This document shows positions 1 through 32,000 of a stretch of 32,000 bases of DNA, piece after piece (the first letter of the stretch is position 1; each line of letters opens with the position of its first letter). Both the position numbers and the translations under genes were made by a program. The notes beneath the pieces were generated by a model. The model was not told the origin of the DNA and searched no databases. It saw nothing but the letters and a program-made list of their open reading frames with translations. The stretch spans positions 1 to 32,000 of the forward strand of contig NZ_BJXX01000047.1 in NCBI RefSeq assembly GCF_007991215.1, in the 5' to 3' direction. Origin of the DNA: Aneurinibacillus danicus (GTDB taxonomy: Bacteria; Bacillota; Bacilli; Aneurinibacillales; Aneurinibacillaceae).

Positions 1-44
1 TAGAAAAAGAACTTCAAGAATTAAAAGAAAAAATTAATTCCTAA
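1..44 (+). CDS. 3' end of an upstream CDS entering from the left edge (...EKELQELKEKINS*)
   Basis: The frame is open from the window edge to TAA at 42-44. Only about 13 codons are visible, so identity is unknown. Confidence 0.25.
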   Translation, partial: EKELQELKEKINS

Positions 45-139
45 TCTTTAGATAAAATTAATATAGTTAACTGAAAAGTCAGCAAGTCATTTTTTGCTGG
101 CTTTTCCAGCTACTATAAAAATGAAGGGGGGAATGAGGA

Positions 140-1018
140 ATGAATTTTAAACAGTTTTTATTTCCGTCCGATACGAAGAGAAAAGTCTGGTTAGATTTTC
201 TTGACTATGCCAACCGCCTTTTTGCAGCAGGCAGGGAAGACTTATGGAGTAATCCAGATACCTTTATCTCCATCTATAGCCAGGGGCAGGGACTGCTTCG
301 TTCAGATGTGCTGAGTCTTTCTATCCTTGACTTCTACGCGGACTTTATTCATCGTGAACCGGAGGTCAGGGAACCGTGGGTGGGCAGAAAACCGACATTT
401 GCCTTAAAAAAACTGCTGGCACTGGAAGAACCGAGAAGGGTTCTTTTGGATGTTTTATCAGGACTACAAACTCTTTATCGGGGAAATCCGCCTATCGTAC
501 TTGCGATCCCCTCTCCACAAAGATTGCTTTTATGGTTGGATTCAGTGGTGCAGCTTGATCAGGATCATCCGATAAGCGATGATGATATCGAGGCGGCAGC
601 TATATATTTGGCCGAGTATTTACGGTCTTTTTCTACTTCAGGACTATCGGCGATTGTCATCATGGAGAGTGATTCTCCACTTTTAGATCTAAATGAAGCT
701 CTGTCTCTCTACCAGCCCGTATTCAATATAGTAAAACACTATCAGTGGTCGGTGGGAATCCAGCAGGAGGGAATAGCTCATGGAATTACCGGGGACGGGG
801 ATGAGCTAGATTTTTATCTCTATGGAGATAGCGAAAGTAGCGACTTGCTTCCTCTTTGGAAGAAGGGACTTGCCATTGGAGGGGGATTAAATCGGAATTT
901 TTGGGAGGGGAATTCCGATTTCTCTGAACTCCCTTCTATAGGACTCGCTTACGGGATGATCCCCGGGAATGCGGAACCTGAAAAGGTACTTGCCCAATTG
1001 AAAAAGTTGCATTCGTAA
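140..1018 (+). CDS. hypothetical protein, 292 aa, function unknown
   Basis: Long ORF with ATG at 140 preceded by the GAAGGGGGG SD. The composition looks protein-like. I recognise no diagnostic motif. Confidence 0.7.
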   Translation: MNFKQFLFPSDTKRKVWLDFLDYANRLFAAGREDLWSNPDTFISIYSQGQGLLRSDVLSLSILDFYADFIHREPEVREPWVGRKPTFALKKLLALEEPRRVLLDVLSGLQTLYRGNPPIVLAIPSPQRLLLWLDSVVQLDQDHPISDDDIEAAAIYLAEYLRSFSTSGLSAIVIMESDSPLLDLNEALSLYQPVFNIVKHYQWSVGIQQEGIAHGITGDGDELDFYLYGDSESSDLLPLWKKGLAIGGGLNRNFWEGNSDFSELPSIGLAYGMIPGNAEPEKVLAQLKKLHS

Positions 1019-1052
1019 AAATTTTTGCGATTAATGGAAAGAGGTAAATGGA

Positions 1053-1312
1053 ATGGATGTAATTGGAAATGGAACCTTGCGAGACCTGCTTAACGAAAAG
1101 ACAGCCCTTCATCCTGATAAAACATTTCTTCTCTAAAGGAGAATGAACAGGTTTCGGAAGAGGGGATCATTTCCTTCTGCAAATACCGGCTGATCAGGTT
1201 CAAAGTTCATGAATATGTAGAATTTATAACCGAGCTGCCCCGAACATCCGTTGGGAAGATTCAAAAGCATGTACTCCGTATATGGCATGAGGAAGGAGTG
1301 AAAAACATATAA
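1053..1312 (+). pseudogene. acyl-CoA synthetase / AMP-dependent ligase remnant (N- and C-terminal ends fused by an internal deletion, with a frame change)
   Basis: 1053-1136 encodes MDVIGNGTLRDLLNEKTALHPDKTFLL*, a typical ligase N-terminus. A second frame (about 1121-1312) encodes ...LKENEQVSEEGIISFCKYRLIRFKVHEYVEFITELPRTSVGKIQKHVLR..., the conserved C-terminal A10 region (PRTxxGKIxK) of the adenylate-forming superfamily. About 450 residues of the normal enzyme are missing. Confidence 0.75.
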
Positions 1313-1328
1313 AACGAACAAAGCATAG

Positions 1329-1357
1329 TTGACAACTGAGTTTTAAAGGATTAATAT
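1329..1357 (+). promoter_or_regulatory. sigma-A type promoter for S-box 1 / cys transporter operon
   Basis: TTGACA (1329-1334), 17-nt spacer, TAATAT (1352-1357), about 28 nt upstream of riboswitch helix P1. Confidence 0.7.
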
Positions 1358-1384
1358 ACCTGTATGAAATAAAAAATATTTAGA

Positions 1385-1490
1385 CTCTTATCGAGAGAGG
1401 TGGAGGGACTGGCCCAATGAAACCTCGGCAACCATTGACACGTTCAACCGGTGCCAATTCCAGCGAAACATTGTTTCGAAAGATAAGAGG
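1385..1490 (+). promoter_or_regulatory. SAM-I (S-box) riboswitch aptamer 1
   Basis: Hallmark S-box sequence: CTCTTATCGAGAGAGGTGGAGGGACTGGCCCAATGAAACCTCGGCAACC...GGTGCCAATTCCAGC...AGATAAGAG. The P1 arms are CTCTTATC / GATAAGAG. Confidence 0.95.
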
Positions 1491-1517
1491 TGCGACGTTC
1501 CTATGCTGCATTTTTGT

Positions 1518-1548
1518 CGACCTCTTACTACCGAAGAGGTCGTTTTTA
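1518..1548 (+). terminator. riboswitch expression-platform terminator
   Basis: CGACCTCTT-actaccg-AAGAGGTCG followed by TTTTT. The competing antiterminator pairs AAGAGGTgCGAC (the P1 3' arm plus the next bases) with GTCGACCTCTT. This is classical OFF-switch logic. Confidence 0.85.
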
Positions 1549-1585
1549 TTTGTATGAAGATTACACACAGAAAGGGGAAAGAGAA

Positions 1586-2665
1586 ATGGTAACAGGTAAA
1601 GAAAATCAGAAGAAAAAGAAGAGAGGGGTACTGTGCGGCCTGGCTGTTAGTATGCTGGCTTTGGCACTCAGCGGATGCGGCAATGCTTCCAAGGAGGCGC
1701 AGACAACAACCGGCGCTGCTTCGCCCCCGAAAGAAACCGTGCAACTTTTGAACGTATCGTACGATCCAACGCGTGAATTATACCAAGAATATGACAAGGC
1801 GTTCGCACAGTATTGGAAGACGAAAACTGGGCAGACAGTAAACATTAAGCAATCGCATGGAGGTTCTGGAAAGCAGGCACGGGCTGTCATTGACGGCTTG
1901 GAAGCCGATGTGGTTACGCTGGCCCTCGCGTATGATATCGATGCGATTCAAAAGAAGGGTTTAATTCAAAAAGATTGGCAGAAACGATTGGCCTCCAACA
2001 GCTCACCGTATACTTCCACCATCGTCTTTCTTGTTCGAAAAGGCAACCCAAAAGGAATCAAAGATTGGGATGACTTGGCGAAACCGGGCATCTCTGTGAT
2101 TACGCCTAATCCAAAGACATCAGGGGGTGCAAGGTGGAATTACCTGGCGGCTTGGGGCTATGCATTGAAGAAGCAAGGAGGAGATGAAAACCAGGCAAAA
2201 GCGTTTGTTACACGCATTCTTAAAAATGTGCCGGTGCTGGATTCTGGAGCGCGGGGAGCGACAACGACTTTCGTTGAACGGGGCATTGGTGATGTGCTGA
2301 TTACATGGGAAAATGACGCGCTGCTTGCCGTTAATAAGCTGGGGAAAGGAAATTTCGAAATCGTCAACCCGTCGTTGAGTATTCTGGCTGAACCGCCTGT
2401 CGCCGTGGTGGATAAAGTCGTCGATAAACGCGGCACGCGCAAAGTGGCGGAAGAATATCTTTCGTATTTATATTCAGAAGAAGGCCAGGAAATCGCCGCG
2501 AAAAACTACTATCGCCCGCATTCTGCTTCCGTTGCAGCCAAGTATGAAAAGCAATTCCCGAAAATTGCGACATTTACTATCGATGAACTGTTTGGCGGAT
2601 GGGAGAAAGCACAGCAGACGCATTTTTCCGACGGAGGCATCTTTGACCAAATCTACAAACCGTAA
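1586..2665 (+). CDS. cysP: sulfate/thiosulfate ABC transporter substrate-binding lipoprotein
   Basis: The ATG at 1586 follows AAAGGGGAAAGAG. The ORF-track start at 1490 lies inside the riboswitch and is rejected. Signal peptide with lipobox LALSGC. Strong family resemblance to Sbp/CysP ([28 protein letters not shown]). Confidence 0.9.
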
Positions 2666-2680
2666 CACAAGGAGAAAGAC

Positions 2681-3523
2681 ATGAAACGAGGATGGAAACA
2701 ATTCAGCGTCCTACCCGGCTTTTCCATATCATTAGGGTTTACCCTGCTTTATCTAAGCATACTGGTTCTTCTCCCGCTGTCCGCCGTCTTTTTAAAGACG
2801 GCGACGATGGGATGGGAGGCGTTCTGGTCGACAATAACGGATCAAAGGGTACTGGCGTCCTATCGTCTTAGTTTTGGGGCCGCTTTTGCTGCTGCACTGA
2901 TTAATGTTGTATTCGGCCTGCTTGTGGCCTGGGTGCTGGTTCGGTATTCTTTTCCGGGCAAACGAGTCATTGATGGACTGGTCGATTTGCCGTTCGCGCT
3001 GCCAACTGCTGTGGCAGGTATTGCGCTGACGGCCATCTATTCTGAGAATGGCGTCGTCGGCCATTATTTACAGACCATTGGCGTCAAGGTTGCCTTTACG
3101 CCGCTCGGAGTCATTGTTGCGCTTACCTTTATTGGGTTGCCTTTTGTGGTGCGAACGGTGCAGCCGGTATTGGAAGATGTAGATAGACATGTGGAGGAAG
3201 CGGCTGCCTCGCTCGGCGCAACGAGATGGCAGACGTTTCGCAGGGTTATTCTGCCGGAGTTGTACCCTGCACTGCTGACAGGGTTTGCGCTGGCATTAGC
3301 CCGGGCGCTTGGAGAATACGGATCGGTGGTGTTTATTTCCGGGAACATGCCGATGTACACGGAAATTACGCCGCTGCTGATTATGAGCAAGCTGGAGCAG
3401 TTCGATTACGCAGGGGCCACGGCGCTTGCCGTCGTTATGCTGCTTGCCTCGTTTGTGATGCTCCTGTTCATTAATATCATTCAATGGCGTACCGGTCATC
3501 GCCGTACTGCCAAAGGGGGGTAA
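2681..3523 (+). CDS. cysT: sulfate ABC transporter permease CysT
   Basis: Polytopic membrane protein with the EAA loop (EEAAASLGATRWQTFRRVILPEL). Its position follows the SBP gene. Confidence 0.9.
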   Translation: MKRGWKQFSVLPGFSISLGFTLLYLSILVLLPLSAVFLKTATMGWEAFWSTITDQRVLASYRLSFGAAFAAALINVVFGLLVAWVLVRYSFPGKRVIDGLVDLPFALPTAVAGIALTAIYSENGVVGHYLQTIGVKVAFTPLGVIVALTFIGLPFVVRTVQPVLEDVDRHVEEAAASLGATRWQTFRRVILPELYPALLTGFALALARALGEYGSVVFISGNMPMYTEITPLLIMSKLEQFDYAGATALAVVMLLASFVMLLFINIIQWRTGHRRTAKGG

Positions 3524-3526
3524 GAG

Positions 3527-4396
3527 ATGGCGAATCCGATTCTGGTATCATCGAGAAGGCAAACGGAAGTCGTCAACGTGGCATCAAAGAAAGAGGGAAT
3601 TGTACGTTGGGTACTCATCGGTATGGCTTTGCTCTTTCTTCTTCTTTTCCTGGTACTTCCGCTGGTTATCGTATTCTATGAAGCTTTGCAGGATGGGATA
3701 GAGATGTATCTTGCTTCGATTGCGGAACCGGATGCACAGGCTGCGATTGCCCTCACGTTACTTACGGCCGCGATTGCCGTGCCGTTAAATCTTGTATTTG
3801 GGGTCGCCGCTTCCTGGGCGATTGCCAAGTTTGAATTTCGGGGAAAAAATATTTTGTTGACCCTGATCGATTTGCCCTTTGCCGTTTCGCCGGTCATCTC
3901 CGGGTTGATGTTTGTGCTACTGTTCGGTATGGAGGGAATGTTTGCCCCTTGGCTTGAAGCCTATAACATGAAAATTGTTTTTGCCGTGCCGGGGATTGTG
4001 TTGGCCACCATATTTGTGACGTTTCCTTTTATCGCCCGCGAGCTTATTCCGCTGATGCAAGCCCAGGGAACGGAGGAAGAAGAAGCGGCGCGCATGCTTG
4101 GAGCGAACGGTTGGCAGATATTTTTTCGGGTGACGCTTCCTAATATCAAATGGGGCCTATTGTATGGCGTAATTCTATGCAATGCGAGGGCCATGGGCGA
4201 ATTCGGGGCCGTGTCGGTCGTATCGGGTCATATTCGGGGATTAACCAATACGATGCCGCTGCACGTAGAGATTTTGTACAACGAATACAATTTCGCCGCT
4301 GCTTTTTCTGTCGCATCGCTTCTGGCGCTTCTGGCCATCGTGACATTGGTGGTGAAAGGTGTGGTCGAGTGGAGAACGGCTCGCCGGGGACATTAA
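3527..4396 (+). CDS. cysW: sulfate ABC transporter permease CysW
   Basis: Second permease paralog with the EAA loop ([24 protein letters not shown]). There is a 3-nt gap from cysT. Confidence 0.9.
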
Positions 4397-4408
4397 GGGG
4401 GGTAAAAA

Positions 4409-5548
4409 ATGAGCATTGAAATCAAAGCACTGAATAAGAAATACGGCAATTTTACAGCGTTACACGAAATTGATCTCGTCATTCCTGAAGGTGAACTTGT
4501 CGCGTTGCTCGGTCCGTCAGGTTCCGGAAAAACGACGCTGCTGCGGATCATTGGCGGGATGGAAATTCCGGATTCCGGCAATGTTTTATTCGGTGGAGAA
4601 GCAGAAGCACAAAGAAAAATAGCAGCACCTCGTATCGGGTTTGTATTTCAAAATTACGCTCTCTTCCGTCACATGACAGTCTTTGATAATGTGGCGTTTG
4701 GTCTAAAGGTTCGACCGCGCAGACTCCGCCCGTCCAAGAAGGAAATTCGCGTGAAAGTGGCTGAGCTTCTTAAGCTGGTGCAACTGGAAGGGCTGGAGAA
4801 TCGGTATCCGGACCAATTATCCGGCGGGCAGCGACAGCGTGTGGCGTTGGCCCGGGCACTGGCGATTGAGCCGCAAGTATTGCTGCTTGATGAGCCGTTT
4901 GGGGCGCTGGATGCGAAAGTGCGCCAGGAACTGCGGCGTTGGTTGCGGCAGCTACATCATGAATTGGACATTACTACAATTTTTGTGACACATGACCAGG
5001 AAGAAGCGTTGGAAGTGGCGGATCAAGTTGTGGTTATGAATCAGGGGAAGGTGGAGCAAGTCGGAACGCCGTGGGAAGTGTATCAGCAGCCTGCTAATCC
5101 GTTTGTGTATCAGTTTTTAGGTCAAGTGAATCAAGTGCGTGGTCGGATTCAAGATGGGAAAGCGAAGTTTGATTCCTTGGAATGGGATCTGTCCGGGTAT
5201 CATCATCCAGACGGCAAGGAATGTATCGCATTTGTTCGTCCACATGAAGTGGAGATTACCACCGAACCAGCGGCACAGAGATTACAGGCAAGAGTGACAC
5301 AGGTATACCCGGTAGGTGCGCGAGTCAGGTTGGAGGTAGAAATAAAAGGAAATTCTGTGCCGATTGAAGTCGATATTACGGAAGAGTACTGGCAGCAGAG
5401 TGGGCTGGCACAAAACCGATCGGTCTTCATTGCTTTCAAGAAGCCGCGAATTTTTATTGAAGGAAGCGGATTTGTTGACCTGGACATATCTGACGGCTCA
5501 TTTCTTTCTGAAAATCTAAGTACAAATAAACGCGTTCATATCTCTTAG
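4409..5548 (+). CDS. cysA: sulfate ABC transporter ATP-binding protein CysA
   Basis: Walker [10 protein letters not shown], signature [15 protein letters not shown], Walker [12 protein letters not shown], and a C-terminal regulatory (TOBE-like) extension. Confidence 0.9.
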
Positions 5549-5720
5549 GTATGGGAGCGATTCTACCTTATTTTTTGTGAAATTCTCTCTTTTCCTTCGT
5601 ACCACAAAAGTCAAGCCATCCTTCCCACGGTTTTTTATGTCGGGGTTGCGGCTGAGACGCCATGATGGTTTTCTGACAGTCAAAAACAAAGTGATCTCAT
5701 AAGGGGAAGGGGGTGTTTAT

Positions 5721-5924
5721 GTGTCCGCAGAAAAAGAAGAACGAAACCAAACGATCGATTATATTTTGGATGCGCTGCAAGGACTGCAATATGGATCGAT
5801 TCAAATCACCATCCATGATTCAAAAATTACACAAATCGATCGTTTGGAAAAGCAACGCTTCCCATTTCAGCGGTCGTCTTCTTCAACAACTGATGTATCG
5901 AGATTCTCGTCTAAAAGAAAGTAA
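5721..5924 (+). CDS. yezD: YezD family (DUF2292) small protein
   Basis: GTG start at 5721 after the AAGGGGGTG SD. The 67-aa product contains YILDALQGLQYGSIQITIHDSKITQIDRLEKQR, typical of YezD-like proteins that accompany sulfur-assimilation genes. No clear terminator separates it from cysA. Confidence 0.75.
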   Translation: MSAEKEERNQTIDYILDALQGLQYGSIQITIHDSKITQIDRLEKQRFPFQRSSSSTTDVSRFSSKRK

Positions 5925-5960
5925 CAAACGAAACCACACCGACAGCCGATCGGTCAACCG

Positions 5961-6011
5961 AAGGCTCCGGCTCTACTTGCCTGCCAGTACGCAAGGGAGC
6001 GGGAGCCTTTT
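5961..6011 (+). terminator. probable terminator after yezD
   Basis: Long hairpin AAGGCTCCGGCTC...GAGCGGGAGCCTT (12 of 13 bp) with an inner CTTGC/GCAAG stem, followed by TTTTG. Confidence 0.55.
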
Positions 6012-6060
6012 GTATGTACATTACACTTGACTTATCAACATTCTTATTGTGGTACGAAGG

Positions 6061-6092
6061 AAAACAGAGAGCAGGGCAATTTCTTGCCCTGC
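6061..6092 (-). terminator. probable terminator of the DUF2325 gene
   Basis: Perfect 9-bp stem GCAGGGCAA-tttc-TTGCCCTGC. On the minus strand it is followed by TCTCTGTTTT. Confidence 0.55.
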
Positions 6093-6149
6093 GCCTTGGT
6101 TTGCCCGGGAAGGGTGAGCGGCTTGTTCTGAAAGCGGATAGGTTTGTTT

Positions 6150-6446
6150 TCATGAGGTAACGAGTTTAGTGCCTTTCTTCAGTGCGCCTGTAGCCCCAAA
6201 ACCTTGATGATACGCAATGGGTTTGCCAAGCTTTTCTGCAACTTCACGTACTGTCCACATGCTTGGGTGGCTAAGCGCTCCGGCCATTACGACGACACAA
6301 TCCGCTTTTCGTAAAATAGGGAGAAATTCTTTCGCTTTTTTCTTACTGGTTTTTCCATCGTGAAAAATAACATGGTATCCTTCCTTTTGTGCTAACTTTT
6401 GCAGGGTGCGTTTTTGGCTTCCGCCGATAATTGCGATCGTCTTCAT
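6150..6446 (-). CDS. DUF2325 domain protein
   Basis: Preferred start is MKTIAIIGG (ATG at 6446) after the GGAAGGAG SD. The pattern IIGG...HDG...ADCVVVM...SH matches the DUF2325 family as I know it. Confidence 0.7.
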   Translation of the reverse strand: MKTIAIIGGSQKRTLQKLAQKEGYHVIFHDGKTSKKKAKEFLPILRKADCVVVMAGALSHPSMWTVREVAEKLGKPIAYHQGFGATGALKKGTKLVTS

Positions 6447-6714
6447 ACTATCTGCTCCTTCCTGTTTCATTGTCGCGATTACCGATGTTTTTTAAATCAT
6501 ATCATTTTTTTTTCGAATTTCAAATAAATATAATAAGAATACTTGGAATTATTTTTGATTTTGTGTATAGTTTATTTACAGAGAGAAGGTTTTCACCGGT
6601 TGATGAAGAAAGGGGGATAGAACAAACAAGGAAGTCAAAATTGCACAACAGGATACTGATGAAAAATCCGACTTTTAGGCTGCATTATATAGCATTTGAA
6701 CTGCATAAAAATGA

Positions 6715-6822
6715 TTCTTATCAAGAGAGGCGGAGGGACATGGCCCGATGAAGCCTCAGCGACCACAGGCAGATGCCTGCACGGTGCTACATCCAGCGGG
6801 TGGGAAACCTGAGAGATAAGAA
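6715..6822 (+). promoter_or_regulatory. SAM-I (S-box) riboswitch aptamer 2 (divergent copy)
   Basis: TTCTTATCAAGAGAGGCGGAGGGACATGGCCCGATGAAGCCTCAGCGACC...ACGGTGCTACATCCAGC...GAGAGATAAGAA. The P1 arms are TTCTTATC / GATAAGAA. There is one extra base in the GGGAC(A)TGGCCC element, and P3/P4 differ from copies 1 and 3. Confidence 0.85.
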
Positions 6823-6844
6823 GAGGCTTTTGATACATGGAAAA

Positions 6845-6867
6845 ACCTCTTCTCGAGGTCTTTTTTT
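6845..6867 (+). terminator. expression-platform terminator of S-box 2 (short stem; also usable on the minus strand)
   Basis: ACCTC-ttctc-GAGGT followed by C and T7. The antiterminator would pair AGAAGAGG (6819-6826, overlapping the P1 3' arm) with CCTCTTCT (6846-6853). A-run / T-run flanks make the hairpin bidirectional. Confidence 0.6.
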
Positions 6868-6909
6868 ATGTCGGCATGAACACGTGTATGAAAAGCGAAA
6901 AAGGTAGTG

Positions 6910-7089
6910 ATGAACAATATGGAAGAAATAAGAGAAAGGCTGCAGGAGAAACTGTTCCAGAAAGGGATCTATAAAGGGGAAGATGGGCGCCATTTTTATG
7001 AGTGCACGATCGAGGAAATTATATTGTTATGTCGGATTCACCTGGGAGAACGTGAGTTGTTTAATATGGAGGATGAATACAGGATATAA
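6910..7089 (+). CDS. small hypothetical protein (59 aa), the only ORF downstream of S-box 2
   Basis: ATG at 6910 with a weak AAAGG SD. The product is charged and helical-looking (MNNMEEIRERLQEKLFQKGIYKGEDGRHFYECTIEEIILLCRIHLGERELFNMEDEYRI). No family recognised. Confidence 0.45.
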   Translation: MNNMEEIRERLQEKLFQKGIYKGEDGRHFYECTIEEIILLCRIHLGERELFNMEDEYRI

Positions 7090-7149
7090 CAATTTAGCCC
7101 TAATGAATCCCTCTGTCGGTCTCGTTCGTAATGGATATATATTGAACCT

Positions 7150-7182
7150 CTCATGGCTAAAGCCACGAGATTCTTGGTTAGT
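7150..7182 (+). repeat. direct repeat copy 1 (hairpin unit CTCATGGC-taaa-GCCACGAG plus tail)
   Basis: CTCATGGCTAAAGCCACGAGATTCTTGGTTAGT. Matches 7469-7502 at about 26 of 34 positions. Both copies fold into an 8-bp hairpin with the same internal A-C mismatch and a tetraloop. Confidence 0.7.
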
Positions 7183-7468
7183 CCGTTCTACTGAACAGAA
7201 TTAGTACATGATGTACCACCAAGCTATCCCCGCAGTTCCTGCGGTTGTTACAAACCTTGTACGTTGGACTCGGCACGCTGACGTACTGCTTGGTTTTCGC
7301 TTTTCGGTCAGCGTGGCGTGTGAAGGTTGAATGTTTTACGTGACAGACCGATTTCCTGTCACAACCCCATACATTCAGTTTTCAATGAGCAATCTGTACA
7401 AATATATTATACCATCCAGTCGGACTTGCGAGAAGGCTAAAACCTTCCCTTGTCCGAAGCCGATTCAT

Positions 7469-7502
7469 CTCATGGCTGAAGTCACGAGTGTTCTCGGCTA
7501 AT
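7469..7502 (+). repeat. direct repeat copy 2 (hairpin unit CTCATGGC-tgaa-GTCACGAG plus tail)
   Basis: CTCATGGCTGAAGTCACGAGTGTTCTCGGCTAAT. The inner hairpin is enclosed by an outer AGCCGA...TCGGCT stem (7459-7464 / 7494-7499). Confidence 0.7.
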
Positions 7503-7538
7503 TCATAAAAATGAGTAGATTAATGGAATAAAACCAAG

Positions 7539-7567
7539 TTGACAAATGTTAATTATCGACTTAAAAT
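7539..7567 (+). promoter_or_regulatory. sigma-A type promoter for S-box 3 operon
   Basis: TTGACA (7539-7544), 17-nt spacer, TAAAAT (7562-7567). Confidence 0.75.
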
Positions 7568-7595
7568 AAAAATGTCGTAATTATATAAAAATATA

Positions 7596-7699
7596 TTCTC
7601 TTATCGAGAGAGGCGGAGGGACTGGCCCGATGAAACCTCGGCAACCGATATAAAGTCGGTGCCAATTCCAGCAGACACACAGTTCTGAAAGATAAGAGG
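7596..7699 (+). promoter_or_regulatory. SAM-I (S-box) riboswitch aptamer 3
   Basis: TTCTCTTATCGAGAGAGGCGGAGGGACTGGCCCGATGAAACCTCGGCAACC...GGTGCCAATTCCAGC...AAAGATAAGAGG. The 5' 49-nt core differs from copy 1 at only 2 positions. Confidence 0.95.
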
Positions 7700-7726
7700 T
7701 TGGATTCTGGTAAAATGCAATCATAT

Positions 7727-7761
7727 AACCAACCTTTTATCTTTTAGAAGGTTGGTTTTTT
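7727..7761 (+). terminator. expression-platform terminator of S-box 3
   Basis: AACCAACCTT-ttatcttttag-AAGGTTGGTT followed by TTTT. The antiterminator pairs AAGAGGTTGG with CCAACCTTTT. Confidence 0.85.
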
Positions 7762-7789
7762 ATTGGCAATTTTACACAAGGAGGAGAAA

Positions 7790-8809
7790 ATGAGTCAGAT
7801 TGTAGAAAACAAAAAAGATATGTATTTGTACGGCTGGGCCGATCCGGACGAAATGCGAGCCTATCGCAGACAGCACAAATCAGTAGAAAAAAAGGACAAA
7901 CGAGTAGCATTAAAACAGGCCATTGAACAGGGCGTAAAGCCGGGAGACTATATTGTTTTTGGCGGAATGGGGTCAGTACGGACGCCAATGGCTGCTGTAT
8001 ATGAAATCATTCGTCAGGGAATCGGCGATTTAACCGTAGGCGCAAAAGGCTCACAGCATGACTGGAACCTGCTTACGGCAGCGGGCCTTGTCAGCCGAGC
8101 AGAGGTTGCATACGGATTTGGCGATGAGATTCGGGGACTCTCCCGCCCGGCGCGTGCAGCAGTTGAAAGCGGGCAGCTCTCTGTTATCTCTGAGACGACC
8201 AATGCAGCTTTTCAATGGCGGTTTACTGCGGCCATGAAAGGCTTATCGTTCTATCCCACCCGTACCGCTATCGGAACCGATACGCTGCATTATAGCGGAT
8301 CGAAGAAAATTGAAGACCCATTTACCGGCAAGCCGATCGAATTAATTCCGGCATGCTATCCGGATGTGGTGATTCTTCATGTACACCGGGCAGATAAGTA
8401 TGGAAATTGCCAAATCGACGGCAATATAACTGAAGATTTTGAACTCGCACATGCTGCCAAGCACGTAATCATTACAACGGAAAGGATTATCCCGGAAGAA
8501 GAAATTACACGCCGTCCGGACTTGACCAAAATTCCTTATTTTGTGGTTGATGCGGTTGTAGAAGTGCCGTACGGCTCGCATCCGAATCAGGTGCCGTACT
8601 TGTATTCCTTTGATGAACAACACTGGCAGGAATGGCTGGATGCGTCTCTTACGGATGAAGGGGTAAAGGATTATCTGCACCGCTATATTCTTGGGACGGA
8701 AGACCATTACGAATATCTTGAAAAAATCGGAGGTCTTTGCAGGCTCCGTCAGCTAGAACATATCGAACATGGCATCGAAAAATACCCGAAAGTTGCAAAA
8801 AGGAGGTAA
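7790..8809 (+). CDS. family I CoA-transferase, subunit A (glutaconate CoA-transferase GctA-like)
   Basis: ATG at 7790 after AAGGAGGAG. The track start at 7763 lies in the terminator tail. The 339-aa size and the FGGMGSVRTPMAAVYEIIRQG... N-terminal fold motif fit the long GctA-type A subunits. Confidence 0.8.
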   Translation: MSQIVENKKDMYLYGWADPDEMRAYRRQHKSVEKKDKRVALKQAIEQGVKPGDYIVFGGMGSVRTPMAAVYEIIRQGIGDLTVGAKGSQHDWNLLTAAGLVSRAEVAYGFGDEIRGLSRPARAAVESGQLSVISETTNAAFQWRFTAAMKGLSFYPTRTAIGTDTLHYSGSKKIEDPFTGKPIELIPACYPDVVILHVHRADKYGNCQIDGNITEDFELAHAAKHVIITTERIIPEEEITRRPDLTKIPYFVVDAVVEVPYGSHPNQVPYLYSFDEQHWQEWLDASLTDEGVKDYLHRYILGTEDHYEYLEKIGGLCRLRQLEHIEHGIEKYPKVAKRR

Positions 8810-8815
8810 ACAGCG

Positions 8816-9574
8816 ATGGCTACAGATACGGAACGCATGATTGTGGCTTCGGCAAGACTACTGGAGGATAACAAAAGCGTGTTCGTTGGCACCGGTATGC
8901 CCATGCTGTCGGCTTCGCTTGCACAGCGCCTTCATGCGCCGGGATTGCTTACGATTTATGAAGGGGGCGGCGTAGGCGGACAGCCGGAAGGGCGACTCCC
9001 CATTCAGGTTAGCGAATCGTTGACTTTCCAAAACGGGGTCATCGTCGGGTCAATGGATTATGTCATGAGCCTGGCGCAGGCCGGGTACATTGAATATGGA
9101 TTCCTGGGCGGGGCTGAAATCGATCCGTACGGCAACCTTAACACTACCGTCATCGGGTCCTGGGAGAATCCGAAGGTTCGCCTGCCGGGTTCGGGCGGCG
9201 GTTCCGATATCGCCTCCCTCTGCTGGCGTACCATTATTTTGATGCGTCAGGACAAACGAAAATTCACGCCGAAGCTGAACTTCTTAACCAGTCCGGGGTA
9301 TTTAGACGGACCAGGCGCACGGGAGAGAAGCGGACTTCCGGCGAATACCGGCCCGTATCGTGTCGTGACGCAGCTTGGCGTATACGGGTTTCCGGAAGAG
9401 ACACGCCGTATGACACTTTTGCAGATATATGAAGGAGTTACGATAGAAGATGTGCAGGCCAACAGTGGATTTGATATTGATATTCATCCCGATGTAGAGA
9501 CGATTCCTGATCCTACGGAAGAAGAGGTAAACCAAATGTACAATTTGGATCCGGATGGCATTGTCCTTGCCTGA
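8816..9574 (+). CDS. family I CoA-transferase, subunit B (GctB-like)
   Basis: 6-nt gap from subunit A and an AAAGGAGG SD. The 252-aa size and the motifs VGTGMPMLSA...GGAEIDPYGNLNTT...LPGSGGGSDIA are typical of B subunits. Confidence 0.8.
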   Translation: MATDTERMIVASARLLEDNKSVFVGTGMPMLSASLAQRLHAPGLLTIYEGGGVGGQPEGRLPIQVSESLTFQNGVIVGSMDYVMSLAQAGYIEYGFLGGAEIDPYGNLNTTVIGSWENPKVRLPGSGGGSDIASLCWRTIILMRQDKRKFTPKLNFLTSPGYLDGPGARERSGLPANTGPYRVVTQLGVYGFPEETRRMTLLQIYEGVTIEDVQANSGFDIDIHPDVETIPDPTEEEVNQMYNLDPDGIVLA

Positions 9575-9641
9575 TGGACGGGAGAGAAAGATAACACACA
9601 TACAAAAAACCAAGTTTATACATATGAAAAGGGGGTAAAAA

Positions 9642-10754
9642 ATGAAACAGTCGATAAAATGGTGGGGAACGGGGTTACTCGCGCTCTCTCTGCTAGGAGG
9701 GGTAACAGCGTGCGCGCCTCAGGAGGGGAAAAATAGCGCGTCCGCTCCTGTTCACAATGAAACAAAAGAAAACAGCAAGAGTCCAGAGCAAAAAGAAGTA
9801 GTGAAAATTGGCCACCTTCCTTCCTCGGGACACGCCTTATACTTTATTGCCCAGGAAGAAGGCTTTTTCGAAAAAGAGGGCCTTAAGGCAGAGTTGCATG
9901 CATTTACCAATTCAGGGGAAGGCATCAATGCCGTGTTGTCCGGCAAATTGGACTCTGGCTCGTTCGGTACTGCGGCACCGCTGACGTTCCTTGATAAAGA
10001 TGCGGATCTTACCATGTACGCAGGCACCATGGGGACAGGTGCTGCACTGGTTGCGAAGCCGGAACATGCGGATCGCTTTAAAGATTTGCATACATTAAAA
10101 GGAAAGAAAATCGGAACTGTGCGTCTGGCCACCGGCGATGCTGTACTACGCGGTGCCCTTGCGCAGCAAGGACTAAACCTTGAAAAAGATGTCAAGATTA
10201 TAGAGTTCGACTCCCCAAAGGCGGTCATTGAGGGTGTGAAAAAAGGAAGTTTGGATGCCGGGGTAGTATGGACGCCGTTTATTCAGCTTGCTACGAAGCA
10301 GGGGCTGGCGATTACAAGCTATTCGAATGAACTATTCCCTGATCATCCGTGCTGCCGTGTCATCGCAAAATCAGAAAACATAAAAACAAACCCGGAAAAA
10401 TACGTAAAAATTGTAAAAGCGCTTATTCAGGCAGAAAAATTCAAGCAAGAAAATAAAGAGAAGACAGTGGCGGATGTAGCAAAATATATCAATGTGGACA
10501 AAGACACATTAGAGAAAGATTTGTATGGCGGATATCAAGTTAGCTCGGCAGATCCGAATCAAGACGGTGTATTTAAATTTGCCGAGCAGATGCAAACCGT
10601 GGGCTACATCAAAGATGCGACAAAGGTGCATGACCACTTTACTACCGATATTTATGCAACCGCATTGGCCGAGCTGCAAAAAGAGTATCCGCAGGATCCG
10701 TTCTATAAACAAGCGCAGCAAACCTTTACCGCCGCCAATCATGGGCATCATTGA
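9642..10754 (+). CDS. ABC transporter substrate-binding lipoprotein, NitT/TauT (SsuA/NMT1-like) family
   Basis: Signal peptide with lipobox GVTAC. SsuA-like periplasmic-binding fold motifs. 370 aa. Confidence 0.8.
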   Translation: MKQSIKWWGTGLLALSLLGGVTACAPQEGKNSASAPVHNETKENSKSPEQKEVVKIGHLPSSGHALYFIAQEEGFFEKEGLKAELHAFTNSGEGINAVLSGKLDSGSFGTAAPLTFLDKDADLTMYAGTMGTGAALVAKPEHADRFKDLHTLKGKKIGTVRLATGDAVLRGALAQQGLNLEKDVKIIEFDSPKAVIEGVKKGSLDAGVVWTPFIQLATKQGLAITSYSNELFPDHPCCRVIAKSENIKTNPEKYVKIVKALIQAEKFKQENKEKTVADVAKYINVDKDTLEKDLYGGYQVSSADPNQDGVFKFAEQMQTVGYIKDATKVHDHFTTDIYATALAELQKEYPQDPFYKQAQQTFTAANHGHH

Positions 10755-10768
10755 GAAAGGAGAACAAA

Positions 10769-11578
10769 ATGAACGGGCTTAGCATCGAAGGCGTATCCAA
10801 AGTTTTTGCAACCGGAAAGAAAGAACAATTTGTGGCGCTTGACCGGGTCAGTCTCACGATCCAACAGGGTGAATTTTTTGCCCTGTTGGGTCCGAGCGGA
10901 TGTGGAAAGTCGACCCTGCTTCATATATTGGCGGGGTTATCTGAGCCGTCCCAGGGCTGCGTTCTGTGGCAGGGACATAAAATTCAAGGTCCTGGACTTG
11001 ACCGCGGCGTTGTGTTTCAAACGTACTCCCTTTTCCCATGGATGACGGCGGAGGACAATTTACTCTTTGCGCTGAAACAAAAGGAAAGAAAGGGAGCCAG
11101 GCGGGATCACCAGGAGCGGGTCCGCCATATCCTTGACCAGGTCGGACTAAGCGGTTCAGAAAAGAAATATCCCATTCAACTGTCCGGCGGCCAACAGCAG
11201 CGGGTAGCCATCGCCCGTGCGCTTTTGCTCGAAGCGCCGCTTCTGCTGCTGGATGAACCCTTTGGCGCGCTGGATGCTATTTCCCGTGCGCAGCTACAGG
11301 AGCTTCTTTTGCGGCTTTGGCAGGAAAAAAAGCCGAAGCCCACGGTAATTATGGTTACGCATGATCTGGACGAAGCGATTTACCTATCCGATCGGATTGC
11401 CGTTCTGGCAGCCAATCCGGGGCGCATAACTGAATTGATTGCGATTCCATGGGCGAGGCCGCGCAAACGTAATGAGCTTTTGAGCAATCCGGAGCTACTC
11501 GATATTCGCGCCCGCCTTCTTAGCCTGCTGCAGGGAGAAGACGTTTCGGGACAGCAAGGGAGGGTTGCCGGATGGTAG
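10769..11578 (+). CDS. ABC transporter ATP-binding protein (NitT/TauT family)
   Basis: ATG at 10769 after AAAGGAG. Walker [10 protein letters not shown], signature [15 protein letters not shown], Walker [12 protein letters not shown]. Confidence 0.9.
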   Translation: MNGLSIEGVSKVFATGKKEQFVALDRVSLTIQQGEFFALLGPSGCGKSTLLHILAGLSEPSQGCVLWQGHKIQGPGLDRGVVFQTYSLFPWMTAEDNLLFALKQKERKGARRDHQERVRHILDQVGLSGSEKKYPIQLSGGQQQRVAIARALLLEAPLLLLDEPFGALDAISRAQLQELLLRLWQEKKPKPTVIMVTHDLDEAIYLSDRIAVLAANPGRITELIAIPWARPRKRNELLSNPELLDIRARLLSLLQGEDVSGQQGRVAGW

Positions 11579-12303
11579 GGTGGTTGCCGCTTCTTCTTAT
11601 CGGTATCGTATGGTATATCACAACGGATGTTTTCCAATGGTTAGATCCTTTTTTATTTCCGGGTCCGACAGCCGTACTGTCGATAATTGGGGAAGACTAT
11701 CCTTTCCTTTTCACCAGTTTGCTCTCATCCCTTACTCTTTTATTTGTTTCGTTTGGCTGCGCTATCGTTACGGCTATTCCGCTCGGACTGCTTGTTGGAC
11801 AAAGCAAACGGATCGAGCGGCTTATCCATCCATTCACAAATCTGGCTAGTCCGATTCCACCGATCGTATACATTCCGTATGCAGTGGCGCTGCTGCCGAC
11901 ATTCTGGCTCGCCTCCTCTTTTATTCTTTATATCGGGGCGTTCTGGCCGGTTTTTTTAAATACCGTGAACGGAGTCAAGCAGATTGACCACCGGCTACTG
12001 GATTCCGCGCATACCCTTGGCATTTCGAGAAAAGATTGGTACGCCAAAATTTTGTTGCCTGGAGCGATGCCCAGCATTTTTTCCGGGATGACGATCGGTC
12101 TTGTTCTTTCATTTATTCTGCTTACGGCGGCGGAAATTGTGGGGGGATCTTCCGGTCTCGGATGGTATGTAAAAAACTATAGTGATTTTGGGGATTATCC
12201 ACGTGTCGTCTCCGGGATTCTCTTTATCGGCCTGGTTGTAGCAGGACTCACGCAGATTATGCGGCGGACGGAGCGTTATGTGCTGCGCTGGCGTGAACGT
12301 TAG
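11572..12303 (+). CDS. ABC transporter permease (NitT/TauT family)
   Basis: The ATG overlaps the ATPase stop by 7 nt (ATGGTAG), suggesting translational coupling. About six TM segments, SsuC/TauC-like. Confidence 0.85.
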   Translation: MVGWLPLLLIGIVWYITTDVFQWLDPFLFPGPTAVLSIIGEDYPFLFTSLLSSLTLLFVSFGCAIVTAIPLGLLVGQSKRIERLIHPFTNLASPIPPIVYIPYAVALLPTFWLASSFILYIGAFWPVFLNTVNGVKQIDHRLLDSAHTLGISRKDWYAKILLPGAMPSIFSGMTIGLVLSFILLTAAEIVGGSSGLGWYVKNYSDFGDYPRVVSGILFIGLVVAGLTQIMRRTERYVLRWRER

Positions 12304-12339
12304 TCCCGGGAACAAAAAATAATTCGTTTTGAAAGGGGA

Positions 12340-13140
12340 ATGTTTCACTTGTCTATTCAAACAGAGGCCTATCAACATATTTTATTTGAAATTGAAGGGG
12401 CGATTGCTTATGTAACCATGAATCGTCCGGCCCAAAGAAATGCTCTTTCTCTTGAACATATGAAAGAGTTGCTCCACTGCTTTAAACAAATACAAGAAAA
12501 CCGTTCTGTTGCTGTTGTCGTATTGCGCGGCGCCGGGCCTGCTTTTTGCGCCGGTCACGATTTGAAAGAAATGAGAGGAGAGACGGCGTCATTCTATCGG
12601 AATTTATTTGGAGTTTGCAGTGAACTCATGGAAACGATTCAGACAATCCCACAGCCGGTTATTGCACAGGTGCAGGGTATCGCCACCGCCGCCGGCTGCC
12701 AGTTGGTAGCGACGTGCGATCTTGCTGTGGCAGCGGATACGGCTGTTTTTGCGACCCCGGGCGTGAAAATCGGTTTGTTTTGCTCTACACCGATGGTGGC
12801 TCTTTCCCGTGCCATCGGCCGCAAGAAAGCGATGGAGATGCTTTTGACAGGAGAGGCAATGTCGGCTCAGGATGCCGTAGCCGCCGGACTCATTAACCGG
12901 GCTGTGGCGGAAGAGAAGCTGACGGAAGCGACAGAAGCGCTTGCCCGCAAAATCGCGGAAGCCAGTCCGTATACGGTCGGAATCGGCAAGCAAGCCTTCT
13001 ATAAACAGATGGAGATGCCACAGTCTCTTGCCTACTCTTTTGCTCGTGAAGTGATGAGTGTAAATGCAGTAGCGGAAGATGCGCATGAAGGCATTTGCGC
13101 CTTTCTCGAAAAGCGTCCTCCGATCTGGAGAGGGCGCTAA
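12340..13140 (+). CDS. crotonase-superfamily (enoyl-CoA hydratase/isomerase fold) protein lacking the canonical hydratase glutamates
   Basis: The oxyanion-hole segment GAGPAFCAGHDL is present. Where hydratases have GGGxE and P-E, this protein has AAGCQ (Q121, nt 12700-12702) and TPG (G141). Confidence 0.85.
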   Translation: MFHLSIQTEAYQHILFEIEGAIAYVTMNRPAQRNALSLEHMKELLHCFKQIQENRSVAVVVLRGAGPAFCAGHDLKEMRGETASFYRNLFGVCSELMETIQTIPQPVIAQVQGIATAAGCQLVATCDLAVAADTAVFATPGVKIGLFCSTPMVALSRAIGRKKAMEMLLTGEAMSAQDAVAAGLINRAVAEEKLTEATEALARKIAEASPYTVGIGKQAFYKQMEMPQSLAYSFAREVMSVNAVAEDAHEGICAFLEKRPPIWRGR

Positions 13141-13220
13141 TCATACTATGCATTTCCGTAGCTCTAACAAAACCCCTGCCTTTTATCACCGAAAGGCGTG
13201 TTGATCCATCCAGTGATTTT

Positions 13221-13260
13221 TTATTCTTACTTGACTTATCGGAATATAAATGTTTATAAT
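13221..13260 (+). promoter_or_regulatory. ssu promoter overlapped by a CymR-box-like site
   Basis: TTGACT (13231-13236), 18-nt spacer, TATAAT (13255-13260). The 27-mer TTATTCTTACTTGACTTATCGGAATAT (13221-13247) matches 16 of 18 specified positions of the B. subtilis CymR consensus as I recall it (TAAWNCNNANTWNANNNATMGGAATTW). Confidence 0.5.
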
Positions 13261-13304
13261 GTGAGAAATTGATAGCATTTTAGATGGCCGATCAGTCAAC
13301 TGAA

Positions 13305-13351
13305 GGCTCTGTTATTTTGCCTGTGTTTGCAAAATGATAGAGTCTTTTTTT
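13305..13351 (+). terminator. leader (attenuator-type) terminator in the ssuD 5' UTR
   Basis: GGCTCT-gtt-ATTTTGC-ctgtgttt-GCAAAAT-gat-AGAGTC followed by T7. It lies between the promoter and the ssuD ATG at 13407. Confidence 0.55.
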
Positions 13352-13406
13352 GTTGTTTTTGCTTCGTCATTATCGAAGACATTACTAAAAAGGAGAGGCG
13401 GAGAAA

Positions 13407-14591
13407 ATGTCAACAGCGGTACAGGATGTAGAATTTGGATGGTTTATTCCTACGACAGGCGATGGGAAATATATTGGAACAGAATTAGAACGCGAGTCTA
13501 CAGCAGGTTACATGATTCAGGTAGCGCAGGCTGCCGAAGAGGCGGGCTATACGTTTGCGCTTATTCCGACAGGAGGCGGCTGCCTGGATGCCTGGATTGT
13601 AGGCTCGGCTATCGCAACCCATACCAAGGTATTGCGTCCGCTGGTGGCTATGCGTCCAGGTCTTATTTCACCGATTACGGCGGCGCGTATGGCGACATCC
13701 CTCGATTACATTTCCAACGGAAGAGTCGCCATTAACGTAGTAACGGGCGGTACACCACCGGATCTTGTGGCGATGGGCGATCCGCTGGCGTTCTCGCATG
13801 ACGAAAGATACGAAAGAACGCTGGAATTCATGACCATCGTAAAAGAGGTGCTGATTAACTCTAATACACATAAGTCTAAATATCTGGCTGCAAATGAAAA
13901 TTACCGGGAAATCAAAAAAGTTCATTTTAAAGGGAAATATTATGAGATTGAGGGCGGGGCCAGTTACCCCCCTCCCGTACAAAAACCGCATCCGCCGATT
14001 TACTTTGGTGGCAGTTCAGTAGCCGGAAAACGCACAGCCGCCGAAATCGCGGATGTTTACCTGATGTGGCCGGAGCCGCTGGGATGGATTGAAGAGCAAA
14101 TCGACGAAATGGAACGCATTCGTAAGGAGCTTCGGCAGGAAAAAGGGATCGACCGCCAGCTCCGTTACGGTCTGCGGGCTCAGGTACTCGTCCGGGAAAC
14201 GGAAGAGGCGGCCTGGGCAGCCGCATGGGAAATTATCAGTAAAGTAGACAAAAAAGCGGTAGAACAATCCAACGTGCGATTTACCCAAACCGATGCAGTA
14301 GGGCAGAAAAGACAAAACCAGCTTCGCAGCGAATCAGAGGAAAATGGGTATGTGATTGCTCCGAATCTTTGGGCGGGCTTATCCATCGTACGGGGAGGCG
14401 GCGCTATGATGCTGGTAGGAACGCCTGAGCAAGTGGCTGACCGTATTATTGAATATGTGGACGCTGGCATCTCCTCCTTTATTTTTTCCGGTTACCCAAA
14501 TCTGGAAGAAGCAGAAATCACAGGGAAGCTTTTATTGCCCGTCGTAAAAAGAAAGCTGCAGCAGCAAAAAAATACCACCGTTCAGCTTTAA
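13407..14591 (+). CDS. ssuD: FMNH2-dependent alkanesulfonate monooxygenase (LLM class)
   Basis: Collinear resemblance to B. subtilis/E. coli SsuD (WFIPT.GDG.Y.G, HDERYE, PHPPIYFGGSS, NLWAG...VRGGG..LVG, FIFSGYP.LEEA). Confidence 0.9.
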   Translation: MSTAVQDVEFGWFIPTTGDGKYIGTELERESTAGYMIQVAQAAEEAGYTFALIPTGGGCLDAWIVGSAIATHTKVLRPLVAMRPGLISPITAARMATSLDYISNGRVAINVVTGGTPPDLVAMGDPLAFSHDERYERTLEFMTIVKEVLINSNTHKSKYLAANENYREIKKVHFKGKYYEIEGGASYPPPVQKPHPPIYFGGSSVAGKRTAAEIADVYLMWPEPLGWIEEQIDEMERIRKELRQEKGIDRQLRYGLRAQVLVRETEEAAWAAAWEIISKVDKKAVEQSNVRFTQTDAVGQKRQNQLRSESEENGYVIAPNLWAGLSIVRGGGAMMLVGTPEQVADRIIEYVDAGISSFIFSGYPNLEEAEITGKLLLPVVKRKLQQQKNTTVQL

Positions 14592-14627
14592 CGATGAACA
14601 ATATCTGCGAGAGAGGAGAAAAGAGAC

Positions 14628-15407
14628 TTGACGCAATCTGCAGAACTGCGCATTGACTCGCTTCATAAATCGTTTACGAACCCGCAGGGCAGAATTCATG
14701 TGCTGGATAACATCAATGCTAAGATAAAGCCCGGGGAGTTTATCACGGTGATTGGACCAAGCGGATGCGGAAAAAGCACATTGCTTAAAATTATCGCCGG
14801 GCTGGATACGGATTACGAAGGAGCAGCCATTCTCGGCGGTAAGAAAATCGAGCGTCCCGGCATTAACCAGGGGTTTATTTTTCAGGAACACCGTTTATTT
14901 CCCTGGTTGACGGTAGAGAAGAACATCGCCGCCGATTTATCTTTGAAAGACCCGGAAATCCGCAACCGTGTGGATGAATTGATTCGTGTTGTACGCCTTG
15001 AAGGATTTGAGAAGGCGTACCCGCGGGAATTGTCCGGAGGAATGTCCCAGCGTGTGGCGATTGCGAGAGCACTTCTGCGCAGACCCGCCATTCTTCTTTT
15101 GGATGAACCGTTCGGAGCTTTGGATGCCTTTACCCGCAATCACCTTCAGGATGTTTTATTGGACATCTGGCGGCGGAACAAAACAACGATGATCCTTGTT
15201 ACCCATGATATCGACGAGTCCATCTATCTTGCCAATCGGGTCTTCATCATGAGTCCGCGGCCGGGAAGGATCAGCAAAATCATTCCTGTCCATCTTCCCT
15301 ATCCCCGTGCGCGGGCGGGCACTTGCTTTCAGGAGATTCGACAACGAGTGATGAGCGAATTCGAAAAAATAGAAGAAGCTCAGTTTATCGGTGGGTCGGG
15401 TATATAA
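14628..15407 (+). CDS. ssuB: aliphatic sulfonate ABC transporter ATP-binding protein
   Basis: TTG start at 14628 after GAGAGGAG. Walker [10 protein letters not shown], signature [15 protein letters not shown], Walker [12 protein letters not shown]. Confidence 0.85.
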
Positions 15408-15447
15408 CGCCCCCCCTAAAAAACGAAGAGTCAGCGAGGGAGGCAGT

Positions 15448-16311
15448 ATGCAAAATACGAACGAAGCGATTCGCATTACAGGCGCGACGGAAAGTGCAAA
15501 AAGCAAACCCAATCGTCACGCGGTTACGGCACTGAAAACAAAAGGAAAACAGGCAGTTCAAGGAATGATTCTTCCTGCGATGATATTGGGGATATGGCAG
15601 ACGGTTGGGGCGATGAATCTGGTTTCCAGTACCATTTTACCTACGCCCGTAGCAATTGGCCAGGCCTTCATCGACCTGATTGTGTCCGGAGAATTATTCT
15701 CTCATCTACAAATCAGTATATTCCGTGCCGTGCTGGGGTTTTTGCTAGGAGCGGGATTGGGGCTGATTCTGGGCACACTGGTCGGATTTTTCAACCGGGC
15801 TGAACAGACGGTGGATCCTACGCTTCAAATGCTGCGAACCATTCCGCATCTGGCTGTCATGCCGCTGTTTATTCTGTGGTTCGGTTTTGGGGAGCTGTCC
15901 AAAGTGCTGTTGATTGCAAAAGGGGCATTCTTTCCGGTCTATCTCAATACATTCCTTGGCATTCGCGGAGTCGATGCAAAATTGTTTGAGGTGGCACGCA
16001 TTCTTGAGTTTAACAGAGTAAAGCTGGTCACCAAACTCATTTTGCCTGCAGCCATGCCGAACATTTTGCTCGGCATCCGTCTCTCGCTGGGGATTGCCTG
16101 GCTCGGCCTTGTTGTGGCTGAACTGATGGGATCAAGTGAAGGGGTAGGCTATATGATTATGGACGCCAGACAGTTTACCCAGACCGACATTGTGTTTGTA
16201 GGCATTATTATTTTTGCTTTGGTTGGTAAATTGACAGATTCTTTGGTGCGCTATTTTGAATCCAAATTATTGAAATGGCGTGAAAGCTATAAAGGAGAAG
16301 GCACCCTATAG
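15448..16311 (+). CDS. ssuC: aliphatic sulfonate ABC transporter permease
   Basis: ATG at 15448 after GAGGGAGG. SsuC/TauC-type permease. Confidence 0.85.
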   Translation: MQNTNEAIRITGATESAKSKPNRHAVTALKTKGKQAVQGMILPAMILGIWQTVGAMNLVSSTILPTPVAIGQAFIDLIVSGELFSHLQISIFRAVLGFLLGAGLGLILGTLVGFFNRAEQTVDPTLQMLRTIPHLAVMPLFILWFGFGELSKVLLIAKGAFFPVYLNTFLGIRGVDAKLFEVARILEFNRVKLVTKLILPAAMPNILLGIRLSLGIAWLGLVVAELMGSSEGVGYMIMDARQFTQTDIVFVGIIIFALVGKLTDSLVRYFESKLLKWRESYKGEGTL

Positions 16312-16334
16312 GATAAAGAAGAAGGAGGCTTGTT

Positions 16335-17372
16335 ATGAAAAAAGTAAGAGGTTTAATGGGGGTTTTTCTTTTGACAGTGGTTTTTGCCTTGGTGGCAGGG
16401 TGCGGAAATAAAGAAACTGCGGGTCAAAAGGATGCAGGAGAAGCAAAGGCTCAGACCAAGGAAGAAAAAGTCGTAAATATCGGCATTCAACAGAGCATCT
16501 GGCCAATTCTGATTGCAAAAGAAAAGGGCTGGTTTGAAGAAGAGTTCGCAAAAGTCGGTGCGAAGGTGAACTGGGTGGAATTTCAAAGTGGACCTGCTTA
16601 TTTTGAAGCTATCGTTTCCAACCGGCTGGACTTTGGACGGGTGGGGAACATTCCCGTCCTTGCTGGCCAGGCGGCCAATGTCCCGTTTAAAGAAATCGCA
16701 AATGGAAGCAACGGGGAGAAAGGCGATGCCATTCTGGTTCGCAAAGACAGTCAGATTCGCACGCTTCAGGACTTAAAAGGCAAAAAAATTGCAGTAGCCA
16801 AAGGAAGCAGCGCTTACGGGCTGTTATACAAGGCTCTGGCCAAGGCGAACATCGACCCGGCCGATGTAAAAATCATTCAACTACAGCCGGATGAAGCGCA
16901 GCCGGCTTTCGAAACCGGTTCCGTCGATGCATGGGCGATTTGGGAGCCGTTCCAATCCACACAGGTTATCAAAAATGGTGCGAAAGTGATCGCTAACGGG
17001 GAAACGATTCAATCATCAAGCCCGGGATTTCAAATCGTGCGCAGTAAGTTTGCGGAAGAAAATCCCGACCTGGTTGTTCGTTATTTGAAAGTAACGGAAA
17101 AAGCAACCCGCTGGCAAAAAGAACATCCGGAAGAAGCCGTTAAATTGTATGCAAAATTGAAGAAAGTAGACGAAAAGATTATTCGCCAGGTTATCAAAAA
17201 CTCCGAAGCGGCGAACCTTCCGATCACCGATGAAGTGATAAAAAACCAGCAGGAAACGGCAGATCTTCTGTACGATCTTGGCGGACTTAAGAGGAAGGTG
17301 GATACCAAAGAAGTCGTGGATAACTCTTATATTGAAAAAGCCTTAAAAGAGTATAATGCGGAAAACAAATAA
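16335..17372 (+). CDS. ssuA: aliphatic sulfonate-binding lipoprotein
   Basis: Lipobox LVAGC and an SsuA-family fold. It is the last gene of the ssuDBCA block. Confidence 0.85.
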   Translation: MKKVRGLMGVFLLTVVFALVAGCGNKETAGQKDAGEAKAQTKEEKVVNIGIQQSIWPILIAKEKGWFEEEFAKVGAKVNWVEFQSGPAYFEAIVSNRLDFGRVGNIPVLAGQAANVPFKEIANGSNGEKGDAILVRKDSQIRTLQDLKGKKIAVAKGSSAYGLLYKALAKANIDPADVKIIQLQPDEAQPAFETGSVDAWAIWEPFQSTQVIKNGAKVIANGETIQSSSPGFQIVRSKFAEENPDLVVRYLKVTEKATRWQKEHPEEAVKLYAKLKKVDEKIIRQVIKNSEAANLPITDEVIKNQQETADLLYDLGGLKRKVDTKEVVDNSYIEKALKEYNAENK

Positions 17373-17390
17373 AGTATAGAAGCGTTTTTT

Positions 17391-17416
17391 GCCCACTTTC
17401 ATAGTGGGCCTTTTTT
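17391..17416 (+). terminator. rho-independent terminator after ssuA
   Basis: GCCCACT-ttcat-AGTGGGC followed by CTTTTTT. Confidence 0.85.
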
Positions 17417-17551
17417 GTTGCGAATGTAGCACTCCGGCAAAAAGAGTGTATAAATCGGGCATAAAATGATGGAATCTTTAGTAATGTATACTCACTATAT
17501 TGTTTCTATGATTTTATTCGTGTAACAGTCTTCCGCATCAAGGAGGTTATT

Positions 17552-18838
17552 ATGTCTCTTTATTTTTTTGAACCAACGTTAGAATGCGCCCGGCAGTTGG
17601 ATCAAAACGATAGACTTTCCCGCTTTCGCAGCGAGTTTTACTTACCTCCTACCTCCATTTACATGGATGGAAATTCGCTGGGCCTTCTTTCCAAGAGAGC
17701 GGAGAAAACATTGTTGGAATCTCTGGATGATTGGAGAGAGCTGGGGATTGGCGGATGGAGCAGAGGAAACCATCGCTGGTTTTATCTGTCAGAGCGACTG
17801 GGGGAGATGAGTGCGCCATTAGTGGGAGCTGCTCCTGATGAAGTAATCGTAACTGGCTCTACCACGGTGAATTTACATCAACTGGTGGCTACTTTCTATC
17901 AGCCCGAAGGAAAACGAACCAGGATTCTAGCGGATGAGCTTACTTTTCCATCCGATATTTATGCGCTGCAAAGCCAGCTTCGTCTGCACGGATACGAGCC
18001 GGATACGCATCTTATTCAGGTAAGAAGCCGGAATGGCAGATTCCTTGAAGAGGAAGATATCATTGCCGCTATGACGGACGAGATTGCTCTCGTTATCCTG
18101 CCGACCGTTCTTTACCGCAGTGGTCAAATCCTGGATATGGAGCGATTGACAAAGGAAGCCCATGCCCGCGGAATTTTGATCGGATTCGACGGATGCCATT
18201 CCATTGGGGCAATCCCGCATTCCTTTAGTGAATGGGGTGTAGATTTTGCTTACTGGTGCAACTACAAGTATGTAAACGGCGGTCCCGGCTGTGTGGGTGG
18301 ATTGTATGTTAATCGGAAGCATTTCGGGCGTCATCCAGGTCTGGCCGGGTGGTTCGGTTCAAAAAAAGACAAACAGTTTGACATGGAGCATACGCTGACG
18401 CCGGCGGAAACAGCGGGTGCTTATCAAATTGGAACGCCCCATATATTGAGTCTTGCTCCTTTGATCGGCTCTCTGGAAATTTTTGCAGAGGCTGGCATTG
18501 AGAACATTCGCCGGAAATCCCTGCATATGACCCGGTATTTGATGGATTTGCTTGAACACGAGCTTCCGAATATGGGTTTTGTCATTGGAAATCCGAGAGA
18601 TGACAGGCGCCGGGGAGGGCACATTAGCCTTGAGCACGAAGAGGCCGCGCGCATCTGCAAATCGCTGAAAGAAAACGGTGTCATTCCCGATTTTCGTGCG
18701 CCTAACATGATTCGTCTTGCGCCGATCGCGCTCTATACCTCTTATGCGGAGATTTGGAAAGCCGTACAAACGCTGAAAAATATAATGGAAGAAAAACAAT
18801 ACAAAAAATTTAAGAACGAGCGCGAAGTGATCGCTTAA
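17552..18838 (+). CDS. kynU: kynureninase
   Basis: 428 aa with an AGGAGG SD. Typical kynureninase N-terminus and PLP region ([11 protein letters not shown]). Confidence 0.9.
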
Positions 18839-18904
18839 TTATCAAGTGGAATTAGCCGAAAGCGGATAAAAAGCCCATTTGTGAAAGCGGAGGGGGAAAA
18901 CGTC

Positions 18905-19762
18905 ATGCCGCACATGAACAAAAATGAGGACGATGCCAAGTCGGGATTAGGAAAAGACATTCATACTGATTTTAAAAAAGAGATGTCTTACGGAGATTAT
19001 CTCCAGCTTGATAAGGTATTGTCCAGTCAACAGAGATTGTCCGCGCATCATGATGAAATGCTCTTTATTATTATTCATCAGGCCAGCGAGTTATGGATGA
19101 AGCTGATTTTACATGAGCTATCCGCAGCCATCCGGTGTATCCGCTGCGGCGAGCTGGAAGCGCCGTGTAAGATGTTATCCCGTGTTTCCAGAATACAGCA
19201 GCAGTTGATTCAGTCATGGAGTGTCCTGTCCACTCTGACACCGGCTGAATATATGGAGTTCAGGGATAAACTGGGCCATGCATCCGGATTCCAATCTTAC
19301 CAAAACAGGCTGATCGAATTTGCTCTTGGAAATAAAAACGTTCATATGCTGGCCGTTTTTCGGCATCAGCCTGAACTGTATGCCCAAATGCAGAAAGCGC
19401 TTCATGAGCCCGGCCTTTATGACGCGGCGATTGAAGCGCTGGCAGCCCGCGGACTGCCGATTGATGGGGAGTGTCTTGGAAGGGATCTATCACAACAGTA
19501 TCAGCCTCATGCCAGTGTGGAAGCCGCCTGGCTGACTGTGTACCGCAATGTGGATAAATACTGGGATTTGTATGAGCTGGCGGAGAAAATGGTGGATATC
19601 GGAAGCGGGCAACAGTTGTGGCGGTACAATCATATGATCACGGTGGAACGTATTATCGGCCATAAACAGGGAACCGGCGGATCATCGGGTGTTACGTATT
19701 TAAAAAAGGCGCTGGAGCAGCACTTTTTCCCTGAATTATGGAGTTTGAGAACGAAGCTGTAA
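18905..19762 (+). CDS. kynA: tryptophan 2,3-dioxygenase
   Basis: ATG at 18905 after GGAGGGGG. Contains the [14 protein letters not shown]...[19 protein letters not shown] motif of TDO. Confidence 0.9.
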
Positions 19763-19786
19763 GCGGAGTCCAACGGAGGGGTACCG

Positions 19787-20413
19787 ATGAATTCATGGAT
19801 TGACATTTCCCAGCGGCTGGACGAAAAGGCGGCCGTTTGGCCGGGGGATACGCCTTTTTCCTATCGGCTGAATTGGGGAAAGCGGGACAGCGGATCGGTC
19901 AATGTAGGTCAGATCACCATGAGCGTGCATACAGGTACGCACATTGATGCTCCTTTTCATTTTGATGATGAAGGAAAGCGGGTGATTGAACTGGACCTGG
20001 ATGTATATATTGGTCGTGCCCGTGTCATTCATCTGCCCGGCACTGACAGGATTGGTTTGAATGAATTGAATAGCATAGGGATAGAGGGAGTAAACCGGCT
20101 ATTGATTTATACAGGTGCCTGGCGGGACCGGAGTGTTTTCCCGGAGAACATCCCCCATGTACAGCCTGAAGCAGCTGCCTATCTTTCGGAAAAAGGGGTT
20201 CGCCTGATTGGCCTGGATTTGCCTTCTGTCGACCCGTTGGACAGCAAAGAGCTGCCCGCCCACCATAGGCTGACCCGTTACGGGATTCACATCCTGGAAG
20301 GAATCGTGCTGGACGATGTACCGCCCGGAGACTATGAACTAGCGGCTCTTCCATTGCCTCTGGCAGAAGCGGATGGAAGTCCGGTGAGGGCTGTACTAAG
20401 AAAGTGCCGCTAA
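19787..20413 (+). CDS. kynB: kynurenine formamidase (cyclase family arylformamidase)
   Basis: HTGTHIDAPFHF metal-binding motif, 208 aa, and kynurenine-operon context. Confidence 0.9.
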   Translation: MNSWIDISQRLDEKAAVWPGDTPFSYRLNWGKRDSGSVNVGQITMSVHTGTHIDAPFHFDDEGKRVIELDLDVYIGRARVIHLPGTDRIGLNELNSIGIEGVNRLLIYTGAWRDRSVFPENIPHVQPEAAAYLSEKGVRLIGLDLPSVDPLDSKELPAHHRLTRYGIHILEGIVLDDVPPGDYELAALPLPLAEADGSPVRAVLRKCR

Positions 20414-20461
20414 CGAATCGGCGGATGCTTCGGGAAGAATGAACAACGTGGAAGCGAATAA

Positions 20462-20487
20462 GCCGGCCTGCTTTTAGGCCGGTTTTT
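20462..20487 (+). terminator. rho-independent terminator after kynB
   Basis: CCGGCCT-gctttt-AGGCCGG followed by TTTTTT. Confidence 0.85.
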
Positions 20488-20578
20488 TATGATATTGCCT
20501 TTATAAAAGTAAGTAATAAGCGTTACTGTACTTTCATAAAGTTAGTAATGTACAAAAATATAAACGGAGGGTTGCAAA

Positions 20579-20965
20579 ATGGCGGACGCTGGAATTTTAC
20601 TTATCCGTTTGGTTATTGGCTTAACTTTTATGGGGCATGGTGCACAAAAGCTGTTTGGCTGGTTTGGCGGCTATGGACTGAAAGGCACCGGTGGATGGTT
20701 GGAGTCTATTGGTGTGAGACCGGGTGTATGGATGGCCTTTCTGGCCGGAGCAGGGGAGCTGGTGGGAGGTGCTTTGTTTGCGGCAGGCATTTTGACGTCG
20801 GTTGGTGCTGCGCTTATCGTCATCATTATGCTGGTCGCCACTTTTACTGTACATGCGAAAAACGGATACTGGGCAACCGCAAACGGGTTTGAATACAATT
20901 TGGTTTTGATTGCCATCGCGATTGGCGTAGCGCTGATCGGTCCCGGTTCTTATACCCTTTTCTAA
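20579..20965 (+). CDS. DoxX family membrane protein
   Basis: 128 aa with four TM segments. The [21 protein letters not shown] motif is typical of DoxX/MhqP/CatD-like proteins. Confidence 0.85.
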
Positions 20966-21009
20966 ATGATTGTTCGCTCCCGCCTATTATGGTAAGCCGT
21001 TCAACAACG

Positions 21010-21038
21010 AAAACCCGGAATTTAGAGTTCCGGGTTTT
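21010..21038. terminator. bidirectional terminator between doxX (+) and the pspA homolog (-)
   Basis: AAAACCCGGAA-tttagag-TTCCGGGTTTT. The A/T tracts are symmetric on both sides, and it lies between convergent genes. Confidence 0.8.
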
Positions 21039-21075
21039 CATGCTGCCCAGGTGTCTCGACAGCGCTTACGGATTG

Positions 21076-21744
21076 TCAAGATAAAATCCGGGTTTTCTTT
21101 AGGTTCTCTAATTCCTTCTGTACCTCTTCTTCAAGAGCAGCGTCCTTCATATAGGAAGAAATGATTTGCGAATCCTGGAGCAGTCTACTGTTTGCCTCGA
21201 CCTCAGCCTCCATCATCAAAATTCGTTCTTCTGCACGAGCCACCCCTTTCGTTATGGTTTCTGTACGCAAGAAAACGGATGTATTGTGCATCTGTTTCAT
21301 CGATTGAGCTACGTTGAGCCTGGAGAGTAAAAGGAGCCTCTTGTGCTGCAATTCATTATATTTCTTCTTGAGTTGATTCAGCTTTTCGCATAGCGCGCCT
21401 GTCTGGTTTTTAATCGTTTCATACTGTTCTTTATACAGTGTTACTTTTTTCTCCAGGCTCAGTTTTTCCTGCAAGGCCAGCTTTGCGATGGCTTCTTCCT
21501 CCTGATCCACAGCCAGTTTCGCCTGGCGCGTCCTTTTGGCTATCATTTTCTCTGTGTTTAGTATAAGTGCCAACTGTTTCTTTTCGAGGAAAATTTGGTT
21601 TGAAAGAGCCTGCTGTCCTTTGGCAATTCCCGCCTCCATCTCCCGCACATAGTGGTTCAGCATGGTAATCGGGTCTTCTATCTGATCGAGCAGCCTGTTT
21701 ATTTCAGCCGTGGTAATGTCCTTGATACGTTTAAAAATTCCCAT
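21076..21744 (-). CDS. PspA/IM30 family protein (LiaH-like)
   Basis: ATG at 21744 after AAGGAGG. The N-terminus MGIFKRIKDITTAEINRLLDQIEDP is the PspA signature, followed by a long coiled coil. Confidence 0.85.
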   Translation of the reverse strand: MGIFKRIKDITTAEINRLLDQIEDPITMLNHYVREMEAGIAKGQQALSNQIFLEKKQLALILNTEKMIAKRTRQAKLAVDQEEEAIAKLALQEKLSLEKKVTLYKEQYETIKNQTGALCEKLNQLKKKYNELQHKRLLLLSRLNVAQSMKQMHNTSVFLRTETITKGVARAEERILMMEAEVEANSRLLQDSQIISSYMKDAALEEEVQKELENLKKTRILS

Positions 21745-21745
21745 G

Positions 21746-22162
21746 TTATTGTTCCTCCTTATGATTTGTTTGGTTTGCTTGCTTTTTTTCCCACTCATCT
21801 AAGAGATCTAGCTGATGGGGATTGGTGGTATAGCTGTAAAAAGAAACCGGCGCTTCTGTGATTGCATGATTGAAATGGCGTGTGCCTCTTTTTTTCAGCA
21901 GCCATCCGATTATGACAGCGATGAGCGCCAACCAGAAAACAAGGGATAAAGCAGTGCCAATGAAATAGAACATGCCCGCCGGGTGGTGTTCAGACATAAA
22001 ATGGGGACGTCCATGCCCATAACCGGGATGGAATGATGGAGGACCATGATGCGCTGCATGCATGTCCGGTCCCCCCGGCATTCCCATAACCCATTGGATA
22101 GCAAGCAGAATAAAGAGGGCTGCCAGCATCCATAGTACGACTTTCCATGCTTTTGTTTTCAT
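21746..22162 (-). CDS. small two-TM membrane protein with a His/Gly/Pro-rich extracytoplasmic loop
   Basis: AAAGGAGGAAAG SD. TM1, then GGPDMHAAHHGPPSFHPGYGHGRPHFMSEHHP, then TM2, then a charged tail. Its stop lies 1 nt from the pspA-homolog start, and the SD for that gene is embedded in its last codons. Confidence 0.75.
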   Translation of the reverse strand: MKTKAWKVVLWMLAALFILLAIQWVMGMPGGPDMHAAHHGPPSFHPGYGHGRPHFMSEHHPAGMFYFIGTALSLVFWLALIAVIIGWLLKKRGTRHFNHAITEAPVSFYSYTTNPHQLDLLDEWEKKQANQTNHKEEQ

Positions 22163-22200
22163 TATCTTTCCTCCTTTGGCTTGTCCTTTCGACAGATTTG

Positions 22201-22233
22201 ATTATAGGAGGGAATGGTGAAAGAATGGTGAAA
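22201..22233 (-). promoter_or_regulatory. response-regulator-dependent promoter for the membrane protein / PspA genes
   Basis: The minus strand reads TTTCACCATTC TTTCACCATTC (perfect tandem 11-mers, 22233-22212), then cctcc, then TATAAT (22206-22201). Confidence 0.7.
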
Positions 22234-22248
22234 ACCAAGGAGGCAGCG

Positions 22249-22282
22249 AAAAAAGAAAAAGCGCAACGGATAGCGTTACGCT
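22249..22282 (-). terminator. terminator after the histidine kinase gene
   Basis: The minus strand reads GCGTAACG-ctatc-CGTTGCGC followed by TTTTTCTTTTTT. The kinase stop codon lies in the 5' arm. Confidence 0.7.
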
Positions 22283-23694
22283 TTTTGGCGCACAATCGGC
22301 ATCATAACGGTAAAAGTGCTCCCTTTTTCCGGTATGCTGGAAACTTGAATCGTTCCATGATGGGCTTCTGCGATCCACTTGGCAATCGACAGACCAAGAC
22401 CGGTTCCTCCCATTTGCCTGGATCTGTTTTTATCTACTCTGTAGAACCGATCAAAAATGCGGCCTTGTTCCTCAGGCGGAATGCCGATACCGGTGTCTTG
22501 AACAACGATACGCAAGGCCTGCTGTTTTTCACGCGATGCGGCGGAGAGCGTAAGGCTTACACTCCCTTCATTCGGCGTGTATTTAATGGCATTATCTAGC
22601 AGGATATAAAGCAACTGTCTTATCCTTTCATGATCGCCGTGAACCGTCAGCGTCGAAGGTGCGTGGAACTGAAGGTTGATGTTCTTGGCTTGCGCAAGGG
22701 TTTGTGCAGACCGGATCAATTGTTCCACCGGCGGGATCAAATCAAAGGTTTCATAGCGAAGAACCGGTACTCCGGAATCGGAACGCGCCAGCGTTAATAA
22801 ATCACCGACCAAATGCGTCATCCGCCTGACTTCATTTTTCATATTGGATAATACGTTTTGAGAGAACCCTGACATCTGCTTGCTTTCCTCCATTTCGAGA
22901 ACATCAAGAGAGGATTGCAGAATACTCAGAGGGGTCCTCAGTTCATGGGAAGCGTCCGCGACAAACTCCCGCTGCCGGTGAAAAGAATTTCGAATGGGAA
23001 TCATGGCTCGCTTGGACATGAAATAGCTAAGCCCGAGCGCAATGCCCAAAAACAGGAGTCCCAATGTAACTAAAATGGCAAGCAGCCGGCGGATCAATTC
23101 ATAGTAAAAGGAAATGTCTTTTCCCGTATAATAAATCCCTACCAATTGATCCCCTAGATAAATGGCTCGGCCGGTCATCATCAAATCGATAGGATGCCGC
23201 TCTTCTTCATGAGGCGGTCCTTTACGAAGAGGCCCCTCATGCGGGCCGCCGCGTCTGGGAGGATGGATGGTAATAGTCCCATAATGGATTTCGTTCGATT
23301 GGGGCATCCACCCCTGGAGGAGGCGTAAAATTTCCGGCTGGCTCCGACCAATGACCGCCTCTCCAAAAAGAATTCTTCCGCTTGGATTTATCACATAGTA
23401 AAAAAATTGATTTCCATTCTCTTGCGTTGTATTGATATTGTCCAACTCCTGCTGGCTAAGCACTCCATCTTTCAGTGCATTTTTAATTTCGAGCGTTTGT
23501 TGGTCGGCGAGGATGTGGAGCTGCTGCTCTTGTTCACGAGAGATTGTTGTGTGGACCAAAAAGTACACTATGGTAATAAACAGCGTAAGGAAAACCATAA
23601 TTAACACGCTGTATTGAAAGGTGAGCCGGGTTTGTGTATGGATAAATACGTCTTTTTTCCAATGTTGAATGCGTGATAGCCAATTAAATCTCAA
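22276..23694 (-). CDS. sensor histidine kinase (two TM segments, about 170-aa extracytoplasmic domain)
   Basis: H-box ASHELRTPL, N-box LDNAIKYT, G-boxes DTGIGI and GGTGLGLSI. The start is uncertain. I favour TTG at 23694 (11-nt overlap with the RR gene) over the far upstream ATGs in the track ORF. Confidence 0.8.
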   Translation of the reverse strand: MRFNWLSRIQHWKKDVFIHTQTRLTFQYSVLIMVFLTLFITIVYFLVHTTISREQEQQLHILADQQTLEIKNALKDGVLSQQELDNINTTQENGNQFFYYVINPSGRILFGEAVIGRSQPEILRLLQGWMPQSNEIHYGTITIHPPRRGGPHEGPLRKGPPHEEERHPIDLMMTGRAIYLGDQLVGIYYTGKDISFYYELIRRLLAILVTLGLLFLGIALGLSYFMSKRAMIPIRNSFHRQREFVADASHELRTPLSILQSSLDVLEMEESKQMSGFSQNVLSNMKNEVRRMTHLVGDLLTLARSDSGVPVLRYETFDLIPPVEQLIRSAQTLAQAKNINLQFHAPSTLTVHGDHERIRQLLYILLDNAIKYTPNEGSVSLTLSAASREKQQALRIVVQDTGIGIPPEEQGRIFDRFYRVDKNRSRQMGGTGLGLSIAKWIAEAHHGTIQVSSIPEKGSTFTVMMPIVRQKA

Positions 23695-24358
23695 GTTTAT
23701 ATCCCACCCCGCGAATGCTTTGAATGATGTCCCTTTGACCGGCCTCATGTAATTTCTTGCGAAGCAATTTAACGGTGGCATCAATGGTTTTCATTGTTGC
23801 ATCAGAATCATATCCCCAAATCCTGTCATAAATAACGTCGCGGGAGAGGACTTGTCCTTTGTTGCGAATCAACAAATCCAACAGTTGAAATTCCCGTGGT
23901 GTCAGCAAAATTTCTTTCTCTTTAGATGAGACTGTACGGTTCGTAAGGTTCACTGTAATATTCTGTATCTGCACGATTTGCTCTTGGATCGGCGCATAGT
24001 TCCGTCGGGTTAATGCACGGATTCTCGCAAGAAGTTCATCTATCTCAAACGGTTTGATCAAGTAGTCATCTGCTCCCGCATCCAATCCGATAATCCGGTC
24101 TTGAAGGGCATCTCTAGCCGTCAGCATAATGATGGCACCTGAATATCCTTCTTTTCGCAGGCGGGTGCATATGCTCACCCCTTCTTCGCCCGGCAGCATC
24201 CAGTCGAGAATGAGCAGGTCATAATGAGATTCTATAGCATAATCGTACACATCATCTCCTTGAGTAAGCCATTCTACTTTGTATCCCCCCTTTTTTTTCA
24301 AAAGGTGAGCAATGAGCTCGCCCAAGACCAGATCATCTTCAGCCAATAAAATGTTCAC
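23684..24358 (-). CDS. OmpR/PhoB-family response regulator
   Basis: Receiver domain (DLLILDWMLPG) plus a winged-helix output domain (RGVGYKL). AAGGAGGAGG SD. Confidence 0.9.
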   Translation of the reverse strand: MNILLAEDDLVLGELIAHLLKKKGGYKVEWLTQGDDVYDYAIESHYDLLILDWMLPGEEGVSICTRLRKEGYSGAIIMLTARDALQDRIIGLDAGADDYLIKPFEIDELLARIRALTRRNYAPIQEQIVQIQNITVNLTNRTVSSKEKEILLTPREFQLLDLLIRNKGQVLSRDVIYDRIWGYDSDATMKTIDATVKLLRKKLHEAGQRDIIQSIRGVGYKLEI

Positions 24359-24410
24359 AGGTCCTCCTCCTTATATAGAAGCTACGGTTTTTTGTTTATT
24401 TACTTTTATG

Positions 24411-24443
24411 ATTGTAAACGACCTTGGTGAAAAACGCGTAAAA
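24411..24443 (-). promoter_or_regulatory. autoregulatory promoter of the two-component operon
   Basis: The minus strand reads TTTTACGCGTT TTTCACCAAGG (24443-24422), then tcgtt, then TACAAT (24416-24411). The repeat / 5 nt / -10 geometry is the same as at 22201-22233. Confidence 0.6.
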
Positions 24444-24463
24444 AATCTATATTCCCCGCAAAA

Positions 24464-24496
24464 TTTCACTGTTTTTTCACCATCCATGCCTAAAGT
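24464..24496 (+). promoter_or_regulatory. third promoter of the same architecture, driving the PepSY-TM gene
   Basis: TTTCACTGTTT TTTCACCATCC (24464-24485), then atgcc, then TAAAGT (24491-24496). Confidence 0.6.
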
Positions 24497-24581
24497 AGGA
24501 ATTGTTTAAAACAAAAGGTCGTAGTAAGGAGCGTGTATGTATGAAAAATGCTAAAAACTTTATAGATGAGGAGACAGGATT

Positions 24582-25043
24582 ATGAAAAAAAGACGCCAGT
24601 TACATTTGTGGATTGGATTACTTACTTCTTTCTTTATACTAATTGAAGCTATTACGGGGCTTCTTCTGTCTGAGCCGTGGCTTATCGGGATGGACAAGGG
24701 TGAAAGGCGACCGGGAATGGAGCAACGAGCGTCATTTTCAACCCGGGAAAAGGGGAGTCTCCCTTCTCAAAGCACGAATCAAAGTGAAAGCGTGCTGTCT
24801 CAGGCCGGTAAACCGGGAGCAATTTCTCCAGAAGAGGACAGGGGAGGTTTTGGTCTTATGGGTTTTATTAGAGGGCTTCACGAGGGAAGGATTGGGGGCA
24901 CAAACGTTAAAATCCTGGTGGATATTACGGCGATAGGCTTAATTATTCTTACTGTAACAGGTATCACTTTATCGATTCAAATCGTAAGGGCGCAGAGTAG
25001 AAGGAAAAAAACAATCAAAGGTGTTCAAGACAAGGTGGTTTAA
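24582..25043 (+). CDS. PepSY-associated TM helix protein
   Basis: The N-terminal LHLWIGLLTSFFILIEAITGLLL and C-terminal LHEGRIGG...ILVDITAIGLIILTVTGI helices are typical of the PepSY_TM family. GAGGAG SD. Confidence 0.75.
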   Translation: MKKRRQLHLWIGLLTSFFILIEAITGLLLSEPWLIGMDKGERRPGMEQRASFSTREKGSLPSQSTNQSESVLSQAGKPGAISPEEDRGGFGLMGFIRGLHEGRIGGTNVKILVDITAIGLIILTVTGITLSIQIVRAQSRRKKTIKGVQDKVV

Positions 25044-25180
25044 TATTGACAAGAAACCCTGGTGGCGACTCAAATTGCAGTATAGTGCTCCCTTTCTCTT
25101 CTCTTTTACATATGATATAGAAAGAAGCTTGGATAAAGCGGGTGATAAGCGTGTCGGAGGGAAGGCGGAAGCATGGAAAG

Positions 25181-25924
25181 ATGGGAAAATGGGAATTGTG
25201 GAATTTTTTTGCCTCTGATGAAACCATAAGACCGTATCTGCCGTCTACGGCGATGTTTTCCGAACATACACTGCGCTCCTACTTGGCAATGTATCCGCTC
25301 GTTTTTGTAAAACCGGACAACGGACGAGGGGGCAGAGGCGTTGTGAAGATTTGGCGTACGAAGGAGGGGTATACGTTTATCCGGGAGCGGGGCCGTATAG
25401 TTCGCTGCCGAACGATGGAAAGATTATATAGGAAAATAAAACAAGACCTGCAGCCCGGGAAACGATATGTGATTCAGGAAGGGGTTCGGCTGGCAAAAAT
25501 CAACGGACGCCCATTCGATATTCGGTTGGCTATGATGCGCAAGAGCGGAAGGTGGGAGGCGATCGGGATGCTGGCCAAGGTAGCGGGACCAAATAGCGCG
25601 GTGACTAATATTGCACGGGGGAAGGGTTATGTAACAGGTGTACGGAATGCGCTGAAAAAAGCCCTTGGCCTTCGCGATGACGCCATCGATGTCCTGCAGG
25701 ATGAAATGAAAGAAGTAGGATATAGAATTGGGGAGAAATTTGACGAATTCCGAACGTACGAGCAAATCGGACTGGATTTTGCAGTGGATAGAAACGGCAA
25801 GCTCTGGGTAATTGAGGAAAACATCGGTTCTTCCCGGTCGCTGTTCGTACGGCTAAAAGACAAATCGGTGTATAGGAAGATGCGGAGCATGAATACGGCC
25901 CGCAGACGGCGTAAGCCGCAATAG
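25181..25924 (+). CDS. YheC/YheD family ATP-grasp protein
   Basis: VFVKPDNGRGGRGV...IQEGV...GRPFDIR...GLDFAVDRNGKLWVIEEN is the YheC/D ATP-grasp pattern. The start is uncertain: ATG at 25181, or GTG at 25142 or 25151. Confidence 0.75.
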   Translation: MGKWELWNFFASDETIRPYLPSTAMFSEHTLRSYLAMYPLVFVKPDNGRGGRGVVKIWRTKEGYTFIRERGRIVRCRTMERLYRKIKQDLQPGKRYVIQEGVRLAKINGRPFDIRLAMMRKSGRWEAIGMLAKVAGPNSAVTNIARGKGYVTGVRNALKKALGLRDDAIDVLQDEMKEVGYRIGEKFDEFRTYEQIGLDFAVDRNGKLWVIEENIGSSRSLFVRLKDKSVYRKMRSMNTARRRRKPQ

Positions 25925-25972
25925 CAAAAGAAGCGTCGACCGGTTTAAAGTTGACCATTAAAACGAGGACGG

Positions 25973-26000
25973 CAGCCTCCCGGAATAGTTGGGGAGGCTG
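25973..26000 (+). terminator. hairpin after the YheC/D gene (weak terminator candidate)
   Basis: CAGCCTCCC-ggaatagttg-GGGAGGCTG. There is no clean T-run. Confidence 0.4.
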
Positions 26001-26028
26001 TAGGTTTAGGATGACATATTAAAACAGA

Positions 26029-26070
26029 AGCACCCTGCCTATCCTAAATTTTAGGAACACGCAGGGTGCT
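26029..26070 (-). terminator. long hairpin, probable terminator for the minus-strand YhfH-like frame
   Basis: AGCACCCTGC...CCTAA-att-TTAGG...GCAGGGTGCT. On the minus strand it is followed by TCTGTTTTAAT. Confidence 0.55.
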
Positions 26071-26103
26071 ATCCATATCATCTACCGCCATTCGCTCCCC
26101 TCT

Positions 26104-26259
26104 TTATTCATGGTTGTGACCAAAACAGCGCTCACATTCATAGATAGAAGGTTCTATTTGTTCTTCGATAAAGTCGCCGCATTTACGGCACTCTTTTTCA
26201 TGAGCAAGAAGTTTGGAAAGCGATAGAGAGGATTCGCTAAGATGACGGCGAATGTATTC
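26104..26259 (-). pseudogene. YhfH-like mini zinc-ribbon frame without a canonical start codon
   Basis: The stop-to-stop frame encodes EYIRRHLSESSLSLSKLLAHEKECRKCGDFIEEQIEPSIYECERCFGHNHE* (CxxC...CxxC). It contains no in-frame ATG, GTG or TTG. An ATG lies one frame off, immediately before an A5 tract. Confidence 0.4.
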
Positions 26260-26325
26260 TTATTTAGGCAGATGTAATAAACTTTTGAATATTAAATTAG
26301 CAGCATGGGGAGGGAAGGAGCATAC

Positions 26326-27117
26326 ATGCTTCGGTTTTCAGCAAATATAACAACACTGTATCCAGATGTTCCGTTTCTTGAACGGTTTGGCAAAGCACGC
26401 GCAGCAGGTTTTCGGTATGTGGAGTGTCAATTTCCCTACGCTCACAGTATTGCGGATCTTCAAGCGCAGCTGCAAGAGCATGAGCTCGAACTTGTTTTGT
26501 TTAATCTACCACCTGGCGATTGGCAGCGGGGCGAGCGAGGTCTGGCGATTGATCCGAAGCGCCGGGAGGACTTCAAAGAGAGCGTGACAACAGCGCTTCG
26601 CTATGCTACGGAGCTGGGCTGTTCACGACTTCATTGTATGGCCGGTATCCTGCCTGATGGACTTGAACATGGGGAAGCCTATGCAGTGCTGCACGATAAT
26701 GTGGCATATGCGGTAGCAGAAGCGGCACAATATGGTATTACGATCCTTATCGAACCGATCAATCAAATCGACATGCCGGGATATTATATGTCATCATTGA
26801 CGTTAGCCGAGCGATTCATCAGAGAATTTGATTCACCACATGTCCGTTTGCAGTTTGATTTCTATCATATTCAACGCATGCAAGGAGAATTGCTGAACAG
26901 TTATTCGAAAGTGGCTCCGCTCGTCGAACATGTCCAAATCGCCGATCATCCCGGAAGGCACCAGCCCGGAACGGGTGAGATTGATTATGTGAAAATTTTT
27001 GAGATGCTTGAAGCTACTGGATACAACGGATTCATTGGGTGTGAATACACCCCTTTTGGAGACACGGATGACAGTTTGCATTGGCTTTGGAAGTGGCAGA
27101 AAGGGGAAGAGAAATGA
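26326..27117 (+). CDS. hyi: hydroxypyruvate isomerase family (Hyi/OtnI-like TIM barrel)
   Basis: ATG at 26326 after GGGAGGGAAGGAG. MLRFSANITTLY...FRYVECQFPY...IEPIN...FDFYH is the Hyi pattern. Confidence 0.8.
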   Translation: MLRFSANITTLYPDVPFLERFGKARAAGFRYVECQFPYAHSIADLQAQLQEHELELVLFNLPPGDWQRGERGLAIDPKRREDFKESVTTALRYATELGCSRLHCMAGILPDGLEHGEAYAVLHDNVAYAVAEAAQYGITILIEPINQIDMPGYYMSSLTLAERFIREFDSPHVRLQFDFYHIQRMQGELLNSYSKVAPLVEHVQIADHPGRHQPGTGEIDYVKIFEMLEATGYNGFIGCEYTPFGDTDDSLHWLWKWQKGEEK

Positions 27118-28013
27118 TCGTTGGATTTATCGGGTTAGGAGTCATGGGCTCGCGTATGGTAAAGCAGATGAGAGCTTCAGGATACGAAGTCTACGTCTAC
27201 AATCGTTCGGAATCGAAGCTGACATCAGCCATGGCTGCAGGAGCTATACCGTGTGTAAGCATTGCTGAGGTAGCAAGAAGAGCGGATGTTTTATGTACCT
27301 GTCTGTCCATGCCTCACGATGTAGAGATGGTATATGGAGGAGAACAGGGTGTGTTTGCCCATGCCAAAAAAGGAACGATTTGTATCGACTTTACAACTGT
27401 GGATCGGGATACAAGCATACGAATGCATAAGCTTGGTCAGCAGCACCAGGTGTACTATCTTGATGCGCCGGTGAGCGGGGGGCCAGAGGGAGTCGAAAAG
27501 GGAACGTTGACGATTATGGTAGGAGGGGAGGAGCGCATATTTACGCAGGTGCACCCTCTCCTGCAAACCATCGGCGAGAACATACAGTATTTAGGGGAAA
27601 GCGGATCGGGAAGTGTGGCCAAGCTGTTGAATCAATATCTTGTCGCTGTTCATTCCTTGGCAGCCAGCGAAGTAATGGTGGCCGGAGCGGCACTCGGCCT
27701 GGACGCCGAGCAACTTTATGATGTCTTACGTGCCAGCTACGGAGATAGCCGTATGCTGCGCAGACATATGGAAGGATTCGTGCTTGACCGGCAGTTTGCC
27801 CCCGGTGGTGCGGTGAAGTATTTGCTCAAAGATGTCCGCCTGGCCAATCAAATGCTCTTGCAAGCAAACGTGTCAGTACGTACGGGTCAAGCGGCAGAAA
27901 CAGCTTTTGAAGAGGCAACAAAGCAAGGATTGGCTGAGCTTGATATGTCGGCAGTGATTCAACCGCTGGAACGGAAAGCAAATGTTATTGTGCAGCGTTC
28001 CAAATATAAATAG
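27114..28013 (+). CDS. NAD(P)-dependent 3-hydroxyacid dehydrogenase (tartronate semialdehyde reductase / 3-hydroxyisobutyrate dehydrogenase family)
   Basis: ATGA start/stop overlap with hyi. Rossmann motif GFIGLGVMGSRM. Family motifs DAPVSGG and GSGS.AKL.NQ. Confidence 0.85.
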   Translation: MIVGFIGLGVMGSRMVKQMRASGYEVYVYNRSESKLTSAMAAGAIPCVSIAEVARRADVLCTCLSMPHDVEMVYGGEQGVFAHAKKGTICIDFTTVDRDTSIRMHKLGQQHQVYYLDAPVSGGPEGVEKGTLTIMVGGEERIFTQVHPLLQTIGENIQYLGESGSGSVAKLLNQYLVAVHSLAASEVMVAGAALGLDAEQLYDVLRASYGDSRMLRRHMEGFVLDRQFAPGGAVKYLLKDVRLANQMLLQANVSVRTGQAAETAFEEATKQGLAELDMSAVIQPLERKANVIVQRSKYK

Positions 28014-28020
28014 TGCACAA

Positions 28021-28132
28021 GGTCTTTCCCTCCATGAGTAATTGAGGAAAAACCTGCGAGGCGTGTGCCGACCGTTGCTTTTTTCGTGTGGACCTTAAGG
28101 GAGGGAAAGACCGGCAACGCCCGCGAGTTTTT
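28021..28132 (+). terminator. complex inverted-repeat region with two T-runs (probable terminator; possible alternative folds)
   Basis: A perfect 13-bp inverted repeat: GGTCTTTCCCTCC (28021-28033) and GGAGGGAAAGACC (28100-28112). A second interleaved pairing joins CTGCGAGGCGTGTGCCG (28055-28071) with CCGGCAACGCCCGCGAG (28111-28127). T6 lies at 28079-28084 and T5 at 28128-28132. Confidence 0.45.
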
Positions 28133-28393
28133 CTTATGAATCATTTTTTTTATAACCTTGTATTGATTAAAGTATCGTATTCATCTACAATGCCTAAATT
28201 ATATTCCAGTGAATGCTCACAATAATAGCACTTTTCCATATCCGTTCCTCCATTCATGTAATAAACTTGTGTTCATATGTTTTCCCTGTATATTTTTCTC
28301 AAAGCCCTTGTCCTTTATTAGGACGAATTTTGAAAAATTATTTTTTCCGTTATCAAGCTGTCTAATTAGAAAAGAAGAGAAGGGCAACGTATA

Positions 28394-28402
28394 TGGTATA
28401 AT
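28394..28402 (+). promoter_or_regulatory. extended -10 element (TGgTATAAT), candidate hfq promoter
   Basis: TGGTATAAT lies 69 nt upstream of the hfq start in a 330-bp AT-rich, ORF-poor spacer. No good -35 is present. Confidence 0.4.
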
Positions 28403-28470
28403 GGTATAGTAGAAGAGGAGCAATGAAGCGTACCACTGTTTTTACTACATAGAGGGAGGAATGTTATCCA

Positions 28471-28692
28471 TTGGAAAAAGCAAAACTTCAAGATTATTTC
28501 TTAAATCAACTACGTAGCAACAAAATCCCGGTTACTGTTTTTACAATAAATGGTGTACAAATGCGGGGGCTTATCGCTTCCTTTGATCAATATACGGTTG
28601 CTATACAGGTTGAAAACAAACAAAATATTCTCTACAAAGCAGCCATTTCCACCATTGTCCCTTTGAAGCCTGTTTCGCTAACAACGAAATAA
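28471..28692 (+). CDS. hfq: Hfq-family RNA chaperone, divergent paralog
   Basis: TTG start after AGAGGGAGGA. The Sm1/Sm2 fold is collinear with B. subtilis Hfq (LQDYFLNQLR...VTVFTINGVQMRG...FDQYTV...LYKAAISTIVP). It is not in the usual miaA-hfq context. Confidence 0.85.
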   Translation: MEKAKLQDYFLNQLRSNKIPVTVFTINGVQMRGLIASFDQYTVAIQVENKQNILYKAAISTIVPLKPVSLTTK

Positions 28693-28859
28693 AAAGGCCG
28701 CTTCTCCATTTAAACGTGCGAGAAAAACAAATTGTTAGCTTCCCTAGCGCATATCTTTACTTTTCTTCTTTCCGACTTCGCTCTCTTCCTTCTACCTCGC
28801 TCCACTACCAGAATGTCGGTATATCAAGTGTGATTTATATAGACAACCCATCCCCGCGG

Positions 28860-28891
28860 CAGTCGCCCCTCACCCAGGGCGGCTGTTTTTT
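28860..28891 (+). terminator. rho-independent terminator about 170 nt downstream of hfq
   Basis: CAGTCGCCC-ctcaccca-GGGCGGCTG (one G-U pair) followed by TTTTTT. Confidence 0.8.
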
Positions 28892-28954
28892 ATGGGCGAA
28901 AACATGCTATGAAGTGCCAAATTTTCGCCTGTTTATACCAAAAAAAAGTATACG

Positions 28955-29028
28955 CCTATCAATTTCGACAAGAATATACAGAAAATGATAAGAAAAATAT
29001 TGGCATGCGTTTTGCCTATATTGATAGG
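28955..29028. promoter_or_regulatory. operator-like inverted repeats upstream of mftA
   Basis: CCTATCAAT (28955-28963) and its exact reverse complement ATTGATAGG (29020-29028). The second site is embedded in the 14-bp palindrome CCTATATTGATAGG (29015-29028). Confidence 0.4.
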
Positions 29029-29064
29029 TGTACGAAAAATCAGCAAAGAGAGGGGGAACATAGT

Positions 29065-29178
29065 ATGGCACCTCAAGCAGCGCTCTTGGAAATTGAAGAG
29101 TTGATGAATGAGCCGGAAGTGTTGGATGAACTTATGGTAGAGGAAATGACCATTGATTGTATCTGTGGCGTCTATTAA
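29065..29178 (+). CDS. mftA: mycofactocin precursor peptide MftA (37 aa)
   Basis: The internal ATG at 29065 follows AGAGAGGGGG. The product is MAPQAALLEIEELMNEPEVLDELMVEEMTIDCICGVY. The acidic leader and C-terminal ...ID..CGVY match the MftA hallmark (mycobacterial ...IDGMCGVY). It lies immediately upstream of mftB/mftC homologs. Confidence 0.85.
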   Translation: MAPQAALLEIEELMNEPEVLDELMVEEMTIDCICGVY

Positions 29179-29235
29179 TCTACTTTTCTTAACAAAGGCT
29201 ACCCGTCCAGTAATCGTGACGGAGGAGGTACAAAT

Positions 29236-30042
29236 ATGAAGTCGTTTGAAAATAAAGTTGTCATGATTACTGGAGCGGCAAGAGGACAGGGGAGAAACCA
29301 TGCGGTGAAATTTGCCGAGCTCGGCGCCAAGCTTATTGTCTGTGATATTTGCGAAGATATAGAAGGGGTAACGTATTCACTGGGGACAGAAGAACAATTT
29401 TCTGTTTGTCTTGAAGAGATTACACATAAAACAAACGGACAGGTTGTAAGTGCACGCTGCGATGTACGTGATAGCACGTCTGTTACGAGGCTGGCAGAGC
29501 AAGGAATTAAGCGTTTTGGTCGAATTGATGTTCTGGTAAACAATGCGGGAGTGTGCAATATCAAACCTGCGTGGGAAATTAACGACGTTGATTGGGATGC
29601 GATGATCGGCGTGAATTTAACCGGTACATGGAATAGCTGTAAAGCCGTAATTCCTGTGATGAAAAACCAGCATTATGGCCGGATTATTAATGTCGGGTCG
29701 ATCGCAGCGATGAAAGGCATCCCTAATTTAGTTCATTATACGGCCGCCAAACACGGTGTCGCAGGGCTAACGAAAGCTTTAGCCATTGATCTTGCTCCTT
29801 ATGGAATTACGGTTAATTGTATTTGTCCGGGCTCTGTAGACACAGACATGCTGGCTGGACTGGCACCTGAAATCGAGGCAGATGTATATGAAGCGAAAAC
29901 TTTATTTGCCAGCTATCACTTATTACCCGGACTCATTCAGCCGGAAGATACGACCGAGCTTGTAATGTGGCTCGCTTCCGATGCGTCCCGGTCGGTGACC
30001 GGAGCAGTCTGGAATATGGATAGAGGATGGGCACAGCGATAA
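29236..30042 (+). CDS. mycofactocin-coupled SDR family oxidoreductase (carveol dehydrogenase-like nicotinoprotein type)
   Basis: The TGAARGQGR glycine-rich motif is characteristic of the mycofactocin-associated SDR subfamily. Catalytic motif YTAAK. NNAG motif. Confidence 0.8.
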   Translation: MKSFENKVVMITGAARGQGRNHAVKFAELGAKLIVCDICEDIEGVTYSLGTEEQFSVCLEEITHKTNGQVVSARCDVRDSTSVTRLAEQGIKRFGRIDVLVNNAGVCNIKPAWEINDVDWDAMIGVNLTGTWNSCKAVIPVMKNQHYGRIINVGSIAAMKGIPNLVHYTAAKHGVAGLTKALAIDLAPYGITVNCICPGSVDTDMLAGLAPEIEADVYEAKTLFASYHLLPGLIQPEDTTELVMWLASDASRSVTGAVWNMDRGWAQR

Positions 30043-30061
30043 GAAAAGGAGAATACGGCAT

Positions 30062-30328
30062 ATGAATGAACAAACAAAATATCGTTTGCGCGACGAAGTG
30101 AAAGTGAGAAAAGAAAAATTTGGCGGACTTGTTTACGACCACAAGGATGGCAAGCTTCAGTTTATTCATTCACATTTGATCATGTGTTTTTTAGAGAATG
30201 ACGGAACATATTCTGTTCAGGAAATGGCAGAAAAAATCGCTCCGGGGAAAATAAAAGGAAACGCAATGGAATTTATCATGAAAAGTTTAACGGATCTTCA
30301 TAAAGGAGGAGTCATACATGAAGTATGA
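30062..30328 (+). CDS. mftB: mycofactocin biosynthesis chaperone MftB (PqqD-like RiPP recognition element)
   Basis: 88 aa with a YRLRDEVKVRKEKFGGLVYD... PqqD-type N-terminus. It sits between the precursor/SDR genes and the radical SAM gene. Confidence 0.8.
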   Translation: MNEQTKYRLRDEVKVRKEKFGGLVYDHKDGKLQFIHSHLIMCFLENDGTYSVQEMAEKIAPGKIKGNAMEFIMKSLTDLHKGGVIHEV

Positions 30329-31349
30329 ATGGCTGCTTGAAGGACTGACGGCTCCGATTTGTGTAACATGGGAAGTGACGTTTGCTTGTAATTTAAGTTG
30401 CGAACACTGCTTGTCCGCTTCCGGAAAGCGGAAACCGGATGAGTTGACATATGAAGAAGCAAAAGCAATGATCGATGATTTGGCCGCTATGGGCGTCTGT
30501 TATATAAACATCGGAGGAGGAGAACCTCTGATGCGTCCAGATTTTCTTGAGTTAGTAGAATACGCGGGGGAAAAAGGGCTACCCGTACAATTCAGCACAA
30601 ACGGTACGCTTATAACAGAGAAAATGGCTAAGAGGATTGCCGCTATCCCGCATGTCCGTGTCCAGGTTAGCATTGACGGGGCAACAGAAGAAGTCAATGA
30701 CAGTATACGGGGAAAAGGAAGTTTTGCCGGCGCACTGCGGGCGGTTGAATTACTAAGCAAGGAAAACATCGAACTTTCGGTAAACATGGTAGCCACACGC
30801 AGCAATTTTGATCAGATCGAGGATTTATATCAAATTGTAAGAGGACACGGAGCAAAATTTCGCGTAGCACGTCTTCGTCCGTCCGGCCGAGGGATAGACA
30901 GCTATCATTACCTGCATTTAACGCCGGAACAAAATATACAGCTGTACCAATGGGTAAAAGCTCATCCTGATGTAACGACAGGCGACTCTTATTTTATTCT
31001 TTCCGCTTTAGGAGAACCGATTCCCGGACTGAACGTTTGCGGTGCATCACGGGCCACATGTTGTATTACACCAACAGGCAATGTATATCCATGCGCATTT
31101 CTCATCAATGATGATTGTATGGTAGGAAACATTCGCGAGAAGCCGCTTTCGCAAATGTGGATTGATACTCCTTTATTTGAAAAATTCCGCACGACAAGGG
31201 TTAAAGCATGTTTGGGCTGTCCAAGTTACAACGATTGCGGTGGTGGATGCCATGCGGTGAGCTACCATTTAACAGGCGATTTGTTTGAAAAAGACCCGGA
31301 ATGTCTGATTTCTTACAGGAAGACAAAAAGAAAAGAGGTAACGGTATAA
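30318..31349 (+). CDS. mftC: mycofactocin radical SAM maturase MftC (SPASM domain)
   Basis: 11-nt overlap with mftB. CNLSCEHC radical SAM cluster motif in the context LTAPICVTWEVTFACNLSCEHCLS. Cys-rich SPASM C-terminus (CGASRATCCITPTGNVYPC...CLGCPSYNDCGGGC). Confidence 0.9.
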   Translation: MKYEWLLEGLTAPICVTWEVTFACNLSCEHCLSASGKRKPDELTYEEAKAMIDDLAAMGVCYINIGGGEPLMRPDFLELVEYAGEKGLPVQFSTNGTLITEKMAKRIAAIPHVRVQVSIDGATEEVNDSIRGKGSFAGALRAVELLSKENIELSVNMVATRSNFDQIEDLYQIVRGHGAKFRVARLRPSGRGIDSYHYLHLTPEQNIQLYQWVKAHPDVTTGDSYFILSALGEPIPGLNVCGASRATCCITPTGNVYPCAFLINDDCMVGNIREKPLSQMWIDTPLFEKFRTTRVKACLGCPSYNDCGGGCHAVSYHLTGDLFEKDPECLISYRKTKRKEVTV

Positions 31350-31382
31350 AGGTAAATTAACGTATTGCGAGGCGGGGGAACT

Positions 31383-32000
31383 GTGAGTATAACAAAGCAA
31401 AAACAATTGCTCGCTCCCTTAACTATAGGTTCCATAGAGATACCTAACCGTGTAGTTTTTGGGGCGCATCCGACAAACTTTGCCGAGAAAAATATACCGG
31501 GGGAAAGGCATCTGCATTATTACGAAGAAAGAGCCAGAGGCGGAGCCGGTCTTATCATTGTAGAAGAAGGATATGTGCACGAGTCTGACTTTCCTTATGA
31601 ATATGCCATTCTAGCTTATAAACCGGAAGTAACGGAAGGATACAGGCAGCTCACTGATGCTGTTCATAAGTATGGTACAAAGATATTTGCACAGTTAGGT
31701 CACAGCGGGAGCCAGGCAGACAGCAGCCTGAGCCAGCGGGAACTATGGTCACCTTCCGGATTTCAGACAGATGCGGAAGTACCGAAGATTATGGAGCAGG
31801 AAGATATTCAGGCGGTAGTACGGGGATTTGTTACCTCTTCCCGGCATGTTAAGGAGGCGGGCGTTGACGGCATCGAATTAAATGGCGGGCAGCGTTCATT
31901 GATTCGTCAGTTTATGTCAGGACTAACGAATCATCGGCAGGATGAATACGGGGGAACGCTGGAAAATCGTTTGCGGTTTGTTAGAGAGATTATCGCTGCT
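31383..32000 (+). CDS. Old Yellow Enzyme / FadH-type FMN oxidoreductase, 5' part (runs off the window)
   Basis: It is absent from the ORF track because no stop is reached. GTG at 31383 follows GGCGGGGGA. The frame is open for 206 codons: ...LAPLTIGSIEIPNRVVFGAHPTNF...ERARGGAGLIIVEE...IFAQLGHSG...GVDGIELNG...NHRQDEYGG, the classic OYE N-terminal TIM-barrel motifs. Confidence 0.8.
   Translation, partial: MSITKQKQLLAPLTIGSIEIPNRVVFGAHPTNFAEKNIPGERHLHYYEERARGGAGLIIVEEGYVHESDFPYEYAILAYKPEVTEGYRQLTDAVHKYGTKIFAQLGHSGSQADSSLSQRELWSPSGFQTDAEVPKIMEQEDIQAVVRGFVTSSRHVKEAGVDGIELNGGQRSLIRQFMSGLTNHRQDEYGGTLENRLRFVREIIAA

Follow-up and report, generated by a model that had tools for sequence, protein, structure and literature searches.

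Layout of the locus and its riboswitch leader

The window analysed here is a 32,000-nucleotide stretch of the Aneurinibacillus danicus genome, in which six co-directional genes follow an S-box leader on the forward strand. The features of the operon and its flanks are as follows.

7539..7567, +: sigma-A-type promoter-like site, TTGACA-17-TAAAAT (11/12 consensus matches; positional support)
7598..7698, +: S-box (SAM-I) riboswitch aptamer (RF00162 profile match, 90.1 bits)
7683..7748, +: antiterminator helix, 7683-7704 (P1 3' strand plus GGUUGG) paired with 7728-7748 (ligand-free minimum-free-energy fold)
7727..7763, +: intrinsic terminator hairpin 7727-7757 plus U-run (13 pairs, loop of 5, -16.6 kcal/mol)
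7790..8809, +: CoA-transferase alpha subunit (A), GctA-like, 339 aa (PF01144, 101 bits)
8816..9574, +: CoA-transferase beta subunit (B), GctB-like, 252 aa (PF01144, 95 bits)
9642..10754, +: NitT/TauT-class lipoprotein binding protein, NMT1_2/SsuA-like (NMT1_2, 108 bits; lipobox LLGGVTAC)
10769..11578, +: ABC ATPase, NitT/TauT type (PF00005, 124 bits)
11572..12303, +: ABC permease, NitT/TauT type (PF00528)
12340..13140, +: ECHDC3-type crotonase-fold protein (PF00378, 217 bits; NF006008, 369 bits, cutoff 313)
13302..13347, +: strong hairpin plus T-run (19 pairs; sole good terminator after the crotonase gene)

The S-box match (Rfam RF00162) is full-length, covering model positions 1-108, and its score lies well above the gathering score of 44.4 bits (E = 1.9e-20). 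The promoter-like site stands 31 nt upstream of the aptamer. Because the region as a whole has no excess of such matches (10 found versus 9.8 expected from shuffles), its support comes from position and from recurrence in the relative L052, where TTGACT-17-TAAAAT lies 35 nt 5' of that locus's own S-box in the same arrangement. The ligand-free fold of the leader contains the antiterminator (minimum-free-energy z = -6.0), and this helix and the terminator are mutually competing structures. The six genes are separated by gaps of 6, 67, 14, -7 and 36 nt, and no convincing internal terminator was found within the operon. The promoter-like site, canonical S-box, terminator/antiterminator and gene spacing described in the initial annotation were all confirmed, and the operon is predicted to be SAM-repressed through transcription termination; at low SAM the antiterminator would form and the six genes would be transcribed. 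Since the hairpin at 13302-13347 lies downstream of a promoter-like site (13231-13260) belonging to the following ssu-like operon, it may double as an attenuator in the leader of that operon.

CoA-transferase pair

CoA-transferase A starts with ATG behind the ribosome-binding site AAGGAGG, has 1poi_A as its best solved relative (145 bits) and is found as the exact protein on 18 contigs. CoA-transferase B matches 1poi_B with 170 bits, its catalytic glutamate being aligned to VESG, and it carries Glu49 within an IYEGGG motif together with a GSGGGSD motif. Because the beta-subunit glutamate aligns with that of GctB and its motif is kept in 51/51 copies of the S-box-linked clade, the transferase looks catalytically competent. 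Homologous transferases bear the database names of acetate or 3-ketoacid CoA-transferases.

Importer

The designation of the binding protein as an SsuA-like lipoprotein stood as regards the lipobox and the NitT/TauT class, but not as regards the subfamily, which is distinct from SsuA by sequence comparison: the protein scores 137 bits against SsuA_fam, under the 163.5 cutoff, and shares 28% identity with the true SsuA of the window and 46% with a homologue from Acetivibrio thermocellus. A 100% match occurs in Aneurinibacillus sp. UBA3580, and the best relatives among solved structures reach 30-40 bits. The best NCBIfam matches of the ATPase are of the ntrCD, SaoA and TauB types and the best matches of the permease of the ntrB, TauC and SaoP types, all under cutoff. 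In A. thermocellus, the binding-protein homologue is flanked on one side by an MtaA-type corrinoid thiol-methyltransferase system and on the other by a PaaK-like CoA ligase, a methionine-aminotransferase-like enzyme and a 2-oxoacid:ferredoxin oxidoreductase; no S-box was seen at this locus. The cluster has been proposed independently to function in methyl-sulfur metabolism and methionine salvage (PMC10418091), and an MtaA-family enzyme interconverts mercaptopropionate and MMPA (bioRxiv 10.1101/548461).

Crotonase

The best solved relatives of the crotonase are 3myb (240 bits) and human ECHDC3 (2vx2, 232 bits). At the mapped positions of the hydratase glutamates it has Gln121 and Gly141, whereas DmdD requires Glu121 and Glu141 and is explicitly incapable of direct thiol elimination from a saturated 3-thioacyl-CoA (PMC3660561). 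With both glutamates absent, the analogy to DmdD drawn in the initial annotation fails mechanistically. Close homologues (67-74% identity) occur in several phyla as stand-alone genes without an S-box, which suggests that the crotonase has a more general role and was recruited only locally. No S-box was found at stand-alone ECHDC3-like genes or distant CoA-transferase loci. Among the crotonases with a GHD motif and neither glutamate are decarboxylases, for example methylmalonyl-CoA decarboxylase and ECHDC1. We know of no crotonase that carries out direct thiol elimination on a saturated 3-thioacyl-CoA.

Distribution of the S-box link

The S-box link is retained in orthologous clusters: it was found at 26/29 Bacillales genome loci of the CoA-transferase pair (in two of the three exceptions the upstream sequence was cut off) and at 8/8 in-clade metagenome loci with upstream sequence. 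It was absent from all 68 more distant CoA-transferase loci (<60% identity), so that only the clade above 63% identity has the S-box (34 loci versus 0/68), and it keeps it across four different operon architectures. As judged from these comparisons, what stays constant is the combination of S-box and GctAB-like pair, and the partners are variable.

At most loci, a MetQNI importer and an AibAB-like pair accompany the transferase genes, joined in some cases by MsrA or OsmC, and one lineage has a MetQ-like protein and an aminotransferase of a LysN/MppQ-like subgroup; the partners MetQ/MetN(NIL)/MetI, MsrA and the aminotransferase share a methionine theme. The AibAB-like pair has the GctAB fold without the catalytic glutamate, resembles an enzyme working on a CoA thioester and occupies the crotonase's place in most relatives. 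The NitT/TauT importer and ECHDC3-type crotonase recur at the type-B loci (L012, L014, L015, L019 and L022), where the crotonase, CoA-transferase A and CoA-transferase B genes lie behind one S-box and the binding protein, ATPase and permease genes behind a second, divergent one. The six parts recur together in these five other genomes in a different gene order, and not as a fixed six-gene module. In Cerasibacillus (L131), the importer alone stands behind an S-box; next to it lies a remnant of the CoA-transferase, which has a separate S-box. The closest relative, L052 (91% identity), has an OscA-like protein and an acyl-CoA-dehydrogenase-like protein in place of importer and crotonase; this flavoprotein, encoded after CoA-transferase B, scores 88 and 93 bits against 3-sulfinopropanoyl-CoA desulfinase and SfnB, for which the cutoffs are 600 and 431. 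The window's importer and crotonase are also missing from type-C and type-D loci. Four genomes and an Aneurinibacillus type-D locus have neither crotonase nor AibAB-like pair, so the elimination step is not universal to the module.

Neighbouring sulfur genes

A second S-box in the window gates a sulfate-type Sbp/CysTWA importer, and SAM control is therefore no proof of methionine specificity, which weakens the initial argument that regulation by SAM and not CymR makes the operon methionine-specific. Genes for an SsuD-like monooxygenase and a true SsuA importer directly adjoin the operon. The sequence ATCGGAATAT is present at 13238-13247, inside the promoter spacer of this ssu-like operon, but the CymR-like site claimed there was not confirmed, the short CymR-type motif being no more frequent in the window than by chance (8 found versus 12.4 expected).

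Proposed pathway and alternatives

The six genes probably serve to salvage sulfur from a small sulfur-containing acid for use in methionine. As for substrate and chemistry, we tentatively infer that a 3-thiopropionate is taken up under SAM repression and activated with CoA, and that its C-S bond is then cleaved at the thioester stage. The importer would take up a small organosulfur monocarboxylate, most likely 3-(methylthio)propionate (MTP/MMPA) or 3-mercaptopropionate; of relevance to Bacilli, MTP arises as a side product of methionine salvage, and little is known of what becomes of it (PMC6302742). The CoA-transferase would convert the substrate to its thioester via the conserved beta-subunit glutamate, and the crotonase, as an ECHDC3-type protein and not a DmdD-type hydratase, would stabilise the thioester enolate and eliminate the beta-thiol(ate), yielding methanethiol or sulfide and acryloyl-CoA. 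The latter may pass its CoA to the next substrate molecule, much as in the CoA-transferase-plus-crotonase cycles of CaiB/CaiD or of AcuN/AcuK, a route for acrylate (PMC5651017), and the freed thiol would enter methionine via O-acylhomoserine sulfhydrylation.

Several observations bear on this pathway. In its favour are the conserved S-box link, the recurrence of the parts at the type-B loci and in L131, the apparent catalytic competence of the transferase, the methionine theme of the partners and the A. thermocellus cluster, where a CoA-activating enzyme again neighbours a member of the binding-protein subfamily. Against it, most S-box-linked CoA-transferase pairs have a MetQ-type (amino-acid-type) importer instead, some loci lack any candidate for the elimination step, close homologues of the crotonase stand alone, L052 lacks importer and crotonase, the A. 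thermocellus locus lacks an S-box, and free acrylate or acryloyl-CoA would be toxic, with no dedicated sink encoded at the locus.

The modularity of the partners also fits an unlikely reading, in which importer, crotonase and CoA-transferase each serve sulfur or methionine supply alone and were assembled behind one S-box with no common pathway. Importer and crotonase are missing from the 91%-identical L052 and from type-C and type-D loci, the importer stands alone in Cerasibacillus, and the crotonase clade is mostly stand-alone. However, two independent gene orders (window and type B) have crotonase and CoA-transferase in one transcript, there are three arrangements (window, type B and L131) in which the importer adjoins the transferase, and in A. 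thermocellus, too, the importer is followed by an enzyme of CoA activation.

It is rather doubtful that 3-sulfopropionate, 3-sulfinopropionate or sulfoacetate is imported, activated by the CoA-transferase and relieved of sulfite, by the crotonase or, in L052, by the acyl-CoA-dehydrogenase-like protein, for general sulfur assimilation. The NitT/TauT class of the importer, the adjoining SsuD-like monooxygenase with its true SsuA importer, and S-boxes that here also gate sulfate uptake, so that SAM control can mean general sulfur supply, are consistent with such a route, as are the OscA-like sulfur-starvation protein and the SfnB- and desulfinase-like flavoprotein of L052; in Variovorax and Advenella, 3-sulfinopropionate is processed by a CoA-transferase and then a desulfinase. 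Yet the L052 matches fall far under their cutoffs, the binding protein shares only 28% identity with the adjacent SsuA and scores under the SsuA family cutoff, its subfamily accompanies thiol-methyltransferase and methionine-aminotransferase genes in Clostridia, and most CoA-transferase orthologues occur with MetQNI and MsrA, not with sulfonate genes.

The closest characterised relatives use dicarboxylates (GctAB glutaconate; AibAB decarboxylates 3-methylglutaconyl-CoA), and glutamate-less GHD-motif crotonases include decarboxylases. The GctAB-like enzyme might thus activate the distal carboxylate of a thioether dicarboxylic compound, such as S-(2-carboxyethyl)- or S-(carboxyalkyl)-cysteine or -homocysteine, with the crotonase or AibAB-like pair decarboxylating it or freeing cysteine or homocysteine. 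MetQ-type binding proteins and the LysN/MppQ-like aminotransferase in most loci would suit an amino-acid-like substrate, but the importer encoded in the window is of another type than the amino-acid one, a monocarboxylate agrees better with the clostridial context of PaaK-like ligase and 2-oxoacid:ferredoxin oxidoreductase, and we know of no abundant natural thioether dicarboxylate established for soil Bacillales, which makes this route fairly improbable.

Ordinary short-chain or keto-acid acyl-CoA catabolism, placed behind an S-box by chance, is very improbable: distant transferase homologues (~55% identity) do lie with thiolase, acyl-CoA dehydrogenase and similar genes in no sulfur context, and database names point the same way, but an S-box kept across four architectures and exclusive to the >63% clade contradicts it.

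In agreement with the initial remark that no CoA-transferase/crotonase genes were known from the described S-box regulon, no earlier description of such genes in this regulon was found in the literature covered, which did not include the key 2004 regulon paper. The riboswitch-transferase pairing, likewise without an earlier description found, recurs across Bacillales. That this GctAB-like clade is nearly always under an S-box strongly argues for a dedicated function of the pair in methionine/sulfur supply, and not in general acyl-CoA metabolism.

Riboswitch leader and six-gene operon

The CoA-transferase operon of A. danicus is headed by an S-box aptamer whose RF00162 match spans model positions 1-108, the full length of the model, and exceeds the curated gathering threshold. 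The initial annotation had described a promoter, this aptamer, a terminator/antiterminator platform and six packed genes separated by 6, 67, 14, -7 and 36 nt (gene 1 to gene 6), and all of these elements are present in the sequence:

7539-7567, + strand, promoter-like site TTGACA-17-TAAAAT, 31 nt upstream of the aptamer
7598-7698, + strand, S-box aptamer (RF00162), Rfam 90.1 bits against a gathering score of 44.4, E = 1.9e-20
7683-7704 paired with 7728-7748, + strand, antiterminator in the fold of the ligand-free leader, z = -6.0
7727-7757, + strand, terminator hairpin of 13 pairs followed by a U-run
7790-8809, + strand, gene 1, CoA-transferase alpha subunit (A)
8816-9574, + strand, gene 2, CoA-transferase beta subunit (B)
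9642-10754, + strand, gene 3, lipoprotein binding protein
10769-11578, + strand, gene 4, ABC ATPase
11572-12303, + strand, gene 5, permease
12340-13140, + strand, gene 6, crotonase

The 5' strand of the antiterminator consists of the 3' strand of P1 extended by GGUUGG, and its partner (7728-7748) makes up the terminator's 5' half. The aptamer and an antiterminator that competes with an intrinsic terminator thus both use the 3' strand of P1, which is the classic competition of a SAM-I expression platform. Low SAM is predicted to result in antitermination and read-through of the operon, and SAM binding in its repression. This description of a riboswitch-controlled operon can be given with high confidence, and the same locus is also present on several metagenome contigs.

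The leader belongs to the same aptamer family and follows the same terminator/antiterminator logic as the Bacillales S-box regulon (metNPQ, metIC, metE, metK, the mtn genes and the cysH operon), and in relatives it also heads metQ/metN/metI and msrA. The riboswitch is textbook, but its cargo is not, namely a clade of class I CoA-transferases that is almost always under S-box control. GctAB-like CoA-transferases, ECHDC3-type crotonases and AibAB-like pairs are not known to belong to this regulon, and none was found among its described members. A literature search likewise returned no link between the S-box or SAM riboswitch and CoA-transferase or crotonase genes; a mention in the 2004 comparative-genomics paper on the Gram-positive methionine regulon, or in regulon databases, is possible.

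Conservation of the S-box and CoA-transferase pairing

Orthologues of the alpha subunit were searched, and 30 genome loci and 80 metagenome loci were fetched. These were scanned with a covariance model built from the three S-boxes of the window, with a subset confirmed by Rfam, and the gene content of related loci was mapped by tblastn. The orthologues form a tight Bacillales clade with 63-91% identity, beyond which identity falls to ~55% (Chloroflexota, archaea). Among Bacillales genome loci, 26 of 29 carry an S-box at the head of the CoA-transferase operon, and two of the three that lack it are contigs starting inside the upstream gene; the element is also found in all eight in-clade metagenome loci having upstream sequence. 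By comparison, the covariance-model scan detected it in none of the 68 loci below 60% identity, and the distant loci that were checked gene by gene are S-box-free as well. Because of this contrast, the pairing is regarded as a clade-wide and specific feature, and a CoA-transferase module dedicated to methionine or sulfur supply is likely. Distant homologues (Chloroflexota, archaea, ~55% identity) were considered as a source of functional hints and set aside, as they occur in ordinary acyl-CoA contexts with neither a sulfur link nor an S-box.

The only in-clade locus with adequate upstream sequence and yet no S-box comes from the high-GC Bacillota MAG TL1-5.bin58 (L035, 66% identity), in which neither an S-box nor any other Rfam riboswitch was detected at positions 4800-8200. 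Its gene order is reversed, with an AibAB-like pair preceding A and B.

Operon architectures

Four arrangements of the operon can be distinguished. Type A, that of the window, has the order S-box, A, B, binding protein, ATPase, permease, crotonase. In type B, found in Calidifontibacillus, Schinkia azotoformans, an Alkalihalobacillus MAG and two other MAGs, crotonase, A and B lie on one strand and binding protein, ATPase and permease on the opposite strand, each half with a separate S-box. Type B is an independent layout of the six gene families of the window and, of all the evidence, argues most strongly that these families belong together. Type C is the layout in 19 of the 29 genomes, among them Siminovitchia, Sporosarcina and Oceanobacillus; its order is S-box, in some cases DUF2292 or MsrA, MetQ, MetN with a NIL domain, MetI, A, B, a second CoA-transferase-like pair and, in some cases, an OsmC-like protein. 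Type D, in Aneurinibacillus thermoaerophilus and its relatives, consists of an S-box, a MetQ-like lipoprotein, A, B and a class I aminotransferase. Assignment of this aminotransferase as a PatB-type C-S lyase was rejected, its best matches being MocR-domain, MppQ and LysN-like aminotransferases, and a 76-aa ORF in type D is unlikely to be a gene, given its low-complexity, basic sequence and its lack of a family.

The CoA-transferase clade recruits, by lineage, an ECHDC3-type crotonase, an AibAB-like pair or neither: crotonase and second pair are mutually exclusive among the mapped loci, and both are missing in four type-C-like genomes. In the closest relative (L052, SNQW01000027.1; 91% identity), S-box, A and B are followed by a different cassette at 9785-11868, which encodes an OscA-like small protein, a 411-aa acyl-CoA-dehydrogenase-like flavoprotein and an 80-aa ORF, and then by the same ssu-like operon as in the window. 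The flavoprotein weakly matches SfnB, 3-sulfinopropanoyl-CoA desulfinase and FadE16. As other genes fill the same slot, the importer and crotonase block is a swappable cassette, and the two loci differ by a cassette swap between two sulfur-scavenging modules. The six genes had initially been taken as a fixed module, a view that does not accommodate these differences in partners.

In Cerasibacillus terrae (L131), the importer alone is under an S-box, and an adjoining truncated CoA-transferase remnant has an S-box of its own. A third S-box in this locus (10230-12787) heads an OsmC-like (seleno)protein-family gene and a sodium/solute symporter. Many type-C operons likewise end in an OsmC-like gene; the family is a recurrent member of the S-box regulon. 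On the minus strand of the same locus (2688-5116), flagellin gene fragments with Flagellin_N and Flagellin_C are interspersed with two group I introns (RF00028, 81 and 74 bits), which appear to interrupt the flagellin gene. Tandem S-boxes precede the metQNI-CoA-transferase operon in three further loci (L008, 6424-7389; L057, 428-799; L058, 3847-4341); they flank msrA in the first (S-box, msrA, S-box, metQ) and are spaced 260-380 nt in the other two.

CoA-transferase and the second pair

The adjacent alpha and beta subunits both contain PF01144 (101 and 95 bits against a cutoff of 23), and the nearest solved relative of both is glutaconate CoA-transferase GctAB of Acidaminococcus fermentans (1poi; 145 bits for A and 170 bits for B). 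Glu49 of B, in the motif IYEGGG, aligns with the CoA-carrying glutamate of GctB (VESG), and [VI][YF]EGGG is kept in all 51 alignable copies of the clade. The pair is most likely a working CoA-transferase, as judged from these motifs. It shares the catalytic beta-subunit glutamate and the GSGG motif with GctAB, but the two are only moderately related, and the window pair belongs to an aerobic host and is under S-box control. A role as glutaconate CoA-transferase proper, in glutamate fermentation, was rejected because genes for the partner enzymes 2-hydroxyglutaryl-CoA dehydratase and glutaconyl-CoA decarboxylase are absent from the window and the mapped related loci.

The second pair of type C, which replaces the crotonase in most relatives and is absent from the window, is ~30% identical to the window A and B proteins. 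Its nearest solved relative is AibA/AibB (PDB 5mzw; 119 and 107 bits), the 3-methylglutaconyl-CoA decarboxylase of Myxococcus xanthus. In the second pair LSI[PA]GG takes the place of the glutamate motif, and AibA/AibB likewise lack the catalytic glutamate. Given this likeness and the loss of the glutamate, the second pair probably acts on a CoA thioester instead of transferring CoA.

Crotonase

The crotonase belongs to the crotonase superfamily, defined by an ECH_1 fold domain with oxyanion-hole segments, through a full-length PF00378 match of 217 bits and is of the ECHDC3 type by NCBIfam NF006008 (PRK08139; 369 bits against a cutoff of 313). Its best solved relatives are 3myb of M. smegmatis (240 bits) and human ECHDC3 (2vx2; 232 bits), with which it shares the signature GHDL, AAGCQLVA, FATPG and GLFCSTP. 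In an alignment to the rat enoyl-CoA hydratase core as ruler sequence, Gln121 and Gly141 occupy the positions of the hydratase glutamates (Glu144 and Glu164), which correspond to Glu121 and Glu141 of DmdD. The type-B crotonases, just 47% identical to that of the window, carry the same two substitutions, as do a Chloroflexota homologue and human ECHDC3.

DmdD requires both Glu121 and Glu141 for activity, and release of methanethiol from the CoA thioester of saturated 3-methylthiopropionate (MMPA) is beyond this enzyme (PMC3660561). A canonical enoyl-CoA hydratase or DmdD-type identity was consequently rejected, both catalytic glutamates being replaced. The likeness to DmdD drawn in the initial annotation holds for a crotonase fold on a sulfur-bearing acyl-CoA and fails for the mechanism. 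A riboswitch-controlled sulfur context distinguishes the window and type-B loci within the ECHDC3 type: close homologues (67-74% identity) are widespread, stand-alone and S-box-free genes, from which no pathway hint was gained. A literature search found no biochemical function for any ECHDC3-family member.

Importer subfamily and its anaerobic relatives

The three transport genes encode a NitT/TauT importer, as indicated by NMT1_2, NMT1, ABC_tran and BPD_transp_1 domains and by best NCBIfam matches of the ntrCD/ntrB/TauBC/SaoAP types. The binding protein was rejected as SsuA, since it scores 137.4 bits, below the SsuA family (TIGR01728) cutoff of 163.5, and is only 28% identical to the genuine SsuA of the window (300 bits), 5 kb downstream. 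A search of solved structures yielded just remote nitrate, bicarbonate, taurine and SsuA binders (25-40 bits). The subfamily is broad, with members of 44-52% identity in Clostridia, Geobacter, Sporomusa and methanogens.

In Acetivibrio thermocellus (also Hungateiclostridium thermocellum; CP013828.1, 404386-419468), a full-length orthologue of the binding protein (46% identity, 332 bits) occurs with ATPase and permease alongside. The gene order there is DUF2292, a corrinoid protein, two MtaA/CmuA-type methyltransferases, a RACo activator, DUF1847 and the importer, followed by a PaaK-like acyl-CoA ligase, an aminotransferase closest to 'methionine aminotransferase' models and a four-subunit 2-oxoacid:ferredoxin oxidoreductase (ligase, aminotransferase and oxidoreductase at locus positions 9858-15083). 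The methyltransferase part is the 'type 1 mlp gene cluster' of Kountz & Balskus, who proposed that the non-selenium mlp clade, H. thermocellum included, serves methyl-sulfur metabolism and the anaerobic salvage of methionine; the main text of that work nowhere uses the string 'CoA' (PMC10418091). MtpA, an MtaA-family enzyme, forms MMPA by methylation of 3-mercaptopropionate (Km 12 uM; bioRxiv 10.1101/548461). The downstream genes suggest a conversion of carboxylate to acyl-CoA, 2-oxoacid and amino acid, possibly a reductive carboxylation running from MMPA through MMPA-CoA and 4-methylthio-2-oxobutyrate to methionine.

In Geobacter, the binding-protein family occurs among UroD-type methyltransferases, a DsrE protein, a rhodanese, a NifH-like protein and a PALP enzyme. 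That two widely separated lineages place this importer subfamily beside sulfur or methionine genes and an enzyme of CoA activation favours a small carboxylate with a thio substituent as its putative ligand. No S-box or other riboswitch was found in the A. thermocellus and Geobacter loci. The window operon is not itself a type 1 mlp cluster, as the binding-protein/ATPase/permease subfamily is all that the two have in common. The window has no corrinoid protein, Mlp (UroD-family) methyltransferase, RACo/Ram activator or 2-oxoacid:ferredoxin oxidoreductase, and CoA would be added by a transferase instead of the PaaK-like ligase.

Sulfur genes around the operon

The operon is flanked by the following genes and signals:

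1385-1489, second S-box (101 bits), directly ahead of a sulfate-type ABC importer
1490-5548, sulfate-type importer: Sbp-like binding protein, two permeases, and CysA with C-terminal regulatory and TOBE domains
5721-5924, DUF2292/OscA-like small gene downstream of the sulfate-type importer
6715-6822, third S-box (86 bits), with its own terminator-like hairpin (6845-6859) and T-run
6919-7089, 56-aa Fur_reg_FbpA-like ORF (PF13076, 31.5 bits), the sole ORF behind the third S-box
13231-13260, promoter-like site TTGACT-18-TATAAT of the ssu-like operon
13302-13347, 19-pair hairpin and T-run between that site and the start codon at 13407

Since an S-box also heads the sulfate-type importer, SAM control in this organism spans general sulfur acquisition, and an S-box alone is no argument for a methionine-specific product of the operon. 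The initial argument from SAM control to methionine specificity is accordingly abandoned. The crotonase is followed by genes for an SsuD-like monooxygenase and for a genuine SsuA-type importer. The hairpin in the leader of this ssu-like operon may be an attenuator, and the spacer of its promoter contains a CymR-like half-site, ATCGGAATAT, a short motif without statistical support.

The position of a SAM riboswitch ahead of a small gene resembling Fur-regulated basic proteins (6715-7089) is unusual. The ~440 nt that follow (7090-7530) contain neither a convincing ORF nor an Rfam match. Copies of a 21-nt direct repeat (7149-7169 and 7468-7488, 90% identical) bound this stretch, which also includes a 15-nt inverted repeat (7268-7282 and 7307-7321) and could be a small mobile-element remnant or an unannotated RNA. 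Behind the ssu-like operon, a kynurenine-pathway trio (17552-20413) comprises kynureninase, tryptophan 2,3-dioxygenase and a cyclase/kynurenine-formamidase-like protein, with no evident link to the S-box and CoA-transferase finding.

Proposed pathway and alternatives

The best explanation overall, offered tentatively, is a CoA-thioester-based salvage of organosulfur compounds under S-box control. The general idea of organosulfur-carboxylate salvage thus survives from the initial annotation, strengthened by the clade-wide S-box link and the recurring gene families, and is now detached from a DmdD mechanism, a methionine-specific product and a fixed set of six genes. In the scheme that we infer, from ligand and direction of CoA flow to elimination chemistry and product fate, low SAM would allow read-through of the six genes, and the importer would take up a 3-thiopropionate, either 3-methylthiopropionate or 3-mercaptopropionate. 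The CoA-transferase would form its thioester, from which the ECHDC3-type crotonase, by stabilizing an enolate, would expel the beta-thiol(ate) to leave acryloyl-CoA. Acryloyl-CoA would then donate its CoA to the next substrate molecule, and the freed thiol would enter methionine via O-acylhomoserine sulfhydrylation. This specific elimination model is somewhat more doubtful than the salvage role as such.

Several known systems resemble parts of the scheme, and each of its steps has a precedent among them. The carnitine CoA-transferase CaiB and the crotonase CaiD are co-encoded and make up a cycle in which CoA can be kept in a closed, ATP-free loop. A CoA-transferase and crotonase encoded together, with such a closed cycle possible, also have a precedent for acrylate in AcuN-AcuK (PMC5651017). 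The crotonases of both systems are, however, hydratases or dehydratases, and neither system is riboswitch-controlled; the transferases, too, differ in kind, being of class III in CaiB and probably in AcuN but of the class I two-subunit GctAB type in the window. Among DMSP lyases, DddX performs a base-catalysed elimination of the sulfur group from a 3-substituted propionyl-CoA to give acryloyl-CoA, and DddX and DddD remove the sulfur leaving group with acryloyl-CoA or 3-HP-CoA as product (PMC8163506). Their leaving group is a sulfonium, they belong to other protein families, and no homology to the window proteins was found. The Dmd pathway achieves CoA-dependent release of methanethiol from MMPA and resembles the scheme in carrying a sulfur-bearing propionate as a CoA thioester, with a crotonase-fold enzyme at the sulfur-releasing step (PMC3660561). 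It uses a ligase (DmdB), a role that the CoA-transferase would fill in the window, and the operon was rejected as a Dmd pathway because it has no AMP-binding ligase, acyl-CoA dehydrogenase or Glu/Glu crotonase. As for the substrate, 3-methylthiopropionate, a by-product of methionine salvage, is produced by the nickel form of MtnD and by decarboxylation of the keto-acid precursor of methionine; its fate has hardly been studied, and the methionine transamination pathway includes 'an unknown C-S lyase' (PMC6302742).

Other readings of the operon have been weighed against this salvage route. The modularity of the partners would fit genes that are co-regulated yet functionally separate, but their repeated adjacency in independent arrangements makes this unlikely. 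A route for sulfonate- or sulfinate-carboxylates, with release of sulfite, would suit the proximity of the ssu genes, the S-box ahead of the sulfate importer and the flavoprotein of the closest relative; the gene associations of the binding-protein subfamily and the MetQNI and MsrA partners in relatives point elsewhere, and such a route seems improbable. A dicarboxylate route, through decarboxylation or release of cysteine or homocysteine, has precedents in GctAB and AibAB, is consistent with the MetQ-type importers and carries a similarly low probability. Ordinary acyl-CoA catabolism is effectively excluded by the clade-specific S-box.

Implications

With this pairing, one of the best-studied riboswitch regulons gains a conserved member in the form of a dedicated CoA-transferase, and methionine/SAM limitation offers a physiological handle on that enzyme. 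The importer subfamily is associated with the 'mlp' methyl-sulfur clusters of anaerobes, where a neighbouring ligase, oxidoreductase and aminotransferase suggest a route to methionine. In a broader and highly speculative version, ECHDC3-family crotonases, including the human one, would be C-S beta-eliminases freeing methanethiol or sulfide from 3-thiopropionyl-CoA, S-box-linked members would be the missing enzyme of 3-methylthiopropionate breakdown, and clostridial importers would feed a hitherto unrecognised anaerobic route from 3-mercaptopropionate or MMPA to methionine via reductive carboxylation. If ECHDC3 is indeed such an eliminase, the S-box-linked members would reveal the C-S lyase called for in the methionine transamination pathway (PMC6302742). 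The S-box context is in any case a first clue from gene neighbourhood to what ECHDC3-type crotonases, among them a human mitochondrial protein, and the AibAB-like proteins found outside myxobacteria may do, and it points to recovery of sulfur from small thio-acids through CoA thioesters in soil Bacillales.

Follow-up and report, generated by a model that had tools for sequence, protein, structure and literature searches.

A probable OmpR-type two-component regulon with PepSY_TM and HisTM-PspA outputs in Aneurinibacillus

Introduction

PspA/IM30 proteins form the bacterial ESCRT-III-like membrane-repair machinery. To our knowledge, their recruitment and regulation are poorly known beyond E. coli and the Lia system. 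In the latter, LiaR is a response regulator of the NarL/LuxR type that uses an inverted repeat, and LiaS is an intramembrane sensor under the control of LiaF. MprAB of Mycobacterium tuberculosis controls PspA indirectly, via a sigma factor and ClgR, and the partner proteins in that system are PspM and PspN. At pho-box promoters, PhoB/PhoP bind as head-to-tail dimers to 11-bp direct repeats that stand in place of the -35 element. PepSY proteins also occur beside two-component systems: the OmpR-type BqsRS/CarRS of Pseudomonas aeruginosa has a bqsPQRST operon with PepSY-domain proteins and a tandem-repeat box, and YkoGH of Bacillus subtilis is encoded with the PepSY proteins YkoIJ. LiaI has been described as the membrane anchor of LiaH (PMC9239133), MprAB-SigE-ClgR-PspA of M. 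tuberculosis is named in PMC11237479, and CiaR promoters carry TTTAAG-N5-TTTAAG followed, after 10 nt, by the -10 element (PMC3091779).

We analysed a 32-kb stretch of Aneurinibacillus danicus DNA (hereafter the window), an initial annotation of which had suggested that a PspA homolog under an OmpR-type system was not a characterised circuit. Our literature search agreed with this: it found no characterised case in which an OmpR-type system acts directly on a PspA homolog together with the partners described below, and no report joining PepSY, PspA and a two-component system. The combination of a TTTCAC direct repeat and a response regulator matched PhoB only, and nothing was found on the box or the regulon of YkoGH. 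Judged from its sequence, the region likely represents a self-contained OmpR-type two-component regulon with autoregulation and with PepSY_TM and HisTM-PspA outputs, which looks like an envelope or membrane stress response.

Results

The response regulator (RR) gene (23684..24358, minus strand; 224 aa, GTG start) encodes a member of the OmpR/PhoB family, as the initial annotation had proposed, with Response_reg (PF00072, 92.7 bits) and Trans_reg_C (PF00486, 86.8 bits) both over cutoff. The receiver residues were located in the translation (DD at 8-9, the D of LILDWMLPG, the T of MLTARD and the K of LIKPF), and the recognition helix reads KTIDATVKLLRKKL. The closest solved structures in the PDB were BasR/PmrA, RegX3 and M. 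tuberculosis PhoP, with E values of about 1e-40. The RR scored below every NCBIfam equivalog cutoff, e.g., 202.6 vs 296.2 for PhoB. Its gene and the start of the kinase gene share 11 nt. The kinase (22276..23694, minus strand; 472 aa, TTG start) is a class I (HisKA) transmembrane sensor kinase, with matches to HisKA (PF00512, 61 bits) and HATPase_c (PF02518, 110.6 bits) preceded by two transmembrane helices around an extracytoplasmic PDC-like domain of ~150 aa. The motif SHELRTPL was invariant in 40 kinase orthologs. The sensor domain was modelled with a PDC-like fold (pLDDT 85.9), and F50 and Y141 were the invariant residues in the sensor alignment.

The effector pair lies on the same strand as the two-component genes. 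Its first gene (21746..22162, minus strand) encodes HisTM, a two-helix membrane protein of 138 aa rich in His, Gly, Pro and Met, which matched no family in Pfam or NCBIfam. The family is small: an exhaustive HMMER search of 1.84 billion representatives returned 26 clusters, a word-index search only 2 proteins, and a metagenome scan with a narrowed alignment only 2 loci. The AF2 model of HisTM consists of TM1 (2-27), a disordered loop (28-62), TM2 (63-94) and a C-terminal helix (115-137), and the latter is predicted to be cytoplasmic from the modelled topology and the positive-inside rule. This helix carries a conserved D-x-L-D-x-W-E-K motif in which D122, W124 and E125 are invariant, and the loop follows the consensus GxGxxHxMxGxHxxGGFH.

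The second gene of the pair (21076..21744, minus strand; 222 aa), which starts 2 nt past the HisTM stop, encodes a PspA/IM30-family protein (PF04012, residues 2-218, 109.6 vs a cutoff of 33.9). It reached neither the LiaH equivalog NF045984 (116.3 vs 380) nor the classical PspA equivalog TIGR02977 (84.1 vs 242.95). In all 11 loci with HisTM, the PspA gene directly followed the HisTM gene. Divergently from the RR gene, on the plus strand (24582..25043), lies a gene for a PepSY_TM protein of 153 aa with two transmembrane helices (PF03929, 49.6 vs a cutoff of 28.8). The profile was matched at 178-291 of its 295 positions only, i.e., in its C-terminal part, so this protein is a half-size member of the family. 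The motifs RxxHLWIGL...EAxTGLLL and LHEGRxG were conserved in an alignment of 5 orthologs, all of which keep HLWIGL.

All three intergenic promoters of these units contain a box of two 11-bp direct repeats oriented toward the downstream gene, and the repeat, spacer and -10 strings quoted for them in the initial annotation were recovered exactly. Box 1, upstream of HisTM-pspA (22212..22233, minus strand), is a perfect tandem repeat, TTTCACCATTC TTTCACCATTC, lying at about -39 to -18 and separated by CCTCC from the -10 hexamer TATAAT (22201..22206). Box 2, upstream of the RR-kinase operon (24422..24443, minus strand), reads TTTTACGCGTT TTTCACCAAGG, with one mismatch, and is separated by TCGTT from TACAAT (24411..24416). 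Box 3, upstream of the PepSY_TM gene (24464..24485, plus strand), reads TTTCACTGTTT TTTCACCATCC and is separated by ATGCC from TAAAGT (24491..24496); boxes 2 and 3 lie back-to-back, 20 bp apart. The geometry is thus the same at all three boxes, namely 11 + 11 + 5 nt and a TAnnnT -10, which is the architecture of pho-box and CiaR-type promoters and was seen at these 3 sites in the window and at 24 sites elsewhere. The pattern TTTCAC-N5-TTTCAC, counted as TTTCACNNNNNTTTCAC with at most one mismatch, occurred 3 times in the window against 0.18 expected, and none of 100 dinucleotide-preserving shuffles of the window reached 3 matches. At all three promoters the repeats, lying at about -39 to -18, occupy the place of the -35 element, as had been suggested: at 16-18 nt from the -10, only 0-2 of 6 positions matched TTGACA at the three promoters (0-1 of 6 for HisTM-pspA), and a sigma-70 promoter scan listed none of them.

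If transcription starts 7 nt past the -10 hexamer (~22194 and 24404 on the minus strand, 24503 on the plus strand), the predicted leaders are 32, 46 and 79 nt long, and each ends with an AGGAGG-type ribosome-binding site. No Rfam match was found within 20400-26400, indicating that the leaders contain no known riboswitch or sRNA. We also applied to the window a weight matrix trained solely on sites of other species. Box 3 (29.9 bits) and box 1 (27.3 bits) were the two best sites of the window, compared to a shuffle maximum of 21.2 bits, and box 2 scored 11.4 bits (rank 5), within the window background. The support for box 2 therefore comes from its position, its geometry and its conserved location rather than from its score. 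The initial view that the window holds the sensor, an autoregulatory loop and two target promoters agrees with the conserved boxes and their geometry, with the reservation that the match of the autoregulatory box is weak.

An intrinsic terminator of the RR-kinase operon (22245..22286, minus strand) was identified between the kinase gene and the effector promoter, where the initial annotation had placed one. It consists of a 13-pair stem (22286-22256), a loop and the T-tract UUUUUCUUUUUU, overlaps the kinase stop codon (22276-22278), and folds with a centroid energy of -15.6 kcal/mol (z = -2.3). The effectors were accordingly taken to form a separate unit, which the terminator supports for this locus. 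In A. soli, however, the effector box begins 2 nt past the kinase stop, which leaves no space for a terminator; a separate effector unit is therefore not universal.

Orthologous loci were retrieved individually, and loci around unrelated kinases from a kinase-alignment scan of the genome collection (L009-L081) served as the control. Boxes of the same geometry were found 5' of orthologous RR genes in Aneurinibacillus, Ammoniphilus, Brevibacillus, Geobacillus, Ectobacillus, Priestia, Thermicanus and Collibacillus, and such boxes, 5' of the RR genes and of the same effector classes, occurred in at least 15 other loci of about 10 genera. A sharp consensus, TTTCAC(C/T)nWTT TTTCA(C/T), was obtained from 24 boxes in 14 orthologous loci; L090 and L092 supplied additional boxes, and L008 a TTTTAC variant. 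The orthologous loci (238 kb) contained 20 boxes with at most one mismatch and a well-placed -10, and the control loci around unrelated histidine kinases (828 kb) contained none; with their higher G+C content (50.7% vs 44.7%), the control loci have a somewhat lower chance rate. Moreover, the half-site co-varied with the recognition helix of the regulator: KTIDATVKLLRKKL was paired with TTTCAC, YKNVDVTVKMLRDKL with TTTTAC, and NNxLDALVKLVRKKI with TTTCAG.

The box 5' of HisTM-pspA was present in 10 of the 11 loci (L001, L004, L005, L006, L007, L008, L082, L083, L090 and L092), including Geobacillus, in which the pair retains its box at a distance of 3.5 kb from the kinase. The remaining locus, L091, has the pair with neither a canonical box nor a linked orthologous two-component system. 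PepSY_TM genes had boxes in L001, L002, L007, L088 (as part of an operon) and L092, and an HlyD/YknX adaptor with an ABC/FtsX (MacB-type) exporter had one in L003 and L088. Targets in other species also included an O-acyltransferase-PrsA operon and secreted repeat proteins. The location of the box 5' of the RR gene was kept in most orthologous loci, and no clear autoregulatory box was seen in L087, L005 and L002. Weak box-like arrangements at the multicopper oxidase gene of L087 and at the RR genes of L005 and L006 were left out of the site counts.

Discussion

We infer from these features how the signal, RR binding, activation and PspA docking would fit together. The kinase would sense an extracytoplasmic or membrane cue via its PDC-like domain and phosphorylate the RR, which would bind the two 11-bp direct repeats as a head-to-tail dimer and recruit RNA polymerase from there, as happens at CiaR and pho-box promoters. 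Such class II activation, with the phosphorylated OmpR/PhoB-type dimer at the -35 position, is the most likely mode of action, the basis for favouring it over repression being the box position together with the missing -35 element. Three outputs would follow. The RR-kinase operon may be positively autoregulated via its weak box; the PepSY_TM protein probably assists the machinery of sensing or response; and the third would be the bicistronic unit of HisTM and the PspA/IM30 homolog. Most likely, PspA is docked at the membrane by the DxLDxWEK helix of HisTM, a role comparable to that of LiaI for LiaH and suggested by the adjacency of the two genes and the conserved motif. The PspA unit, together with the exporter, PrsA and repeat-protein targets of other species, makes the regulon look like an envelope or membrane stress response.

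Several other explanations of the repeats were considered. Chance similarity in T-rich promoter DNA might be suspected from the A+T-richness of the promoters and the weakness of box 2, but it is effectively refuted by the shuffles, the control loci and the matrix scores: all three promoters have the same distance between box and -10, boxes 3 and 1 exceed the best shuffle by 6-9 bits, and the box is conserved across genera while missing from the control loci. We consider it very unlikely that the RR-bound repeats repress by occluding the -35 region, or that another, unlinked regulator binds them. OmpR-family members can repress and the box position leaves the sign open, but all three promoters lack a -35 element, as is typical of activator-dependent promoters, and their spacing equals that of CiaR-activated promoters. 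An unlinked regulator would leave unexplained why the box accompanies the orthologous two-component system and changes along with the recognition helix of the RR.

The remaining alternatives concern the identity of the system. It is rather unlikely that the same architecture serves a Cu/Zn/Ni metal-stress system in which the HisTM loop and a His/Pro-rich insert of the kinase bind metal. The extracytoplasmic His/Met/Gly-rich loop (GxGxxHxMxGxHxxGGFH) and the sensor insert of the Aneurinibacillus kinase (HPPRRGGPHEGPLRKGPPHEEERHP) would suit this role, but the insert is conserved only within Aneurinibacillus, and none of the invariant residues in the sensor alignment is His, Cys, Met or acidic. 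The CusS sensor domain was among the fold matches of the kinase sensor, albeit not above the WalK match. Both proteins missed the cutoffs of the heavy-metal subfamily (kinase 173.9 vs 292.55, regulator 191.1 vs 279.2) and hence do not belong to CusRS/CopRS/CzcRS. A multicopper oxidase gene, with a weak box-like arrangement 5' of it, comes after one of the orthologs from Paenibacillus; however, metal ATPases, CDF transporters and metallochaperones are all missing from the targets, and PspA, the MacB-type exporter and PrsA indicate envelope stress. That the system is a local ortholog of YclJK of B. subtilis or PieRS of Listeria, with a similar TTCATA direct repeat, is highly improbable. The PieR/YclJ consensus TTCAT-AG-TTTGT-TCATATTTN also has a TTCAY core and an 11-bp period (PMC9545042), a MacB-type ABC pair and PrsA belong to those regulons and recur as target classes here, and the ortholog L089 adjoins ykcBC/yngAB-like genes. 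Nevertheless, the NCBIfam models for PieR (139.9 vs 450) and PieS (129.1 vs 850) were far from satisfied and were outscored by the RppA, PhoB, MtrA and CopR models, the half-site is CAC(C/T) here as opposed to CATA, and PspA, HisTM and PepSY_TM are unreported in the YclJ or PieR regulons (PMC9545042).

A further proposal is tentative, and we regard it as possible but doubtful. HisTM may be a new family of PSP-system partners whose helix serves specifically to dock a divergent paralog of PspA and whose disordered His/Met/Gly loop reports a surface cue, for instance metal or damage to the wall. Along with the half-size PepSY_TM protein and the PDC-type kinase, HisTM might then constitute an undescribed OmpR-controlled membrane-protection module that replaces LiaRS-LiaIH, or acts beside it, in several Bacillales lineages. 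The arrangement is conserved in many Bacillales and apparently unstudied by experiment. It offers a compact, legible circuit of a sensor, a regulator with a sharp box, and a PspA paralog with a tiny partner carrying an invariant motif, conserved from Aneurinibacillus to Geobacillus. The box can be used directly to find and annotate the regulon in further members of the Bacillales. No concept is overturned.

Comparison with known systems

LiaRS-LiaIH of B. subtilis resembles the present locus in that a two-component system drives a bicistron coupling a PspA/IM30 protein to a small membrane protein. In contrast to LiaRS, the RR here is of the OmpR type and is associated with direct repeats, and the extracytoplasmic domain of the kinase is PDC-like. 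No relationship between HisTM and LiaI could be detected, and 20400-26400 contained nothing resembling LiaF or LiaG; the locus is therefore not a LiaRS-LiaIH system. MprAB of M. tuberculosis is likewise an OmpR-type two-component system upstream of a PspA response, whereas here the box lies directly on the promoter of the pspA operon. BqsRS/CarRS differs as a proteobacterial Fe(II)/Ca2+ sensor with no known PspA module.

YclJK/PieRS shares with our system an OmpR-type regulator in Bacillota, an 11-bp direct repeat with a TTCAY core, and MacB-type ABC and PrsA targets (PMC9545042). Orthology, considered for the similar box and the neighbours of L089, was rejected on the NCBIfam equivalog scores, and the box is TTTCAC(C/T) here vs TTCATAG there (PMC9545042). 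Two candidates from Bacillus anthracis were also set aside: EdsRS, with the operon edsRSAB and an ABC transporter and clsT as targets, involves neither PepSY nor PspA, and the CiaR-like BAS0540 has the box TTTAAG and thus belongs to another family.

The RR has its nearest solved relatives in BasR/PmrA, RegX3 and M. tuberculosis PhoP; PhoB/PhoP serve another signal and regulon. CiaRH of Streptococcus is similar in its OmpR-type RR, its two hexamers with an 11-bp period, its distance of exactly 10 nt from the second hexamer to the -10, its lack of a -35 element and its envelope-related regulon (PMC3091779). However, the half-site is TTTCAC here and TTTAAG in CiaR, the recognition helices differ (TIDATVKLLRKKL here vs VVEVYVSKVRKKL in CiaR), as do the kinase sensors, and the outputs are PspA, HisTM and PepSY_TM here as opposed to HtrA and csRNAs. 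In its promoter logic the regulon follows the textbook OmpR/PhoB mode, with CiaR and pho-box geometry, and the novelty lies in the content of the regulon; the system is distinct from LiaRS, YclJK/PieRS, CiaRH and CusRS.

Promoters and genes of the proposed regulon in the window

Five genes were located within positions 21076-25043 of the window. The OmpR-type response regulator (RR; 23684-24358, minus strand) overlaps by 11 nt with the HisKA/HATPase_c sensor kinase (HK; 22276-23694, minus strand, TTG start). A His-rich membrane protein of 138 aa without family assignment (HisTM; 21746-22162, minus strand) is followed, 2 nt past its stop codon, by the PspA/IM30 homolog (21076-21744, minus strand), and a 153-aa PepSY_TM protein (24582-25043) is encoded divergently from the RR. 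HisTM was 100% identical to an Aneurinibacillus danicus hypothetical protein, and the HK was 100% identical to a protein in assembly GCA_022702995.2. A terminator separating HK from HisTM was recovered as a 13-pair stem with a U-tract (-15.6 kcal/mol, z = -2.3), and no Rfam families were found in the regulon region.

The initial annotation had read a two-component regulon from three promoters of the same geometry, and this observation was confirmed in the window for strings, positions, statistics and geometry. All three repeat strings were found at their positions. TTTCAC-N5-TTTCAC with at most one mismatch occurred exactly three times in the 32 kb (expectation 0.18), a number reached in 0 of 100 shuffles. 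Each site consists of a 22-bp repeat (hereafter the box), 5 nt and a TAnnnT hexamer (TATAAT, TACAAT and TAAAGT). No -35 element was observed at the three promoters (TTGACA matches of 0-2/6 at 16-18 nt), and none of them was reported by a generic sigma-70 scan. The leaders would be 32, 46 and 79 nt long, given a start 7 nt past the -10, with a strong ribosome-binding site at the end of each. The 79-nt PepSY_TM leader also contains an upstream ORF of 5 codons (MYEKC, stop; 24537-24554) with its own AAGGAG ribosome-binding site; it is not kept in Geobacillus, where the leader is ~32 nt, and may be incidental.

With a weight matrix built solely from sites of other species, the effector boxes before PepSY_TM (29.9 bits) and HisTM (27.3 bits) ranked first and second in the window, and the top value in shuffled windows was 21.2 bits. 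The autoregulatory box before RR-HK scored 11.4 bits and is a weak site, made credible by its position and by orthologs that have a box in the corresponding place.

Conservation of the box and co-variation with the regulator

HK orthologs with 46-81% identity were found in Aneurinibacillus, Ammoniphilus, Brevibacillus, Paenibacillus, Priestia, Neobacillus, Geobacillus, Ectobacillus, Thermicanus, Collibacillus and others. A mechanical scan (at most 2 mismatches, with TAnnnT at 5±1 nt) of the 17 orthologous loci sampled yielded 24 box sites across 14 of them, with the consensus TTTCAC(C/T)nWTT TTTCA(C/T), with little or no variation at T1-3 and A5 in either half. By direct reading, Aneurinibacillus sp. 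BoGa-3 (locus L090) and a metagenome contig (L092) have three boxes each. When at most 1 mismatch and a correctly spaced -10 were demanded, the orthologous loci contained 20 sites in 238 kb, and the control loci of unrelated kinases from the same scan, a set somewhat richer in G+C, contained 0 in 828 kb. In A. danicus the terminator insulates the effector unit; A. soli lacks this insulation, its effector box beginning 2 nt past the HK stop codon.

The half-site and the recognition helix of the RR vary jointly across loci. The core orthologs combine the helix KTIDATVKLLRKKL with TTTCAC, and P. camerounensis (L008) and L010 combine YKNVDVTVKMLRDKL with TTTTAC. L016 and L017, which like L010 come from the control set, combine NNxLDALVKLVRKKI with TTTCAG/T before their own RR genes. 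In P. camerounensis (HK 41% identical), the TTTTAC half-sites stand before the RR and before HisTM-pspA in the same architecture. Of all the computational evidence, this joint variation argues most strongly that the repeats are read by the neighbouring RR. Remoter homologous systems (HK 31-37% identical) were found in Paenibacillus glycanilyticus, Viridibacillus and Lysinibacillus. Before their RR genes (L010 5238, L016 3299 and 7772, L017 5266), these systems have boxes of the 11+11+5+(-10) layout in which the half-sites are TTTTAC or TTTCAG, and their recognition helices differ accordingly; the boxes look like part of a wider family.

Genes preceded by the box

In most loci a box precedes the RR-HK operon. 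The operon downstream of it is Acyl_transf_3-PrsA-x-RR-HK in Priestia megaterium and PepSY_TM-RR-HK in L092. Box-preceded HisTM followed by PspA at 2-10 nt was found in ten loci (L001, on contig JAKIMJ020000186.1, L004, L005, L006, L007, L008, L082, L083, L090 and L092). Geobacillus proteiniphilus keeps the box although HisTM-pspA is 3.5 kb away from the kinase there, with unrelated genes in between. On the metagenome contig of L091 (SNQW01000003.1, 4850-6060), the HisTM-pspA pair lacks a canonical TTTCAC box, and no orthologous two-component system is present within 5 kb; the only RR/HK nearby, 3 kb upstream, is a distant relative.

A small box-preceded PepSY_TM gene is present in L001, L002, L007 and L092, and in L088 it closes an exporter operon. 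Other box-preceded genes encode HlyD/YknX-type adaptors with ABC/FtsX (MacB-type) exporters (L003 and L088) and various secreted or wall-associated proteins, namely repeat proteins without family assignment in two loci (L090 and L092) and a Cu_amine_oxidN1-domain protein in L085. In Collibacillus ludicampi (L089, 13297-17395), the neighbours of the two-component system include homologs of B. subtilis yngB, yngA, ykcC and ykcB (domains NTP_transferase, GtrA, GT2, and PMT_2 with YkcB_C), reported as genes of the YclJ regulon; the sampled locus ends before their promoter.

Features of the encoded proteins

The OmpR-type assignment of the RR held, with REC and Trans_reg_C domains and complete catalytic residues. 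Among solved structures, BasR/PmrA, RegX3 and M. tuberculosis PhoP are closest to it, and it fell below every NCBIfam equivalog cutoff (RppA, the best, 221.8 vs 250; PieR 139.9 vs 450; heavy-metal subfamily 191.1 vs 279.2). In the HK, the stretch of ~150 aa that separates the two transmembrane helices was modelled with confidence (pLDDT 85.9) as helix-helix-beta2-helix-beta-loop-beta2.

An exhaustive HMMER search of 1.84 billion representatives placed HisTM in a family of only 26 clusters. Every member has a transmembrane helix at the N-terminus, then a disordered His/Gly/Pro/Met-rich loop, another transmembrane helix and, at the C-terminus, a helix with DxLDxWEK, in which D122, W124 and E125 are invariant. 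The positive-inside rule would place this last helix in the cytoplasm, where PspA resides. Docking of PspA on HisTM is conceivable, and we propose it tentatively. The PspA homolog is a full-length PF04012 member and matched neither the LiaH nor the classical PspA equivalog. The PepSY_TM protein, a half-size member of its family, has the conserved motifs HLWIGL and LHEGRxG.

Genomic surroundings

Positions 21087-32000 of the window were 99.6% identical to contig JAKIMJ020000186.1, with a 219-bp indel at 28203/28204. The homology ends inside the last pspA codons, beyond which the window has DoxX and kynurenine-pathway genes and the other contig a LysR regulator and a xanthine-dehydrogenase-like cluster; the regulon thus lies at a synteny breakpoint. 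The likely kynurenine-pathway trio (17552-20413) encodes a 428-aa kynureninase-like protein, a 293-aa tryptophan 2,3-dioxygenase-like protein and a PF04199 cyclase/formamidase, the last being the member covered by the profile scan. An Hfq gene is located at 28471-28692 (TIGR02383, 91 vs 61.7). At 29065-31349, this Bacillota genome has a mycofactocin biosynthesis cluster, composed of the 37-aa mftA precursor ending in IDCICGVY (TIGR03969, 29.7 vs 25), a mycofactocin-coupled SDR (29236-30042; 299 vs 300), the mftC radical-SAM maturase (30318-31349; TIGR03962, 423.9 vs 265) and, per the L001 annotation, an MftB-like gene between them.

Proposed mechanism and comparison with known systems

The boxes in orthologs, the control loci and the helix co-variation support the interpretation in the initial annotation, and the boxes are probably RR operators at activator-dependent promoters. 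Phosphorylated RR would bind head-to-tail on the pair of 11-bp repeats (about -39 to -18) and would activate sigma-A promoters without a -35 element. Head-to-tail RR binding at 11-bp repeats without a -35 is the pho-box mode, and the regulatory mechanism is ordinary. The combination of a weak autoregulatory box with two strong effector boxes suggests a graded output.

The genes of the regulon speak for a response to envelope or membrane stress: they encode PspA and its proposed dedicated partner in the membrane, MacB-type exporters, the proteins of the PrsA/O-acyltransferase operon, and secreted proteins. The minority alternative is a metal cue. An invariant His, Cys, Met or acidic residue was absent from the HK sensor alignment, in which F50 and Y141 are invariant, and the His/Pro-rich insert in the window's kinase is lineage-specific. 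The sole hint of a copper link for the family is a three-domain multicopper oxidase after the orthologous kinase in Paenibacillus sp. HWE-109 (L087, 9590-9660), with a weak arrangement resembling the box in front of it, TTTCATTAACT TATCATTCTTC TGTTA TATTAT. Envelope or membrane stress is the favored reading, and our confidence in any specific signal is lower than in the operators.

Two large surveys of PSP neighbourhoods (PMC11237479, PMC9239133) mention pspA-linked two-component operons generically only; OmpR-type control, PepSY and a His-rich partner are absent from both, and a full-text literature search found no paper with PepSY, PspA and a two-component system together. The regulon represents an uncharacterised, phylogenetically conserved version of two-component control of PSP modules, and HisTM a putative new small partner family of these modules. 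The YclJ/PieR box (TTCATAnTTTn, PMC9545042) is similar in sequence to that of the window, but identity with this system was rejected by the failed equivalog tests; EdsRS and BAS0540 are also different systems. The promoter architecture is that of CiaR and pho-box promoters, and the CiaR promoters (TTTAAG-N5-TTTAAG, 10 nt, then the -10; PMC3091779) have exactly the spacing of the window boxes. The closest functional analogue is LiaRS-LiaIH, in which a two-component system induces a small anchor and a PspA homolog (PMC9239133); each component of the system in the window comes from another family.

Follow-up and report, generated by a model that had tools for sequence, protein, structure and literature searches.

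Our analysis indicates, judged from the sequence, that a true gene cluster for mycofactocin, a peptide-derived redox cofactor, begins in this region of Aneurinibacillus danicus. The best explanation of the window (the whole 32-kb stretch of DNA that was analysed), and one in which we have high confidence, is that it contains the 5' end of an island for mycofactocin (MFT) biosynthesis and alcohol oxidation, with no MftD found nearby. Positions 29065–32000 encode MftA, a mycofactocin-coupled SDR, MftB, MftC and the N-terminal part of a FadH/OYE-type flavoenzyme. MftA, MftB and MftC, as well as MftF on a same-species contig, exceeded the cut-offs of curated NCBIfam HMMs, and the predicted gene set matches the mycofactocin system far above chance level. 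RefSeq entries from A. danicus contain the exact MftC, SDR and MftF proteins, to which RefSeq and UniProt had already given mycofactocin names. These models and exact proteins confirm the mycofactocin-type RiPP cluster in a Bacillales-like host that a first-pass annotation of this DNA had proposed. As a mycofactocin cluster it is ordinary and already publicly annotated, and the interest lies in its type, an uncharacterised, MftD-less pathway variant. Our data add a conserved sigma-54 promoter before mftA, a lineage-confined IDCICGVY core, and the non-co-occurrence of MftD with OYE/ETF genes.

Aneurinibacillus danicus is a thermophile of the Paenibacillaceae (Bacillales). The Firmicute host had been called unusual, but Haft reported the mycofactocin system in Firmicutes as early as 2011. 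That report describes a universal core that includes co-occurring MftF, and states that mftD, mftE and mftR are not universal (PMC3023750), so MftD does not strictly define the system. Its non-actinobacterial examples are Pelotomaculum thermopropionicum, Desulfotomaculum acetoxidans and Geobacter uraniireducens. The A. danicus cluster resembles these, and the NCBIfam OYE/ETF families, in described features rather than gene by gene against Pelotomaculum: a Firmicutes host, the core mftA/B/C/F, non-universal mftD/E/R, and Fe-ADH and SDR clients. It differs in its Bacillales host (the others are anaerobic clostridial or deltaproteobacterial) and in a lineage-specific cysteine in the precursor.

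SDR, MftB and MftC

The gene between mftA and mftB (29236–30042, plus strand) encodes, as first described, an SDR with the TGAARGQGR motif (in full, ITGAARGQGRN), predicted to be of the nicotinoprotein type. It is identical to WP_146808870.1, 'mycofactocin-coupled SDR family oxidoreductase [Aneurinibacillus]', and is presumed to be a client dehydrogenase of mycofactocin. When the mycofactocin HMMs were run on these ORFs, as the first-pass annotation had advised, MftA, MftB and MftC passed and the SDR scored 299 bits on SDR_subfam_1 (TIGR03971), 1 bit under the cut-off of 300.

The PqqD-like protein of 88 aa noted downstream passes the MftB model (30062–30328, plus strand; TIGR03967, 47.1 bits, cut-off 33), which identifies it as the peptide chaperone; on public contigs this gene carries the Pfam annotation MftB_chaperone. 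Overlapping it by 11 nt, as initially observed, is mftC (30318–31349, plus strand), encoding a radical SAM/SPASM maturase of 343 aa with the motif CNLSCEHC. This protein is identical to WP_146808872.1, 'mycofactocin radical SAM maturase [Aneurinibacillus danicus]', and scores 423.9 bits on TIGR03962 (cut-off 265). The radical SAM enzyme falls inside the MftC equivalog rather than outside the clade, at 424 bits against 202 for the next family, AhbD. Its C24/C28/C31 (CX3CX2C) and seven C-terminal cysteines are invariant among 11 relatives.

The biosynthesis of PQQ by PqqA, PqqD and PqqE follows the same logic, with a small precursor, a PqqD-like chaperone and a radical SAM/SPASM enzyme that forms a C–C bond on the way to a redox cofactor. 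The A. danicus genes differ from that system in the maturase (143.5 bits on the PqqE model, cut-off 381), in a peptide without the Glu/Tyr motif of PQQ, and in the other downstream enzymes. The closer comparison is with mycobacterial mftABCDEF (plus mftG and mftR) of M. tuberculosis and M. smegmatis, which shares MftA with its terminal CGVY, MftB, MftC, MftF, the predicted nicotinoprotein SDR and ADH clients and the link to alcohol oxidation; A. danicus MftC is 48% identical to Mycobacterium MftC (locus L081). Unlike the mycobacterial clusters, that of A. danicus has an SDR gene separating mftA from mftB, and its mftC is set apart from mftF by two FadH/OYE genes and FixABCX. It further has a divergent MftE candidate on the opposite strand, a predicted sigma-54 promoter and activator, and a precursor ending in IDCICGVY rather than IDGMCGVY. 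It has no MftD, MftG or TetR-type MftR within −29/+21 kb.

Precursor peptide and its core

The mftA gene (29065–29178, plus strand, from the ATG to the stop) is nested in an 89-aa ORF (28909–29178) and encodes a peptide of 37 aa, MAPQAALLEIEELMNEPEVLDELMVEEMTIDCICGVY, ending in ...EEMTIDCICGVY (TIGR03969, 29.7 bits, cut-off 25). Reading of the sequence bears out both this hidden peptide and its strong Shine-Dalgarno, GAGGGGGA, at 29050–29057 (plus strand), 8 nt before the ATG. The shorter start is favoured over the 89-aa ORF because a predicted sigma-54 element falls inside the longer frame.

Compared with the expected ...IDGxCGVY, the C-terminus keeps the terminal CGVY and has cysteine in place of Gly-6. 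Two extra cysteines had been counted in this core; only one is extra (IDCICGVY versus IDGMCGVY), Cys-4 being canonical. The core is identical in the related loci L007 and L009 and reads SIDCICGVY in L010 and L106. Replacement of Gly-6 by Cys is fixed in all members of the Bacillota lineage to which A. danicus belongs and missing from ~60 other MftA sequences, and the predicted IDCICGVY core is confined to that lineage; a pattern scan of metagenomes returned four contigs, three from the same species and one from a further relative.

SPASM enzymes of other families also form thioethers. A cysteine fixed beside a SPASM maturase, together with the local absence of MftD and the divergence of the MftE candidate, might point to a different end product, for example a cofactor that is peptide-bound or of a glycosylated AHDP type, or a peptide further modified through the extra cysteine. 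We regard such a product as rather improbable, since the peptide still ends in CGVY, the MftB, MftC and MftF equivalogs are retained, and the client nicotinoprotein families (SDR and Fe-ADH) are those of canonical systems (PMC3023750). The known cofactor takes up only Val-Tyr (PMC7491314); residue −6 sits in the discarded part of the peptide, so the extra cysteine should not alter the cofactor.

Upstream region and promoter

Upstream of mftA, a hairpin resembling an intrinsic terminator follows hfq (28858–28895, plus strand; 11-pair stem with 7 G-C, 8-nt loop, then TTTTAT), and this putative terminator would delimit the mft transcription unit on its upstream side. A sigma-54-type −24/−12 element, TGGCATGCGTTTTGC, was found by pattern match at 29001–29015 (plus strand), ~50 nt before the ATG of mftA. 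The pattern matched twice in the 32-kb window (0.19 expected), once in the mftA leader; a stricter version ending in W gave nothing, and the conserved site was matched once the last base was dropped. The same element occupies the equivalent place before mftA in L007 (5509) and L009 (5668), whose MftC proteins are 85% and 65% identical to that of the window, so that it is kept in three lineages, with a sigma-54 activator encoded in or beside the cluster. On same-species contigs the island encodes a sigma-54-dependent two-component response regulator and a GAF/PAS kinase.

No match to a verified MftR (TIGR03968, TetR family) was found in any Bacillota locus examined. This bears out the absence of a TetR-type mftR noted from the window, and we infer that the predicted sigma-54 promoter and the island's two-component activator take its place. 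The other regulatory features first suggested did not hold. An hfq paralog had been seen in the regulator's position, but hfq is not conserved with the cluster, being missing in L007, L009 and L010 and deleted at its 5' end in some same-species contigs, which rules it out as a member of the system. A reported pair of palindromic sites is not above chance: inverted repeats before mftA are 10–13 nt with 77–90% complementarity at best, short and imperfect matches that we do not take as evidence of an operator, and for one perfect 8-nt pair, GGCGAAAA-N19-TTTTCGCC at 28895–28929, our own estimate is ~0.3 expected in such a region.

Downstream island and missing genes

Genes beyond the window were read from same-species contigs (>99.3% nt identity), which together with the window cover about −29/+21 kb. 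After the window's end these contigs carry a second OYE gene, etfA-fixC-fixX-etfB, mftF, an Fe-alcohol dehydrogenase that resembles NDMA-methanol-dehydrogenase, and MadB/MadC-like proteins (an ATPase and a VWA protein), and the island also encodes a divergent creatininase-family protein, ExaC and the sigma-54 two-component regulator. ExaC, an acetaldehyde dehydrogenase, scores 982.7 bits against a cut-off of 900. MFT has been tied to ethanol or methanol oxidation (PMC6529628), and the predicted ExaC and Fe-ADH fit this link.

The first-pass annotation had placed mftD, mftE and mftF, if present, beyond the window and advised extending the contig to look for them and for a regulator. The extension yielded mftF (L102, 10001–11506; TIGR03965, 366.8 bits, cut-off 280; WP_146808879.1) and the sigma-54 regulator, and for mftE only a candidate, a creatininase-family gene 3.8 kb beyond mftF on the other strand (L102, 15319–16032, minus strand). 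The candidate shares 30% identity with a verified MftE over 91% of the latter's length and scores 96 bits on the MftE model (TIGR03964, cut-off 172). With mftF and this candidate at hand, the joint absence of mftD, mftE and mftF that had been named as a sign of a decayed or different pathway does not apply. A tblastn search with the L081 MftD, itself verified by 711 bits on TIGR03966, gave no match in the window or loci L092–L105 (~−29/+21 kb), and no MftG was found over the same span around the cluster. MftD is the premycofactocin synthase, which in mycobacteria carries out an oxidative deamination. In M. smegmatis deletion of mftD abolishes all mycofactocins, and MftD is indispensable for the redox-active centre (PMC7491314). 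Given its absence from this span, the A. danicus product could differ, or MftD could be encoded elsewhere.

The FadH/OYE pair and the FixABCX-type module

Directly 3' of mftC lie two genes for FadH/OYE Fe-S flavoenzymes, OYEa and OYEb. OYEa begins at a GTG at 31383 and is cut by the window end (31383–32000, plus strand; the N-terminal 206 of 651 aa). This agrees with the OYE/FadH-type flavoenzyme originally described there, and the best family is mycofact_OYE_2 (TIGR03997). The full-length same-species OYEa (L097, 12148–14100) reaches 764.9 bits, just short of the cut-off (793), and its paralog OYEb 940.5 bits. An OYE gene in this slot had been considered unusual; there is in fact a curated 'mycofactocin system FadH/OYE' family, found at the same position in many phyla, and mycofactocin-associated models exist for the OYE as well as the ETF genes (mycofact_OYE_1/2, mft_etfA/mft_etfB). 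Against these, OYEa, EtfA (167 bits, cut-off 240) and EtfB (101 bits, cut-off 200) fall just or well under the curated cut-offs. The same-species module shares with FixABCX complexes the gene set etfA(fixB)-fixC-fixX-etfB(fixA), with best matches for FixC of 400.8 and 370.7 bits and a match also to FixX. It differs from them in that all scores are below curated cut-offs and in its position inside an mft cluster beside two FadH-type enzymes. A full-text literature search found no work joining mycofactocin with 'electron transfer flavoprotein', and the pairing with 'old yellow enzyme' appeared only in unrelated work.

Among the 37 loci with good flanks, 17 have OYE near mftC, five have MftD, none has both and 15 have neither (hypergeometric P ~0.04 for exclusivity, the loci not being phylogenetically independent). 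Chloroflexota, Competibacteraceae and some Actinomycetota likewise have mftC followed by two FadH/OYE genes and a FixABCX-type ETF, with MftD never nearby. This separation (0 of 37 loci), and the position of the OYE genes in the mftD slot directly after mftC, raise the question of whether the OYE pair and the ETF replace MftD as an oxygen-independent amine dehydrogenase converting AHDP to premycofactocin. The physiological acceptor of trimethylamine dehydrogenase (TMADH) is ETF, and trimethylamine and histamine dehydrogenases, which belong to the same superfamily and both deliver electrons to ETF, are among the nearest solved homologs of the OYE enzymes. Nevertheless, we consider such a replacement unlikely. 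Among solved structures, FadH and 2-naphthoyl-CoA reductase come nearest: OYEb matches the latter at 350 bits and FadH at 292, compared with 240 for TMADH, and has His-Met where TMADH has its FMN-linking His-Cys30. The missing cysteine and the nearness to reductases weaken the case for TMADH-like amine dehydrogenases. In addition, the exclusivity test is weak, the 15 loci with neither gene indicate that MftD can be lost where no OYE is present, and OYEs of TIGR03996/7 presumably also neighbour the mft genes in Frankia and Rhodococcus, both of which have MftD.

Because neither MftD nor MftG lies in the neighbourhood, electron transfer between mycofactocin(ol) and quinones or ferredoxin most likely falls to the OYE pair and FixABCX. 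We suggest tentatively that, in this widespread but uncharacterised cluster type, the two flavoenzymes and the FixABCX-type ETF may be the missing redox link of mycofactocin metabolism, reoxidising mycofactocinol and passing its electrons to quinones or ferredoxin in organisms without MftG; they might possibly serve the MftD step too.

Relatives and distribution

The order mftA-(SDR)-mftB-mftC-OYE-OYE-etfA-fixC-fixX-etfB-mftF-ADH is kept in relatives with 85%, 65% and 60% MftC identity. A scan of species-representative genomes with an MftC alignment recovered 80 loci, the best at 60% identity; an earlier scan with MftC alone as query recovered no relative. The window's own species was not among the representative-genome matches, and the region is possibly masked there.

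The distribution is patchy in Bacillales, with two MAGs (54–60% identity) as the best Bacillota relatives among representative genomes, and the G+C of 0.42–0.45 at 28–32 kb is slightly below that of most of the window. Combined with the local lack of MftD, these features could suggest a horizontally acquired remnant, decaying or silent, that no longer makes the cofactor. We find this very improbable: many same-species contigs carry every gene intact, the SDR sequence recurs unchanged in 110 blocks of the collection, the order of the genes and the catalytic cysteines persist down to 60% MftC identity, and the promoter element is conserved.

Proposed pathway and significance

By analogy with the characterised mycobacterial steps (PMC7491314, PMC9062424), MftB would bind the MftA leader, and MftC would oxidatively decarboxylate Tyr37 and join Val36-C-beta to the tyramine C-alpha. 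AHDP would then be freed by a peptidase, for which the creatininase homolog is the likeliest candidate, and MftF would add glucose units. During alcohol oxidation the SDR and Fe-ADH would pass electrons from bound NAD(H) to the cofactor, and electrons would most likely move between mycofactocin(ol) and quinones or ferredoxin by way of the OYE pair and FixABCX. Transcription would start from the predicted sigma-54 promoter that precedes mftA by 50 nt, controlled by the two-component activator of the island.

What replaces MftG is described as unsettled for the ~25% of mftC genomes that lack it (PMC11778925). Since Aneurinibacillus can be cultivated, the role of the OYE/ETF cluster type is open to testing, and if the proposed redox link is true, A. 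danicus would be a cultivable model for a mycofactocin pathway independent of MftD and MftG.

Family assignment and existing annotation

The mycofactocin-type cluster that the first-pass annotation placed at 28955–32000 is a known, already annotated system, correctly identified, and all items of that description were found at their positions in the ORF list and raw sequence. The precursor gene mftA, read from the same sources, is a 37-aa ORF (MAPQAALLEIEELMNEPEVLDELMVEEMTIDCICGVY) from an ATG at 29065 to a stop at 29178. It is followed by an SDR gene (29236–30042, 268 aa, motif ITGAARGQGRN), mftB (30062–30328, 88 aa) and mftC (30318–31349, 343 aa), which overlaps mftB by 11 nt and encodes a radical SAM/SPASM enzyme with the motif CNLSCEHC. 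OYEa, the first of two FadH/OYE-type Fe-S flavoenzyme genes, starts at a GTG at 31383 and runs past the window end.

Families were assigned with NCBIfam models and their curated cut-offs. The precursor matched TIGR03969 (MftA; 29.7 bits, cut-off 25) and the 88-aa protein TIGR03967 (MftB; 47.1 bits, cut-off 33). The radical SAM enzyme lies inside the MftC family, as had been proposed, scoring 423.9 bits against TIGR03962 (cut-off 265), with heme b synthase as second-best family (202 bits); in an alignment with ten relatives, its CX3CX2C cysteines and seven C-terminal cysteines were invariant. The SDR scored 299 bits against mycofactocin-coupled SDR subfamily 1 (cut-off 300), and the truncated OYEa fragment matched mycofact_OYE_2 (TIGR03997) best, with 297 bits, the cut-off of 793 not being applicable to a fragment.

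Exact matches to these proteins identify the host and carry mycofactocin names: WP_146808872.1/GEN33541.1 for MftC ('mycofactocin radical SAM maturase [Aneurinibacillus danicus]'), WP_146808870.1 for the SDR ('mycofactocin-coupled SDR family oxidoreductase [Aneurinibacillus]') and WP_146808879.1 for a downstream glycosyltransferase ('mycofactocin biosynthesis glycosyltransferase MftF [Aneurinibacillus]'). RefSeq and UniProt therefore already label the cluster as mycofactocin; our literature search found no paper pairing 'mycofactocin' with 'Aneurinibacillus'.

Precursor, regulation and flanking genes

Public gene calls disagree on the mftA start, with some same-species contigs (L092, L096, L098) carrying an 89-aa ORF (28909–29178) that encloses the 37-aa ORF called in others (L001, L097, L099). 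The shorter form is favoured because a predicted sigma-54 −24/−12 element (TGGCATGCGTTTTGC, 29001–29015) lies inside the 89-aa ORF, and because a Shine-Dalgarno sequence (GAGGGGGA) ends 8 nt before the 37-aa start codon. The sigma-54 pattern has two matches in the window (0.19 expected), and the same predicted element occurs at the corresponding place ahead of mftA in the Bacillota relatives L007 and L009. Genes for a sigma-54 activator and kinase lie in the island (the cluster plus its downstream genes) or, in L009, directly upstream of the cluster.

Across all loci, MftA C-termini take three forms: the canonical IDGMCGVY (Actinomycetota, Chloroflexota and others), VDGICGIY (Desulfobacterota), probably the 'variant-type' MftA of NF040489, and IDCICGVY, limited among the loci compared to the window's Bacillota lineage (the window, L007, L009, L010–12 and L106). 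Where two extra core cysteines had been claimed, there is only one (Gly-6 to Cys), Cys-4 being already canonical. Since Val-Tyr is the sole peptide part reaching the cofactor in the characterised pathway (PMC7491314), Cys-6, although fixed in this lineage, lies in the discarded part.

The palindromic sites described upstream of mftA are no more frequent than expected by chance. We also rejected hfq as part of the system: its linkage to the cluster is not conserved, and some same-species contigs have lost its 5′ end. A terminator-like hairpin (28858–28887) followed by a T-run closes hfq. The hfq region varies among contigs >99% identical to the window: L092, L093, L096 and L001 lack 28119–28516 (the upstream region and first ~15 codons), with a GCAAC microhomology at the deletion, and 218 bp are added at 28203/28204 in L097, L098 and L099, a polymorphism suggesting that this hfq copy is dispensable. 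Directly after a 2-hydroxy-3-oxopropionate-reductase-like gene lies a perfect 13-nt inverted repeat (GGTCTTTCCCTCC ... GGAGGGAAAGACC, 28021–28033/28100–28112, 66 nt between arms).

The remainder of the window is an ordinary stretch of Bacillales chromosome. Its kynureninase shares 82–83% identity with the enzymes from Bacillus fengqiuensis, Parageobacillus and Bacillus songklensis. The region 140–20410 holds sulfate ABC genes (cysP/T/W/A), two sulfonate and nitrate-type ABC systems, an SsuD-like monooxygenase, a CoA-transferase-like pair with an enoyl-CoA hydratase, and a kynurenine pathway (kynureninase, tryptophan 2,3-dioxygenase, arylformamidase). A LiaH/PspA-like gene occupies 21076–21798 (minus strand), and a DoxX-family protein (20579–20962), which weakly matches 'HvfX family Cu-binding RiPP maturation protein' (42.9 bits, cut-off 80), is probably merely a generic DoxX protein.

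The island beyond the window

Same-species contigs with the exact SDR or MftF sequence (DNA >99.3% identical to the window) give the whole island. On one of these, L102, the cluster comprises mftA (234–347), the SDR (405–1211), mftB (1231–1497), mftC (1487–2518), OYEa (2552–4507), OYEb (4507–6456), etfA (6469–7506), fixC (7503–8801), fixX (8814–9098), etfB (9112–9981) and mftF (10001–11506). With OYE, ETF and Fix scores taken from the copy in L097, OYEa and OYEb match TIGR03997 at 765 (cut-off 793) and 940 bits. Further downstream are an Fe-ADH (11596–12813) whose best match is NDMA-dependent methanol dehydrogenase, a MadB-like AAA ATPase (12934–13839; NF047784, 326 bits, cut-off 475) and a MadC-like VWA protein (13856–15277; NF047783, 150.9 bits, cut-off 600). 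On the minus strand follow a creatininase-family protein (15319–16032), ExaC acetaldehyde dehydrogenase (16122–17642; 982.7 bits, cut-off 900), a sigma-54-dependent response regulator (17808–19325), a GAF/PAS histidine kinase (19325–21028) and a second Fe-ADH (from 21038, continuing past the L102 end). A weaker sigma-54-like element (TGGCATGTATTTTGAA, 17693–17708, minus strand) ~50 nt upstream of exaC suggests that this aldehyde dehydrogenase is co-regulated with mftA.

The first-pass annotation had left mftD, mftE and mftF to be sought beyond the window. mftF is present (TIGR03965, 366.8 bits, cut-off 280), and mftE has only a divergent candidate in the creatininase homolog (TIGR03964, 96 bits, cut-off 172). 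Using tblastn with proteins of a Mycobacterium locus whose MftD, MftE, MftF, MftG and MftR all exceed their HMM cut-offs, neither the window nor any same-species contig (together about −29/+21 kb around mftA) gave a hit to MftD, MftG or MftR, in agreement with the earlier report of a missing mftR.

A conserved cluster type

The order mftA-(SDR)-mftB-mftC-OYE-OYE-etfA-fixC-fixX-etfB-mftF-dehydrogenase is shared with Bacillota relatives at MftC identities of 85% (L007), 65% (L009) and 60% (L010/L012, MAG 'Bacillota bacterium HOT.MB2.4'). The OYE pair with FixC/ETF after mftC also occurs in Chloroflexota, Competibacteraceae, Solirubrobacterales and Acidimicrobiia (80 loci, species-representative genomes). 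When loci were restricted to the 37 with at least 5 kb of upstream and 9 kb of downstream sequence, 17 carried the OYE module (16 of them FixC too), five carried MftD, 15 had neither, and none combined MftD with the OYE module.

NCBI curators already recognise this association, in models named 'mycofactocin system FadH/OYE family oxidoreductase 1/2' and 'mycofactocin-associated electron transfer flavoprotein alpha/beta'. Haft 2011 (PMC3023750) had recorded the system 'sporadically in Firmicutes', in Pelotomaculum and Desulfotomaculum, and noted that mftD, mftE and mftR are not universal. An OYE gene in the position of mftD, a missing mftR and a Firmicute host are thus real features, but not new ones. 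Our literature search returned no paper with 'mycofactocin' and 'electron transfer flavoprotein', and one, unrelated, with 'old yellow enzyme'. The features called non-canonical are those of a conserved, curated and biochemically unstudied cluster type.

Competibacteraceae loci (L027–L061) have mftC, two OYE genes, a FixABCX-type ETF, an MftE-like gene, mftF and an ExaC 80–82% identical to that of Aneurinibacillus; no peptide ending in CG[VI]Y was found within 6 kb of mftC, and the precursor gene must be located elsewhere or take a different form. Desulfobacterota loci (L044–L089) have an SDR and usually MftF, with MftD, MftE-like and OYE genes all absent within 10 kb, and represent a third, minimal cluster type.

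Proposed pathway and redox role

In mycobacteria, MftB presents MftA to MftC, which removes the carboxyl group of the terminal Tyr and joins the tyramine C-alpha to Val C-beta; a peptidase releases AHDP, MftD deaminates it to a redox-active keto-amide, and MftF adds beta-1,4-glucose units (PMC7491314, PMC9062424). The MftB/MftC steps and MftF glucosylation are predicted, with good support from homology, to hold for the A. danicus island. AHDP would probably be released by the creatininase homolog. Loss of MftE in M. smegmatis can be partly offset by an unknown peptidase (PMC7491314). For deamination, no candidate was found by homology in the island, and because mftD deletion in M. smegmatis abolishes all mycofactocins (PMC7491314), this is the one real gap.

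The OYE proteins might fill this gap as MftD substitutes, a reading we rank below a role in electron transfer. They are three-domain FMN/4Fe-4S/FAD enzymes whose nearest relatives are 2-naphthoyl-CoA reductase and FadH, trimethylamine (TMADH) and histamine dehydrogenases being more distant. In OYEb, the CxxCxxxC...C cluster motif and GGGPAG nucleotide-binding motif are retained, but the FMN-linking Cys of TMADH is absent. This closer kinship to reductases, together with the missing Cys, favours electron transfer, in which the OYE proteins would pass electrons between mycofactocin(ol) and ETF/FixCX, and then menaquinone. The module may thereby fill the functional role of MftG, which is missing from ~25% of mftC genomes (PMC11778925). 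The interest of the cluster lies in how organisms without MftD and MftG complete and recycle the mycofactocin cofactor.
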